A stretch of DNA of 46,215 bases from Dehalococcoidia bacterium (lineage in GTDB: Bacteria; Chloroflexota; Dehalococcoidia; GIF9; UBA5629). The notes under the pieces were generated by a model. That model saw only the letters and a list, made by a program, of their open reading frames with translations. It was not told the origin of the DNA and did no database searches. The DNA is taken from the NCBI GenBank assembly GCA_050014895.1, contig JBEKCL010000002.1, positions 1 through 46,215 on the forward strand, given 5' to 3'. Below are positions 1 through 46,215 of the stretch, piece after piece. The position numbers and the translations under genes were made by a program. How positions within the stretch are numbered: the first letter of the stretch is position 1; every line of letters begins with the position of its first letter.

Positions 1-1
1 T

Positions 2-712
2 TTCAAACCTGACGTGGCAATTCACATGGCTTGGGAATCTTTACCCGATTATAGTGCCAGGACCAGTATAAGAAATCTTAATTATGGACTGAGCTTGATA
101 ACCATGCTTGCTGAGTCGGGATGCAAGTCAACCATATGCACTGGAAGCTGTTGGGAATATGGGCAACAATCAGGAAAAGTTCATGAAGATACGCCATTAA
201 AACCATTGAACGCTTTTACTGCCGCCAAGAACGCCTTGCACTGGGTGGGCAGGGAAATCGCCAGGGAAAATGGTATGCATTTCATATGGACCCGGCTTTT
301 TTATGTTTATGGCCCCGGACAAAGGGATACCTCTCTCATTCCGTACATAATTAGTTGTCTGCGTAATGGTAAAAAACCAGAGATTAAGATGCCCGGGGCT
401 AGAAATGACTTTGTATATGTAGGCGATGTAGCCCGGGCAATTGCAGCAATCGTCAGGAAGTCGCAAAGAACCGATGTTTACAATATTGGCTCGGGCGGTT
501 CTACAAGCGTGCAGAAGATCATTGAGATTATTTATGACAAGTTTGATCTTCCAGGCAAATATGATAGACTATTAAATCTATCCAATAGTCCGGTTGTTGA
601 TTTTTGGGCAGATATTTCCCGAATTAAAAGTGACATTGGCTGGGAGCCTCAATCAAGCATCTCCGAAGGTATTGCGAAAACAATCAATTTTCATACCGAT
701 GATTGCAAATAA
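2..712 (+). CDS. NAD-dependent epimerase/dehydratase (extended SDR), 3' part; 5' end outside window
   Basis: The frame is open from nt 2 (FKPDVAIHMAW...), so the GTG at 14 in the ORF track is internal. The sequence is the C-terminal substrate-binding half typical of sugar-nucleotide SDRs (YNIGSG, GWEP). Stop TAA at 710-712. Confidence 0.7.
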   Translation, partial: FKPDVAIHMAWESLPDYSARTSIRNLNYGLSLITMLAESGCKSTICTGSCWEYGQQSGKVHEDTPLKPLNAFTAAKNALHWVGREIARENGMHFIWTRLFYVYGPGQRDTSLIPYIISCLRNGKKPEIKMPGARNDFVYVGDVARAIAAIVRKSQRTDVYNIGSGGSTSVQKIIEIIYDKFDLPGKYDRLLNLSNSPVVDFWADISRIKSDIGWEPQSSISEGIAKTINFHTDDCK

Positions 713-1440
713 TGAATAACTACCAAAAATTTCCTTCCCTTCGTAAATATGTTCGTACCAGGACAGATAAGAACAATAGTAAACTTGAGGAAGTGGGGAC
801 GAAGTGGATGAAAGTCCTGACCGATAATCGGCTTAATTATGAAATCGACTGGCTTGGTGTGCCGATAATCCAGACGCCAGAAGACCTGGTACTTATGCAG
901 GAACTGATCTTCAAGGTACAACCTGATTTTATCATCGAGACCGGCATTGCCCATGGCGGCGGCCTCATTTACTACGCTTCTCTAATGGAATTACTGGGCA
1001 AAGGAAAAGTGATAGGCATAGATATTGATATCAGGGAGCATAATAGAAAAGTTATTGAAGCTCATCCGTTAGCTAAAAGAATTGAAATGATTGAAGGCAG
1101 TTCTACATCTGAAGAGATAATCAAGAAAGTCAGATCAAAGATACCGGATAATTCTCAGGTTATCGTTTGTCTTGATTCGGATCACACCAAAGCGCATGTT
1201 TTAAAAGAACTGGAACTGTATAAAACGTTTATTATTCCAGGCGGTTATTTTGTTGTTTTTGACACTGTTATTTCGAAGTTGATCGAACCGGGAAATGCGG
1301 AAGAACATTATACTGATAACAGCCCAAGAGAGGCGGTAGATGAATTTTTAAAAAAGGATAAATGTTTTGAAATTGATAAAAGCTTCAATAAGCTTTTTGT
1401 CTCTTGCAGCCCGGATGGCTATTTAAAAAGAATCAGGTAA
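712..1440 (+). CDS. CmcI / cephalosporin-hydroxylase-family class I methyltransferase (sugar O/C-methyltransferase candidate)
   Basis: WLGVPIIQTPEDL, PDFIIETGIAHGGG (SAM glycine loop) and LDSDHT match my memory of the CmcI family. ATG 712 overlaps the upstream stop (TAATG). The ORF-track start at 703 is a TTG three codons upstream. Confidence 0.75.
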   Translation: MNNYQKFPSLRKYVRTRTDKNNSKLEEVGTKWMKVLTDNRLNYEIDWLGVPIIQTPEDLVLMQELIFKVQPDFIIETGIAHGGGLIYYASLMELLGKGKVIGIDIDIREHNRKVIEAHPLAKRIEMIEGSSTSEEIIKKVRSKIPDNSQVIVCLDSDHTKAHVLKELELYKTFIIPGGYFVVFDTVISKLIEPGNAEEHYTDNSPREAVDEFLKKDKCFEIDKSFNKLFVSCSPDGYLKRIR

Positions 1441-1443
1441 AAA

Positions 1444-2295
1444 ATGAAAGTATTTATTACCGGCGCTAAAGGTTTTATAGGCAGGGAACTGGTCTCGCAA
1501 TGTAAAAAACTGGGGATTGAAGTTCTTGAAGCCGATTTACCGGAAACGGATATATGTTCAAAAGGGATAGTCAAGTTAATCCCGGAAAATATCGATGCTG
1601 TCATTCATCTGGCTGCCCTGTCGAGAGACCCCGATTGTAAGAACAAAGCTTACGAATGTTTCACGCTTAATGTCATGGGGACATTGAATCTAATCGAAGC
1701 TGCCGGGGCAAAGAAAGCGAAGCAGTTTATTTTCGCTTCCAGCGAATGGGTTTATGATAACTGCACTGAAAAAGAGGTCAAGAACGAGGAATCAATCATT
1801 AATATCGCCAACCACAATTCGGAATATGCTTTGTCGAAGCTGGTTTCTGAAGCCAACCTGAGACAAAAATATCAATACGGATTCTGTCCGGTTACCGTCC
1901 TGCGCTTCGGGATAATCTATGGCGCCAGGAAAGAAGGTGGTTCGGCTCTGGAAACTATTTTTCAGAAGGTGAGACAGAATGATGAGATCGAGGTAGGTTG
2001 CCTGCAAACCGGCAGGCATTTCATTCATGTTTCAGACATAACCTCTGGAATTGTGAAGTCGATTGGCCTTCAAAATATTCAAATACTGAACCTGGAAGGG
2101 GATAGGTTAATAACCCTTCAGGATATTATTGAGACCTCCCGGGGAATTTTACATAAGGATATTAGGGTTATCGAGAAAGACCCGACCAGCGCCAGCGTCA
2201 GGCGGATTTCCAACGCAAAGGCAAAGAAACTTCTCAGTTGGGAACCGAAAGTGGATCTGGAGCAAGGGTTGAAGTCCCTGGCGTCAGAGGGATAA
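1444..2295 (+). CDS. NAD-dependent epimerase/dehydratase (SDR)
   Basis: N-terminal Rossmann motif ITGAKGFIGREL and catalytic YALSK (YxxxK). ATG lies 3 nt after the upstream stop. Confidence 0.85.
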   Translation: MKVFITGAKGFIGRELVSQCKKLGIEVLEADLPETDICSKGIVKLIPENIDAVIHLAALSRDPDCKNKAYECFTLNVMGTLNLIEAAGAKKAKQFIFASSEWVYDNCTEKEVKNEESIINIANHNSEYALSKLVSEANLRQKYQYGFCPVTVLRFGIIYGARKEGGSALETIFQKVRQNDEIEVGCLQTGRHFIHVSDITSGIVKSIGLQNIQILNLEGDRLITLQDIIETSRGILHKDIRVIEKDPTSASVRRISNAKAKKLLSWEPKVDLEQGLKSLASEG

Positions 2296-2426
2296 TATTC
2301 AAGAATAGGGAAAATGGAGCTTGAGCTTTGTCGATCAATGGATCATATGGGCCTGGACCTGCATGCTCCTTATTAAAGGGTTAATCCTGCAACTGTTAAC
2401 AGCCTGTACGGGAAACTGAAAAAGCT

Positions 2427-3347
2427 ATGAATTGTGATTTAAAAGTAGCACAAGAGATTTTAAGAGTAAGATTGAGCCAACTGGTTATTAATGAAAAATA
2501 CAAAGGGGGCTCTTTTAAGGTACCAATTCATTTGGCATTGGGACACGAAGCAATTGCGGTGGCTGTAGATTCTATTATGGAAGATGATGACAAGTTGATC
2601 CTCACGCATAGGAATATACACTATAACCTGGCGAGGACAAAACTTTTAAAGCCTGAACTTGACGAATATTTGTTAAAGAAAGAGGGGGTGGCTCAAGGTC
2701 AATTGGGTTCAATGAATTTGGCCAACGAGGATAAAAATATTGTCTACACTTCTAGCATCCTGGGGAACAACCTGGCTGTGGCTGCAGGAGTAGCTTTAGG
2801 GGAAAAAGTAAAGGGTACCAACAGTCTGGTTATAGTCGTCACCGGCGATGGGGCTATGGAAGAAGGCAGTTTTTATGAAAACCTGGTATTTCTTAAAAGC
2901 AATGGATTAAGTTGTTTGGTTTTGGTTGAGAACAATGGCTGGTCGTTGGCAACTACAATTGATGAGCGGCGGTGTAATATTGATATCCGGAAGATCGCCG
3001 AATCCTTATCTATCAGGTACGAAAAATTGGTGGACAACGATACCTATCGATACATTGAAAAGTTAAACGCTTTAAAACAGCATGTTTTGGAGAGTAAAAC
3101 ACCGGCAGTGGTTGAAATTGATCTTACAACATTAGGCGGTTATTACGTTAAGGCAGGAGAAAATACAAAGCCTAGATTTATCAATTATCATGCTGGGCCT
3201 GCCCCCGAAGTAAGCTTGAAGGAATTGCCCCTGATAGAAGAATCCAACAGCGACCCTGTCTTTGTCTTGCTGAAATATTTTGAGCAGAGTGTTCTTGAGA
3301 AAACCTCATCGGAAATTCTACGAAAGATCGAACATGAAATACATTGA
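2427..3347 (+). CDS. Thiamine-diphosphate-dependent E1 alpha-subunit-like protein (dehydrogenase E1 / transketolase N-terminal type)
   Basis: Intact ThDP-binding motif GDGAMEEGSFYENLVFLKSNGLSCLVLVENN (GDG-X26-NN). Length and order are typical of E1 alpha. Preceded by the only sizeable intergenic gap (131 nt) in this gene string. Confidence 0.8.
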   Translation: MNCDLKVAQEILRVRLSQLVINEKYKGGSFKVPIHLALGHEAIAVAVDSIMEDDDKLILTHRNIHYNLARTKLLKPELDEYLLKKEGVAQGQLGSMNLANEDKNIVYTSSILGNNLAVAAGVALGEKVKGTNSLVIVVTGDGAMEEGSFYENLVFLKSNGLSCLVLVENNGWSLATTIDERRCNIDIRKIAESLSIRYEKLVDNDTYRYIEKLNALKQHVLESKTPAVVEIDLTTLGGYYVKAGENTKPRFINYHAGPAPEVSLKELPLIEESNSDPVFVLLKYFEQSVLEKTSSEILRKIEHEIH

Positions 3348-4263
3348 ATTTATAAACGAATTAATAAGAAAAAAAGTATTGGAAACTGAAAATATCGTAC
3401 TTTTCGGGCAAAATATCTCAGCTGGCTCCTGCATTTCCGGTTTTACTAAAAATCTTAAAGTCCAGAAGGGACTTATTATTAATACTACCAATGCCGAAAA
3501 TACATTATGCGGCGTCGGGTTTGGCCTGATGTTAAGCAACGTGCCGTCAGTTTTCTTTATGAAACAGCTGGATTTTCTTTTGCTGGGGATTGACCACCTG
3601 GCAAATACTTATAATTTCATCAGGAGAAAACAGCCGACATCATCATTCACGATAATGCCGGTTATCGTCGATCAGGGTTACCAGGGTTTGCAGTCAAGCC
3701 TGAATAATTTAGGAGATTTTTGTTCTATAGCCAGGGTGCCGGGATTTGCGATAACTAACAAGGTAGATGCTGAAGAAATAATTAATACGCAGATGGTTTC
3801 CCCAGGATTCAGGATAATTGGAATCAGTCAGAGGTTGTATAAAGAAGAACTATTAGATATTGAAAAAATTTATTCGAACAAAGAGTGTTCGGTTTTCCAG
3901 TATAGTCAAGGGAAGGCCGCAACAATTGTTTGTTTTAATTTTTCCTTCTCTTACGGTTGGGAATTATCCGAGAGAGCAAAGGGAAACGGAGTTGATACCT
4001 CACTTTTTACAGTAAATTCTTATACTCCAGCTAAATGGGAGAGAATTATTGAAAATGTCAGAGAGACCCATAACCTGGTCATCATTGACGACAGTAAAAG
4101 CGAGAATCTTTCTTGTTATTCATTGATCAATGACATTCTTAATGAGTGTTCCTTGAAGAATAAAATTGTTGTTAAAAGAGATATGTCAGGGGATTGGCTT
4201 AGCCCAAGCCTTGAGCTGTTAGATATTGATTACCAGGGGATTTTGGAGAGAATTAGCCGGTGA
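3334..4263 (+). CDS. E1 beta-subunit-like / transketolase pyrimidine-binding-domain protein, partner of the preceding gene
   Basis: Divergent but recognisable E1 beta layout (MKYIEFINELI..., ...NAENTLCGVGFGL...DFLLLGIDHLAN). ATG 3334 gives a natural N-terminus and overlaps the E1 alpha stop by 14 nt. The ORF-track start at 3280 is probably too far upstream. Confidence 0.65.
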   Translation: MKYIEFINELIRKKVLETENIVLFGQNISAGSCISGFTKNLKVQKGLIINTTNAENTLCGVGFGLMLSNVPSVFFMKQLDFLLLGIDHLANTYNFIRRKQPTSSFTIMPVIVDQGYQGLQSSLNNLGDFCSIARVPGFAITNKVDAEEIINTQMVSPGFRIIGISQRLYKEELLDIEKIYSNKECSVFQYSQGKAATIVCFNFSFSYGWELSERAKGNGVDTSLFTVNSYTPAKWERIIENVRETHNLVIIDDSKSENLSCYSLINDILNECSLKNKIVVKRDMSGDWLSPSLELLDIDYQGILERISR

Positions 4264-5252
4264 TTATTAGCAGGACACCTTTACGAGTCAGTTTTGCCGG
4301 GGGTGGCTCAGATCTCAAGGCTTATTACCAGTACGGCTACGGCTCGGTGGTAAGTACGGCCATTGATAAATACATGTACGTAATGATTAACCGGACGTTC
4401 GACCATCACATACGCGTCATATACTCCAAGATCGAATACGTGGAAAAGGCCGAGGACATTGAACATAACCTGGCAAGGGTTGCGCTCGATTTAGTCGGAA
4501 TCAAAGGGAATGCAATGGACATTGCCTATATGGGGGACGTACTGCCGGCTCAATACGGCTCGGGGCTTGGGGCTTCAAGTAGCCTCACCGTTGGCATCCT
4601 TAATGCCCTCCACGCCTATAAAGGTGAACGTGTATCGGCCAACACTCTGGCAGAAGAGGCTTGCCGGATTGAAATAGAAATCCTGGGACGGCCTATTGGT
4701 AAACAGGACCAGTACCCGGCCGCCTATGGCGGCCTTAATTATATCCGTTTCAACCGGGATGAAAGTGTGTCCGTGGAGCCGATTGTTTGCAGACAGGCAA
4801 CAATGGAGGCGGTGGCTAAAAACATGCTGCTATTCTATACCGGACTGAAAAATACTCAGGCTGATAATATTTTGAGTGAACAGATGGGCAGGGCACTTGA
4901 TAACCGGCCAATCCTGGATAAGATGGTTGCCTTATCGGATGATCTTAGAACGGCGTTAAACGGCAATGATTTGACCAGGTTTGGCAATATTCTCCACGAG
5001 GGTTGGCTTTTAAAACAGAAGCTGGCTAATAACATTACCAATCCCACGATAGACGACTATTACGCCAAGGCTAGAAAGGCCGGGGCTGTCGGTGGCAAAA
5101 TTCTCGGCTCCGGCGGTGGTGGATTCTTGCTCTTGTACTGTGCTTCGGAGAAGCAAAATCAGGTCCGTGAAGCGATGTCTGAGCTCAGGGAAGTTGCTTT
5201 CAAATTTGAGCCGGAAGGTAGTAAAATTGTCTACATGAGTGATCTCCGGTGA
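4260..5252 (+). CDS. hddA: D-glycero-alpha-D-manno-heptose-7-phosphate kinase (GHMP kinase)
   Basis: N-terminus MIISRTPLRVSFAGGGSD and GHMP motif GSGLGASSS. GTG start overlaps the upstream stop (GTGA). Sits next to gmhA, gmhB and hddC. Confidence 0.8.
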   Translation: MIISRTPLRVSFAGGGSDLKAYYQYGYGSVVSTAIDKYMYVMINRTFDHHIRVIYSKIEYVEKAEDIEHNLARVALDLVGIKGNAMDIAYMGDVLPAQYGSGLGASSSLTVGILNALHAYKGERVSANTLAEEACRIEIEILGRPIGKQDQYPAAYGGLNYIRFNRDESVSVEPIVCRQATMEAVAKNMLLFYTGLKNTQADNILSEQMGRALDNRPILDKMVALSDDLRTALNGNDLTRFGNILHEGWLLKQKLANNITNPTIDDYYAKARKAGAVGGKILGSGGGGFLLLYCASEKQNQVREAMSELREVAFKFEPEGSKIVYMSDLR

Positions 5253-5869
5253 TTCATGTGAAGAAACTGAGCAAGAAGTTTGTTAAAGAGTACCTGGAAG
5301 AGATAAGGAAGCTCCTTGATTTAATCGAGGCAGACTTGACCGGTCAAATCGGCAAGCTGGCCATCATACTGGCGGAAGCCAGACAGGCCCGCAAGACAAT
5401 TTTCATTGTCGGAAACGGCGGCAGCGCGGCCACGGCCTCTCACTTTGCCGGCGATTTATCCAAGCTGACTATCGCAGAGGGATTTACCCGATTTAAAGCA
5501 ATTGCCCTGACCGATAATACGCCGAGCCTGCTGGCCTGGGCTAACGACGTTAACTATGAAGAGATTTTCGTTGGCCAGTTGAGGAACTTGCTGGAACCCG
5601 GCGATATTGTTATAGGGATAAGTGCAAGCGGCAATTCAATGAATGTAATCAAGGCCATTGAGTATGCCAACAAGAATGGCGCATTCACGATCGGCTTTTG
5701 TGGATATGATGGCGGCAAGCTGCTCAAATGCGCCCGGGAGAGCATCCTGGTACCCTGCACTCACATGCCAAGGGTGGAGGATATCCACATGCTAATGTGC
5801 CATCTCCTGGCATCACTGCTCCTGGAAGCAACAAAAGTAAAGGGTACGTCTTTAAAGAAGGGAAAATAG
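5249..5869 (+). CDS. gmhA: Phosphoheptose (sedoheptulose-7-P) isomerase, SIS domain
   Basis: SIS motif FIVGNGGSAATASHFAGDL and GISASGNS. GTG start overlaps the hddA stop (GTGA). Confidence 0.8.
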   Translation: MIHVKKLSKKFVKEYLEEIRKLLDLIEADLTGQIGKLAIILAEARQARKTIFIVGNGGSAATASHFAGDLSKLTIAEGFTRFKAIALTDNTPSLLAWANDVNYEEIFVGQLRNLLEPGDIVIGISASGNSMNVIKAIEYANKNGAFTIGFCGYDGGKLLKCARESILVPCTHMPRVEDIHMLMCHLLASLLLEATKVKGTSLKKGK

Positions 5870-5870
5870 T

Positions 5871-6899
5871 ATGAACGTTTTGCTTACTGGCAATAATGGC
5901 TATATTGGCTCGATGCTGACCAGCCTGCTCATTAAGAAGGGTCACAATGTTACAGGCCTGGATACAAACTATTATCATGGCTGCGAATTCGATCAATTCA
6001 GCTACCCGAAGTTAAAGCAGATAAAGAAGGACATCAGGGACGTGTCCAGGCAGGATTTGAAAAATATCGACGCCATTATTCACCTGGCTGCCCTTTCCAA
6101 CGACCCGCTTGGTCAGCTTGATGCCAATTTGACTTATGATATAAATTGCCAGGCTACAGTGAAGCTGGCTACGCTGGCTAAACAAGCAGGTATAAGAAAG
6201 TTTATCTATGCCTCCTCCTGCAGCCTGTATGGAATAGCCGGCGAAGAGGCGGTGACCGAGGACTCTCCGATGGCCCCGGTCACCGCTTATGCCATCTCGA
6301 AGGTGAGGTCCGAAGAATCCCTCTCCAAGATGGCCGACAATAATTTCTCCCCGGTGTTTTTGCGGGCCAGTACCGTTTACGGTATTGCCCCCATGCTTCG
6401 TTGCGACCTGGTAGTAAACAACCTGACTGGCTGGGCCTATACCACGGGAAAAATACGGATTATGAGCGATGGCACCCCGTGGCGTCCCACAATTCATGTC
6501 GAGGACCTGAGTCAGGCATATATTGCTTGCATGGAGGCCCCCACAGAGATTACACATAATCAAGCGTTTAATGTCGGCCAGAACAAGGAAAATTACCAGA
6601 TAAAGGATTTAGCCAGCGCAGTGAAAAAGGTTGTTCCGGGTTGTGAAGTTGAGTATACGTACGAACATGGTAGCGACTCGCGGACCTATAAGGTCAGCTT
6701 CGATAAGATATCGTCCAAGCTGAAGGGTTTTTCTCCCAAATGGGATGTTAATAAGGGAGTGCAGCAACTTTACGCGGCCTTTAAGGCTCATGGCCTGACG
6801 CATGAGGAATTCATAGGGAACAAGTATGTGAGATTGAACCATATTCAAGAGCTGATGCAGCAAAAAGCCATTGATGAAAAGCTTTTCTGGAGAAGTTAA
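5871..6899 (+). CDS. NAD-dependent epimerase/dehydratase (SDR) embedded in the heptose operon
   Basis: LLTGNNGYIGSML Rossmann motif, ASSCSLYG and YAISK catalytic residues. Confidence 0.85.
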   Translation: MNVLLTGNNGYIGSMLTSLLIKKGHNVTGLDTNYYHGCEFDQFSYPKLKQIKKDIRDVSRQDLKNIDAIIHLAALSNDPLGQLDANLTYDINCQATVKLATLAKQAGIRKFIYASSCSLYGIAGEEAVTEDSPMAPVTAYAISKVRSEESLSKMADNNFSPVFLRASTVYGIAPMLRCDLVVNNLTGWAYTTGKIRIMSDGTPWRPTIHVEDLSQAYIACMEAPTEITHNQAFNVGQNKENYQIKDLASAVKKVVPGCEVEYTYEHGSDSRTYKVSFDKISSKLKGFSPKWDVNKGVQQLYAAFKAHGLTHEEFIGNKYVRLNHIQELMQQKAIDEKLFWRS

Positions 6900-6902
6900 G
6901 GG

Positions 6903-7724
6903 TTGGGTATCAGACAAGCGGTTATCATGGCGGGCGGCGAGGGCATCCGTTTAAGGCCGCTGACACGCGATGTTCCGAAACCAATGGTTTTGGTAAATAA
7001 TCGCCCTTTTCTTGAGTATCTCATAGAAATGCTTAGGCTGAACGGGGTAAATGAAGTTGTTCTCCTGGTCGGCTATCTGCACGAGAAAATAACACAGCAT
7101 TTTGGGAATGGTTCAGGTTTTGGTCTTAGCCTGAAATATTCTGTCGGCAAGGTGAGTGATAAGACTGGCACCCGGATCAGAAATGCCGGCCCGCTTCTTG
7201 ATGATACCTTCCTCCTGATGTATGGTGACAACTATTGGCCGCTTGACCTGGAAGCTCTCCTTGAGGCCTATACCATGCATAAGACACTGGCCTCGACGAC
7301 GGTATATGCCAACAAAGATGGCAAGGGCGAATATGGCGCCGAAAACAACATATGTGTAGACAATAATGGCTACGTGCTGAAATATGATAAGAGTCGAAAA
7401 GACAAAGACCTTAACGGTGTTGATATAGGTTTTTTTATCGTGGGTAAAAAGGTCCTGGAATTAATGCCGGATCACAATTTTTCCTTTGAGGAAGAAATCT
7501 TACCGGTGCTGGTTGCTCAGCGTCAGCTTTCAGCTTATCAAACTGAGCACAGGTATTACTATATCAGCACTGTTGAGAATCTGAAAGCGGCCGAAAAATT
7601 CCTGCAGTCGAAAGAAGCAGTCGGCATCAATACTCTGCGTGGGTTTAAGCCTGAAGTGCTTGCTTCAGAAGATAACCTGAAGGGGCCGAATCATCTGAGC
7701 GGTAAAGGGGAGCGCCGGCCGTGA
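6903..7724 (+). CDS. hddC: Sugar-1-phosphate nucleotidyltransferase, probable D-glycero-alpha-D-manno-heptose-1-P guanylyltransferase
   Basis: Signature AVIMAGGEGIRLRPLT (GGxGxRLxPLT). This motif needs a start upstream of the first ATG, so the TTG at 6903 is the likely initiator. About 45 aa of C-terminal extension relative to typical family members. Confidence 0.7.
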   Translation: MGIRQAVIMAGGEGIRLRPLTRDVPKPMVLVNNRPFLEYLIEMLRLNGVNEVVLLVGYLHEKITQHFGNGSGFGLSLKYSVGKVSDKTGTRIRNAGPLLDDTFLLMYGDNYWPLDLEALLEAYTMHKTLASTTVYANKDGKGEYGAENNICVDNNGYVLKYDKSRKDKDLNGVDIGFFIVGKKVLELMPDHNFSFEEEILPVLVAQRQLSAYQTEHRYYYISTVENLKAAEKFLQSKEAVGINTLRGFKPEVLASEDNLKGPNHLSGKGERRP

Positions 7725-7737
7725 TGGGGAGCCTTCT

Positions 7738-8274
7738 TTGGCAGCGATGAAGCCTAACAAGGCCGTGTTTATTGACAGGGACGACACTATCTCCCCCGAC
7801 GTTCATTACTGCAGCCGGCCGGAGGATTTCGAACTATTTCCTGATGTGCCTGATGCAATACGCCAGTTAAATGCGTGCGGGTTTAAGGTGGTAGTCATTA
7901 CCAACCAATCAGGAATAGGGCGAGGTTACTTCACTGAAGAGACACTGGCCAAAATACATGACAAAATGCATTTGGAACTCGAAAAGCATGGTGCTCATCT
8001 CGATGCCGTCTATTATTGCCCGCACCATCCTGATGAGAACTGTGATTGCCGTAAGCCAAAGCCGGCCTTGCTGCTGAAGGCTGCAGAAGATCTCAAAATT
8101 GATGTTGCAAAATCATATATGGTTGGTGATAGTACAATGGATGTTGAGCTTGCCAGGACAGTAGGGTGTAAGGCTGCAGTCGTAACAGGGCAACGCAGCG
8201 TATCGAATGCGGATTTTATAGCAGCGACGTTTGCTGACGCCGTCAAATGGATACAGGAACAAGAAAACCTGTAG
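7738..8274 (+). CDS. gmhB: D,D-heptose 1,7-bisphosphate phosphatase (HAD superfamily)
   Basis: HAD motif I FIDRDDT, zinc-loop YYCPHHPDENCDCRKPKP, and GDS..D motif. Start is either TTG 7738 (GGGGAG 6 nt upstream) or ATG 7747. Confidence 0.85.
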   Translation: MAAMKPNKAVFIDRDDTISPDVHYCSRPEDFELFPDVPDAIRQLNACGFKVVVITNQSGIGRGYFTEETLAKIHDKMHLELEKHGAHLDAVYYCPHHPDENCDCRKPKPALLLKAAEDLKIDVAKSYMVGDSTMDVELARTVGCKAAVVTGQRSVSNADFIAATFADAVKWIQEQENL

Positions 8275-8290
8275 AGCGATGATTTAAAAA

Positions 8291-9541
8291 ATGAAAGATA
8301 TAAAATTTTCTGTGATTATTCCGACCAGGGAGCGGGTGGATACGCTTGTTCATGCTCTAGCCACATGCACAACACAGGACTATGATAACCTGGACATAGT
8401 CGTAAGCGACAACTTTAGCCAGGATAACACGCGGGAAGTGGTCTCTTCATTTTCTGATCCTAGAATTAAATATCTTAATACGGGAAAGCGCATAAGCATG
8501 TCGCATAACTGGGAGTTTGCGCTTAATCATATTACTGAGGGTTGGGTGACATTTTTAGGTGATGATGATGGTCTTTTACCTGGTGCAATTAACGCAGTTG
8601 CTGATGTGGTTGAAAAAACTGGTTGTCAGGCAGTTGTATCAAGACAGTGTGGATATTGGTGGCCGGAAAGTGCCCGGCAGGACACCGATTGGTTCAGGGT
8701 AGCTGCCAATTGCCTGATTGTTCCCCTGGGTAAGGGTTTTCAATTAAGAAATGGTCGCGACTGGTTGCGCAAAGTGATGCGTCAGGATGCGGAACATATT
8801 GATTTACCGTGGTTGTATACGGGTGGATTTGCTGATATCCGTGCTGTTAACCGGGCACGGGGACCAACCGGGGAATTTTTCCTGTCCATGATTCCGGACC
8901 TGTATTCATCAATTGCTTTGGCCTCGGTGGTGGATACTTATGTGATACTGAAGGAACCTGTAGCGGTGTGTGGTGTGTCATCTCATAGTGCGGGCAACGC
9001 TTGGATCAGCGTTAAAAAAAGTGATCGCAAGCAGGCGGAAGTATTTTTTTCTGAGAATAATATTCCGTTTCATAGCATGCTAGCCGGCGGTGAGGTCCTT
9101 AAGTCGGTGCAAATAGCCGTTTATGAAAGCTACTTGCAAACGGCCCATTTGCACCACAATTTCTTGAAAATAAAGCTGGAGGACCAGCTGGCATTGATAT
9201 TGGCCGGTACCCCGAAGCAGGACTATTCTGAAATCAGTAAATATTGTTACGGCGTTGCCCAAAGCAATGGTGTAGACAGAAACATTCTTGACCGGAAAAC
9301 TAGCAGCGAAAGAAAACGGCTATTTCTAAGGCGATTGAATCAAACACTTGGAGTCGTATTTGGACAACTTAATTTGTCCGATGATAAGCGGGTCATAATC
9401 AGAGATGCGAGAGAGTTCGGTGCCACAAACATATATGGAGCTACTTTACTGGCCAAGGCGGTTTACCTGCTGGAGACCCGGTACACGAATCTGCCGCTGG
9501 ATTTACTTACGAGTTTAATTAAGGCCGGCTTTAAAAGGTAA
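8291..9541 (+). CDS. Family 2 glycosyltransferase with long C-terminal extension
   Basis: FSVIIPTRERVDTL...DIVVSDNFSQDNT and a DDD motif (GDDDG). The C-terminal roughly 200 aa have no features I recognise. Confidence 0.8.
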   Translation: MKDIKFSVIIPTRERVDTLVHALATCTTQDYDNLDIVVSDNFSQDNTREVVSSFSDPRIKYLNTGKRISMSHNWEFALNHITEGWVTFLGDDDGLLPGAINAVADVVEKTGCQAVVSRQCGYWWPESARQDTDWFRVAANCLIVPLGKGFQLRNGRDWLRKVMRQDAEHIDLPWLYTGGFADIRAVNRARGPTGEFFLSMIPDLYSSIALASVVDTYVILKEPVAVCGVSSHSAGNAWISVKKSDRKQAEVFFSENNIPFHSMLAGGEVLKSVQIAVYESYLQTAHLHHNFLKIKLEDQLALILAGTPKQDYSEISKYCYGVAQSNGVDRNILDRKTSSERKRLFLRRLNQTLGVVFGQLNLSDDKRVIIRDAREFGATNIYGATLLAKAVYLLETRYTNLPLDLLTSLIKAGFKR

Positions 9542-9552
9542 CGACCGTCCTA

Positions 9553-11025
9553 TTATGGCTGGTTTTTCTTCCTGCCGAATATCTCTGTCAACTGCAGGAT
9601 GAATGACAGATCGGTCTTGTCAAAGGTTCGCAGCAGGATAGTTAGCCCGAAATAAACCAGGGCGGATACTGCCACAACCAGGATAAGATTAAGGCTGCTG
9701 ACAGCAATGGTTACTGCTGCCATCCCCAGCCCGGCCGCCGCGACGCGTACTATTGTCACTATGTCTCTGGCTGTTCCAATCGTATCGGGTGATCTGGATA
9801 TGAAAATAAGCTGCATAGTGAGCAATGCCAGGTCTGCGGCCACTCGTGCGGCGCTGGCTCCAACGTAGCTGAACATGGGAATGAGGATCACGTTTAAAGC
9901 CAGGTTAAACACGGTTATAGCAAGGTACATTTTGGTCAGGGCGTTTTGCCGGTTAGTGGCATAGAGGTATGAATTGAGCGCGAAAGTTGTGAAATTTAGG
10001 GGAGTTGACCAGATGAGTATTTGCAAGGATATGACGGTCGGCGAATACGCCGGGCCGAAAATTACGTTGATGATCCGGTCGGCTAACAGGGTTACTCCTA
10101 TTGATATGGGGAGCCCCACAATAAACAGGTATTTAATCGATCTCTCAGCTGATAATCGAAGGGCGCTATCAGCGACCCTGTAGGACCGGGACATAATAGG
10201 GTACAGGGCGCTGGTCAGTGCGAGCGGGATGAATATGAGCAACTGCGGTAATCTTGAAGCTGCGCTGTACCAGCCAACCACGGCATCCCCTTGCACGATT
10301 TTGAGCAGGACCCAATCACCCCAACTGTAGACGCTGGCGAATACCACAATAAATGCAAAAGGGAGCACTCTTAAAATAATTCTCTTCCAAAAAGCCGGGT
10401 CAAACTCGAGCATCCGTGCGTTTTTATTGGGCACATGGAATTTAACACGAAGTATTATCAGGTTATATATGAGTACACTAATAGCGGCTATGGCGTAGAC
10501 TGCTGCAAGGACAACGATGCTCTGCCGCAGGTTGACCGCCACCACAACCCCAATGAATATTATAGCGGAGTTTAATACCTGGCCGATGCCCATGTATATC
10601 ATCTTTTCATGGCCCTGGTAGATCCCATAGTACAGGGGAACGAACATGTTGAAGATGACAGCCAGTCCCAACAGGTAGAGTACCCACACGGTATCAGCTG
10701 AATACCCCGACATCCCTGCGACCGTGGCTATAATCCCGATAACAACCACGGAAATTAATATTTTCATCAGAGAAATGTTGGCCAGGTATTTGGCTGTGGC
10801 TCCCTTGTCGCGTGCTACTTCCAGTGTTACAAGGGTCTGAAGGCCGAGGTCGCCGATGGCGTTGATGATGCTCGTGAAAGCTATGGCGAAAGATAAAATG
10901 CCGAATTCAGCAGGACCGAGATACCGTGCCGAGTACATCATGTACAAGAAGGCCAGCAGATAGCCGATGCACTGGGCGACTAGAAGGACGATGCTGTTTT
11001 GGGCAATTTTCAGAATTGTACTCAA
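9553..11025 (-). CDS. MOP-superfamily polysaccharide flippase (Wzx-like)
   Basis: 490 aa, about 12-14 hydrophobic segments, with an N-terminus typical of polysaccharide biosynthesis / Wzx proteins. Confidence 0.75.
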   Translation of the reverse strand: MSTILKIAQNSIVLLVAQCIGYLLAFLYMMYSARYLGPAEFGILSFAIAFTSIINAIGDLGLQTLVTLEVARDKGATAKYLANISLMKILISVVVIGIIATVAGMSGYSADTVWVLYLLGLAVIFNMFVPLYYGIYQGHEKMIYMGIGQVLNSAIIFIGVVVAVNLRQSIVVLAAVYAIAAISVLIYNLIILRVKFHVPNKNARMLEFDPAFWKRIILRVLPFAFIVVFASVYSWGDWVLLKIVQGDAVVGWYSAASRLPQLLIFIPLALTSALYPIMSRSYRVADSALRLSAERSIKYLFIVGLPISIGVTLLADRIINVIFGPAYSPTVISLQILIWSTPLNFTTFALNSYLYATNRQNALTKMYLAITVFNLALNVILIPMFSYVGASAARVAADLALLTMQLIFISRSPDTIGTARDIVTIVRVAAAGLGMAAVTIAVSSLNLILVVAVSALVYFGLTILLRTFDKTDLSFILQLTEIFGRKKNQP

Positions 11026-11171
11026 TAGATAATACCTTGTGGACTTCCAGATGCGTGCTTATACATCTTCGCTGCACACTTTAATATAGATCATCCCAGG
11101 ATAACCTTGCCGTTTAATTCTATCATTGAGCAAGTCATGTCCGCTATGCCGTTAATGCGGCAGCGGCGGAT

Positions 11172-12005
11172 ATGTTCTCTTTTATGAGAGGCAGCGAGTG
11201 TGCCTCAGGCCTTTTTAGATATGCTATAATTTCCCAAATCGATCCGGATATGATCATGAATAACTCTAAAAAATGGATATGGACACAGACTAATAGGTTC
11301 CGCTATCAACTGGATTCTCTTTACTATTATTCGCGTATAATGCGGATTCTTGAAGATGAGATCTTCATCGTTAAAGCTATTACAAACCGGCATGGTATTG
11401 CCGTTGATATTGGGGCCAATTTTGGAATCTGGTCTTATCATTTATCGAAGTTATTCGTTCACGTGGAGTCGTTTGAGCCCATATGTGAATGTTGTGATGT
11501 TATACGAAGTACCCACCGTAAGAATATCAGCGTGCATAATGAGGCCCTGTCCTCTGCTGCAGGCAATATGGAACTACGCATCCCGGTCGAAAAGGGCCGG
11601 CTGCTATTGCAGTCTGCAAAACTGGGTGAATTGGACGGGCAATTCAAAAGCGAAATTGTCCCGGTAAGAAAATTGGATGACTATGAGTTTGCAAATGTGA
11701 GGTTCATGAAAATTGATGTGGAAGGGCATGAGATTGAGGTATTAAGAGGAGCAGAAAAGACTATTATCAACGAAAAACCCGTAATGATAATTGAGATCGA
11801 GCAAAGGCACCTTGATTTTCCTATGAACAATGTATTCGATTTACTAAAATCTTACGGATATAACGCATTTTTTCTCAGCGGCAGAAAGTTGCGCCCCTAT
11901 GCTGATTTTTCCTATGAGTTGGACCAACTGCCGTTCTTAAATAATCTGTCATCTGTTTTATACGTACATAATTTCATATTTATACCGGAGAAGAAGAGAT
12001 ATTGA
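11172..12005 (+). CDS. FkbM-family methyltransferase
   Basis: VDIGANFG SAM loop and the family hallmark KIDVEGHEIEVLRGA. The true start may be an internal ATG (11250 or 11256). Confidence 0.75.
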   Translation: MFSFMRGSECASGLFRYAIISQIDPDMIMNNSKKWIWTQTNRFRYQLDSLYYYSRIMRILEDEIFIVKAITNRHGIAVDIGANFGIWSYHLSKLFVHVESFEPICECCDVIRSTHRKNISVHNEALSSAAGNMELRIPVEKGRLLLQSAKLGELDGQFKSEIVPVRKLDDYEFANVRFMKIDVEGHEIEVLRGAEKTIINEKPVMIIEIEQRHLDFPMNNVFDLLKSYGYNAFFLSGRKLRPYADFSYELDQLPFLNNLSSVLYVHNFIFIPEKKRY

Positions 12006-13162
12006 GCGGAATTCAAATTGCGGTTAATGCAACAGTGGCTAATGAGCGTGAAAAAACCGGCATTGCTACGTATGCGCTCAACTTATTAAACTCACTGCAA
12101 ACACTGGATGGTTTGAACCGCTATACTGTCTTTATGTTGCGCAGCCAGGACAATAGCCTGGTCACGAGCGACAGATTCAAAATCAAGCCACTGCCTCGGT
12201 TACTTCAATCCCTTCCGCTGGTATATGAGTGGTTGCTATGGTACACCTGGTATTACACCGGTTATAGCTGTCAACTTGGAACAATGAAACCTGATGTCAT
12301 TTTGTCTCTAGACTTTGATATTCCGTTATATAAAAAGTGCCCGTCAGTATGTATAATCTATGATCTGACTCCGCTCCTGTTCGGGGATATGTTCCCACGG
12401 CATTTCCGTATAAGGTACAAATGGCAGACAAAGCACGCTGTAGGAAATGCGCGCAAAATCATCACGATTTCGGAGGACGCCAAGAAAGATGTCATCACAT
12501 ATTTTGGAGTGGACTCCGAGAAAGTAGTCGTAGCTTATCCTGGTTTCGATAGCCGGTTATTCAAACCTGAAACCGACAAACAGAAGATAGATCAGTTGAG
12601 AGCCAAGTACAAGCTGGGGAATCCGTATATATTGTTTATGGGTATCCTCCATGCAAAGAAGAATATTTTGCGGATAATAGAGGCCTTCGAGTCTTTGAAG
12701 ACGGAATTTGGGATAAAACACAAGCTTGTCATAGCAGGAAAAAGGGCCTGGCAGGATGAAATTATATTTGACAGGATACAGTCTTCTCCTTTCAGATCTG
12801 AAATTGTATTTGCAGGATATATTACCGATGAGGAAGCCCCGATATTGATGAACGGAGCCGACGTGTTTGTTTTTCCTTCGTTGCATGAAGGGTTTGGCAT
12901 ACCTCCTCTGGAAGCGATGGCTTGTGGGACGCCGGTTATTACTTCCAACACGTCTTCTTTGCCTGAAGTTACAGGAGATGCAGCGCTGCTGGTTAATCCT
13001 TATGATGCACATGAAATGGCATCTGCCTTGTACAGGGTAATCTCAGAACCCGGGCTTCGCGAGACAATGATCGAGAAGGGACTGGAAAGAGTTCGTCTAT
13101 TCTCATGGCAGAGAACAGCGCGTTCGGTATTGACCGTTTTAGAGCAAGCTGCTCAAGGATGA
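12002..13162 (+). CDS. GT4 (GT-B) glycosyltransferase
   Basis: C-terminal [21 protein letters not shown] motif. TTG start overlaps the upstream stop (TTGA). Confidence 0.85.
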
Positions 13163-13806
13163 TTTGGATGGCAAGTAATCATGAGGTAGTGACTGGCTGG
13201 AATGAGATCTGGAGCAGGTACAGGGCACCAAATTTCCTGGGCCGCCGGTTACATGCAGAACGAATAAAGACTTTGAGAAAAATACTGAGCTCACTTGGAT
13301 TGCCGCTCGGCGCGCCAATAGTGGACATTGGGTGTGGTAGTGGGTCAACTTTGAGCATATTCAGGAGTCTCGGTTATATCAGTTCTATTGGGGTGGATGG
13401 AGCTGAAAAAGGCCTTGCAGCGGGACAGAAACTTTATGGTTATGCCAGAGACAAAGACATTTTTCTGGCCGATGCCCGAAATACTCCATTTGGTGACAAA
13501 TCGTTCGACCTTGTTTTTTCGCAGGGCCTGCTGGAGCATTATGAACAGAAGTCGGAGGCTTTGCAGATTGTTAAAGAGCTTTGCCGCCTATCGAAGAAAT
13601 ATGTGTTGCTGCTTCAGCCGGATCAGTCCTCATTATTCGGTCTGGCCAAACGGATTTATGAGAGGTCAGGCCGCAGTTCATGGGAGATAGAATACAGATA
13701 TTTAAAAAAGGACTATATCGGACTTTTCGATAATTCCAGCTTCGCTTTGCTTGATACCGGAAGTTCAAATTTCCGGGAAGAGATGTGGCTATTATTTGGT
13801 CGGTAG
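13159..13806 (+). CDS. Class I SAM-dependent methyltransferase
   Basis: VDIGCGSGS motif I. ATG 13159 overlaps the GT4 stop (ATGA). The ORF-track start at 13105 would overlap the GT4 gene by 58 nt. Confidence 0.75.
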   Translation: MIWMASNHEVVTGWNEIWSRYRAPNFLGRRLHAERIKTLRKILSSLGLPLGAPIVDIGCGSGSTLSIFRSLGYISSIGVDGAEKGLAAGQKLYGYARDKDIFLADARNTPFGDKSFDLVFSQGLLEHYEQKSEALQIVKELCRLSKKYVLLLQPDQSSLFGLAKRIYERSGRSSWEIEYRYLKKDYIGLFDNSSFALLDTGSSNFREEMWLLFGR

Positions 13807-13834
13807 AGCGGCATCTGGCGGTACTGTATAAAAC

Positions 13835-16102
13835 CTAAGGGTCAGCTTCCAATATCTGGGTTGCGCCGTTATCGTATATCCGTTCTTTCCAGGGATTATT
13901 GCCATCTCCATTTACAAATCCGGAAAGATCGATATGGGAACGAAGGCCGGGATACCCCAGTGTGAAAGTAAGCTCATTGTGAGATATGTTCCAGGCTGTC
14001 AGGAATATCAGGTCGCCGCTATCCGGTTTGGCAGTGGGCGTAAGTGAGAGGATACCGCCAGGAAACTCGTTTTGCATCAGTATTTTCCACGTGTGGGTGT
14101 CGGAATACACAAAAGATGCGTCCGTGGTGCTGGATGTAAGCCAGCGTGCTGCATAGTCGTCCTGCGTGGAAAAATTGCCCATTAGATCGAGCCGGTGGCT
14201 GCTTAACGCAATCGAGAAAGGGGCCTCGATCCTTACCGTGTCCTTCATTCCCGTAACCTCGTAAAGGATCCCGGATGTGATTATGAAATACGGGACCATA
14301 ACTGCAACCGTGATAATTTTCAGGTATGAGGGACTTTCCTTTAATGCAGCATCCGGGCGCTTTCTGATTTTGTGCCAAGCATATTTAATTAACTGGAGCA
14401 CCGTCTCTCCGCCGATAATGAAGAATGGCGCCAGCGTGATCAACAGCACATGGTACCATCTTGTAGTATTGAAAGCGTAGGCAAAATTGGGTAGTTTTAT
14501 GCATGCTGCCAGCATTGCCACGCTGAGCACGCTCACGGCAATATACTCTATGCGGAATTTGAGGCCTTTTGGCATCAGCAGAAGTCGCAGGAGGCCCGCG
14601 ATAATGAACAGTTGGGTTATGTATTGCATAACCCGGAATGCCTGTCCCTGCCAGGAGACCTTGAAGAAGTCTACGCCGAGCGCAGCCTGAACGAGAAGGT
14701 CCTGTGCGGCGGCAGCCGAGGCAAGAATGGATTCTGATTGCGAGTTCCATAGCGAGCTTAGCATGGCTAGGTTGGCTCCCTGAGCTATCAATAGGTACCA
14801 TGCCAACCCCATGATACAGAACGTGATGACAGGTATGATCAGTAGCATCATCGGCAGCGTGCCTGCTCCGGGTTGTCTGTATTCCTTCGGCAGACCGCCG
14901 GACCACGATGTGATCCATGACCAGATTCTGATGAAGAAACCGCTCTTCAACAACAATAAAGTGGGCACCAGCAAGGCAACATATATAAGTGTGATAAAGC
15001 TCAGGGAGTAGTGGGAGACTATGATTGACAGTGCAAATAGCACCATCATCAGCACTCTGGGCAGTCTGCCGACTCTCCGGTCCACTATTAGAAGAATGAA
15101 AAGAGAGAAAAACAGCTCGGCTATCTGCTGGCGGCAGAGGCTTATCATTTCCAGCGAAAATGTAGGCACTGCCATGAAAAAGAAGACTGCCAGGAATGCC
15201 GAAAGCGCCCCAATCTGGATGCGCATGAATCTGAACATTATCAGGGGGAGAAATGAAAACAGGATGGGATACACGGCTTTAAAAACCCAAATTCCGTCTA
15301 TACCCATCATGAAAGAATAGGTAGGGGCAAGCATGACGATGCTGAGGCACGAATTAACAGGGTTGTCGACCGTGTAATTCCATATTCCAGCTGTAACTGT
15401 GTCCCCGAAGTAATGATATTCCGTGTAAATATCGCTTCCGATCAGGTACGGTGACATCAATGACGTCTGGTAAAGTAAGCAAAGACTTATGACGAATAGC
15501 GCAAGAGGATAGATTCCCCGGGTAATGAATTTCTTGAAGGCAGCCAGGGAAATAATCAGTGCAATTAAAAGAAGGCTGATAATCAGGGCTGCATTATTGC
15601 CGGTGACGTCGCTTATCTTAACCCCTGTTATCATGACGAGCAGTACTGCAAGCAGGAACAGAACAGAATTAATGCTGGTCGAAGGCCAGCGCAGCTGTTT
15701 GTCGGAGCTGTTTCGATAATTCCTGTCTCTGGCCCAAGCCGCCGTCATAAGCAGGGCAATCTCAATGACCAGCGCCGAGAGGATGGGAAATTGTGAAATT
15801 GGGTTTGCTACATTAAAGAGCGGAAGCAGAAAATTGATAATCGCGCCGGAGAACATGACCAGCGTCACGCTTAATCCAACGGAATAGGCCACGCTCTCAG
15901 TCGTATTTATTTCATGGACCATGAGGATACGAAGCAGGAGTATACCTGGTATAAAGGTCAAGAAGATAAAGCCAACTACCTGGCGCAAGATCGGTATATC
16001 CAGCCCTGCCGCAGCTGTAATTGTCAACAGTACCTGGATAAGGACCAATCCTCCGCACAGGAGAAGGCAATCCTTTATTTTCCAGTCATTGGGCCATCGC
16101 AT
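13835..16102 (-). CDS. Large polytopic membrane protein with about 170-aa C-terminal soluble domain; DUF2206-like, candidate glycan polymerase / GT-C-type transferase
   Basis: 755 aa with at least 12 hydrophobic spans. The segment GSDIYTEYHYF...NSCLSIVMLAP...VFKAVYPILFSFLPL...CRQQIAELFF...VSHYSLS resembles my memory of DUF2206. ATG overlaps the upstream GT4 stop (TAATG). Confidence 0.55.
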   Translation of the reverse strand: MRWPNDWKIKDCLLLCGGLVLIQVLLTITAAAGLDIPILRQVVGFIFLTFIPGILLLRILMVHEINTTESVAYSVGLSVTLVMFSGAIINFLLPLFNVANPISQFPILSALVIEIALLMTAAWARDRNYRNSSDKQLRWPSTSINSVLFLLAVLLVMITGVKISDVTGNNAALIISLLLIALIISLAAFKKFITRGIYPLALFVISLCLLYQTSLMSPYLIGSDIYTEYHYFGDTVTAGIWNYTVDNPVNSCLSIVMLAPTYSFMMGIDGIWVFKAVYPILFSFLPLIMFRFMRIQIGALSAFLAVFFFMAVPTFSLEMISLCRQQIAELFFSLFILLIVDRRVGRLPRVLMMVLFALSIIVSHYSLSFITLIYVALLVPTLLLLKSGFFIRIWSWITSWSGGLPKEYRQPGAGTLPMMLLIIPVITFCIMGLAWYLLIAQGANLAMLSSLWNSQSESILASAAAAQDLLVQAALGVDFFKVSWQGQAFRVMQYITQLFIIAGLLRLLLMPKGLKFRIEYIAVSVLSVAMLAACIKLPNFAYAFNTTRWYHVLLITLAPFFIIGGETVLQLIKYAWHKIRKRPDAALKESPSYLKIITVAVMVPYFIITSGILYEVTGMKDTVRIEAPFSIALSSHRLDLMGNFSTQDDYAARWLTSSTTDASFVYSDTHTWKILMQNEFPGGILSLTPTAKPDSGDLIFLTAWNISHNELTFTLGYPGLRSHIDLSGFVNGDGNNPWKERIYDNGATQILEADP

Positions 16103-17187
16103 TACCCGAATTTCTCCTTCACGAATTCGGCTGCATCTTTGCCCATTTTTTCCCGTGCAGTGTCAGTTGTGACCAGGGAGTGAATGGCAGTAGCCATCGC
16201 ATGAACATCACCGGGCGGTGACAGGTATCCGGTTTTTCCTTCGAGGACTACCTCCAGATGTGGGCCGAGATTGAAAGCTACCACGGGTTTGCCGCAAGCT
16301 TGTGCCTCGGCCAGTGGAAGATTAAAGCCTTCCCAGAGTGTGGCAGTTGCATAAACGCTGCAAGCTGCATAATAGGATGGTATATCTTCGTCGGGGACAT
16401 ATCCGGCGAAAATTATGGATGAGTTCGACATCGATGTAAGCCGCCGCGAATAGTCGGTGAATGTATGTTTCCCCGCCATCAGTAGCTTAATTCCTGGGAT
16501 TTGTCTTTGGACCTCAAGGAACGCTTGTATGAGCAGATGGATGCCCTTATGTGGCGAGATACGACCGACATAAAGAACAAGGGGCTCGCTTGTTATTCCG
16601 TATTTTTGCCTGATGGCAGAGCTGTCAATACCGGGGCGAAATCTGCCCGTATCTATCCTGGGATATACTACCTCGCTGATCAATCCTGTGTCTTTTTTGA
16701 GTTCGTTGTGTAAATAATGGCTGATAGAAATAGCTGCGTCAGCTTTCGCTGCAGTCAGGATAGAGAGTGAATTGAAGATCATCATATAGACCCGCTCGGC
16801 AAATGTGGAGAACGCTTTAGGTGGCGTAATGCCGTAATCGTAATAAATGTATTTAACGTTGAAGCGCTTTTTGGCCTGAAAGGCCAGCCAGTTCATGGGG
16901 TACTGATGGCTGTAAACAATATCGAAATTACGCAGTTGAATTGCGATCCTGGAATTCTTGAAATAATCCAGTGGCAGCAAGAGCCTGTAGATGCGCTGCC
17001 AAAATAGGGACTTTGGCATGCCAATGATGTGCAGATTTGCGCCTGGCGGCGGCTCCATATCTGCCTCAAAAGTGAATATGTCCACGGTGTCTCCCCGTGC
17101 AACGAGTTGGCGGGCCTGATTTTCAACCACACGGTCTATGCCGCTGAAGCCAGAGAAGGTCGGAGCCAGAAGTGCGATCCTTGACAT
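16102..17187 (-). CDS. GT4 (GT-B) glycosyltransferase
   Basis: EGFNLPLAEAQACGKPVVAFN motif and typical length. Confidence 0.85.
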   Translation of the reverse strand: MSRIALLAPTFSGFSGIDRVVENQARQLVARGDTVDIFTFEADMEPPPGANLHIIGMPKSLFWQRIYRLLLPLDYFKNSRIAIQLRNFDIVYSHQYPMNWLAFQAKKRFNVKYIYYDYGITPPKAFSTFAERVYMMIFNSLSILTAAKADAAISISHYLHNELKKDTGLISEVVYPRIDTGRFRPGIDSSAIRQKYGITSEPLVLYVGRISPHKGIHLLIQAFLEVQRQIPGIKLLMAGKHTFTDYSRRLTSMSNSSIIFAGYVPDEDIPSYYAACSVYATATLWEGFNLPLAEAQACGKPVVAFNLGPHLEVVLEGKTGYLSPPGDVHAMATAIHSLVTTDTAREKMGKDAAEFVKEKFG

Positions 17188-17191
17188 AGTC

Positions 17192-17929
17192 TCAGCTTTT
17201 CCTGGCTACAAATGCATAGCTCTGGGCAAAGTAGTTTAATGGCCGGGTCAGCCAGAGGTCCATTTTATCGACTTGAAGGTAATAGCGGTTATATACACCG
17301 GCAGCGCTATTGCTTATCCTGGCTACCTGGGCCGGTAGGAATAGTTCCCTTTTGATAGATTCGATAGCTAATCCTGTAGATTGCATCAGTGTACGTATCC
17401 TGGAAGCCGTATAGGTCCTGTCATGGCTTTTTATTCCGGCCAGGTTTGCTATGCGCTCGAATAAAGCATATTTATTGGGCAGGTTAAAGACGAACAGGCG
17501 GCCCCCGGTCTTCATAACCCTGCTGATTTCCCGAAGGAACTTCACTTCATCTTCGGTATGTTCGATCACGCCGAAGGCGAGACAATAATCGAACGTATTG
17601 TCTTCGAAGGGAAAGGTGCGGGAGTCATAAGATTGAAAGGTTGCCCCATATTTCTGCAACGGACCCCAACTCTCTGCTTCCGATATGTCCAGCCCTGTGA
17701 CCGAAAGCCCCGGCCTGGAGGAAGCAATGACGGCCGTTGTCTGTCCCCATCCGCAGCCCACATCGATCAGCCGGCCTTTGTCCGGGAGGATCTGCAGCAC
17801 CAGATCAAGTTGCCGTTCGTATCTTAGCCAGTTAAGGTTGCTAATAATATGAAACTGGTTCTCCGGCTGGTCTATGGTTGCAGCTATTATGGTGCGCCGC
17901 ACTCCATCACAGAGCGTTTTATCCGGCAA
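17192..17929 (-). CDS. Class I SAM-dependent methyltransferase
   Basis: IDVGCGWGQTT motif I. TTG start is preceded by AAGGAG at 8-nt spacing. Confidence 0.8.
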   Translation of the reverse strand: MPDKTLCDGVRRTIIAATIDQPENQFHIISNLNWLRYERQLDLVLQILPDKGRLIDVGCGWGQTTAVIASSRPGLSVTGLDISEAESWGPLQKYGATFQSYDSRTFPFEDNTFDYCLAFGVIEHTEDEVKFLREISRVMKTGGRLFVFNLPNKYALFERIANLAGIKSHDRTYTASRIRTLMQSTGLAIESIKRELFLPAQVARISNSAAGVYNRYYLQVDKMDLWLTRPLNYFAQSYAFVARKS

Positions 17930-17990
17930 CCTGGAATCTCCTTGGACAAATAACTAACAACATTGTTCCATCAAAGACCAAAGCCCATCA

Positions 17991-19214
17991 TCAGCGTGAC
18001 GTATCCAGATAGTAATTAAGCTGGTCGTTGATGATGTCCCTCAGGCTAAAGACGGTCTTGAAACCCAACTTATCGATTTTTTTAGTAGAAGACAACAGTA
18101 TAGGTACCTCGGCAGGCCTGAACCTGCTTGCATCGAAACTGATAGTAACCTTGCCTTTGTTCGTAAAGACCGTGAGGCCTTCGTCCTCTGCCCGGAACTC
18201 GATTTCCCCGTCAAGTATCATCTTGTCGATCTTTGTTTTTTCGAAACTCAGGCCAAAGTACCTGGATTTGTCCGAAGCTGTCGGAGCTATGATGGTTTTT
18301 TTATTCTTGATAGTCTGGATTTTCTCGACCTTGTAACCGGCGCACTCCAGTGCCAGAAGGGCATAGGTGATCACCGAGTTCGTTCTTTGTGAACCCTGGT
18401 TATAGACATCGCCGTATGTGCCCTTTTCTGCCAGGAGGCAATAGCCCTTTACTATATCGGTAACATGCGACCAATCTCTGAACGCATTCACGTTTCCCAC
18501 AACTATCCTGTCTATTTCACCGCGTTTAACCTGCATGACCTGCTTTGTCAGGGCTGAAGTAACAAACATAATGCCGCGCCCGGCTCCTTCGTGATTGAAA
18601 CCCCTTGAGACCACAGTACGCAGTCCGAAGCTGGCATGGTAGTTTCTCATCAGGAAGTCGCCGTATACCTTGCTCACTGCATATGGCGACATAGGGCGCA
18701 GCGGATTTTCCTCCTTAATGGGGACCTCAGGTATTTCGATGGGAGCAGGAAATATCACGCCCTGCTTTTTAACCGCGCTTTTGTATTGAGAATCCGAGTA
18801 AATAACCAGCCCGTATTCCTCGCTGCTTCCTGCAAAAACTATTACCGGATTTATACCTTTATTTTTGATCGCCTCCAGGAGATTGCTGGTCCCCGTGCAA
18901 TTGATATCCATTGTTTCGCTGGGGCAGGCAAAGGAACGTTGCACGAATGACTGTGCTCCAAGATGGAAAATATAATCGGGCTTACTTTTGTCCAGTGCTG
19001 CAGCTATACTCGATATATCCAGCAATTCGCTCTCCAGCAGGCTGACATCATCGAATATTCCTCTGCACTTGATGTTGTAGGGACACAGGCCGTCGGCACG
19101 GCGGCGGAACAAGCCGTAGACGTTAGCTTCCTGTTGGACCAGGTAGTCTGCCAGGTAAGACCCGACAAAGCCGCTGATACCTGTAACTAACACGTTTTTC
19201 TTCTTGAAACTCAC
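17991..19214 (-). CDS. NAD-dependent epimerase/dehydratase (SDR), unusually long (about 407 aa)
   Basis: VLVTGISGFVGSYL Rossmann motif and YAVSK catalytic pair. GTG at 19214 has GGAGGAG 6 nt upstream and forms a GTGA overlap with the upstream GT4 stop. The ORF-track ATG at 19241 would overlap by 31 nt. Confidence 0.8.
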   Translation of the reverse strand: MSFKKKNVLVTGISGFVGSYLADYLVQQEANVYGLFRRRADGLCPYNIKCRGIFDDVSLLESELLDISSIAAALDKSKPDYIFHLGAQSFVQRSFACPSETMDINCTGTSNLLEAIKNKGINPVIVFAGSSEEYGLVIYSDSQYKSAVKKQGVIFPAPIEIPEVPIKEENPLRPMSPYAVSKVYGDFLMRNYHASFGLRTVVSRGFNHEGAGRGIMFVTSALTKQVMQVKRGEIDRIVVGNVNAFRDWSHVTDIVKGYCLLAEKGTYGDVYNQGSQRTNSVITYALLALECAGYKVEKIQTIKNKKTIIAPTASDKSRYFGLSFEKTKIDKMILDGEIEFRAEDEGLTVFTNKGKVTISFDASRFRPAEVPILLSSTKKIDKLGFKTVFSLRDIINDQLNYYLDTSR

Positions 19215-20365
19215 TTTTTGTCTCCTCCTTTCATGCCGCACAACCGGGCATAAATTTTCTCATATGCCTGTACGCAGTCCGGCCATTTAAAAAGCTTCTT
19301 CTCAGTCAATTTGGTTTTATTATTATAAACTGCTTCGACCCCGAGCGCTATGGCTTGAGCACTTTTGGCTTCGACCAGCATAAATTTTCCCGAGACCACT
19401 TCCCGCAATGAAGCAACATCCGAGGCCACAATCGGCCTTTCCATAGCGCAGGCTTCGGCTGCACTGAACCCGAAACCCTCTGATAGAGATGGCACGACTA
19501 CACAATCGGCTGCCGCTATGTACGAAGGAAGCTGGTTACGCTGCACGGGGTCAACGAGTATTACATTATCATGTATTTTGGAAGAAGATATAGCTTTCTG
19601 AACATTCTGGTACCCATCAGCAGGCTCGTGAGCAAGTACCATGACGAGTTTGCTGTTTTTGATTTTCTGTGAGATTAATGGCACAGCTTCCACCAGGTAT
19701 TCGACTCCTTTAGAGATTCCGGGGCGACCGTAGTACATATAGACGAATTCATCCCCAATTCCGAGTTTGCTTCTGACCTCTCGGCCGTTTGCCCTGGCCG
19801 GGTCAAAAAGCTGGTAATCAATGCCCGGGTAAACGACATTTATAACAGCGTTCTTTACACCGGACTGTTTAATGCATTCAGCAGTGTAATTCGAGATTGC
19901 ACAATATAGTTCGAAGGGAAGCGTCACAATTATACGTTCCAGGAACTGATGCAGGCCCGCTTTTATTGTGCCCATTCCTGCCATTCCCTTCCAGTGCCTG
20001 CCGATGATCTCCAGGACGGTGATAATGCATTTTTTACCCCGCAGTCTTGCGGCAAACCAGGCAGGAAAGGCGCCGTTATAAGTAGTAGTGTGAATAATGT
20101 CTGCTTTAGCTGCCAGTTTTATCGCCTGGGGAATCGCCAGAAAAGTGAACCAGTAGCGCGATGCCTGCGGTGTCCTGATACGTATTATTTTTACATTATT
20201 GAGTGTTTGATATTTATCCGTACCGGGCAACAACGTGGTTAGCACTGTAACATTATTACCCTTTGCTGCCAGCCCTTCACAAATATGCCTGAAAAGCACT
20301 TCCGCTCCGCCAATGAAAGGATGGTAATGTTCCAGGACGAACAACACGTTCATTATGCGGGTCAT
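19211..20365 (-). CDS. GT4 (GT-B) glycosyltransferase
   Basis: SEGFGFSAAEACAMERPIVASD motif. ATGA overlap with the upstream GT2 gene. Confidence 0.85.
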   Translation of the reverse strand: MTRIMNVLFVLEHYHPFIGGAEVLFRHICEGLAAKGNNVTVLTTLLPGTDKYQTLNNVKIIRIRTPQASRYWFTFLAIPQAIKLAAKADIIHTTTYNGAFPAWFAARLRGKKCIITVLEIIGRHWKGMAGMGTIKAGLHQFLERIIVTLPFELYCAISNYTAECIKQSGVKNAVINVVYPGIDYQLFDPARANGREVRSKLGIGDEFVYMYYGRPGISKGVEYLVEAVPLISQKIKNSKLVMVLAHEPADGYQNVQKAISSSKIHDNVILVDPVQRNQLPSYIAAADCVVVPSLSEGFGFSAAEACAMERPIVASDVASLREVVSGKFMLVEAKSAQAIALGVEAVYNNKTKLTEKKLFKWPDCVQAYEKIYARLCGMKGGDKK

Positions 20366-21069
20366 CCACCTGATTTGAAGAATTCTTCTTTCATACGTAT
20401 TTTAATCACTGCCCAAGCCACGCTAAACCCGTGTGTAATGGGATCCTGTGTCGAGCCTGCATCATGGTAAATGCATGATATAGGTACTTCCATTATTTTC
20501 AGCTTGTTATTTCGCGGCTGTACCAGTGTTTGAATACTAAATCCGAATCCGGGATAGGTTATTTTAATTACCTCAAGGGCTTTCCTGCTATATGCCCGAA
20601 AACCGCTCTGCCCATCGACGATCTTATCCTTATGCCCCACGTTATAGAGCCAAGTGATTGCATCAATGCCGAATTTACGGTGGACCGGAACCTCCGCGGT
20701 GCAGAGGAAACGTGAACCTATTACGAGGTCTGCTTTTCCTGCCAGGACGGGTTGAACAACGTCCGGTATTTCATCGGGATTATGCTGCCCGTCGCCATCA
20801 ATTGATACGACAATCTCAGCCCCATATTTTATGGCAGCGTTAAAGCCGGTGCGCGTAGCTGCGCCTGCTCCTTGCCTGGTCCCGTGGCTTATTACTTCGG
20901 CGCCTGATTGGCTGGCAACTTTTGCTGTATTATCGCTCGAACCATCATCTACGACGATGACTTTGTCAACGTGCTTAATTGCCCTGGCAACAACATCGCC
21001 GATAAACCGTTCTTCGTTGAGGCAGGGTATGATCGCTACTACTTTAATATTATTATCATTCGAATGCAT
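20362..21069 (-). CDS. GT2 glycosyltransferase, Dpm1/GtrB-like (polyprenol-phosphate sugar synthase type), no C-terminal TM segments
   Basis: VVAIIPCLNEERFI...VIVVDDGSSDNT...SIDGDGQH motifs. ATG 21069 (MHSNDNNIKVVAIIP) gives the usual N-terminus. The ORF-track start at 21108 is a TTG with no SD. Confidence 0.75.
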   Translation of the reverse strand: MHSNDNNIKVVAIIPCLNEERFIGDVVARAIKHVDKVIVVDDGSSDNTAKVASQSGAEVISHGTRQGAGAATRTGFNAAIKYGAEIVVSIDGDGQHNPDEIPDVVQPVLAGKADLVIGSRFLCTAEVPVHRKFGIDAITWLYNVGHKDKIVDGQSGFRAYSRKALEVIKITYPGFGFSIQTLVQPRNNKLKIMEVPISCIYHDAGSTQDPITHGFSVAWAVIKIRMKEEFFKSGG

Positions 21070-21238
21070 AGTAGATAAAAGATTATACGGAAACAAAATA
21101 CAAGTCAATTGTTAATAATAAGATTAGGAACGATTATGATAATTGTGAAACGGGTAAAAACAATGTATTACTTTGATCCTGCAATACTGTGTAATAGATA
21201 GATACGTGAAAGTAAATAATATTAGTGGCCGATAACGC

Positions 21239-23017
21239 CTATTTCACCGTAACCGACTTGGCAAGGTTGCGCGGCATGTCCGGATTATTCCCGAGCCTGA
21301 TGGTCATCTCATAGGCAAGAAGCTGCAATGGCACCACTGCGACCATAGGATAAAGAAAATCAGGTACTTTAGGCAGATTGATCCAGTGATCGTAAACTTC
21401 GTTGTCCCTGTCCGATACTGCAATAATTTTAGCGCCTCTGGATTTAGCCTCAATGGCGTTGCTTAACGTTTCCTCGTATGTATAGTCGGCGGGGCAGATA
21501 ACCAGGACGGGCGTGCCCGGCTGGATTAAAGAAAGCGTGCCGTGTTTAAGTTCACCGGCAGGCATACCTTCGGCGTGTATATAGGAGATTTCCTTTAATT
21601 TCAGCGAGCCCTCGGATGCGATTGCGAAGTTAATACCGCGGGCAATGTAATAACAGTCACTGGACTTGTAATACAGGTCCGCAATACGTCCGATCTCTTC
21701 ACGGTTCCATTCGATCACCTTGGCTACCTGCTTGCTGACCTTGCGGATATTGTCGGCGGCCATATCGAAAGCGTGCACCATTGAAAATGACAACAGATAG
21801 AACACGGCAAGCTGGTTCAGGAATGACTTGGTTGCGCAGACTCCGATTTCGGGTCCGCAATTTAAATAAATTACATTATGGCTTAGTTCGCCGAGCAGCG
21901 ACTGCGGCCTGTTTATTATCGAGACGATCTTGGCTCCGGCCTGGCGGGCCAGCTTGACTCCGTCAATAACGTCTAATGTTTCACCACTCTGGGAAACCGC
22001 GATCACCAGTGTATTTTTTCCGAGGGAATCGGCAAAATACTGGAATTCGGAAGCCATTACCACTTCGCAGAACTTCTTGCCGATAGTCGAGAACAGGTAC
22101 CTGCCGACAAGCGCTGCATAACGTGATGAGCCGCAAGCTGTAACGACGACCTGGTCGGCCCTCAGGATGTCCATGGCGATGGAGATAAAGAGCTCCTTGT
22201 CCTGTTGCGAAGCGGCTAACAGGGTTTTAGGCTGCTCCATAATCTCTTTGAGCATGAAATAGGGATAGCCGCCCTTGTCACTCTCATTCCACTCCATATC
22301 GGGCTTTGTGGCTTTTTTGTGGATCTCTTTGCCGGTGGCGTCAAAGAACGTGGTTTTATCCGGTGTCAGCACGACTATCTCAGCTTCGCCGAGCATATAC
22401 AATTGGTCGATTTGACCTGCCAGTGCCATTGAATCACTGGCCGCAAATGCCTTATGGGGGCCAAGTCCGACAACAAGGGGGCTGCCTTTGCGCGTTCCCA
22501 CGATCCTATCAGGCTCTTTGGTAGAAATGGCCAAAAATGCATACGAGCCGTGCAGCCTGGGAGCTACCGCAAGTACGGCATCCTCCAGGGACCGGCCTTT
22601 CTTCATCTCGTCTTCCAACTTATGCGGAATTACTTCGGTATCCGTCTCAGAGGTAAAATGATGCCCCTTTTTCAATAACTCATCGCGAAGTTCCTGGTAA
22701 TTGTCGATGATCCCATTATGGATAACAGCTATCTGGTTATGGCAGTCGCAGTGAGGGTGGGTGTTGGGCCCGGTGACGCCGCCATGGGTCGCCCAGCGTG
22801 TGTGCCCGATGCCCAGGTGGCCCGGCACTTTGTCCAGGTGAAATTTTGCATTGACCACATCAAGGGTCCCTACTCCTTTCTTCACTATCAACTTATCTCC
22901 CGAAATCATGGCGATGCCGGAAGAGTCATAGCCGCGGTATTCCATGCGCTTCAAACCCTCGAATATGATCGAAGAAGCATGGCCGTTTTTACTGCAATAA
23001 CCAATGATTCCACACAT
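21239..23017 (-). CDS. glmS: Glutamine--fructose-6-phosphate aminotransferase (isomerising)
   Basis: MCGIIGY N-terminal nucleophile, two SIS domains, and the C-terminal ...NLAKSVTVK typical of GlmS. Confidence 0.95.
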   Translation of the reverse strand: MCGIIGYCSKNGHASSIIFEGLKRMEYRGYDSSGIAMISGDKLIVKKGVGTLDVVNAKFHLDKVPGHLGIGHTRWATHGGVTGPNTHPHCDCHNQIAVIHNGIIDNYQELRDELLKKGHHFTSETDTEVIPHKLEDEMKKGRSLEDAVLAVAPRLHGSYAFLAISTKEPDRIVGTRKGSPLVVGLGPHKAFAASDSMALAGQIDQLYMLGEAEIVVLTPDKTTFFDATGKEIHKKATKPDMEWNESDKGGYPYFMLKEIMEQPKTLLAASQQDKELFISIAMDILRADQVVVTACGSSRYAALVGRYLFSTIGKKFCEVVMASEFQYFADSLGKNTLVIAVSQSGETLDVIDGVKLARQAGAKIVSIINRPQSLLGELSHNVIYLNCGPEIGVCATKSFLNQLAVFYLLSFSMVHAFDMAADNIRKVSKQVAKVIEWNREEIGRIADLYYKSSDCYYIARGINFAIASEGSLKLKEISYIHAEGMPAGELKHGTLSLIQPGTPVLVICPADYTYEETLSNAIEAKSRGAKIIAVSDRDNEVYDHWINLPKVPDFLYPMVAVVPLQLLAYEMTIRLGNNPDMPRNLAKSVTVK

Positions 23018-23042
23018 GCTGACGTTACATCCTAAATCATAA

Positions 23043-23486
23043 TTATTTCGGGATTATTACGTTCATAACGAGAACTAGAGGGTCCTTTATATGAGGTGAA
23101 AGATCCTTGTTCGTATACAGATAAAACTCAACTTTTTGATTGTCGTCCGCATTGTTGATGCTAAAATCCACCCTGCGCTCCCATTTCTGATCGTTTAATA
23201 GCGTTCCGGTCTCGATGGAATTGATTATAGCACCGTTAGCCTGAATTTGTATTCTGTATGTGACTGGAGTTCCTTCATGGTTGATTATACCTGCGATCAC
23301 GCTGGCAGGTTGTCCTGCTACTATCTCTGCGGGGTAACCGGATGCTTTGCCATCCTGGTTAAGCAGGTAAAACTCAGTGAACTTATCACCTGGTTGGTGA
23401 GTAACGGAAAAATATACAATGGCAGCGATCAGGCCGATAATAACCAGTATCAGGACGTAAAAAACTGCCTTGTTCGATTTACTCAT
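23043..23486 (-). CDS. Single-pass membrane-anchored protein, DUF1616-like extracytoplasmic domain
   Basis: N-terminal TM segment (VFYVLILVIIGLIAAIVYF). It is followed by TEFYLLNQDGKASGYPAEI...GIINHEGTPVTYRIQI...QKVEFYLY, a pattern I associate with the C-terminal part of archaeal DUF1616 proteins. Only 25 nt upstream of glmS. Confidence 0.5.
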   Translation of the reverse strand: MSKSNKAVFYVLILVIIGLIAAIVYFSVTHQPGDKFTEFYLLNQDGKASGYPAEIVAGQPASVIAGIINHEGTPVTYRIQIQANGAIINSIETGTLLNDQKWERRVDFSINNADDNQKVEFYLYTNKDLSPHIKDPLVLVMNVIIPK

Positions 23487-23632
23487 TGCTATATTGTAAT
23501 ACGTTTTTCATACTGACGTTATTGAAAAGCGTACAAAGTAGAAATTATATTTGGTTTGTGTTCGTATGGCAATTCAGGTAATTGACGGTCAGCCGATGGA
23601 ACAATCGATAATAAATCGATGCTGAAGAAGTA

Positions 23633-24661
23633 TCAAAGTATAAGCATAGCGTCCCCGAAGCTGTAAAACCGGTAACCTTCGGACTTGGCAGTTTCATAGC
23701 ATTGCAATATGCGCTCGCGCCCCGCAAATGCGGAGATCATCATCAATAAAGTGGATTTAGGCAGGTGGAAATTGGTTATAATGGAATCCACTGATTTGAA
23801 TTGGTAGCCGGGTAGTATGAAAAGTCCGACCGGGCCGGCAAAAGGCTTGACCATTCCACCGGCAGACACCGCCTCAAGCAAGCGGACCGAAGTCGTGCCG
23901 ACAGCAATGACACGTTTACCTGCCTGTCTGGTTGTGTTCAGCAAATTTGCGGTCTCTTCGCTCACTGTGCCGAATTCCGTGTGTATCTGATGGTGGCTGG
24001 GGTCCTCCGCCCTTACGGGCTGAAAGGTATCCAGGCCGATATGCAACGTAACAAAGGCCGTGTTGACGCCTTTATCGCGGATTTCCTTGAGCAGTTCCGG
24101 TGTGAAGTGCAGCCCTGCTGTGGGCGCGGCTGCGCTGCCTTTAACCGATGAATAGACGGTCTGGTAGCGCTCCCTGTCATCGAGCCGTGCTTTTATATAG
24201 GGAGGCAGGGGCATTTCACCTAAACTATCCAGCATTTCGGGGTGTGAGAATTTAACGACCCTGATGCCGCTTTCATGCCTCGCAGTTATTTCTCCAGTTA
24301 GGGCCAATTGCTCATTGCCCCGATGTCCTGTAATCGAAACGCAGGCCCCCGGCATAAGTTTGCGTCCCGGCCTTACCAGTGCTTCCCATGTATCTGGGGA
24401 AAGCTGCTTGAGCAGCAATATTTCGGCGTGTCTTTCCGTTCCCGTTATCATCCCCTTGATCCGGGCCGGTATTACGCGGCTGTCATTAAATACCAGCGTA
24501 TCGCCCTTATGGATATATTGGATTACATCGTGGAAGTGTTTATGTTCTACGGCGCCTGTTTTACGGTCAAGCACCAAGAGACGCGATGAATCCCTGGGCT
24601 CAATTGGATGCTGTGCTATAAATTCCAGCGGCAGGTTGTAGTCAAAATCTGAAAGCTTCAT
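23633..24661 (-). CDS. queA: S-adenosylmethionine:tRNA ribosyltransferase-isomerase
   Basis: MKLSDFDYNLPLEFIAQHPIEPRDSSRLLVL and full-length colinearity with QueA. Confidence 0.95.
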   Translation of the reverse strand: MKLSDFDYNLPLEFIAQHPIEPRDSSRLLVLDRKTGAVEHKHFHDVIQYIHKGDTLVFNDSRVIPARIKGMITGTERHAEILLLKQLSPDTWEALVRPGRKLMPGACVSITGHRGNEQLALTGEITARHESGIRVVKFSHPEMLDSLGEMPLPPYIKARLDDRERYQTVYSSVKGSAAAPTAGLHFTPELLKEIRDKGVNTAFVTLHIGLDTFQPVRAEDPSHHQIHTEFGTVSEETANLLNTTRQAGKRVIAVGTTSVRLLEAVSAGGMVKPFAGPVGLFILPGYQFKSVDSIITNFHLPKSTLLMMISAFAGRERILQCYETAKSEGYRFYSFGDAMLIL

Positions 24662-24670
24662 GCGGGATGG

Positions 24671-24901
24671 CTATCTGTTAATAAAATATAGGATAAGGTT
24701 GATTATTACGGTCAGAATGATGCTGATGATCAGGAACGTGACTATGGGAAAATAAAAGGAAAAGTTGTCCTTCTTGATGAATATATCTCCAGGCAATTTG
24801 CCGAAAAACGGTATGTGCTGGCCAAAGATCATTAGCAGAGCGACCACAATGATGACCGCGCCGATGATGAGCAGTATTTTTCCCAGACCTTCCATTGGCA
24901 C
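24671..24901 (-). CDS. Small two-TM membrane protein, DUF2905-like
   Basis: 76 aa, with GKLPGDIFIKKDNFSFYFPI between two hydrophobic helices. Confidence 0.65.
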   Translation of the reverse strand: MPMEGLGKILLIIGAVIIVVALLMIFGQHIPFFGKLPGDIFIKKDNFSFYFPIVTFLIISIILTVIINLILYFINR

Positions 24902-24948
24902 AGGCTGATTTTAAACTAAAGAGCCGGGGAGTTCAAAGCTATATATAT

Positions 24949-25986
24949 TTATGCGAAGATGCCCGCCATCCTTTTCTCAATCCCCTCTGCTTCCCGTATC
25001 ATCCTATCGAGCAGCTCTTTGACTGTAGGCTGGTCTTTAATCAGGCCGGTGCATTGCCCTACAGGCAGGACCCCCTTCTTAAGGTCACCCTCTTCTGTGG
25101 CCAGTTGGAAGGCATGAGAGGCGTTCGCCAGGTAAGCAAGCTGCCTGGTGTTCTTCCATCCGGAAAGCATTACACCTATGAAGAGCTTGATGAAGGGCAG
25201 GCGAAGTTGCTTCGCGACGTCCTGCGCGTTGAAGAAGGCGGCAGGCAGGTCCAGACCCCGCCTCTCTGCACGCTCGGCCGTACCGGTCTTCATAACACGG
25301 CAGTACAGTCCATCGAAATGCTTTGAGTACAAAGTGTCGGTGACATCCTTTGTGAGGGAGAGGTCTTTATAATTCTTGTGGAGCGGGCTTTCTTTTGTGG
25401 TCATGAACCTGGTCCCCATGGCGATGCCTTCTGCGCCCAGGGCCAGCGCTGCAGCCAGGCCCCTTCCGTCCGCGATTCCTCCGGCAGCAATGACCGGGAT
25501 GGAGAGGGTATTTACCAGGCTCGGGATGAGGCAGAACGTTGTAACGAACTCACCATGGGCTGCAGCCTCGTTGCCCGTGGCGATGACGGCATCACACCCG
25601 TACTCCTCGGCCCGCTTGGCATGACGGGAATTCACCACTGTGGCTACGACCTTGCCACCGTATTTATGGGCCTCCTGAACTATCCAGTCTCCCTTGCCCA
25701 GCGCGAAGTTAATCACCGGGACCTGCTCTTCAAGGAGGACTTTGGCGGATTCCTTGGCGCCGGGGAACAGCAGGGACGCATTGGCCCCGAAGGGCTTATT
25801 TGTGAGCTTGCGGATCCGCCTGATGGATTCCCGGGTCGTATCCTTGTCCAGGGGGCCTGTGGCGAGAATCCCCAAACCGCCTGCATTTGAAACTGCAGCC
25901 ACCATCTCTGGAACACTGATCCAGCTCATCCCGGATAAAATAATCGGGTACTGAATCCCCATCATCTCTGTAATTCTTGTTTTCAT
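24949..25986 (-). CDS. Nitronate monooxygenase / 2-nitropropane dioxygenase-family FMN oxidoreductase (FabK-like)
   Basis: GIQYPIILSGMSWISVPEMVAAVSNAGGLGILA and IPVIAAGGIADGRG motifs. Confidence 0.8.
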   Translation of the reverse strand: MKTRITEMMGIQYPIILSGMSWISVPEMVAAVSNAGGLGILATGPLDKDTTRESIRRIRKLTNKPFGANASLLFPGAKESAKVLLEEQVPVINFALGKGDWIVQEAHKYGGKVVATVVNSRHAKRAEEYGCDAVIATGNEAAAHGEFVTTFCLIPSLVNTLSIPVIAAGGIADGRGLAAALALGAEGIAMGTRFMTTKESPLHKNYKDLSLTKDVTDTLYSKHFDGLYCRVMKTGTAERAERRGLDLPAAFFNAQDVAKQLRLPFIKLFIGVMLSGWKNTRQLAYLANASHAFQLATEEGDLKKGVLPVGQCTGLIKDQPTVKELLDRMIREAEGIEKRMAGIFA

Positions 25987-26032
25987 AGATCTCCTTCAAG
26001 TAGTAGTATCATCAATCGATTATTATGATTTC

Positions 26033-26692
26033 TCAATCTTTAAGCAGGTTGTCAATCCCCCCCTGCATGAAAGATACGGATTTCTGAGCTAAATACTCTA
26101 TGTCCTCCGGGTGGTCCTGCCACAGGAAATAATGGCAAGCGATTCGTTCGTATACCCCGACTATGCATACTGCAATCAACTCGGGGGTAAAGTCGTCGAT
26201 AATATCTATTCCCTGTCCCTTGCTTATTCGAATGAACGCGTCTTTGATGTCGTGCGTAAGTTTGATGAACAGCTGCCTCCTCTGTTCTTCAACTTCCGAA
26301 CTCTGGCCAACAGATTCCCTGAAAAAAATTGCCATCCACTCAGGATGACTCCCGCAGAAAATTCTCAAAAAAGCGAATGAGATATTCTTAAAGCTATCAA
26401 AGGAATAATCGGCCCTTTTAAGCTCATCGCCGAGTAATTTCCTTAACTGATGCCCTATCTCCTGCATCAGTGTGATGAGGAGGTCTTCCTTGTTCTTAAA
26501 ATAAAAATATACGGAACCCGTGGAAACCTCGGCCAAATCAGCTATTTCCTCAATGCTTGTCTTGTGGTAACCTTTTTGGGCAAAGAGGGTCTCTGCGGCT
26601 TTGAGAATTGTATTGTACTTCTGTTCTTTTTCTCTCAGCCGCCGTAACGCACTGCGTGAAAGTACAATTTCCTGATCGTTCGATTTGGTCAT
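26033..26692 (-). CDS. TetR/AcrR-family transcriptional regulator
   Basis: N-terminal HTH ILKAAETLFAQKGYHKTSIEEIADLAEVSTGSVYFYFKNKEDLL. Confidence 0.85.
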   Translation of the reverse strand: MTKSNDQEIVLSRSALRRLREKEQKYNTILKAAETLFAQKGYHKTSIEEIADLAEVSTGSVYFYFKNKEDLLITLMQEIGHQLRKLLGDELKRADYSFDSFKNISFAFLRIFCGSHPEWMAIFFRESVGQSSEVEEQRRQLFIKLTHDIKDAFIRISKGQGIDIIDDFTPELIAVCIVGVYERIACHYFLWQDHPEDIEYLAQKSVSFMQGGIDNLLKD

Positions 26693-26783
26693 TCATAGCT
26701 CCACTGCAAAGACTTGATATGGTGGCGCGGCACCATGAGAAACGTCTTTAACAGTTTATCAGTTCTCATGCTTGCAGAAAACG

Positions 26784-27920
26784 TTAATAGCCCTCAGTCC
26801 GCGCGATGATCTCAAGCATGACCTCATCCGCGCCGCCGCCGATGGACATAATCCGGACGTCCCGGAAATAGCGTGAAATGAGGGTCTCGTTCATGAACCC
26901 TATCCCACCGAACATCTGGAGGCAGCCACTGGCCACTTCAGAAATCAGCTGTCCTGCCAGCAATTTGCCCATGGAGACTTCCCGCGTCGGGTCCAGGCCT
27001 TCCATCTTCATGCGGACAATATGGTAGGTCAGTTGTCTCAGGGCTTCATTCCTGGTAGACCAGTCAGCCAGCCGGTGCCTCAAGACCTGCTTGGTGATCA
27101 GAGGTTTGCCGAATACGATTCGCTGGCGGAGATATTCCACCGTCATGGCAATCATATCCTGTATCGCCGTACAGGAGCCGGGCAGCACTGCGAACCTCTC
27201 GTGCTGGAACTGCTTCATCTGATAGATGAAACCCTGACTGTCGTCGCCGATCAAATTTTCTGCAGGCACCTTGACATCGTCAAAAAAGAGCTCTGCCGTA
27301 TCGCTGCTCCAGAGCCCGACTTTATCGAGCTTCTTACTCACTTGAAAACCTTTGAGATTGGTCGGGACCACAAAGAGCCCGAAGGAGTGATGCCCCTCTC
27401 CCGCATCGGTTCTGGCCAGAAGGGTGAGGAAATCTGCCTGGACCCCGTTGGTGATGAATGTCTTCGATCCATTCAGGAGATAGTAGCCGTCTTTCTTCAC
27501 CGCTTTCGTCTTCATGGCATATACATCGGAGCCTGCATCCGGCTCGGTCACGGCAATGGCAGTGACCATATCGCCGGCTATCGCCGGTTTCAGATAGGTT
27601 TCCTTGAGGTACTCACTGCCGAAGGCCGCTATTGCCGGTGTGGCCATGTTCGTTTGGACGGCGATGGCTGTTGAGACGCCCATGCCTTTGATATGTCCGA
27701 TTTCTTCGAGCAGGATAGTCTCGAACCAGTAATCCAGTCCCCCTCCCCCGTATTTCGGGTCATAACGGATGCCCAGGAATCCGAGGTCTCCCATCTTTTT
27801 AAAAAGCTCGTGAAGGGGAGCTGTTGTCTTTTCCCATTCAGCCATGTGGGGGTTGATCTCTTTATCTACAAACTTCTTGACCGATGCCCTGAAAGCGTCA
27901 TGCGTTTCGTTGAAATACAT
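26784..27920 (-). CDS. Acyl-CoA dehydrogenase, IVD/LCAD-type catalytic-base placement
   Basis: Full ACAD architecture. The C-terminal motif is IGGGADEV instead of IYEGT, and a Glu is present in QFQHERF. Confidence 0.9.
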   Translation of the reverse strand: MYFNETHDAFRASVKKFVDKEINPHMAEWEKTTAPLHELFKKMGDLGFLGIRYDPKYGGGGLDYWFETILLEEIGHIKGMGVSTAIAVQTNMATPAIAAFGSEYLKETYLKPAIAGDMVTAIAVTEPDAGSDVYAMKTKAVKKDGYYLLNGSKTFITNGVQADFLTLLARTDAGEGHHSFGLFVVPTNLKGFQVSKKLDKVGLWSSDTAELFFDDVKVPAENLIGDDSQGFIYQMKQFQHERFAVLPGSCTAIQDMIAMTVEYLRQRIVFGKPLITKQVLRHRLADWSTRNEALRQLTYHIVRMKMEGLDPTREVSMGKLLAGQLISEVASGCLQMFGGIGFMNETLISRYFRDVRIMSIGGGADEVMLEIIARTEGY

Positions 27921-27957
27921 TCCTCATTCTCCTGTTATCTCGATCGGATTCGGTTCA

Positions 27958-29661
27958 TTACATTTTTCTGAGTACCTTTTTATCCACCTTGCCCACAGCG
28001 GTAAGGGGTAGCGAATCTGTAAATACAATCACTTTGGGGATCTTGTATGGTGCAAGGTTCTCCTTACAATGTTCGAGTATCTCCTTTTTTACTTCCTCCT
28101 GCCCTTTCGCCTGAGCATCCTTGGAGAGTTGGATAACTGCTTTGACGATCTGGCTGTCGGGCCGCTCCGGGTTCTTTATCCCTATGATCGCACATAACTC
28201 GACTGCCTTGTGCTCGCTGAGCACTTCTTCCACCTCGCGGGAGAATACCTTGTATCCGCTTACGATGAGCATGTCCTTTGTCCTGTCGGCTATGGAGAAG
28301 TACCCGTCCGCGTCCATGCTTGCCACGTCGCCGGTATAGAGCCATTTTGCACCCTGAAATTCACGCAGGGTATTGGTCGTCTCTTCCGGCTTGTTGTGAT
28401 ACCCTTTCATCACCTGGGGTCCGTGTACGATGATCTCCCCTACTTCACCCATGGCGACCTCTCTCGTTCCTGATTCCACATCAACCAGCTTGATCTGTGT
28501 ACTCTGGAGGGGGATCCCCACGGAGCCGATCTTCTTCTTTCCGTTCAGTGGGTTCATGGTAATGATCGGGCTTGCTTCGGTCATCCCGTATAGTTCCACC
28601 ACTTTTCCCTTGCCGACGATAGCCTCGAGAGCATTGATAGCCTCTTTGGAAAACGGCGATGCGCCGGAAATGCAGGCTTTGCAGGAAGAAAAATCGATCA
28701 TTGAAAACGCCGGATCGTCGATCAGCATCTGGTAGAGGGAAGGGACCATGAGCATCATCATGGGACGATGCGCGGCGATCTCTTTACATATATTTTTCGT
28801 GTTCCTGGGGTCGGGGATCAGGCATTGGGTAAATGCCAATGACATGCAAGTCATGCCGAAATAGAGGCCCGCCATGTGGAAGTAGGGGAAGCCGGAGCAG
28901 ACGGTGCCGCCAGCCATCGAGAGGTCGAGCCACTGCCTTCCCTGAGCGAGGTTGGAAACCATATTCCTGTGGGTGAGTTCCGCCCCCTTGGGCATACCCG
29001 TCGTCCCGCCTGTATATTGAATGAAACAGGTATCATCCGGCTTGATGGACGCCTTGGGAATATCGGGTAATGTGTTTGATAGGGCAGCCTTGAAAGAGGA
29101 CACCTCTTTCCCCTTTATCGTCTCCACCTTTCCGGAGGGGACCTTCTTGGTGAGTTTGCCCAGGATGCGCTTGTATAAGGGGAGATAGTCAGCGATGTTA
29201 GTGGTGATGATACAGGTAACTTTGGGGATATCGTCTTTTATCTTCTGCACCCGGTTTTCGTAGATCGCATCCAGTGTTACCAGTGCTTTGGCGCCTGAAT
29301 CATTCAACTGGTAAGCCATCTCTTTCGGGACAAGAAGCGGAGAAATGCCGGTAACAACGCATCCTGCACGGAGAGCACCTGCCAGTGCGATGACATACTG
29401 AGGAATGTTGGGAAGATCGATGCCCACCACATCTCCCGGATTGCATCCCTGTTTGCGGATGTATGAAGCGAATCTCATGGAAAGCCGGTCCAGTTCTTTA
29501 TATGTGATTTTGATCCCAAGAAAATGGAAGGCCGCTATCTCCGGCCGGAATTTCAGGCCCCTTTCCAGGAGATCCACATATGTCTCATCTACCGCTTTCA
29601 CCTCCGGACTTAACCGTGATTCGTAGAACTTTAACCAGGGCGTTTGATCGTATACTGTCAT
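27958..29661 (-). CDS. AMP-forming acyl-CoA synthetase (fatty-acid--CoA ligase family)
   Basis: AMP-binding signature YTGGTTGMPKGA, and later YGMTE and GDV...DGYF...DR.KD motifs. Confidence 0.9.
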   Translation of the reverse strand: MTVYDQTPWLKFYESRLSPEVKAVDETYVDLLERGLKFRPEIAAFHFLGIKITYKELDRLSMRFASYIRKQGCNPGDVVGIDLPNIPQYVIALAGALRAGCVVTGISPLLVPKEMAYQLNDSGAKALVTLDAIYENRVQKIKDDIPKVTCIITTNIADYLPLYKRILGKLTKKVPSGKVETIKGKEVSSFKAALSNTLPDIPKASIKPDDTCFIQYTGGTTGMPKGAELTHRNMVSNLAQGRQWLDLSMAGGTVCSGFPYFHMAGLYFGMTCMSLAFTQCLIPDPRNTKNICKEIAAHRPMMMLMVPSLYQMLIDDPAFSMIDFSSCKACISGASPFSKEAINALEAIVGKGKVVELYGMTEASPIITMNPLNGKKKIGSVGIPLQSTQIKLVDVESGTREVAMGEVGEIIVHGPQVMKGYHNKPEETTNTLREFQGAKWLYTGDVASMDADGYFSIADRTKDMLIVSGYKVFSREVEEVLSEHKAVELCAIIGIKNPERPDSQIVKAVIQLSKDAQAKGQEEVKKEILEHCKENLAPYKIPKVIVFTDSLPLTAVGKVDKKVLRKM

Positions 29662-29733
29662 CTAACAACCTCCTCTCGCGCCGGGCTGCTTCTTGCCTCC
29701 CGGCGATATTACCTATACAACGAGCCGGAATAA

Positions 29734-31509
29734 TTATGGAACAATGGACTCGGGCGCCTCGATAACCCTTGCACGCAGGTACTCGCCCAGGGTCTTGGCC
29801 TGGGGATCGCTTCTCAGTGATGCAGCCACGCCTTCACCGAGGACACCCCTTATATAGAAGTTGACTGCAAACAGATTGGGAAACTCGTATCGTTCTATTT
29901 CATATCCACTCATGTCCTTGAGAAGTTCCTTCAGTTTTTTGGTGGTCAGGAACTCCCTGAGAAAGGCATATGCTTCGGGCGTTTTTCCCCAGACACCGAG
30001 ATTTGCATTGCCCCCCTTGTCACCGGAGCGGGTAGCAAAGATGCGGCCGAAGGGTATTTTTACCGTCTTTCCGGCCGGCACAGGTGGTATCGTTACTTTC
30101 GGTGCCTCCGGAGGCTTTACCTGAGCCGCGGACGGCACAAAATCGACGGAAAACTCATCGCCGTTCATAATAATTTTCTGGGTGATAAGGCGTGCGGGAA
30201 TGAGCGCGGGCCAATGGATGATCGCCATCGTCCCTTTTGCAGGGGGTGCTGTCAGCGTGAAGCCGGGGATATTTGCCAGCGCTAGCTCGATAATACTCCC
30301 GGAAAACCGGTCAACCTTCTTCTGGTCGCGGTCCATTACGGAAATCCGGAGCTGCGCAAAGGCCTCTTCGTTTATTTCGGGGTTGTCATGGTTTGATCGG
30401 ACAAGCTGTACTTCTTCGACGGCATATTGTCCTCTCCCACCCAGGTTGTCGAAGACTGCATCCTCGACTATCTTGGCCTTTTTTTCGATGTCGAGACCGG
30501 TCAGTACAACGGTCGACGAATTCTTATAGCCGCCCAGACAGTTGATACATACCTTGGTGTTTTCGGGGGCCGGGGCGCCGAGCACACCGGATATCCGGAC
30601 ACGGTCCGGCGATTCCTGGGATATCCTGATTGTATCGAACCGGGCTGCAACATCGGGAGTAAGATAGGTGGGTTCCTTGACCTCATAGAGGAGTTGTGCT
30701 TTTACGGTGCCCACGGAAACAAGACCTCCGGTGCCCGGATGTTTGGTGATGACCGACGAACCGTCAGCGAATATTTCGGCTATGGGATACCCGACCTTGA
30801 GGAATGATGGCACCTCGTCGAAAAAGGAATAATTCCCGCCGGTAGCCTGGGCTGCACACTCAACAATGTGCCCTGCTGCCGCTGCGCCGGCAAGCCTGTC
30901 CCAATCATTGTGCTTCCACCCGAACCACCAGGCCGCAGGCCCCATTAAAAGCGAGGCATCGGCAACGCGGCCGCTCACCACGATGTCGGCGCCTCTTTCC
31001 AGTGCCGCAGCGATGCCCCAGCCGCCGAGATACGCATTTGCAGTGATTGGGACCAACCCCCCATCTTTCAGAGAGATACCTTTGTCAAGGTGAATGAAAG
31101 CCTCTCCTGACGCCTGAAGTTCAGCCAGCCGCCCCATGAGATCATCCCCCTCAATGCAGGCAATCTTGGGATGGAGTCCCAGTTTTTCCGCTATCTTGAG
31201 AAGTTCCTTCGCCAGCCCGCGGGGATTCAATCCGCCGGCATTGGATACCACTTTGATTTTTTTATCGAGGCATTCTCCCATAATCTCTTCCATCTGTTTC
31301 AGGAAGGTTGGGGTATATCCCGCCTCAGGATTTTTCAATTTCAAGCGGAAGAGCAGCGCCATAGTAAGCTCTGCAAGGTAATCGCCCGTAAGGACATCAA
31401 TGGGACCTCCCCGGACCATCTCCGAGGCGGCAGCCAGCCGGTCCCCAAAAAAACCGCTGCAATTTGCAATAATTACTTTATCTTTCCCTTTTCTGTTCTC
31501 AGAACTCAT
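29734..31509 (-). CDS. AtuA-family (acyclic terpene utilisation, DUF1446) protein with C-terminal extension
   Basis: N-terminus IANCSGFFGDRLAAASEMVRGGPIDVLTGDYLAELTMALL is the DUF1446/AtuA signature as I recall it. 591 aa matches the long AtuA form. AAGGGAGA SD lies upstream. Confidence 0.7.
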   Translation of the reverse strand: MSSENRKGKDKVIIANCSGFFGDRLAAASEMVRGGPIDVLTGDYLAELTMALLFRLKLKNPEAGYTPTFLKQMEEIMGECLDKKIKVVSNAGGLNPRGLAKELLKIAEKLGLHPKIACIEGDDLMGRLAELQASGEAFIHLDKGISLKDGGLVPITANAYLGGWGIAAALERGADIVVSGRVADASLLMGPAAWWFGWKHNDWDRLAGAAAAGHIVECAAQATGGNYSFFDEVPSFLKVGYPIAEIFADGSSVITKHPGTGGLVSVGTVKAQLLYEVKEPTYLTPDVAARFDTIRISQESPDRVRISGVLGAPAPENTKVCINCLGGYKNSSTVVLTGLDIEKKAKIVEDAVFDNLGGRGQYAVEEVQLVRSNHDNPEINEEAFAQLRISVMDRDQKKVDRFSGSIIELALANIPGFTLTAPPAKGTMAIIHWPALIPARLITQKIIMNGDEFSVDFVPSAAQVKPPEAPKVTIPPVPAGKTVKIPFGRIFATRSGDKGGNANLGVWGKTPEAYAFLREFLTTKKLKELLKDMSGYEIERYEFPNLFAVNFYIRGVLGEGVAASLRSDPQAKTLGEYLRARVIEAPESIVP

Positions 31510-31604
31510 AACAATTCTCCCTTTCTTTCATAATATGTAATTTATGCGGTTGCTTTAATAAAAATAAATTCGTGTTTTCCCCGGGCATCAAAAAGGGTTT
31601 CCCT

Positions 31605-32375
31605 TTACTTTCCCGTGAAATTGGGCTGCCTCTTTTCGATAAAGGCAGTTATGCCCTCTTTAGCATCTTCCGTACTTGCAACCTCCTTGATCTTTTCCGA
31701 AAGAAAAATAAAGGCCTCCTTCAATGGCATATTCGCCATGGAATAGTATGCCTGTTTCCCCATTCGCATCCCGATGGGGCTTTTCGATGTGAGAATGTCG
31801 AGCACTTTTTTCACTTCTCCATCAAGGTCTCCAGCCGGGACTACGCGGGTAATGAGCCCCATGGCTAGCGCCTCCTGCGCTGTAAGCCTTTCTCCCAGGA
31901 GTATCATCTCCATGGCCTTCTTCTGGAGCACGTTGCGGAATATTAGCGCACCGATCATCATGGGCCACAGGCCGACATTCACTTCCGGCGTTCCGAATTT
32001 TGAGTCGTCGCTGGCAATAACGATATCGCAGGCAAGCATGAACCCCATGCCGCCTGCCAGGCAGAATCCTTTGATCCGGGCAACGGTGGGTTTCGGAAAG
32101 CTCACGATCCGGTTCAAGAGTCCTGCATAGCTGGCAAAGATATCCTTGCCCCCGGTAGTGACTTCTCCACTCAGCTGCGCTCCCGTGCAGAAGGCCTTCT
32201 CCCCCGCACCGGTGATCAGGAGGGCCCGGACCTTTTCGTCCTTTTCCGCCTCATCCAGGTATTCATGGAACAAAGCGATTGCTTCGGGTGTTATAGCATT
32301 TCTCTGCGGTTCCCTGTGGATGGTGATATATCCCACGCCTTCTTCGACGCGGTAGAGCAAGTGGCGGTCTTCCAT
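31605..32375 (-). CDS. Enoyl-CoA hydratase/isomerase (crotonase family)
   Basis: 256 aa with LITGAGEKAFCTGAQL, GFCLAGGMGFMLACD and EA..GL motifs. Confidence 0.9.
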   Translation of the reverse strand: MEDRHLLYRVEEGVGYITIHREPQRNAITPEAIALFHEYLDEAEKDEKVRALLITGAGEKAFCTGAQLSGEVTTGGKDIFASYAGLLNRIVSFPKPTVARIKGFCLAGGMGFMLACDIVIASDDSKFGTPEVNVGLWPMMIGALIFRNVLQKKAMEMILLGERLTAQEALAMGLITRVVPAGDLDGEVKKVLDILTSKSPIGMRMGKQAYYSMANMPLKEAFIFLSEKIKEVASTEDAKEGITAFIEKRQPNFTGK

Positions 32376-32406
32376 TTATTCCCTCCTCATATAGTCTTAC
32401 CGGCTA

Positions 32407-32943
32407 TCAGCCGGATGGCGATGCATCTTTTGTTGAGACTTCGTCCTTGTCGATATCAATCAGGATCTGACCGGGCATCACCTTGTCTCCCTGGGCAACA
32501 TTCACCGTTCTCACCTTCCCACCAAAGGGAGCGGTCAGCGTCGTTTCCATCTTCATTGACTCGACGACGATCACACTTTCACCCTGTCTCACACTGTCTC
32601 CCTTGGAAACCAGTATCCTGACCACCACCGCAGGCATGGGCGGTGTGATGTCCTGCGGAACGGCCTGAGATCTCTTCTTCCCCCTGGCCCGGGTATCTAG
32701 GATATCAGCATCACTAATTGAATAGGGGATTCCCCTGATCATCATTGTCTTGGCGTTTCCATCCTGGGCAAGATATACGTTCACCGGAGAACCGTTCACG
32801 AGGAGGTGCAGGTGATGCCTTGAGATAACGGTATACTCAATGTTGAGAGTACTGTTTTCGTTAGAGAGTGTAATGCTGTGGTCTCCCTTCTTTTCAGCAT
32901 GGAAGGGGATCGCATTTTCACCTATTTTGAGCCGGTAGTCCAT
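32407..32943 (-). CDS. Biotin carboxyl carrier protein (stand-alone, with N-terminal extension resembling the BT/linker part of MCC/GCC alpha subunits)
   Basis: Biotinyl-lysine motif VVESMKMETTL about 35 aa from the C-terminus, and a PAVV hinge. Confidence 0.8.
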   Translation of the reverse strand: MDYRLKIGENAIPFHAEKKGDHSITLSNENSTLNIEYTVISRHHLHLLVNGSPVNVYLAQDGNAKTMMIRGIPYSISDADILDTRARGKKRSQAVPQDITPPMPAVVVRILVSKGDSVRQGESVIVVESMKMETTLTAPFGGKVRTVNVAQGDKVMPGQILIDIDKDEVSTKDASPSG

Positions 32944-32961
32944 ATATTTATCCTCTCAGCC

Positions 32962-34449
32962 TTAACGACCCCAGGGTCCCAGCACCTGCCATGGCGACGA
33001 GTCGACGCGCTCCTGTCCTCCATCGGCCCTGGCCGTCCTGACACGAGTCAGTTCATCAATGATAAATGCAGCGCAGGCAGCATCCGCATCAGACCGGTTC
33101 GGCTTCCAGTCAGAGAAATAGGTGTCGATGAAATCGGTGAACGTATCTCCTCTTGCAAATGCCTCGGATTTGAGGACATCGATGAGGAACGGTACGGGTG
33201 TTTTCACCCCGAGAATAACATAGTCCTCAAGCGCCTGTACCATTCTCATAATCGCCTGGTTCCTGTCTTCTGCGTGTGCTATCAGTTTTGACAGGATGGG
33301 GTCATATTCCACCGGTACCTGAAAGCCTGAATAGATGCCGCAATCATTCCGGATTCCCGGCCCTGAAGGCTCCTGCATGTAGATGATCTTCCCTGGGGAT
33401 GGATAGAATCCCTTTTCAGGGTCTTCCGCGTAAATCCGGCATTCGATGGCATGTCCCCTGCTTCTAACATTTTCCTGAACGAGTGGCAAAGGATTGCCTG
33501 AGGCGACCTCCATCTGGATCCGCACGATATCGAGGCCGGTGATCATTTCCGTGATGGGGTGTTCCACCTGGAGGCGGGTGTTGACTTCGAGAAAATAGAA
33601 TTTTCCCTCCTGGTCAACCAGGAATTCCACCGTTCCTGCGTTCACATATCCGGATGCCTTCGCTACGGCAACCGCGGCAGCCCCCATGCGCTTCCTCAGT
33701 TCTGGCGTCATGATGGGCGAGGGCGTCTCCTCGATGATCTTCTGATGACGTCTCTGGATGGAGCATTCCCTTTCAAAAAGGTGGACCACATGGCCGTGTG
33801 TGTCTGCGACAATCTGGAACTCCACGTGCCGGGGCCGGGAAAGATACTTTTCCAGGTAGATGGACCCATCGCTGAATGCCCTCTTTGCCTCGCTCGATGC
33901 CGAGACGCAGGCCTCGTGAAAATCTTTCGGCGAAGTGACGACGCGCATACCCTTTCCTCCGCCTCCTGCAGCGGCCTTGATGAGAACAGGGTATCCGATG
34001 CCCGCTGCCTCCCGGTCAAGTATACCGGGGTCCGATTCCGGCCGGCTCATGCCCGGGATGACAGGTACGCCGCTTCCTGCGACGGTCCGGCGTGCAACCG
34101 TCTTGTCTCCCAGCTCACGGATGACGCGTGAAGGAGGGCCGATGAAGACCAGCCCCTCCTTTTCGCAGCGCTCTGCAAATAGAGGGTTTTCCGCAAGGAA
34201 ACCGTAGCCCGGATGTATGGCCTCAGCCCCGGTCTGTTTCGCCGCTGCTATGATCCTGTCAATGTTGAGGTAACTTTCCGCTGGATCTGAATCACCCAGG
34301 AAGACGGCCTGGTCGGCTTTCAGAACATGCACGGCCTTCCGGTCCGCCTCGGAATACACGGCTACCGTGGCGATTCCCATCTCCCGGCAGGTATTCATGA
34401 CGCGCCGGGCGATTTCTCCCCGGTTTGCCACAAGTATTTTCCTGAATAT
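32962..34449 (-). CDS. Biotin carboxylase subunit (ATP-grasp)
   Basis: ANRGEIARRVM..., GYGFLAEN, KAAAGGGGKGMR glycine loop, EVNTRLQVEHP. The end coordinate assumes initiation at ATA 34449 (see findings). The canonical-codon alternative is GTG 34431. Confidence 0.9.
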   Translation of the reverse strand: MFRKILVANRGEIARRVMNTCREMGIATVAVYSEADRKAVHVLKADQAVFLGDSDPAESYLNIDRIIAAAKQTGAEAIHPGYGFLAENPLFAERCEKEGLVFIGPPSRVIRELGDKTVARRTVAGSGVPVIPGMSRPESDPGILDREAAGIGYPVLIKAAAGGGGKGMRVVTSPKDFHEACVSASSEAKRAFSDGSIYLEKYLSRPRHVEFQIVADTHGHVVHLFERECSIQRRHQKIIEETPSPIMTPELRKRMGAAAVAVAKASGYVNAGTVEFLVDQEGKFYFLEVNTRLQVEHPITEMITGLDIVRIQMEVASGNPLPLVQENVRSRGHAIECRIYAEDPEKGFYPSPGKIIYMQEPSGPGIRNDCGIYSGFQVPVEYDPILSKLIAHAEDRNQAIMRMVQALEDYVILGVKTPVPFLIDVLKSEAFARGDTFTDFIDTYFSDWKPNRSDADAACAAFIIDELTRVRTARADGGQERVDSSPWQVLGPWGR

Positions 34450-34486
34450 AGCAGAGCCTCCTCTGTGAAACTATCCCTTTATCTCA

Positions 34487-36103
34487 TTACATACGGAATA
34501 TGCCGTAGCCGAATACGTCGTCGGGGATGGGAGCATTAAGGGAGGCAGATATGGCAAGTCCAAGGGCATCCCGTGTATCCACGGGGTCGAGGATGCCGTC
34601 GTCCCATAGCTGCGACGTGCTGTACAGGGCATTGCTTTCCTTCCTTGACGCCTCGATGATAGGATTGCGGATCGCGTCCTCTTCCTCCTTAGTCATGGGG
34701 GGAAGCCCCTCCTTCGCCAGCTGGTCTTTGCGCAGTGTCACCAGGACCCCGGAGGCCTGTTCGCCCCCCATCACGGCGATCTCTGCATTGGGATACATCC
34801 AGAGAAATCGTGGATTATAGGCGCGGCCGCACATTGCGTAATTCCCCGCTCCGAAGGATGCGCCGACTATGACGGTGAACTTGGGTACTGTTGCGCAGGC
34901 CTGGGCCATGACCATCTTATGCCCGTGCTTGGTGATACCAAGGCGCTCATATTCTCTGCCGATCATGAATCCGCTGATATTCTGAAGAAAGATGAGGGGT
35001 ATCTTACGCTTGTCGCAGATCTGTATAAACTGCGCTGCCTTCATTGCGCTGTCGGGAAAGAGCACACCGTTGTTGCCAAGTATGCCGACGGGGTATCCGT
35101 GGATGTATGCCCAGCCGCAGACCAGCGTCGGGCCGAAGAGTTCCTTGAATTCCAGGAATTCGCTTCCATCGACAATCCGGGCAATCAGCTCGCGCACGTC
35201 GTAAGGTACCTTGAACTCCTTGCTGACTATGCCGTATATCTCTTTAGGATCGTACAGGGGCGGTTTCGGCTCGTGCATCGGCAGGCGCGTCTTTTCCCTT
35301 GCAGGCATACATTCCATGATATTGCGGACGATTTCAATGGCGTGCGCATCGCTCTCAGCGTAATAGTCTGAGACTCCCGATTCCCTGCAGTGCAGGTCCA
35401 CACCCCCCAGCTGCTCAGCGGTCACCTCTTCTCCCGTTGCGGCCTTGACGAGGGGCGGGCCGCCCAGGAAGATTGCCCCTATCCCTTTAACGTGAATGGT
35501 CTCATCTGACATGGCAGGGACGTACGCTCCGCCTGCGGTGCATAGCCCCATGACAGCCGTGATCTGAGGGACCCCCATCTTTGACATGATCGACTGGTTA
35601 TAGAAAATCCTTCCCCCATCGTCGATATCGGGGAACACCTCGGATTGCATCGGTAGGTATCCTCCGGCCGAATCGATCAGGGTGATAATCGGCATACGGT
35701 TTTGCATGGCCATCGTCTGCACCCGCAGTGTCTTCTTCATGGTCATAGGGTAGGTGGCCCCACCCTTTATGGTGGCATCGTTGCCGCTTATGAACACTTC
35801 CTTCCCGCAGACAACCCCTACACCGCACACCAGGCCACCCCCATGGATCATACCGTCATACATGCCGCGTCCAACCAGGGGTGCTATCTCCAGAAAAGGC
35901 GTATTGCGGTCTAAAAGGCGCTCCAGTTTTTCACGGATAGGCATTTTTCCCTGGGACGCAATGCGGTCTTTGGCTTTCTGCGGGCGGTCATCCCGCGCTA
36001 TCCGCAATTCCTCCTTCAGCTCTGTGACCAGGGCTTCCATGGAATCGCGGTTCCTGCGGTATTCATCCGATGTGGTATCGATTTTTGTTTCGATCACATC
36101 CAT
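34487..36103 (-). CDS. Acyl-CoA carboxylase carboxyltransferase (beta) subunit, methylcrotonyl-/geranyl-CoA carboxylase type
   Basis: 538 aa with duplicated crotonase-like carboxyltransferase domains (GGATYPMT..., GGAYVPAMSD..., FGAGNYAMCGRAY). Confidence 0.9.
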   Translation of the reverse strand: MDVIETKIDTTSDEYRRNRDSMEALVTELKEELRIARDDRPQKAKDRIASQGKMPIREKLERLLDRNTPFLEIAPLVGRGMYDGMIHGGGLVCGVGVVCGKEVFISGNDATIKGGATYPMTMKKTLRVQTMAMQNRMPIITLIDSAGGYLPMQSEVFPDIDDGGRIFYNQSIMSKMGVPQITAVMGLCTAGGAYVPAMSDETIHVKGIGAIFLGGPPLVKAATGEEVTAEQLGGVDLHCRESGVSDYYAESDAHAIEIVRNIMECMPAREKTRLPMHEPKPPLYDPKEIYGIVSKEFKVPYDVRELIARIVDGSEFLEFKELFGPTLVCGWAYIHGYPVGILGNNGVLFPDSAMKAAQFIQICDKRKIPLIFLQNISGFMIGREYERLGITKHGHKMVMAQACATVPKFTVIVGASFGAGNYAMCGRAYNPRFLWMYPNAEIAVMGGEQASGVLVTLRKDQLAKEGLPPMTKEEEDAIRNPIIEASRKESNALYSTSQLWDDGILDPVDTRDALGLAISASLNAPIPDDVFGYGIFRM

Positions 36104-36160
36104 GCCCTTTCATCCTCCCGTGGCAAGATTCAGGTAAATAGACAGGAATAAAATAAAGTG

Positions 36161-36175
36161 TTGAATCTGATTCAA
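36161..36175. promoter_or_regulatory. Perfect 15-bp palindrome TTGAATCTGATTCAA (7-1-7); candidate TetR operator overlapping the transcription start
   Basis: Read directly from the sequence. It begins 2 nt downstream of the -10 hexamer above. Confidence 0.45.
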
Positions 36176-36176
36176 A

Positions 36177-36205
36177 ATAATAACAGCGTTCAGTAATGGT
36201 GTCAA
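36177..36205 (-). promoter_or_regulatory. Sigma70-type promoter of the carboxylase/Atu-like operon: -35 TTGACA, 17-nt spacer, -10 TATTAT
   Basis: The minus strand reads TTGACA-CCATTACTGAACGCTGT-TATTAT, about 70 nt upstream of the carboxyltransferase ATG (36103). Confidence 0.55.
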
Positions 36206-36315
36206 GTTAATCGTATGCTCGAAGTTCTTTATGATGAGGTAAATTGCTATGCAATGTCTCTTGTCGCACAGCGCTGGAAAAGGCCATGCACTTTGCTTAT
36301 TTACATCTATACTTT

Positions 36316-36344
36316 TTGAGATAGATGGCAGCAACAAGTATTAT
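36316..36344 (+). promoter_or_regulatory. Candidate promoter of the nitroreductase gene: TTGAGA-17 nt-TATTAT
   Basis: Hexamers and spacing read from the sequence, about 34 nt upstream of ATG 36378. GGAGGGGG SD at 36365-36372. Confidence 0.4.
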
Positions 36345-36377
36345 TGAGATACATATATTTGGTTGGAGGGGGATACA

Positions 36378-37022
36378 ATGCTTACAGTTACTGAAGCAAT
36401 AAAGCAGCGGAGGAGCATACGCAGCTTCCGCAGCGATCCGGTGCCCGATGATGCCATTCTTGAGATGCTTGAGGCTGCACGGCTGGCGCCCTCCGGCAGC
36501 AACAAGCAGCCCTGGCGTTTTATAGTTGTAACTGACCAGGACGAGAAGAGAAAACTCCGCAAGATATGTTTCGACCAGGCTTTTATCGAGCAAGCCCCGG
36601 TCGTATTTGTTTGCTGCATTGACCTGGCCGCATATGCAAGGGCCGCCCGTGAGAAACGTTCGCAGGAGTTTATAGACTCCGGTATCATTAATGAACTGTC
36701 GGGCTACTTTGCCGATCCGGCAATCCGGGAGTTATTTCTCAACGACCCTGATTCTGACTTGAATGTGCACTTCGCAAATGCAATGGCCAACACTTATATT
36801 GCTGTCGAGCATATTGCCCTGACCGCCACGTCCCTCGGGTTGGGTTCCTGCTGGGTAGGAGCCGTGGGGACTACAGAGGAAATGAACACCCTATTTCAAC
36901 TTCCTCCTACCGTATTCGCTGTTGCAGTGATGCCGGTAGGATATCCCACCAGAGTCCCTCCGCCACGTCCGCGCATTTCCCTGGACTCGATTCTATTGCG
37001 GCCTTTACGTAAGGGACCCTGA
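36378..37022 (+). CDS. Nitroreductase-family FMN oxidoreductase
   Basis: AIKQRRSIRSF, APSGSNKQPWRF and GLGSCWVG motifs. ATG 36378 has a strong SD. The ORF-track start at 36363 is a TTG inside the SD. Confidence 0.85.
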   Translation: MLTVTEAIKQRRSIRSFRSDPVPDDAILEMLEAARLAPSGSNKQPWRFIVVTDQDEKRKLRKICFDQAFIEQAPVVFVCCIDLAAYARAAREKRSQEFIDSGIINELSGYFADPAIRELFLNDPDSDLNVHFANAMANTYIAVEHIALTATSLGLGSCWVGAVGTTEEMNTLFQLPPTVFAVAVMPVGYPTRVPPPRPRISLDSILLRPLRKGP

Positions 37023-37102
37023 TGTGACACCAGGTTTGTTTTCGATCTTTAAGGATCGGGGTTTCCTTACATAAAATGATACATAGTACAGGGAGGTTAA
37101 AT

Positions 37103-38020
37103 ATGCGAAAACACCTGAAGTGGATCATCCCGCTTATCCTGGTGATTGCGGTTGCGGGTGTGTATTTATATCCGGTGACAGGCGTGGCGTTTGAGAAAAA
37201 CTACGCGAAAGTGGATCCCAAAATTACGGCTTCTTTGCAGACGTTTCGGGCAGAGCATCCCGCTAAATCGTTGAAAGTGAATGATGTTGCATGGGAATAT
37301 ATTGCTTTTGGCAAGGGGCAGGAGACCATTATATTTTTGCACGGCATGACCGGTGCTTACGATATATGGTGGCAGCAAATGGAAGACCTGCAAGACCGTT
37401 ATCGTGTTATATCGGTCACGTATCCTGCTGTGGATTCGCTGGAAAAGCTGAGCGGAGGTGTCTTGGCTATTATGGATGCCGAAGGTGCTGAACGGGCGCA
37501 TATTGTTGGAACTTCCCTGGGCGGCTACCTGGCCCAATACCTGGTAGCGAACCATCCTGACCGGATACTGCGGGCTGTTTTCTCAAACACATTCCCCCCG
37601 AATGATATAATCGCAGAAAAGAACAAGACGATTGGCGCGGTTTTGCCATTTTTACCTGAGTGGCTGGTAATGGATGTTCTGCGCGACAGTTTTGTAAAGA
37701 GTATTTATCCCGCTTCCGGCAATAATGAATTGACACTGGCGTTCCTCACGGAAATTGGGTCGGGGCGTATGTCCAAAGCGCAGGTAGTGGGGCGTTATCG
37801 CTGCGTTGTCCAACCGTTTACCGCTCCTGATCTAAATAAATTGAAAATCCCTGTGTTGATTATTGAAGCGGATAACGATCCGCTTGTGGAAAAGGCCTTA
37901 CGCGAACAGTTAAAATCAACTTATCCTTCGGCTGAAGTACGGACATTATCCAGCGGGCATTTCCCATACTTGAACCGCTCAACAGGTTTTACAGATATAG
38001 TCACCGCTTTCTTAAAATAG
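37103..38020 (+). CDS. Alpha/beta-fold hydrolase with N-terminal membrane anchor or signal peptide
   Basis: HGMTG oxyanion region, nucleophile elbow GTSLGG and C-terminal SGHFPYL His. ATG 37103 is preceded by GGGAGG. Confidence 0.8.
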   Translation: MRKHLKWIIPLILVIAVAGVYLYPVTGVAFEKNYAKVDPKITASLQTFRAEHPAKSLKVNDVAWEYIAFGKGQETIIFLHGMTGAYDIWWQQMEDLQDRYRVISVTYPAVDSLEKLSGGVLAIMDAEGAERAHIVGTSLGGYLAQYLVANHPDRILRAVFSNTFPPNDIIAEKNKTIGAVLPFLPEWLVMDVLRDSFVKSIYPASGNNELTLAFLTEIGSGRMSKAQVVGRYRCVVQPFTAPDLNKLKIPVLIIEADNDPLVEKALREQLKSTYPSAEVRTLSSGHFPYLNRSTGFTDIVTAFLK

Positions 38021-38038
38021 CTTTCCATGCCATTTATC

Positions 38039-38443
38039 TTAACTTTGCATCACGCACTCATTGTAGACAACTTTCATATTATTCTCACGGCAAAAAGATA
38101 TGGCTGCTTCGCTTTCTGATCCTGGTTGAAGCCATATGCGGGTAAGCCCCAATATCTTACATTGCTTGATAATTTCTTCAGTCGTCTCCGGTGGAACTAC
38201 AAAGTCCACTACATCTACCTTATCTGGAATGTCATTAATGCTGTGATAACAGGTTAACCCCTCTAGCTCTTTTAACTTGGGATTAACCGGGTAGACATCA
38301 TAGCCTCGGATCTTAAGGTTTTTCACTATCTTGTTGCCATATTTATACGGGTTTTTACTAGCGCCGATCACTGCGAACTTCCTCTTCGCCATAAACTCAT
38401 TGATTAGCTCTTGCACATCATTCTCCTTTAGTATCGGCGACAT
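38039..38443 (-). CDS. CoA-binding domain protein (YccU-like)
   Basis: FAVIGASKNPYKYGNKIVKNL..GYDVYPVNP. Confidence 0.8.
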   Translation of the reverse strand: MSPILKENDVQELINEFMAKRKFAVIGASKNPYKYGNKIVKNLKIRGYDVYPVNPKLKELEGLTCYHSINDIPDKVDVVDFVVPPETTEEIIKQCKILGLTRIWLQPGSESEAAISFCRENNMKVVYNECVMQS

Positions 38444-38461
38444 TAATTATGATTTTAAGGT

Positions 38462-39070
38462 TCAAAAACCTTCGGGAAATTCATATGAGGATGGTATCTC
38501 GCTGGGGATTTCATCAGCAGTGCCGTAGCTTACAAAGATCTCTTGATGCTGTTCCAATTTTATAGTTCTGGGATCGCCGCTGAATGGGTTGCCGTTAATA
38601 AAAACTTTCAGGGTTTTCTCTCCTTGATTACAGTATCCGCCGATACAGTTAGCGGTTAAACGAACCCCCCAAATATCGAAGAATTGACCGAGGGTGTAGA
38701 CTTCGTCTGTAGGGGATTCGATATGTATTATCCCTCTTGTGTCATGAGTATGGATTGGGGCGAGAAAACTACTGTTCTCCCCCATGCCAATACCATGTGG
38801 GACCTGAATTGGTTTCCCGTCTACAAAAATATCCAAATGCTGATGAGTATGTAAAACCGCACCTTCTTCAGATAAAGCAGGAAGGTTGATATCCTTTAAC
38901 CTTTCCTTCAAGTTGGTTATCTCTGCCGGCCAGGGTGCCGGTCCCGTCTGCATACCGGGTAAAGTATCTGTATTTAAATTACCGACAGGTTTACCTGGGC
39001 TGCAATTTAGAATCGCCAAGATAACTAATATCAGCACCGCAAAGCTGCTGATGACTCTAATCTTACGCAT
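38462..39070 (-). CDS. Exported (signal peptide / possible lipoprotein) His-rich protein of unknown function
   Basis: N-terminus MRKIRVISSFAVLILVILAILNCS, then HTHQHLDIFVDG and PIHTHDTRGIIHIES clusters. GGAAGGA SD. Confidence 0.6.
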   Translation of the reverse strand: MRKIRVISSFAVLILVILAILNCSPGKPVGNLNTDTLPGMQTGPAPWPAEITNLKERLKDINLPALSEEGAVLHTHQHLDIFVDGKPIQVPHGIGMGENSSFLAPIHTHDTRGIIHIESPTDEVYTLGQFFDIWGVRLTANCIGGYCNQGEKTLKVFINGNPFSGDPRTIKLEQHQEIFVSYGTADEIPSEIPSSYEFPEGF

Positions 39071-39092
39071 ATTCTTATCCTTCCAAAAAGCC

Positions 39093-39149
39093 TTAGAACA
39101 ACTCGTGTACTTTGCCTGTAGCCGTATCGATGTCTATCCTGCGGAAGGC
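39093..39149 (-). pseudogene. 57-nt remnant of a formate--tetrahydrofolate ligase 3' end (last 18 codons plus stop)
   Basis: 52/57 nt identical to 42463-42519. Translates as [18 protein letters not shown], versus [18 protein letters not shown] for the real fhs. There is no upstream fhs-like frame; stop codons come immediately. Confidence 0.8.
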
Positions 39150-39158
39150 CAATGGTCA

Positions 39159-40322
39159 TTACGAATTCAGATTGCGCAATAGGCGGTCGGCTTCCTCAGC
39201 GCTGATCCGCCCCTCGCTTAAAGCATTTAAAACAGCCAGGGGCGTATTATATGGAACTGCCTTACCGTCCGCAGGTACATATGATGGGGCTTGCCCTGTT
39301 CGCTGATTCTCATAATGGAGGCCAGCCGTCCGACGGGTATCGATTGTAATATCCCCATGCAGCGTATTCAGATGGATTTCGGGCATAGTCCCCTCAAGGT
39401 TAGTCCCCATTGTGCCTACCATCCTTCCGCCATGCCAGGCCTCGGGACCCTGGCGCGTGACGCGTACCATCGGTGTCGTGGATTTAATATCACCCTGCCG
39501 TGTGGCCACGTCCAGGCGTGCCCTGGTATCAGCAGGCAGGGAAAGGCGGATATCGCCGCGATTTACAATGATAGCCCAGTTACCCGCGGGCATACATGAT
39601 TCACATATAAAATTGCCTTTAATAAGGTTCAGGTCGAAGTCTGTCAAGCGTCCCCCCTTCAGCTTCACATCGCCCATGCCGCACCTGACGATAAATTCAC
39701 TGACCGTTATATCTTCCAGCTGCAGGTCACCTTTGCCTATTTGCAGGTTAATCCCGGCATTTTCTTCATTGTCTCCGGACTGTTTGAAAAATCGTTTTAA
39801 AACACTTATACCTAATTCCCTGCCTGCCTGGTGCCAGAAATCCATACCCCAATCCGGCCAGCTTTCCTGCTTGCTCAGGTTAATCAACGACCATTCTCTA
39901 GTGGAGCGTGGCAGTTCAGCTATTGCGGTCTCGGTAAAGTGCTCCAGATGGATATTTCCTTTGCCGGCTGCGACAGAAAGGGCACCGCTGCAGTTCTCGA
40001 CATGGATTTCACCCTTGCCGAGTATAAAGTTAAGCCGGGCCTGTATATTTCCAGCCATGAATTCTGCCTGTCCGGAAAACAGGTCCACTGCCCATGCTTT
40101 ATGTTTTGGCAATTGCAGGGTGAATTCTGCCTTATCTTTACGTTCTGATGTTTGTATCTGAAGCTGGCGGTCCACTATCTCCAGCCTCAAATTTTCTTCG
40201 TGGTCGCCTTCCAGATTGACACAGTCACTGTCGATCCCCTCGATGGTCACTTTGCTATCACGTGCCCTGACCCCGGTGGCGTCAAATGCATTTGCCGGCC
40301 AGGTACGTTTCATCTTTGCCAT
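39159..40322 (-). CDS. DUF4097-like beta-helical repeat protein (LiaF/YvlB-type 'putative adhesin' fold) with SHOCT-like C-terminal helix
   Basis: Recurrent G-x-G-[DEN]-I/V-x-L/V repeat units (GKGEIHVEN, GKGNIHLEH, GKGDLQLED, GMGDVKLKG, NRGDIRLSL, RQGDIKST, LHGDITIDT). Tail is LNALSEGRISAEEADRLLRNL. Confidence 0.6.
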   Translation of the reverse strand: MAKMKRTWPANAFDATGVRARDSKVTIEGIDSDCVNLEGDHEENLRLEIVDRQLQIQTSERKDKAEFTLQLPKHKAWAVDLFSGQAEFMAGNIQARLNFILGKGEIHVENCSGALSVAAGKGNIHLEHFTETAIAELPRSTREWSLINLSKQESWPDWGMDFWHQAGRELGISVLKRFFKQSGDNEENAGINLQIGKGDLQLEDITVSEFIVRCGMGDVKLKGGRLTDFDLNLIKGNFICESCMPAGNWAIIVNRGDIRLSLPADTRARLDVATRQGDIKSTTPMVRVTRQGPEAWHGGRMVGTMGTNLEGTMPEIHLNTLHGDITIDTRRTAGLHYENQRTGQAPSYVPADGKAVPYNTPLAVLNALSEGRISAEEADRLLRNLNS

Positions 40323-40750
40323 TAATCTCCTTCTCCCTCTACTTTCCTCAGTTTTTCCACTGCTTCAACCGGCGTTAGTTTACCGTCAGCCACCTTCTGC
40401 AAAATATCATTCCGGGTGTTCGCAGCAGCATCGGAGCTTATGTCCGGCGCTGCGTTTCCTTTTACCTGCCGGGACCCGGCAGCCCCGTCGATCCGATTGA
40501 TGGCATTATTTATTTCATCCAGCTTGTTGCGTATTGTAGGATAAGAGATACCCAGGATCCTTTCGACTTCACTGAGATTGCCGCGGGCTGACAGGAAGAC
40601 CCTGGTAAAGGCCATCTCATCATCGGTGAGCGCTGCCAGCGGCCCTGACCGGAATTCACCACGCATCTGTAGTTGACAGTTAGTACATTTGCACTCTGTT
40701 ATAACTAGCTCGCCGCCGCAAGCAGGGCATTGGCTGAAAAGTTTCTGCAT
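40322..40750 (-). CDS. DUF2089-like zinc-ribbon + HTH protein with SHOCT-like C-terminal helix
   Basis: CPACGGEL...CTNCQ zinc ribbon, an HTH (GNLSEVERILGISYPTIRNKLDEI), and tail LQKVADGKLTPVEAVEKLRKV. AGGAGGA SD. Its stop shares one nucleotide with the next gene's ATG (TAATG). Confidence 0.65.
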   Translation of the reverse strand: MQKLFSQCPACGGELVITECKCTNCQLQMRGEFRSGPLAALTDDEMAFTRVFLSARGNLSEVERILGISYPTIRNKLDEINNAINRIDGAAGSRQVKGNAAPDISSDAAANTRNDILQKVADGKLTPVEAVEKLRKVEGEGD

Positions 40751-40771
40751 GCCATCCTCCTGTTACCTGAT

Positions 40772-40799
40772 ATATTAGTCGAATTCTTGAAAAAATCAA
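40772..40799 (-). promoter_or_regulatory. Candidate promoter for the DUF2089/DUF4097 pair: TTGATT-16 nt-TAATAT
   Basis: Read on the minus strand, about 20 nt upstream of the ATG (40750). This would give a very short leader. Confidence 0.35.
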
Positions 40800-40938
40800 T
40801 AAATTAAACAAAATCTCTCATTATTGTTGCGGCATTAATCAAATGGCCCCGGAATGTATGCACCCCCTTGTGTGCGCCTGTTATTGTCAGAAGGTAGTAC
40901 TTTTGCATAATAGTACACCGTGATATCCTGATATTTAA

Positions 40939-40970
40939 TATTGTAATTATAAAAAGTTAAAATTACAATA
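40939..40970. repeat. Inverted repeat TATTGTAATT-N12-AATTACAATA (10-bp perfect arms) in the AT-rich divergent intergenic region
   Basis: Read directly from the sequence. Function unknown. Confidence 0.6.
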
Positions 40971-41063
40971 ATATAATTCCTAATTTGCATTAATATAACA
41001 AAAATAGTAAAATTCTGGCGTAGGCGCAAAAACAGCGCGCAAATTATTAAAGGGGTGTCAGTG

Positions 41064-42455
41064 ATGATAAAAGAACGTGAATATGCTGAATTAAATGAAA
41101 GCAAATGGGAAGGAAGGGTTGCAATGAATAAAGCTGTCGATAGGGATACCTGTTTCAGGGCGGAAACATTTGATAAACTCCAGTTCTTCCTTGATGAATA
41201 CAGGTACAACGACCATCAGATACATTGTGTGATCAGTTTTGACGGAAAGTTAAATAGGGAAATATTGAAAAAGGCCGTATTGATGTCGCTGGAGGCTGTG
41301 CCCATACTGGGCAGCCATTACGTGGTAAATAGCCATCAACCATACTGGCAAAGCATCGACAGTGCCCGTTGTGAGAAAGCTGTCTCATTTATTGACAGCA
41401 GCAATATTGATGAGGACCTGAAGGCACTGTTGGTCTCTAAAACATCGGCCCTGGAAGGCCCCCAGGTCAAGGTCACGTTATTATGCGGCCCGCAGCATGA
41501 CGTCCTGAATGTGGTCATAAACCATATGGTCAGTGATGCTGCCGGGTTTAAAGACTATTTGTACCTGCTGGCTTCTATCTATACCAATCTCATTAAAGAC
41601 ACGGACTACCGCCCCGCATATCGGACTAACGGTTGCAGGAGCGTAAGCCAGATTTTTCATCAATTCAATACCTGGGACCGGATTAAGCTGATGTTTTTAC
41701 CCCGCGATACAAAAGACAGCGAATATCTATTAAATAATGGGGAAAATGGGAAAGAAGAACAGCGGCCCTACATGCAGCTTTGCAGGCTGAACCGGCCGCA
41801 ATATTTATTGTTGAAAAAATACTGTGATGACAGGAAGTTCACCGTCAATGATGTGATACTGACCGCTTATTATCGCACCCTTTACCGGCTGCTGGATATT
41901 GATCGAAATATATCTTTAAACATCTCATGTACGGTAGATCTCAGGCGCTATCTCCCCGGTAAAAAGGCACCGGCAATCTGCAATCTTGCTTCATGGATTT
42001 TGTGCGATATCATCCCTGGGGAAAGTGAGAAATTTGATGATACTGCTCAACGGGTACATGACGTCATGGAACGCCGGAAAAGGTCTTTCCCGGGACTCAA
42101 CGGGCTGGCGACTTTACCGCTGGCATTTCAATTATTTCCATATGCCAGGGCCAGAGAAATAATCAGGAAAAAAATGCATTATCCGCTCTTTGCCATGACC
42201 AACATTGGCAAGTTAGATAAAAACAGCCTGGTTTTCGGGGAAACCCCCGTGACTGATGCATTTATGACCGGCTCGATGAAATACCATCCGCATTTTCAAA
42301 TGGGGCTTAGCACTTTTAACGATACCATTACTTTTAGCTTGAACCTTAATGATTGTGAACATGACCGGGAATTAGTCAGAAGATTTTTCATTCTATTCAA
42401 TGAAGAGCTTATGGGCGGCATTGGCGCTGCCCGTAGACAACCCGTCAAGGGATAA
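41064..42455 (+). CDS. Stand-alone condensation-domain / CAT-superfamily acyltransferase (PapA5/WS-DGAT-like)
   Basis: Catalytic-type motif VINHMVSDAAGF (HxxxD) about 155 aa from the N-terminus, and length about 460 aa. ATG 41064 has AGGGG 8 nt upstream. Confidence 0.55.
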   Translation: MIKEREYAELNESKWEGRVAMNKAVDRDTCFRAETFDKLQFFLDEYRYNDHQIHCVISFDGKLNREILKKAVLMSLEAVPILGSHYVVNSHQPYWQSIDSARCEKAVSFIDSSNIDEDLKALLVSKTSALEGPQVKVTLLCGPQHDVLNVVINHMVSDAAGFKDYLYLLASIYTNLIKDTDYRPAYRTNGCRSVSQIFHQFNTWDRIKLMFLPRDTKDSEYLLNNGENGKEEQRPYMQLCRLNRPQYLLLKKYCDDRKFTVNDVILTAYYRTLYRLLDIDRNISLNISCTVDLRRYLPGKKAPAICNLASWILCDIIPGESEKFDDTAQRVHDVMERRKRSFPGLNGLATLPLAFQLFPYARAREIIRKKMHYPLFAMTNIGKLDKNSLVFGETPVTDAFMTGSMKYHPHFQMGLSTFNDTITFSLNLNDCEHDRELVRRFFILFNEELMGGIGAARRQPVKG

Positions 42456-42462
42456 GCCCGGC

Positions 42463-42519
42463 TTAGAACAATCCGTGAACTTTGCCTGTCGCCGTATCGA
42501 TATCTATCCTGCGGAAGGC
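42463..42519 (-). repeat. Second copy of the 57-nt direct repeat (the functional 3' end of fhs)
   Basis: See 39093-39149. Confidence 0.8.
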
Positions 42520-44226
42520 GGGGTTTGAGCTGGTGCCGGGCATCAGGTTTACCTCGCCTGCTACAAAGCAGAGGAACCTTGCTCCGGAATAGACCATGAT
42601 GTCCTTGATGGGAAGGGTCCAGCCTTTGGGCACACCCTTAAGCATTGGATCATGACTCAGGCTGAGATGTGTCTTGACCATGATGGTAAGATAGTCGTCA
42701 TATTCGGCGTCAGCTTCAAGCTTCCTGGCCTTCGCTTCAGCAGTGGGTGACCAAATAACTCCATCAGCTCCATAGACTTCTTTGGCTATCTTTTCTACGC
42801 GGTCACGGATTTTCATTTCGGGCGGGTAAAGGAATTTAAACTCGTTATCTTCCTCGCAGGCATCCTTGACGGCATCTGCAAGTTCCAGTGCGCCATCGCC
42901 GCCAAATTCCCAGTGACGTGAGACTGCGCAGTGTGCGCCGGCCCGTATTGCAGCCCGCTTGACCATGGCGATCTCTTCTTTCGTATCGGTATGGAAGACG
43001 TTTATGCACACCACAGGCCTGACTCCGGCCTCTTTTATTATCTTAATGTGGTGAAGCATATTGGGTATGCCTTTCTCGAGCAGGCCCAGGTCTTCCTTAG
43101 TGTATTCTTCCGGTATTTTCAGGCCTGCCACGACGGCCGGGCCTCCCCCATGCATTTTCAGGGCGCGCACAGTCGTAACCAGGACGGATGCATTGGGTTT
43201 TAAATCGCTCAGGCGGCATTTGACGTTACAGAATTTTTCGAATCCGATATCGGCGGCAAATCCGCTCTCCGTGACGTGGTAGTCGAACATTTTTAAACCG
43301 ACACGGTCGGCTATAATGCTGGACTGCCCCAGCGCTATGTTAGCGAATGGGCCCGTGTGTACCATCAGCGGTTGATACTCGGCGGTGCAGCACAACGTGG
43401 GGTTGATAGTATTTCGCATCAGTGCCGTCATGGCGCCTCCCACCTGGAGGTCGCCGGTTGTTACCGGGTCACCGTGCCTGTTATAAGCCACCGTTATCCT
43501 GTCCATGCGGTGACGCAGGTCGGCTAGGTCATGCACTATGGCCAGCAATGCCATCAATTCCGAGCTTACCGCTATGGTGAACTTGGATTGCATGGTGAAA
43601 CCGTCCATCTTGCCACCCATGCCGATCATAACGTTTCGCAGGCTCTGAGCGCAGAAGTCCATTACCCAGCCCATCTCGACCCTTGTCGGATCGATTTCCA
43701 GCCGTTTCATGCCGGATAAGGTCTCAAGTTTTCTGTCGTCATAGTTGCGCTCATGCTGCATACGTGCTGTGACCGCTACCATGGCCAGGTTATGTGCATT
43801 GGTAATGTCGTTGATATCACCGGTCAGACCCATGGAGAACTCGGTCATGGGTATGAGCAGTGCATTGCCGCCGCCTGCTGCCGTTCCTTTGATGTTCATG
43901 GTAGGCCCGCCCGAGGGTTGCCGGACGCAACCGCCGACGTTCAAACCCCTCTTGCCCATACCTTCCAATAGGCCACAAGTTACCGTGCTCTTGCCCTCGC
44001 CCATCGGAGTAGGGGTTATACCGGTTACCTGTACATACTTTCCATCCGGCTTGTCCTTCAGCCGGTGCATGATTTTGCTGTAGTCCAGCCTTGCCACCTT
44101 GCCGTAGGGGATTACCTCGTCCTTTTTCAGGCCCAGCCTTTTATGCCAGTCGCCCGGTTGCGGCATGTTTTTTTCCGCTTCCTCGGCGATCTGCCAATCA
44201 CTCATTTTTAAAGGATTATATGGCAT
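42463..44226 (-). CDS. fhs: Formate--tetrahydrofolate ligase
   Basis: 587 aa with P-loop [11 protein letters not shown] and colinear FTHFS motifs throughout. Confidence 0.95.
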
Positions 44227-44264
44227 AACTGTTGTCTCCGGCGCCCTGTTGAAAAGGGCAAAGA

Positions 44265-45155
44265 TTATTGTTTGATACCAGCCGTACGTTCGGCGGATTC
44301 AATCGTATTCTGCAGCAGCATTGTGACTGTCATAAGCCCTACACCGCCGGGTACAGGCGTTATAAATGAGGCCTTGTCCTTGACGGCTTCAAAATCCACA
44401 TCGCCCACCAGGCGGTAGCCTTTTTCTCTGGTTTTATCTTCTATCCGGTTCATTCCAACATCTATGATGACAACCCCTTCTTTGACCATATCAGCTTTAA
44501 TGAAAAGGGGGCTGCCCATAGCGGCCACCAGTATATCGGCCTGTCTCGAAAAATATGGAATATGCGTGGTTCCTGTATGGACCACCGTAACTACAGCGTT
44601 TGCACCCTTTTTCTTTTGAATAAGCAAGGCGGCCAGGGGTTTGCCTACCAGGTTGCTGCGGCCGCATATAACCACATGCTTGCCGGACGGATCATTGCCG
44701 GTCCGCATCAACATTTCCTGTATGCCGTGGGGCGTGCAGGGGAGGAAGCAGGGCTGCCCACGCAGGAGTTTACCCATGTTAACAGGGTGAAAGCCGTCCA
44801 CGTCCTTTTCGGGGGAGATGTAGTAGAGGATTTTTTCAGTATCTATATGACCGGGCAATGGGGTTTGGACCAGTATGCCGTCAACTTCCTTGTCCTTGTT
44901 CAGGTCGTCCACCGCCTGTATTACCCTGGACTCGGGTGTATCTGCCAGGAGGCGGATGGTTACTTCGCGAATGCCGATTTCCTGGGCGCCCTTTTCTTTG
45001 GACTTGACATAAGATAAAGAGCCGGGGTCTTCGCCCACCAGTACAACACCCAGGTAAGGCGTCTTGCCCGCGGCTTTTAGACGGGACACCCTTTCTTTAA
45101 GCTCGCTACGTATCGCAGCGGATATTTCGGAACCACTAATTATCGTTGCTGTCAT
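44265..45155 (-). CDS. folD: Bifunctional methylenetetrahydrofolate dehydrogenase / methenyl-THF cyclohydrolase
   Basis: [39 protein letters not shown] and [15 protein letters not shown]. Confidence 0.95.
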
Positions 45156-45266
45156 TAAATATACCTTAACAAAAATTTAGCAGTATATTATACAGTCTAA
45201 TCGGGTAAGAATTAAATTCGTCCTATCAAATCGCGCAGAACTGACAGTCAAAATGCAGTTTTGTAA

Positions 45267-45300
45267 GGTAGGGCAAATAATTTTGCCGGAGGATTCTACC
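45267..45300 (-). terminator. Weak stem-loop immediately after the methyltransferase stop (GGTAG..GGCAAA-ATTA-TTTGCC-CTACC)
   Basis: 6-bp inner stem plus 5-bp outer stem read on the minus strand. There is no clear U-tract, hence low confidence. Confidence 0.25.
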
Positions 45301-45982
45301 AGATAAAGGGAATGAGCCTGTATTTCACCTTTGCTATATATTCTTCGTAGCCCTTTAGCTCGTCCCGTAACGCACGTTCTTCCATCACGGCGCGGCGTGC
45401 CGTGAGAGCGACCAGGACGAAGCCCAAAATAAGCCCGTACCATGATCCGAGAAGAAGGGATGTTCCCGGGACAAAGAGCATGAAGCCTGCGTATAAAGGG
45501 TGTCGTACATACCGGTAGGGTCCCGAGGAAACCACTTGCTGCCCGCGATCATTTTGTATTCTAATTGCCGGCGACAGGTATGGATTCGCCTTGTAAGCCA
45601 GATAGAAAACGCAAAAGGAACAAAACAGGATTACTGCTCCCATTATTTGGACCCAGATAGGTGCTTGTGACCAGCCAAATCGGACTGCGTCCAGCGGCAT
45701 GAATACCAGCCATGCAAAGAAGACGATGGCTATCACTGTCATTAATACCTTGTCCCATGATTTCTCGTCTGCTTTTGATAACCCCTCCATGCGTTCTTTC
45801 AACAAGTCCGGATTCTGTTTGAACAGCCATATACTGGCTGCTACAGTAAAACTGAAGAACATGATCATAAAGGCCCATCCAGCGGCCCATGCTATGGTCC
45901 CTGCCGGAAGAAAAAGGGCCAGGGCAAATACCAGGAACATGCCGGCTATCTGGAGGGCGAGAAATCCTACGTTGACTTTCAT
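45296..45982 (-). CDS. Isoprenylcysteine carboxyl / phospholipid methyltransferase-family membrane protein
   Basis: Multi-TM protein with C-terminal GPYRYVRHPLYAGFMLF motif. Confidence 0.75.
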   Translation of the reverse strand: MKVNVGFLALQIAGMFLVFALALFLPAGTIAWAAGWAFMIMFFSFTVAASIWLFKQNPDLLKERMEGLSKADEKSWDKVLMTVIAIVFFAWLVFMPLDAVRFGWSQAPIWVQIMGAVILFCSFCVFYLAYKANPYLSPAIRIQNDRGQQVVSSGPYRYVRHPLYAGFMLFVPGTSLLLGSWYGLILGFVLVALTARRAVMEERALRDELKGYEEYIAKVKYRLIPFIW

Positions 45983-46005
45983 GATAAAAAAATTACCGGT
46001 CCGGT

Positions 46006-46215
46006 TTACTCGGCCAGTATTTCCCTGGCCATTTGGACGGCAGGTTTTACGGCTGCGGAGACGGCATCTGTGAGGACGGTGCTGAACACGTAGGCATCTG
46101 GTATCTCGATGGCTATGATGCTGATCTTGGATGGCAGATTGATCTTCAATATCTTGCCGATTTCAAGGGCGGTGGGAAGATCAACGTCATGCTGCGAAAT
46201 CGTGTGCTTGGTAAC
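46006..46215 (-). CDS. Hydrogenase maturation protease (HybD/HycI/FrhD type), C-terminal 69 codons; 5' end outside window
   Basis: Absent from the ORF track because there is no start codon in the window. The minus frame is open from the window edge: VTKHTISQHDVDLPTALEIGKILKINLPSKISIIAIEIPDAYVFSTVLTDAVSAAVKPAVQMAREILAE*. It shows the family pattern sH..dl..al..., I.IigIE..d..f...LT..V. Stop TAA at 46006-46008. Confidence 0.5.
   Translation of the reverse strand, partial: VTKHTISQHDVDLPTALEIGKILKINLPSKISIIAIEIPDAYVFSTVLTDAVSAAVKPAVQMAREILAE

Follow-up and report, generated by a model that had tools for sequence, protein, structure and literature searches.

An orphan E1-like enzyme pair in a heptose-activation cassette, and a candidate route to a branched surface sugar

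The presence of two overlapping genes for E1 alpha- and E1 beta-like proteins amid genes for heptose activation raises the question of what such a pair does in a glycan cluster. We analysed the whole contig (46,215 bases; the window), in which ten plus-strand open reading frames (ORFs) occupy positions 2-8274. Their coordinates are those listed below, apart from the first, whose ORF runs from 14 to 712. A reading made from the sequence alone had already described these ORFs, their motifs and their overlaps, and all of these can be read directly in the DNA and its translations: GSGLGASSS, GNGGSAATASH, GGEGIRLRPLT, DRDDT, CPHHPDENCDCRKP and GDG-X26-NN; an overlap of 14 nt between the E1 alpha-like and E1 beta-like genes (the latter with an ATG start); and one of 4 nt between the E1 beta-like and kinase genes. 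The kinase and SIS genes also overlap by 4 nt. A Pfam scan placed GHMP, SIS, NTP_transferase and HAD domains on the four heptose-pathway genes. The features are:

2-712, plus strand: SDR_A, the C-terminal ~235 residues of an extended SDR (Pfam Epimerase, E = 6e-28)
703-1440, plus strand: SAM methyltransferase of the CmcI/rhamnosyl-O-methyltransferase family (PF04989, E = 7e-75)
1444-2295, plus strand: SDR283, a 283-aa extended SDR (best PDB match 6x3b, GDP-6-deoxy-D-mannose reductase, E = 4e-17)
2427-3347, plus strand: E1 alpha-like ThDP-binding (PP-domain) subunit, 306 aa (PF00676, E1_dh, E = 2.7e-24)
3334-4263, plus strand: E1 beta-like subunit (Pyr domain and C-terminal domain) of a compact, divergent family
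4260-5252, plus strand: GHMP sugar kinase, HddA-like (D-glycero-D-manno-heptose-7-P 1-kinase; Pfam GHMP N and C domains)
5249-5869, plus strand: SIS-domain isomerase, GmhA-like (sedoheptulose-7-P isomerase; SIS_2, E = 9e-21)
5871-6899, plus strand: SDR342, a 342-aa extended SDR amid the heptose genes (best PDB match 6vo6/6vo8, E = 7.4e-36, residues 2-306)
6903-7724, plus strand: sugar-1-phosphate nucleotidyltransferase, HddC-like (PF00483, E = 5e-19)
7738-8274, plus strand: HAD-IIIA phosphatase, GmhB (heptose-1,7-bisphosphate 7-phosphatase; NF006506, 188.5 bits for a cut-off of 178)
8291-23017, strand not specified: glycan-assembly context (GT2, Wzx-type flippase, FkbM and class-I methyltransferases, three GT4, DUF2206 membrane protein, GMD-like SDR, GlmS; all by Pfam)

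Heptose activation and the sugar-modifying enzymes

The sequence-only reading had seen here all four enzymes needed for GDP-heptose. The claim holds for GmhB, which passes its NCBIfam equivalog cut-off and carries DRDDT and a CxHx..CxC zinc loop, but HddA, GmhA and HddC, even if best or near-best matches, stay below theirs. The top NCBIfam match of the kinase is the HddA model (137 bits for a cut-off of 600), the isomerase scores 116 bits with TIGR00441 gmhA (cut-off 209), and the nucleotidyltransferase scores 108 bits with mannose-1-P guanylyltransferase and 95 with HddC (cut-off 300), both below cut-off. The nearest solved structures of the kinase are heptose kinases (3k85, 4usk/4usm, 4n3o; E = 1e-39 to 1e-28). 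The best solved match of the nucleotidyltransferase is a UTP-glucose-1-P uridylyltransferase, with HddC (5xhw) third; because these matches are not specific, they do not diagnose the nucleotide. The heptose part of the earlier GDP-heptose proposal is matched by the genes, but GDP is not singled out, and we regard it as the probable nucleotide. The nucleotidyltransferase is a separate gene in the window, whereas most relatives (41 of 59) have a single fusion gene for it and the HAD phosphatase. It shares 71% identity with the N-terminal portion of one such fusion protein (locus L001), but for GmhB the identity to the HAD domain in the fusion protein of the closest relative drops to 36%.

All three proteins previously called SDRs do match Epimerase/GDP_Man_Dehyd in Pfam, but the first is incomplete. 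The frame of SDR_A is open to base 2, and ~65 N-terminal residues are missing because the contig ends there; relatives have ~300 aa, and a full-length orthologue lies at L001:6967-7869. The family is atypical in that the catalytic Tyr is replaced (FxxxK), a swap found in nearly all the orthologue motifs listed (n = 33 aligned), and it has a GSCWEYG motif. SDR_A is possibly an epimerase or another non-canonical SDR. SDR283, the constant partner upstream of the E1 pair, keeps ASSEWVY and EYALSK in ~60 of 62 orthologues and is a putative Rmd-like ketoreductase, a dehydratase being less likely. SDR342 has ASSCSLYG and YAISK and lacks the Asp/Glu of 4,6-dehydratases. We take its best matches, 6vo6/6vo8, to be Cj1427, the GDP-heptose C4-dehydrogenase; by this resemblance SDR342 is Cj1427-like, a putative NDP-heptose C4-dehydrogenase or epimerase, at which a 4-keto intermediate would arise. 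It would thus supply the keto acceptor, and the earlier idea of an SDR-made keto intermediate has a plausible source. The methyltransferase, whose true start is probably the ATG at 712, was rightly called CmcI-type given its PF04989 match; it reaches 86 bits with the NCBIfam rhamnosyl O-methyltransferase model (below the cut-off of 400) and matches CmcI itself in the PDB (2bm8, E = 7e-6).

The E1-like pair and the search for its partners

The alpha subunit resembles human E1p alpha (PDB, E = 1.9e-21), scores 125 bits with the NCBIfam PDH E1 alpha equivalog (cut-off 394), and has secondary matches to DXS and transketolase models (Pfam/NCBIfam). Its GDG-X26-NN motif, already reported as intact, is invariant in 33 family members, as are H35, R62 and H255. 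The beta subunit has no match in the Pfam scan. NCBIfam gives PDH E1 beta at 9e-9, and the family profile aligns with 1um9_B (E = 3.6e-12) over residues 1-262. The AlphaFold (AF2) model (pLDDT 84, pTM 0.88) confirms the predicted E1 beta fold: Foldseek matches it to E1 beta chains with TM 0.70-0.78 at 14-17% identity, and it also resembles split transketolase and DXS folds. An exhaustive search of 1.84 billion cluster representatives retrieved just 322 related to beta (E <= 1e-3). As judged from sequence comparison, the pair is a distinct clade with a compact and separate beta family. The identity of alpha to canonical plasmid-borne E1 alpha is only 25-29%, and that of beta to canonical E1 is 18-23%.

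The residues for ThDP catalysis are all intact, GDG-X26-NN, H35 and R62 in alpha and E55 in beta, the last being invariant and aligned with the ThDP-activating Glu of E1 beta (the Glu in DTPxSE). In the family alignment and in the profile comparison with 1um9_B, the HSQS-loop region of the beta family contains no His anywhere. The His of the canonical loop is implicated in reductive acylation of lipoyl-E2, as worded in the title of PDB 1ols/1olx. The invariant H255 of alpha may correspond to the second His of this reaction, so the loss of lipoyl-directed residues may be only partial. A search for E2 and E3 homologues detected none in the window, in agreement with the earlier reading, and none within ±10 kb at 89 related loci, which together span 1.48 Mb. 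At 32407-32943 lies the window's sole lipoyl/biotinyl-type domain, the BCCP from an acyl-CoA carboxylase cluster. The comparison cluster, Listeria bkd, showed the lpd-E1a-E1b-E2 order expected of a canonical complex. The earlier view that this is unlikely to be a 2-oxoacid dehydrogenase complex agrees with both the absence of E2/E3 from the 89 loci and the His-less beta loop.

A recurrent cassette and its proposed pathway

Homologues of alpha occur in at least 268 species-level genomes, and positions 2-8274 hold a single instance of a cassette that is widespread and laterally mobile, carried by Chloroflexota, CPR, Planctomycetota, Acidobacteriota, Alphaproteobacteria and archaea. In 80 loci, we counted E1b in 74, SDR283 in 64-73, GHMP in 57-58, RmlC-like in 55, NTP in 53, C-methyltransferase in 52, CmcI in 49-50 and SIS in 25-27; SDR342 is the best-match assignment in 45. 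The order SDR283(-RmlC-like)-E1a-E1b is kept in 53 of 72 evaluable loci, where the alpha/beta overlap is mostly 4 nt. The survey of co-occurrence suggested earlier thus shows the pair and the heptose-activation genes recurring together in many phyla. It also shows that the ten ORFs, although in place, are only the visible part of the cassette: relatives also encode an RmlC-like epimerase and a C-methyltransferase of the TylC3 type, whose genes here would fall past the contig end. At some loci (L045, L063) no heptose genes lie close to the SDR283-E1 trio; a heptose is therefore not necessarily the acceptor in every case.

Our preferred reading, to which we give a probability slightly short of one half (about 0.48), is that the cassette remodels an NDP-heptose and that the E1 pair adds a two-carbon branch without E2 or E3. 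By analogy with known systems, the pair most likely transfers this unit from pyruvate to an NDP-4-keto-heptose. SDR342 would oxidise C4 to give the ketone, and the alpha/beta heterotetramer would act as a ThDP-dependent carboligase, decarboxylating pyruvate (or another 2-oxoacid) to a ThDP enamine that adds to it. This would yield a branched sugar of nine carbons, a heptose with a C-acetyl or C-(1-hydroxyethyl) branch. SDR283 would reduce a remaining carbonyl, the CmcI-type enzyme would methylate the sugar, and the Tyr-less SDR_A, with the RmlC-like epimerase and TylC3-type C-methyltransferase of relatives, would adjust stereochemistry and add a C-methyl group. NDP-4-keto sugars are substrates of RmlC-like cupins and of extended SDRs, which is why we place the pair at the nucleotide-sugar level. 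In this reading the cassette builds a heavily modified nucleotide-activated heptose bound for surface polysaccharide, and the genes at 8291-23017 presumably use it. A search of the literature turned up no C-branched heptose. The orphan pair probably introduces a carbon branch, and the resulting surface sugar is thus likely to be one not yet described.

The pair could instead be a synthase resembling transketolase or DXS that works ahead of nucleotide activation and makes a ketose phosphate (sedoheptulose-7-P or an octulose-8-P) for the SIS, GHMP, HAD and nucleotidyltransferase enzymes, much as the transaldolase LmbR does in the lincomycin GDP-octose route. We consider this unlikely. Isomerase/kinase/phosphatase/nucleotidyltransferase logic also serves the lincomycin octose (Sasaki 2012 and Lin 2014, cited in PMC6819324), the secondary matches of alpha and the fold of the beta model both extend to DXS and (split) transketolase, and the beta gene overlaps the kinase gene. 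However, the pair is tied to NDP-keto-sugar enzymes, SDR283 (64-73 of 80 loci) and the RmlC-like cupin, rather than to SIS (25-27 of 80); the kinase is closest to heptose kinases; and a pyruvate donor would give a 1-deoxyketose, unusable by an aldose-ketose isomerase of the SIS type.

Also improbable is a role as a free-standing 2-oxoacid decarboxylase or acetoin-type C-C cleaving enzyme, in which the pair would make no branch on the ring and would supply an aldehyde or acyl group for a non-carbohydrate glycan substituent, or trim a sugar-derived keto acid. Decarboxylation is the first step of E1 chemistry, and E2-independent ThDP decarboxylases, e.g., phosphonopyruvate decarboxylase, are known in glycan clusters. 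Some sources label family members as acetoin:DCPIP oxidoreductase subunits, and several methyltransferases and reductases of the cassette have no assigned substrate. Yet all conserved neighbours are nucleotide-sugar enzymes, and PEP mutase, aminotransferase and acyltransferase are not conserved with the pair in related loci. Finally, a genuine E1 of a 2-oxoacid/acetoin dehydrogenase complex, with E2 and E3 elsewhere and an incidental glycan location, is very improbable: E1_dh membership, PDH and BCKDH E1 as closest solved relatives, and a contig that starts inside SDR_A with upstream DNA outside the data speak for it, but the glycan context kept in 80 species-level loci across many phyla, the lack of E2/E3 in 1.48 Mb of related loci, the contrast with the canonical bkd order, NCBIfam scores far under equivalog cut-offs, 18-29% identity to canonical E1 and the replaced His loop of beta all speak against it.

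Comparison with known systems

The pair has its fold, its subunit split, GDG-X26-NN and the ThDP-activating Glu in beta in common with the E1 heterotetramers (alpha2beta2) that belong to the dehydrogenase complexes for pyruvate, branched-chain 2-oxoacids and acetoin. It differs in lacking E2/E3 and the beta His loop, in its low identity (18-29%), in a shorter alpha (306 aa) and in its glycan-cluster context.

The branching chemistry proposed here is that of YerE (yersiniose A), reported as the only biochemically characterised enzyme to place a C2 branch from pyruvate on an NDP-4-keto sugar (cited in PMC4753412 and PMC10338323). YerE, however, acts on a CDP-3,6-dideoxyhexose and differs from an E1 alpha/beta heteromer in being a single-chain, FAD-containing ThDP flavoenzyme of the acetolactate-synthase type (POX/AHAS superfamily).

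Among the closest known parallels are AviB1/AviB2 (avilamycin), Pau11/Pau12 (paulomycin; = Plm8/Plm9) and the related kosinostatin system: two-gene E1 alpha/beta-like pairs without E2/E3 in nucleotide-sugar clusters, beside 4-keto-sugar enzymes, methyltransferases and ketoreductases. For AviB1/AviB2 and Pau11/Pau12, the proposed role is to transfer a C2 unit derived from pyruvate, as a branch, onto the C4 ketone of NDP-4-keto sugars (PMC4753412, PMC4802897, PMC10338323). The AviB1/AviB2 precedent invoked by the earlier reading is thus real in the literature; for both pairs, the support for the branching role is genetic only (PMC4753412, PMC4802897). They act on dTDP/NDP 2,6-dideoxy- or pentose-derived antibiotic sugars in Streptomyces and Micromonospora, whereas the present cassette is tied to heptose activation and to genes for surface polysaccharide, and its hosts are uncultivated bacteria and archaea. 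According to the literature, the proteins of the antibiotic systems closely resemble PDH E1. This sets them apart from the beta subunit here, which forms a small family of its own and is so divergent that it escapes Pfam; common descent of function is therefore not established.

The acceptor side resembles the capsular heptose pathway of Campylobacter jejuni, in which Cj1423-1425 and GmhB lead to GDP-heptose, the C4-dehydrogenase Cj1427 makes GDP-4-keto-heptose, and the C3/C5-epimerase Cj1430, the C4-reductase Cj1428 and an O-methyltransferase follow (PMC10680097). Both activate D-glycero-D-manno-heptose with an isomerase, GHMP kinase, phosphatase and nucleotidyltransferase; RmlC-like epimerases (for the present cassette, those of relatives), reductases of the SDR class and a methyltransferase are likewise common to both (PMC10680097). 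SDR342 is most similar to 6vo6/6vo8. The C. jejuni pathway, without a ThDP enzyme or TylC3-type C-methyltransferase, yields unbranched heptose stereoisomers or deoxyheptoses. To this scheme the cassette described here adds the E1 pair, SDR283, the Tyr-less SDR and the CmcI-type methyltransferase.

The heptose operon and its surroundings

Translation of the window yields all ten plus-strand open reading frames described in the sequence-only reading, with every motif quoted from them, and the gene overlaps are as claimed (14 nt for alpha/beta, 4 nt for beta/kinase), with a further 4 nt shared by the kinase and isomerase genes. Profile searches with the Pfam and NCBIfam models bear out each of the domain assignments. 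The first SDR is present only as a fragment whose frame is open to base 2, the window spanning the entire 46,215-base contig.

Genes of the putative heptose-modifying operon
2–712, +: truncated SDR
703–1440, +: CmcI-type methyltransferase
1444–2295, +: SDR of 283 residues (SDR283)
2427–3347, +: E1 alpha-like protein (alpha)
3334–4263, +: E1 beta-like protein (beta)
4260–5252, +: GHMP kinase, HddA-like
5249–5869, +: SIS isomerase, GmhA-like
5871–6899, +: SDR of 342 residues (SDR342)
6903–7724, +: nucleotidyltransferase, HddC-like
7738–8274, +: HAD phosphatase, GmhB

The SIS, GHMP, HAD-IIIA, and NTP_transferase genes lie together at 4260–8274, and all four types of heptose enzyme claimed for the operon are encoded there. 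GmhB is the only one of the four to exceed its NCBIfam equivalog cut-off (188.5 bits, cut-off 178); HddA (137 bits, cut-off 600), GmhA (116, cut-off 209), and HddC (95, cut-off 300) score below theirs and are the best or near-best matches of the respective proteins. Among solved structures, the kinase is closest to the heptose kinases 3k85, 4usk, and 4n3o. The best models for the nucleotidyltransferase are mannose-1-phosphate guanylyltransferase and HddC, both below cut-off, and its top PDB match is a UTP-glucose-1-phosphate uridylyltransferase. Homology shows a predicted route from sedoheptulose-7-phosphate to an NDP-heptose; the nucleotidyltransferase is not diagnostic for the GDP proposed earlier.

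The nucleotidyltransferase and the HAD phosphatase (6903–8274) are separate genes in different frames; in 41 of 59 relatives they form a fusion. Compared with the fusion protein of L001, the closest related locus, the transferase part is 71% identical and the HAD part only 36%. This drop at the junction points to a different HAD gene, and a simple frameshift in a fused gene is rejected as the cause of the split. The window HAD is most similar to HADs encoded on their own in loci of Nitrosopumilales and Nitrosotalea (44–45%), and the last 35 or so residues of the nucleotidyltransferase frame have no homology.

SDR342 lies among the heptose genes, and its best match in solved structures is 6vo6/6vo8 (E = 7.4e-36, residues 2–306), deposited as a 'putative sugar-nucleotide epimerase/dehydratase'; we take 6vo6 to be Cj1427. 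The Cj1427 enzyme carries a tightly bound NADH that is recycled by alpha-ketoglutarate in a ping-pong mechanism (PMC10680097). The motifs ASSCSLYG and YAISK give SDR342 the Ser/Tyr/Lys triad, and the catalytic Asp/Glu of dehydratases is missing, which rules it out as a 4,6-dehydratase. By homology, SDR342 is shown to be a putative member of the type making NDP-4-keto-heptose, a plausible SDR source for the keto intermediate proposed earlier. SDR283 is closest to the GDP-4-keto-6-deoxy-mannose reductase Rmd (6x3b), with strongly conserved ASSEWVY and EYALSK motifs. In the family of the truncated SDR, aligned with its L001 counterpart (L001:6967-7869) and 33 orthologues, Phe takes the place of the catalytic Tyr (FxxxK, not YxxxK) and a GSCWEYG motif is conserved; members of this atypical family may act as epimerases without redox activity or in some other non-standard way. 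Between SDR283 and alpha lies a gap of 131 nt (2296–2426), where 20 relatives have an RmlC-like cupin and L001 has a 153-residue hypothetical protein; the gene was either lost from the window or never there.

Other features of the window
Up to about 23 kb: Wzx-type polysaccharide cluster
13835–16102, −: DUF2206 polytopic membrane protein (Pfam), 755 residues, in the middle of the glycan cluster
17991–19241, −: GDP_Man_Dehyd-family SDR, 416 residues, matched by its model in two separate stretches
24949–36103, −: Atu/Liu-like acyl-CoA carboxylase operon, unrelated to the heptose operon (carboxyltransferase, biotin carboxylase, BCCP, enoyl-CoA hydratase, AtuA, acyl-CoA ligase, acyl-CoA dehydrogenase, TetR regulator, NMO-family oxidoreductase)
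38462–39070, −, and 41055–42455, +: open reading frames of 202 and 466 residues without Pfam match
Elsewhere: queA; formate-THF ligase and FolD genes

The DUF2206 protein could be a polymerase or a glycan-transferring enzyme. The split match of the GDP_Man_Dehyd-family protein, a fourth nucleotide-sugar SDR of the cluster that the sequence-only reading does not mention, suggests an insertion. Neither the Rfam scan nor the tRNA scan gave a match in the window.

An E1-like pair outside the dehydrogenase families

Alpha (306 residues) is a member of the Pfam E1_dh family (86 bits) and scores 125 bits with the NCBIfam equivalog for the alpha subunit of pyruvate dehydrogenase (PDH) E1, for a cut-off of 394. 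The thiamine-diphosphate motif GDG-X26-NN noted from the sequence is indeed intact: G140, D141, G142, N169, and N170 are invariant in the alignment of 33 family members, as are H35, R62, and H255. Beta (309 residues, ATG at 3334) has no match in the Pfam scan and reaches 35 bits with its NCBIfam equivalog (cut-off 321). Its family profile aligns with the beta subunit of Thermus E1b over residues 1–262 (E = 3.6e-12), and its AlphaFold model (pLDDT 84, pTM 0.88) superposes on PDH and branched-chain (BCKDH) E1 beta chains with TM scores of 0.70–0.78 at only 14–17% identity, followed by split transketolase and DXS. The invariant E55 aligns with the ThDP-activating Glu of the DTPxSE motif (DTPLSE/DTPLAE).

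The canonical beta subunits have a His in the HSQS loop. The title of PDB entries 1ols/1olx names the part that this His plays in reductive acylation; in human BCKDH the His pair of the reaction is His291-alpha and His146-beta'. At the position of this loop, the segment of the beta family (GYQGLQSSLNN) contains no His anywhere. The invariant H255 of alpha possibly matches the lipoyl-directed His of the canonical alpha subunits in a weak alignment, a second alignment stopping short of the region.

The statement that no E2 or E3 is encoded in the window was upheld. A tblastn search with Escherichia coli AceF and Lpd across the window and 89 related loci (1.48 Mb) returned only the BCCP of the Atu/Liu-like operon, which is the window's only lipoyl/biotinyl-type domain, and the Pfam neighbourhoods of the window and of the annotated relatives' contigs contain neither component. 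In the genuine Listeria bkd cluster, by contrast, the order is lpd-E1a-E1b-E2. Like 2-oxoacid dehydrogenase E1 (alpha2beta2), the operon pair keeps GDG-X(25-30)-NN in alpha and the activating Glu in beta; it differs by lacking the partner genes, equivalog-level scores, and the His of the beta loop. Because all three of these features fail, the pair is not a member of the E1 families of dehydrogenase complexes, in agreement with the earlier view that such a complex was unlikely.

Searched exhaustively with HMMER, 1.84 billion cluster representatives yielded only 322 beta relatives at E ≤ 1e-3 and 94 at 1e-30. Such a small number indicates that the beta family is a compact clade, which stays apart from the canonical E1 beta family, itself very large. 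The plasmid collection holds no member of the alpha or beta family, only canonical E1 at less than 30% identity; the suggested comparison with genuine E1 shows these subunits to be 25–29% (alpha) and 18–23% (beta) identical to those of the operon.

Distribution and lateral transfer of the cassette

Homologues at 57–80% identity are almost all metagenome-derived and unnamed, and no family member among them bears the name of AviB1/B2 or Pau11/12, the E1-like pairs of avilamycin and paulomycin biosynthesis. Annotated contigs (a Chloroflexi MAG, Ryanbacteria, and others) have one set of neighbours in common.

Neighbours of the E1-like pair in relatives
GHMP kinase; SIS isomerase; SDR of about 340 residues; NTP_transferase-HAD fusion
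Methyltransf_13/14 (TylC3-type) C-methyltransferase; RmlC-like cupins
SDR of about 300 residues; CmcI-type methyltransferase; SDR of 283 residues; then E1 alpha and E1 beta

Scanning a single genome from each species gave at least 268 species-level matches to alpha, and gene contexts were counted within 10 kb on either side of the best 80 of these loci. In bacteria, they are from Chloroflexota, Saccharibacteria, Parcubacteria, Planctomycetota, Omnitrophota, Nitrospirota, Acidobacteriota, Desulfobacterota, a Prochlorococcus single cell, and many Alphaproteobacteria, including the cultured Magnetospirillum sp. SS-4 and Jiella sp. LLJ827; in archaea, from Nitrosopumilales, Nitrosotalea, and Methanosarcinales. 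Co-occurrence of heptose genes with E1 pairs, suggested earlier as a check, is seen for the GHMP kinase, the NTP_transferase, and, in fewer loci, the SIS isomerase.

Genes within 10 kb of alpha, best 80 of at least 268 loci
E1 beta: 74
SDR283: 64–73
GHMP kinase: 57–58
RmlC-like: 55
NTP_transferase: 53
C-methyltransferase: 52
CmcI-type methyltransferase: 49–50
SIS isomerase: 25–27

The order SDR283(-RmlC-like)-E1a-E1b is found in 53 of the 72 evaluable loci, with an alpha/beta overlap that is in most cases 4 nt. In L001, a C-methyltransferase and an RmlC-like gene immediately precede the counterpart of the window's truncated SDR. Since neither gene occurs elsewhere in the window, the cassette is most probably incomplete there. 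In a Victivallis MAG and an unclassified bacterium (L045:1125-6054 and 15711-16727, L063:6836-8245), the SDR283-E1a-E1b trio adjoins several B12-binding and SPASM radical SAM genes and a GT2 gene, with no heptose-activation genes near it. The trio would seem to be a portable unit, at work in other unusual glycan settings as well.

The GC content of the modification module (2–4263) is 38–45% (37.7% in the beta gene), that of the heptose genes (4260–8274) is 47–50%, and that of the rest of the contig is 50.5%. The step is sharp and falls exactly at the beta/kinase overlap, which suggests lateral acquisition of the module, with insertion in front of heptose genes that were already resident. Alpha identities of 50–69% among Chloroflexota, CPR, Planctomycetota, and archaea point to a lateral spread of the cassette. 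It is also carried by archaeal MAGs (Nitrosopumilales, Nitrosotalea, Methanosarcinales, and an unclassified archaeon) and by the Prochlorococcus single-cell genome (L017, L023, L029, L032, L088), with alpha proteins 41–60% identical to that of the window; this implies transfer between domains.

A possible carboligase and its known counterparts

We infer, with a probability of just under one half (0.48), that the pair adds a pyruvate-derived enamine to a sugar ketone. The E1-like heterotetramer, keeping the ThDP chemistry without a lipoyl acceptor system, would decarboxylate pyruvate and transfer the enamine; SDR283 would then reduce a carbonyl, and the CmcI-type enzyme would methylate the product. 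More tentatively, the family may be a new clade of E2-independent, E1-like ThDP carboligases acting on NDP-4-keto-heptose. With C- and O-methyltransferases, these would make a C-branched C9–C10 sugar, a common surface component in hundreds of mostly uncultivated bacterial and archaeal lineages (among them CPR, Chloroflexota, Acidobacteriota, Planctomycetota, Thaumarchaeota, and a Prochlorococcus cell).

Two other roles are both unlikely. By analogy with LmbR in the GDP-octose route, the pair might be a ketose-phosphate synthase acting early in the pathway, before nucleotide activation; split transketolase and DXS come after the E1 beta chains in the structural comparison. It might otherwise be a free-standing decarboxylase or cleavage enzyme. 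Of this kind, phosphonopyruvate and sulfopyruvate decarboxylases are rejected, as alpha is of the E1_dh family, lacking the POX-type TPP_enzyme_N/C architecture, and the window encodes no PEP mutase. It is very improbable that the pair is a true dehydrogenase E1 whose E2 and E3 genes lie far away. The rest of the probability goes to explanations that we have not considered.

If enamine addition by the pair is correct, E1-type carbon–carbon branching of sugars would be widespread in prokaryotic surface-glycan biosynthesis, beyond what knock-outs have implied in a few antibiotic pathways, and its scaffolds would include heptose beside hexoses and pentoses. For a first in vitro demonstration, the family would offer a choice of soluble two-subunit enzymes across many phyla; its genes would also mark an unknown sugar in hosts whose envelopes are almost unstudied. 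The unusually broad distribution and the cultured carriers, Magnetospirillum sp. SS-4 and Jiella sp. LLJ827, make it directly testable.

The literature searched ties no ThDP enzyme to a heptose pathway and describes no C-branched heptose made in this way, in line with the earlier remark that such chemistry was not known on a GDP-heptose scaffold. C2 branching has been shown biochemically for the unrelated YerE (cited in PMC4753412, PMC4802897, PMC10338323), and the same addition of an enamine to a sugar ketone is proposed for AviB1/B2 and for Pau11/12 (= Plm8/9) (PMC4753412, PMC4802897). The operon has its front end in common with the capsular heptose pathway of Campylobacter jejuni. Its pair resembles those of the AviB1/B2 type, compared by context and description rather than by sequence, in standing without E2 and E3 among genes for NDP-sugar modification that include a maker of keto-sugars.
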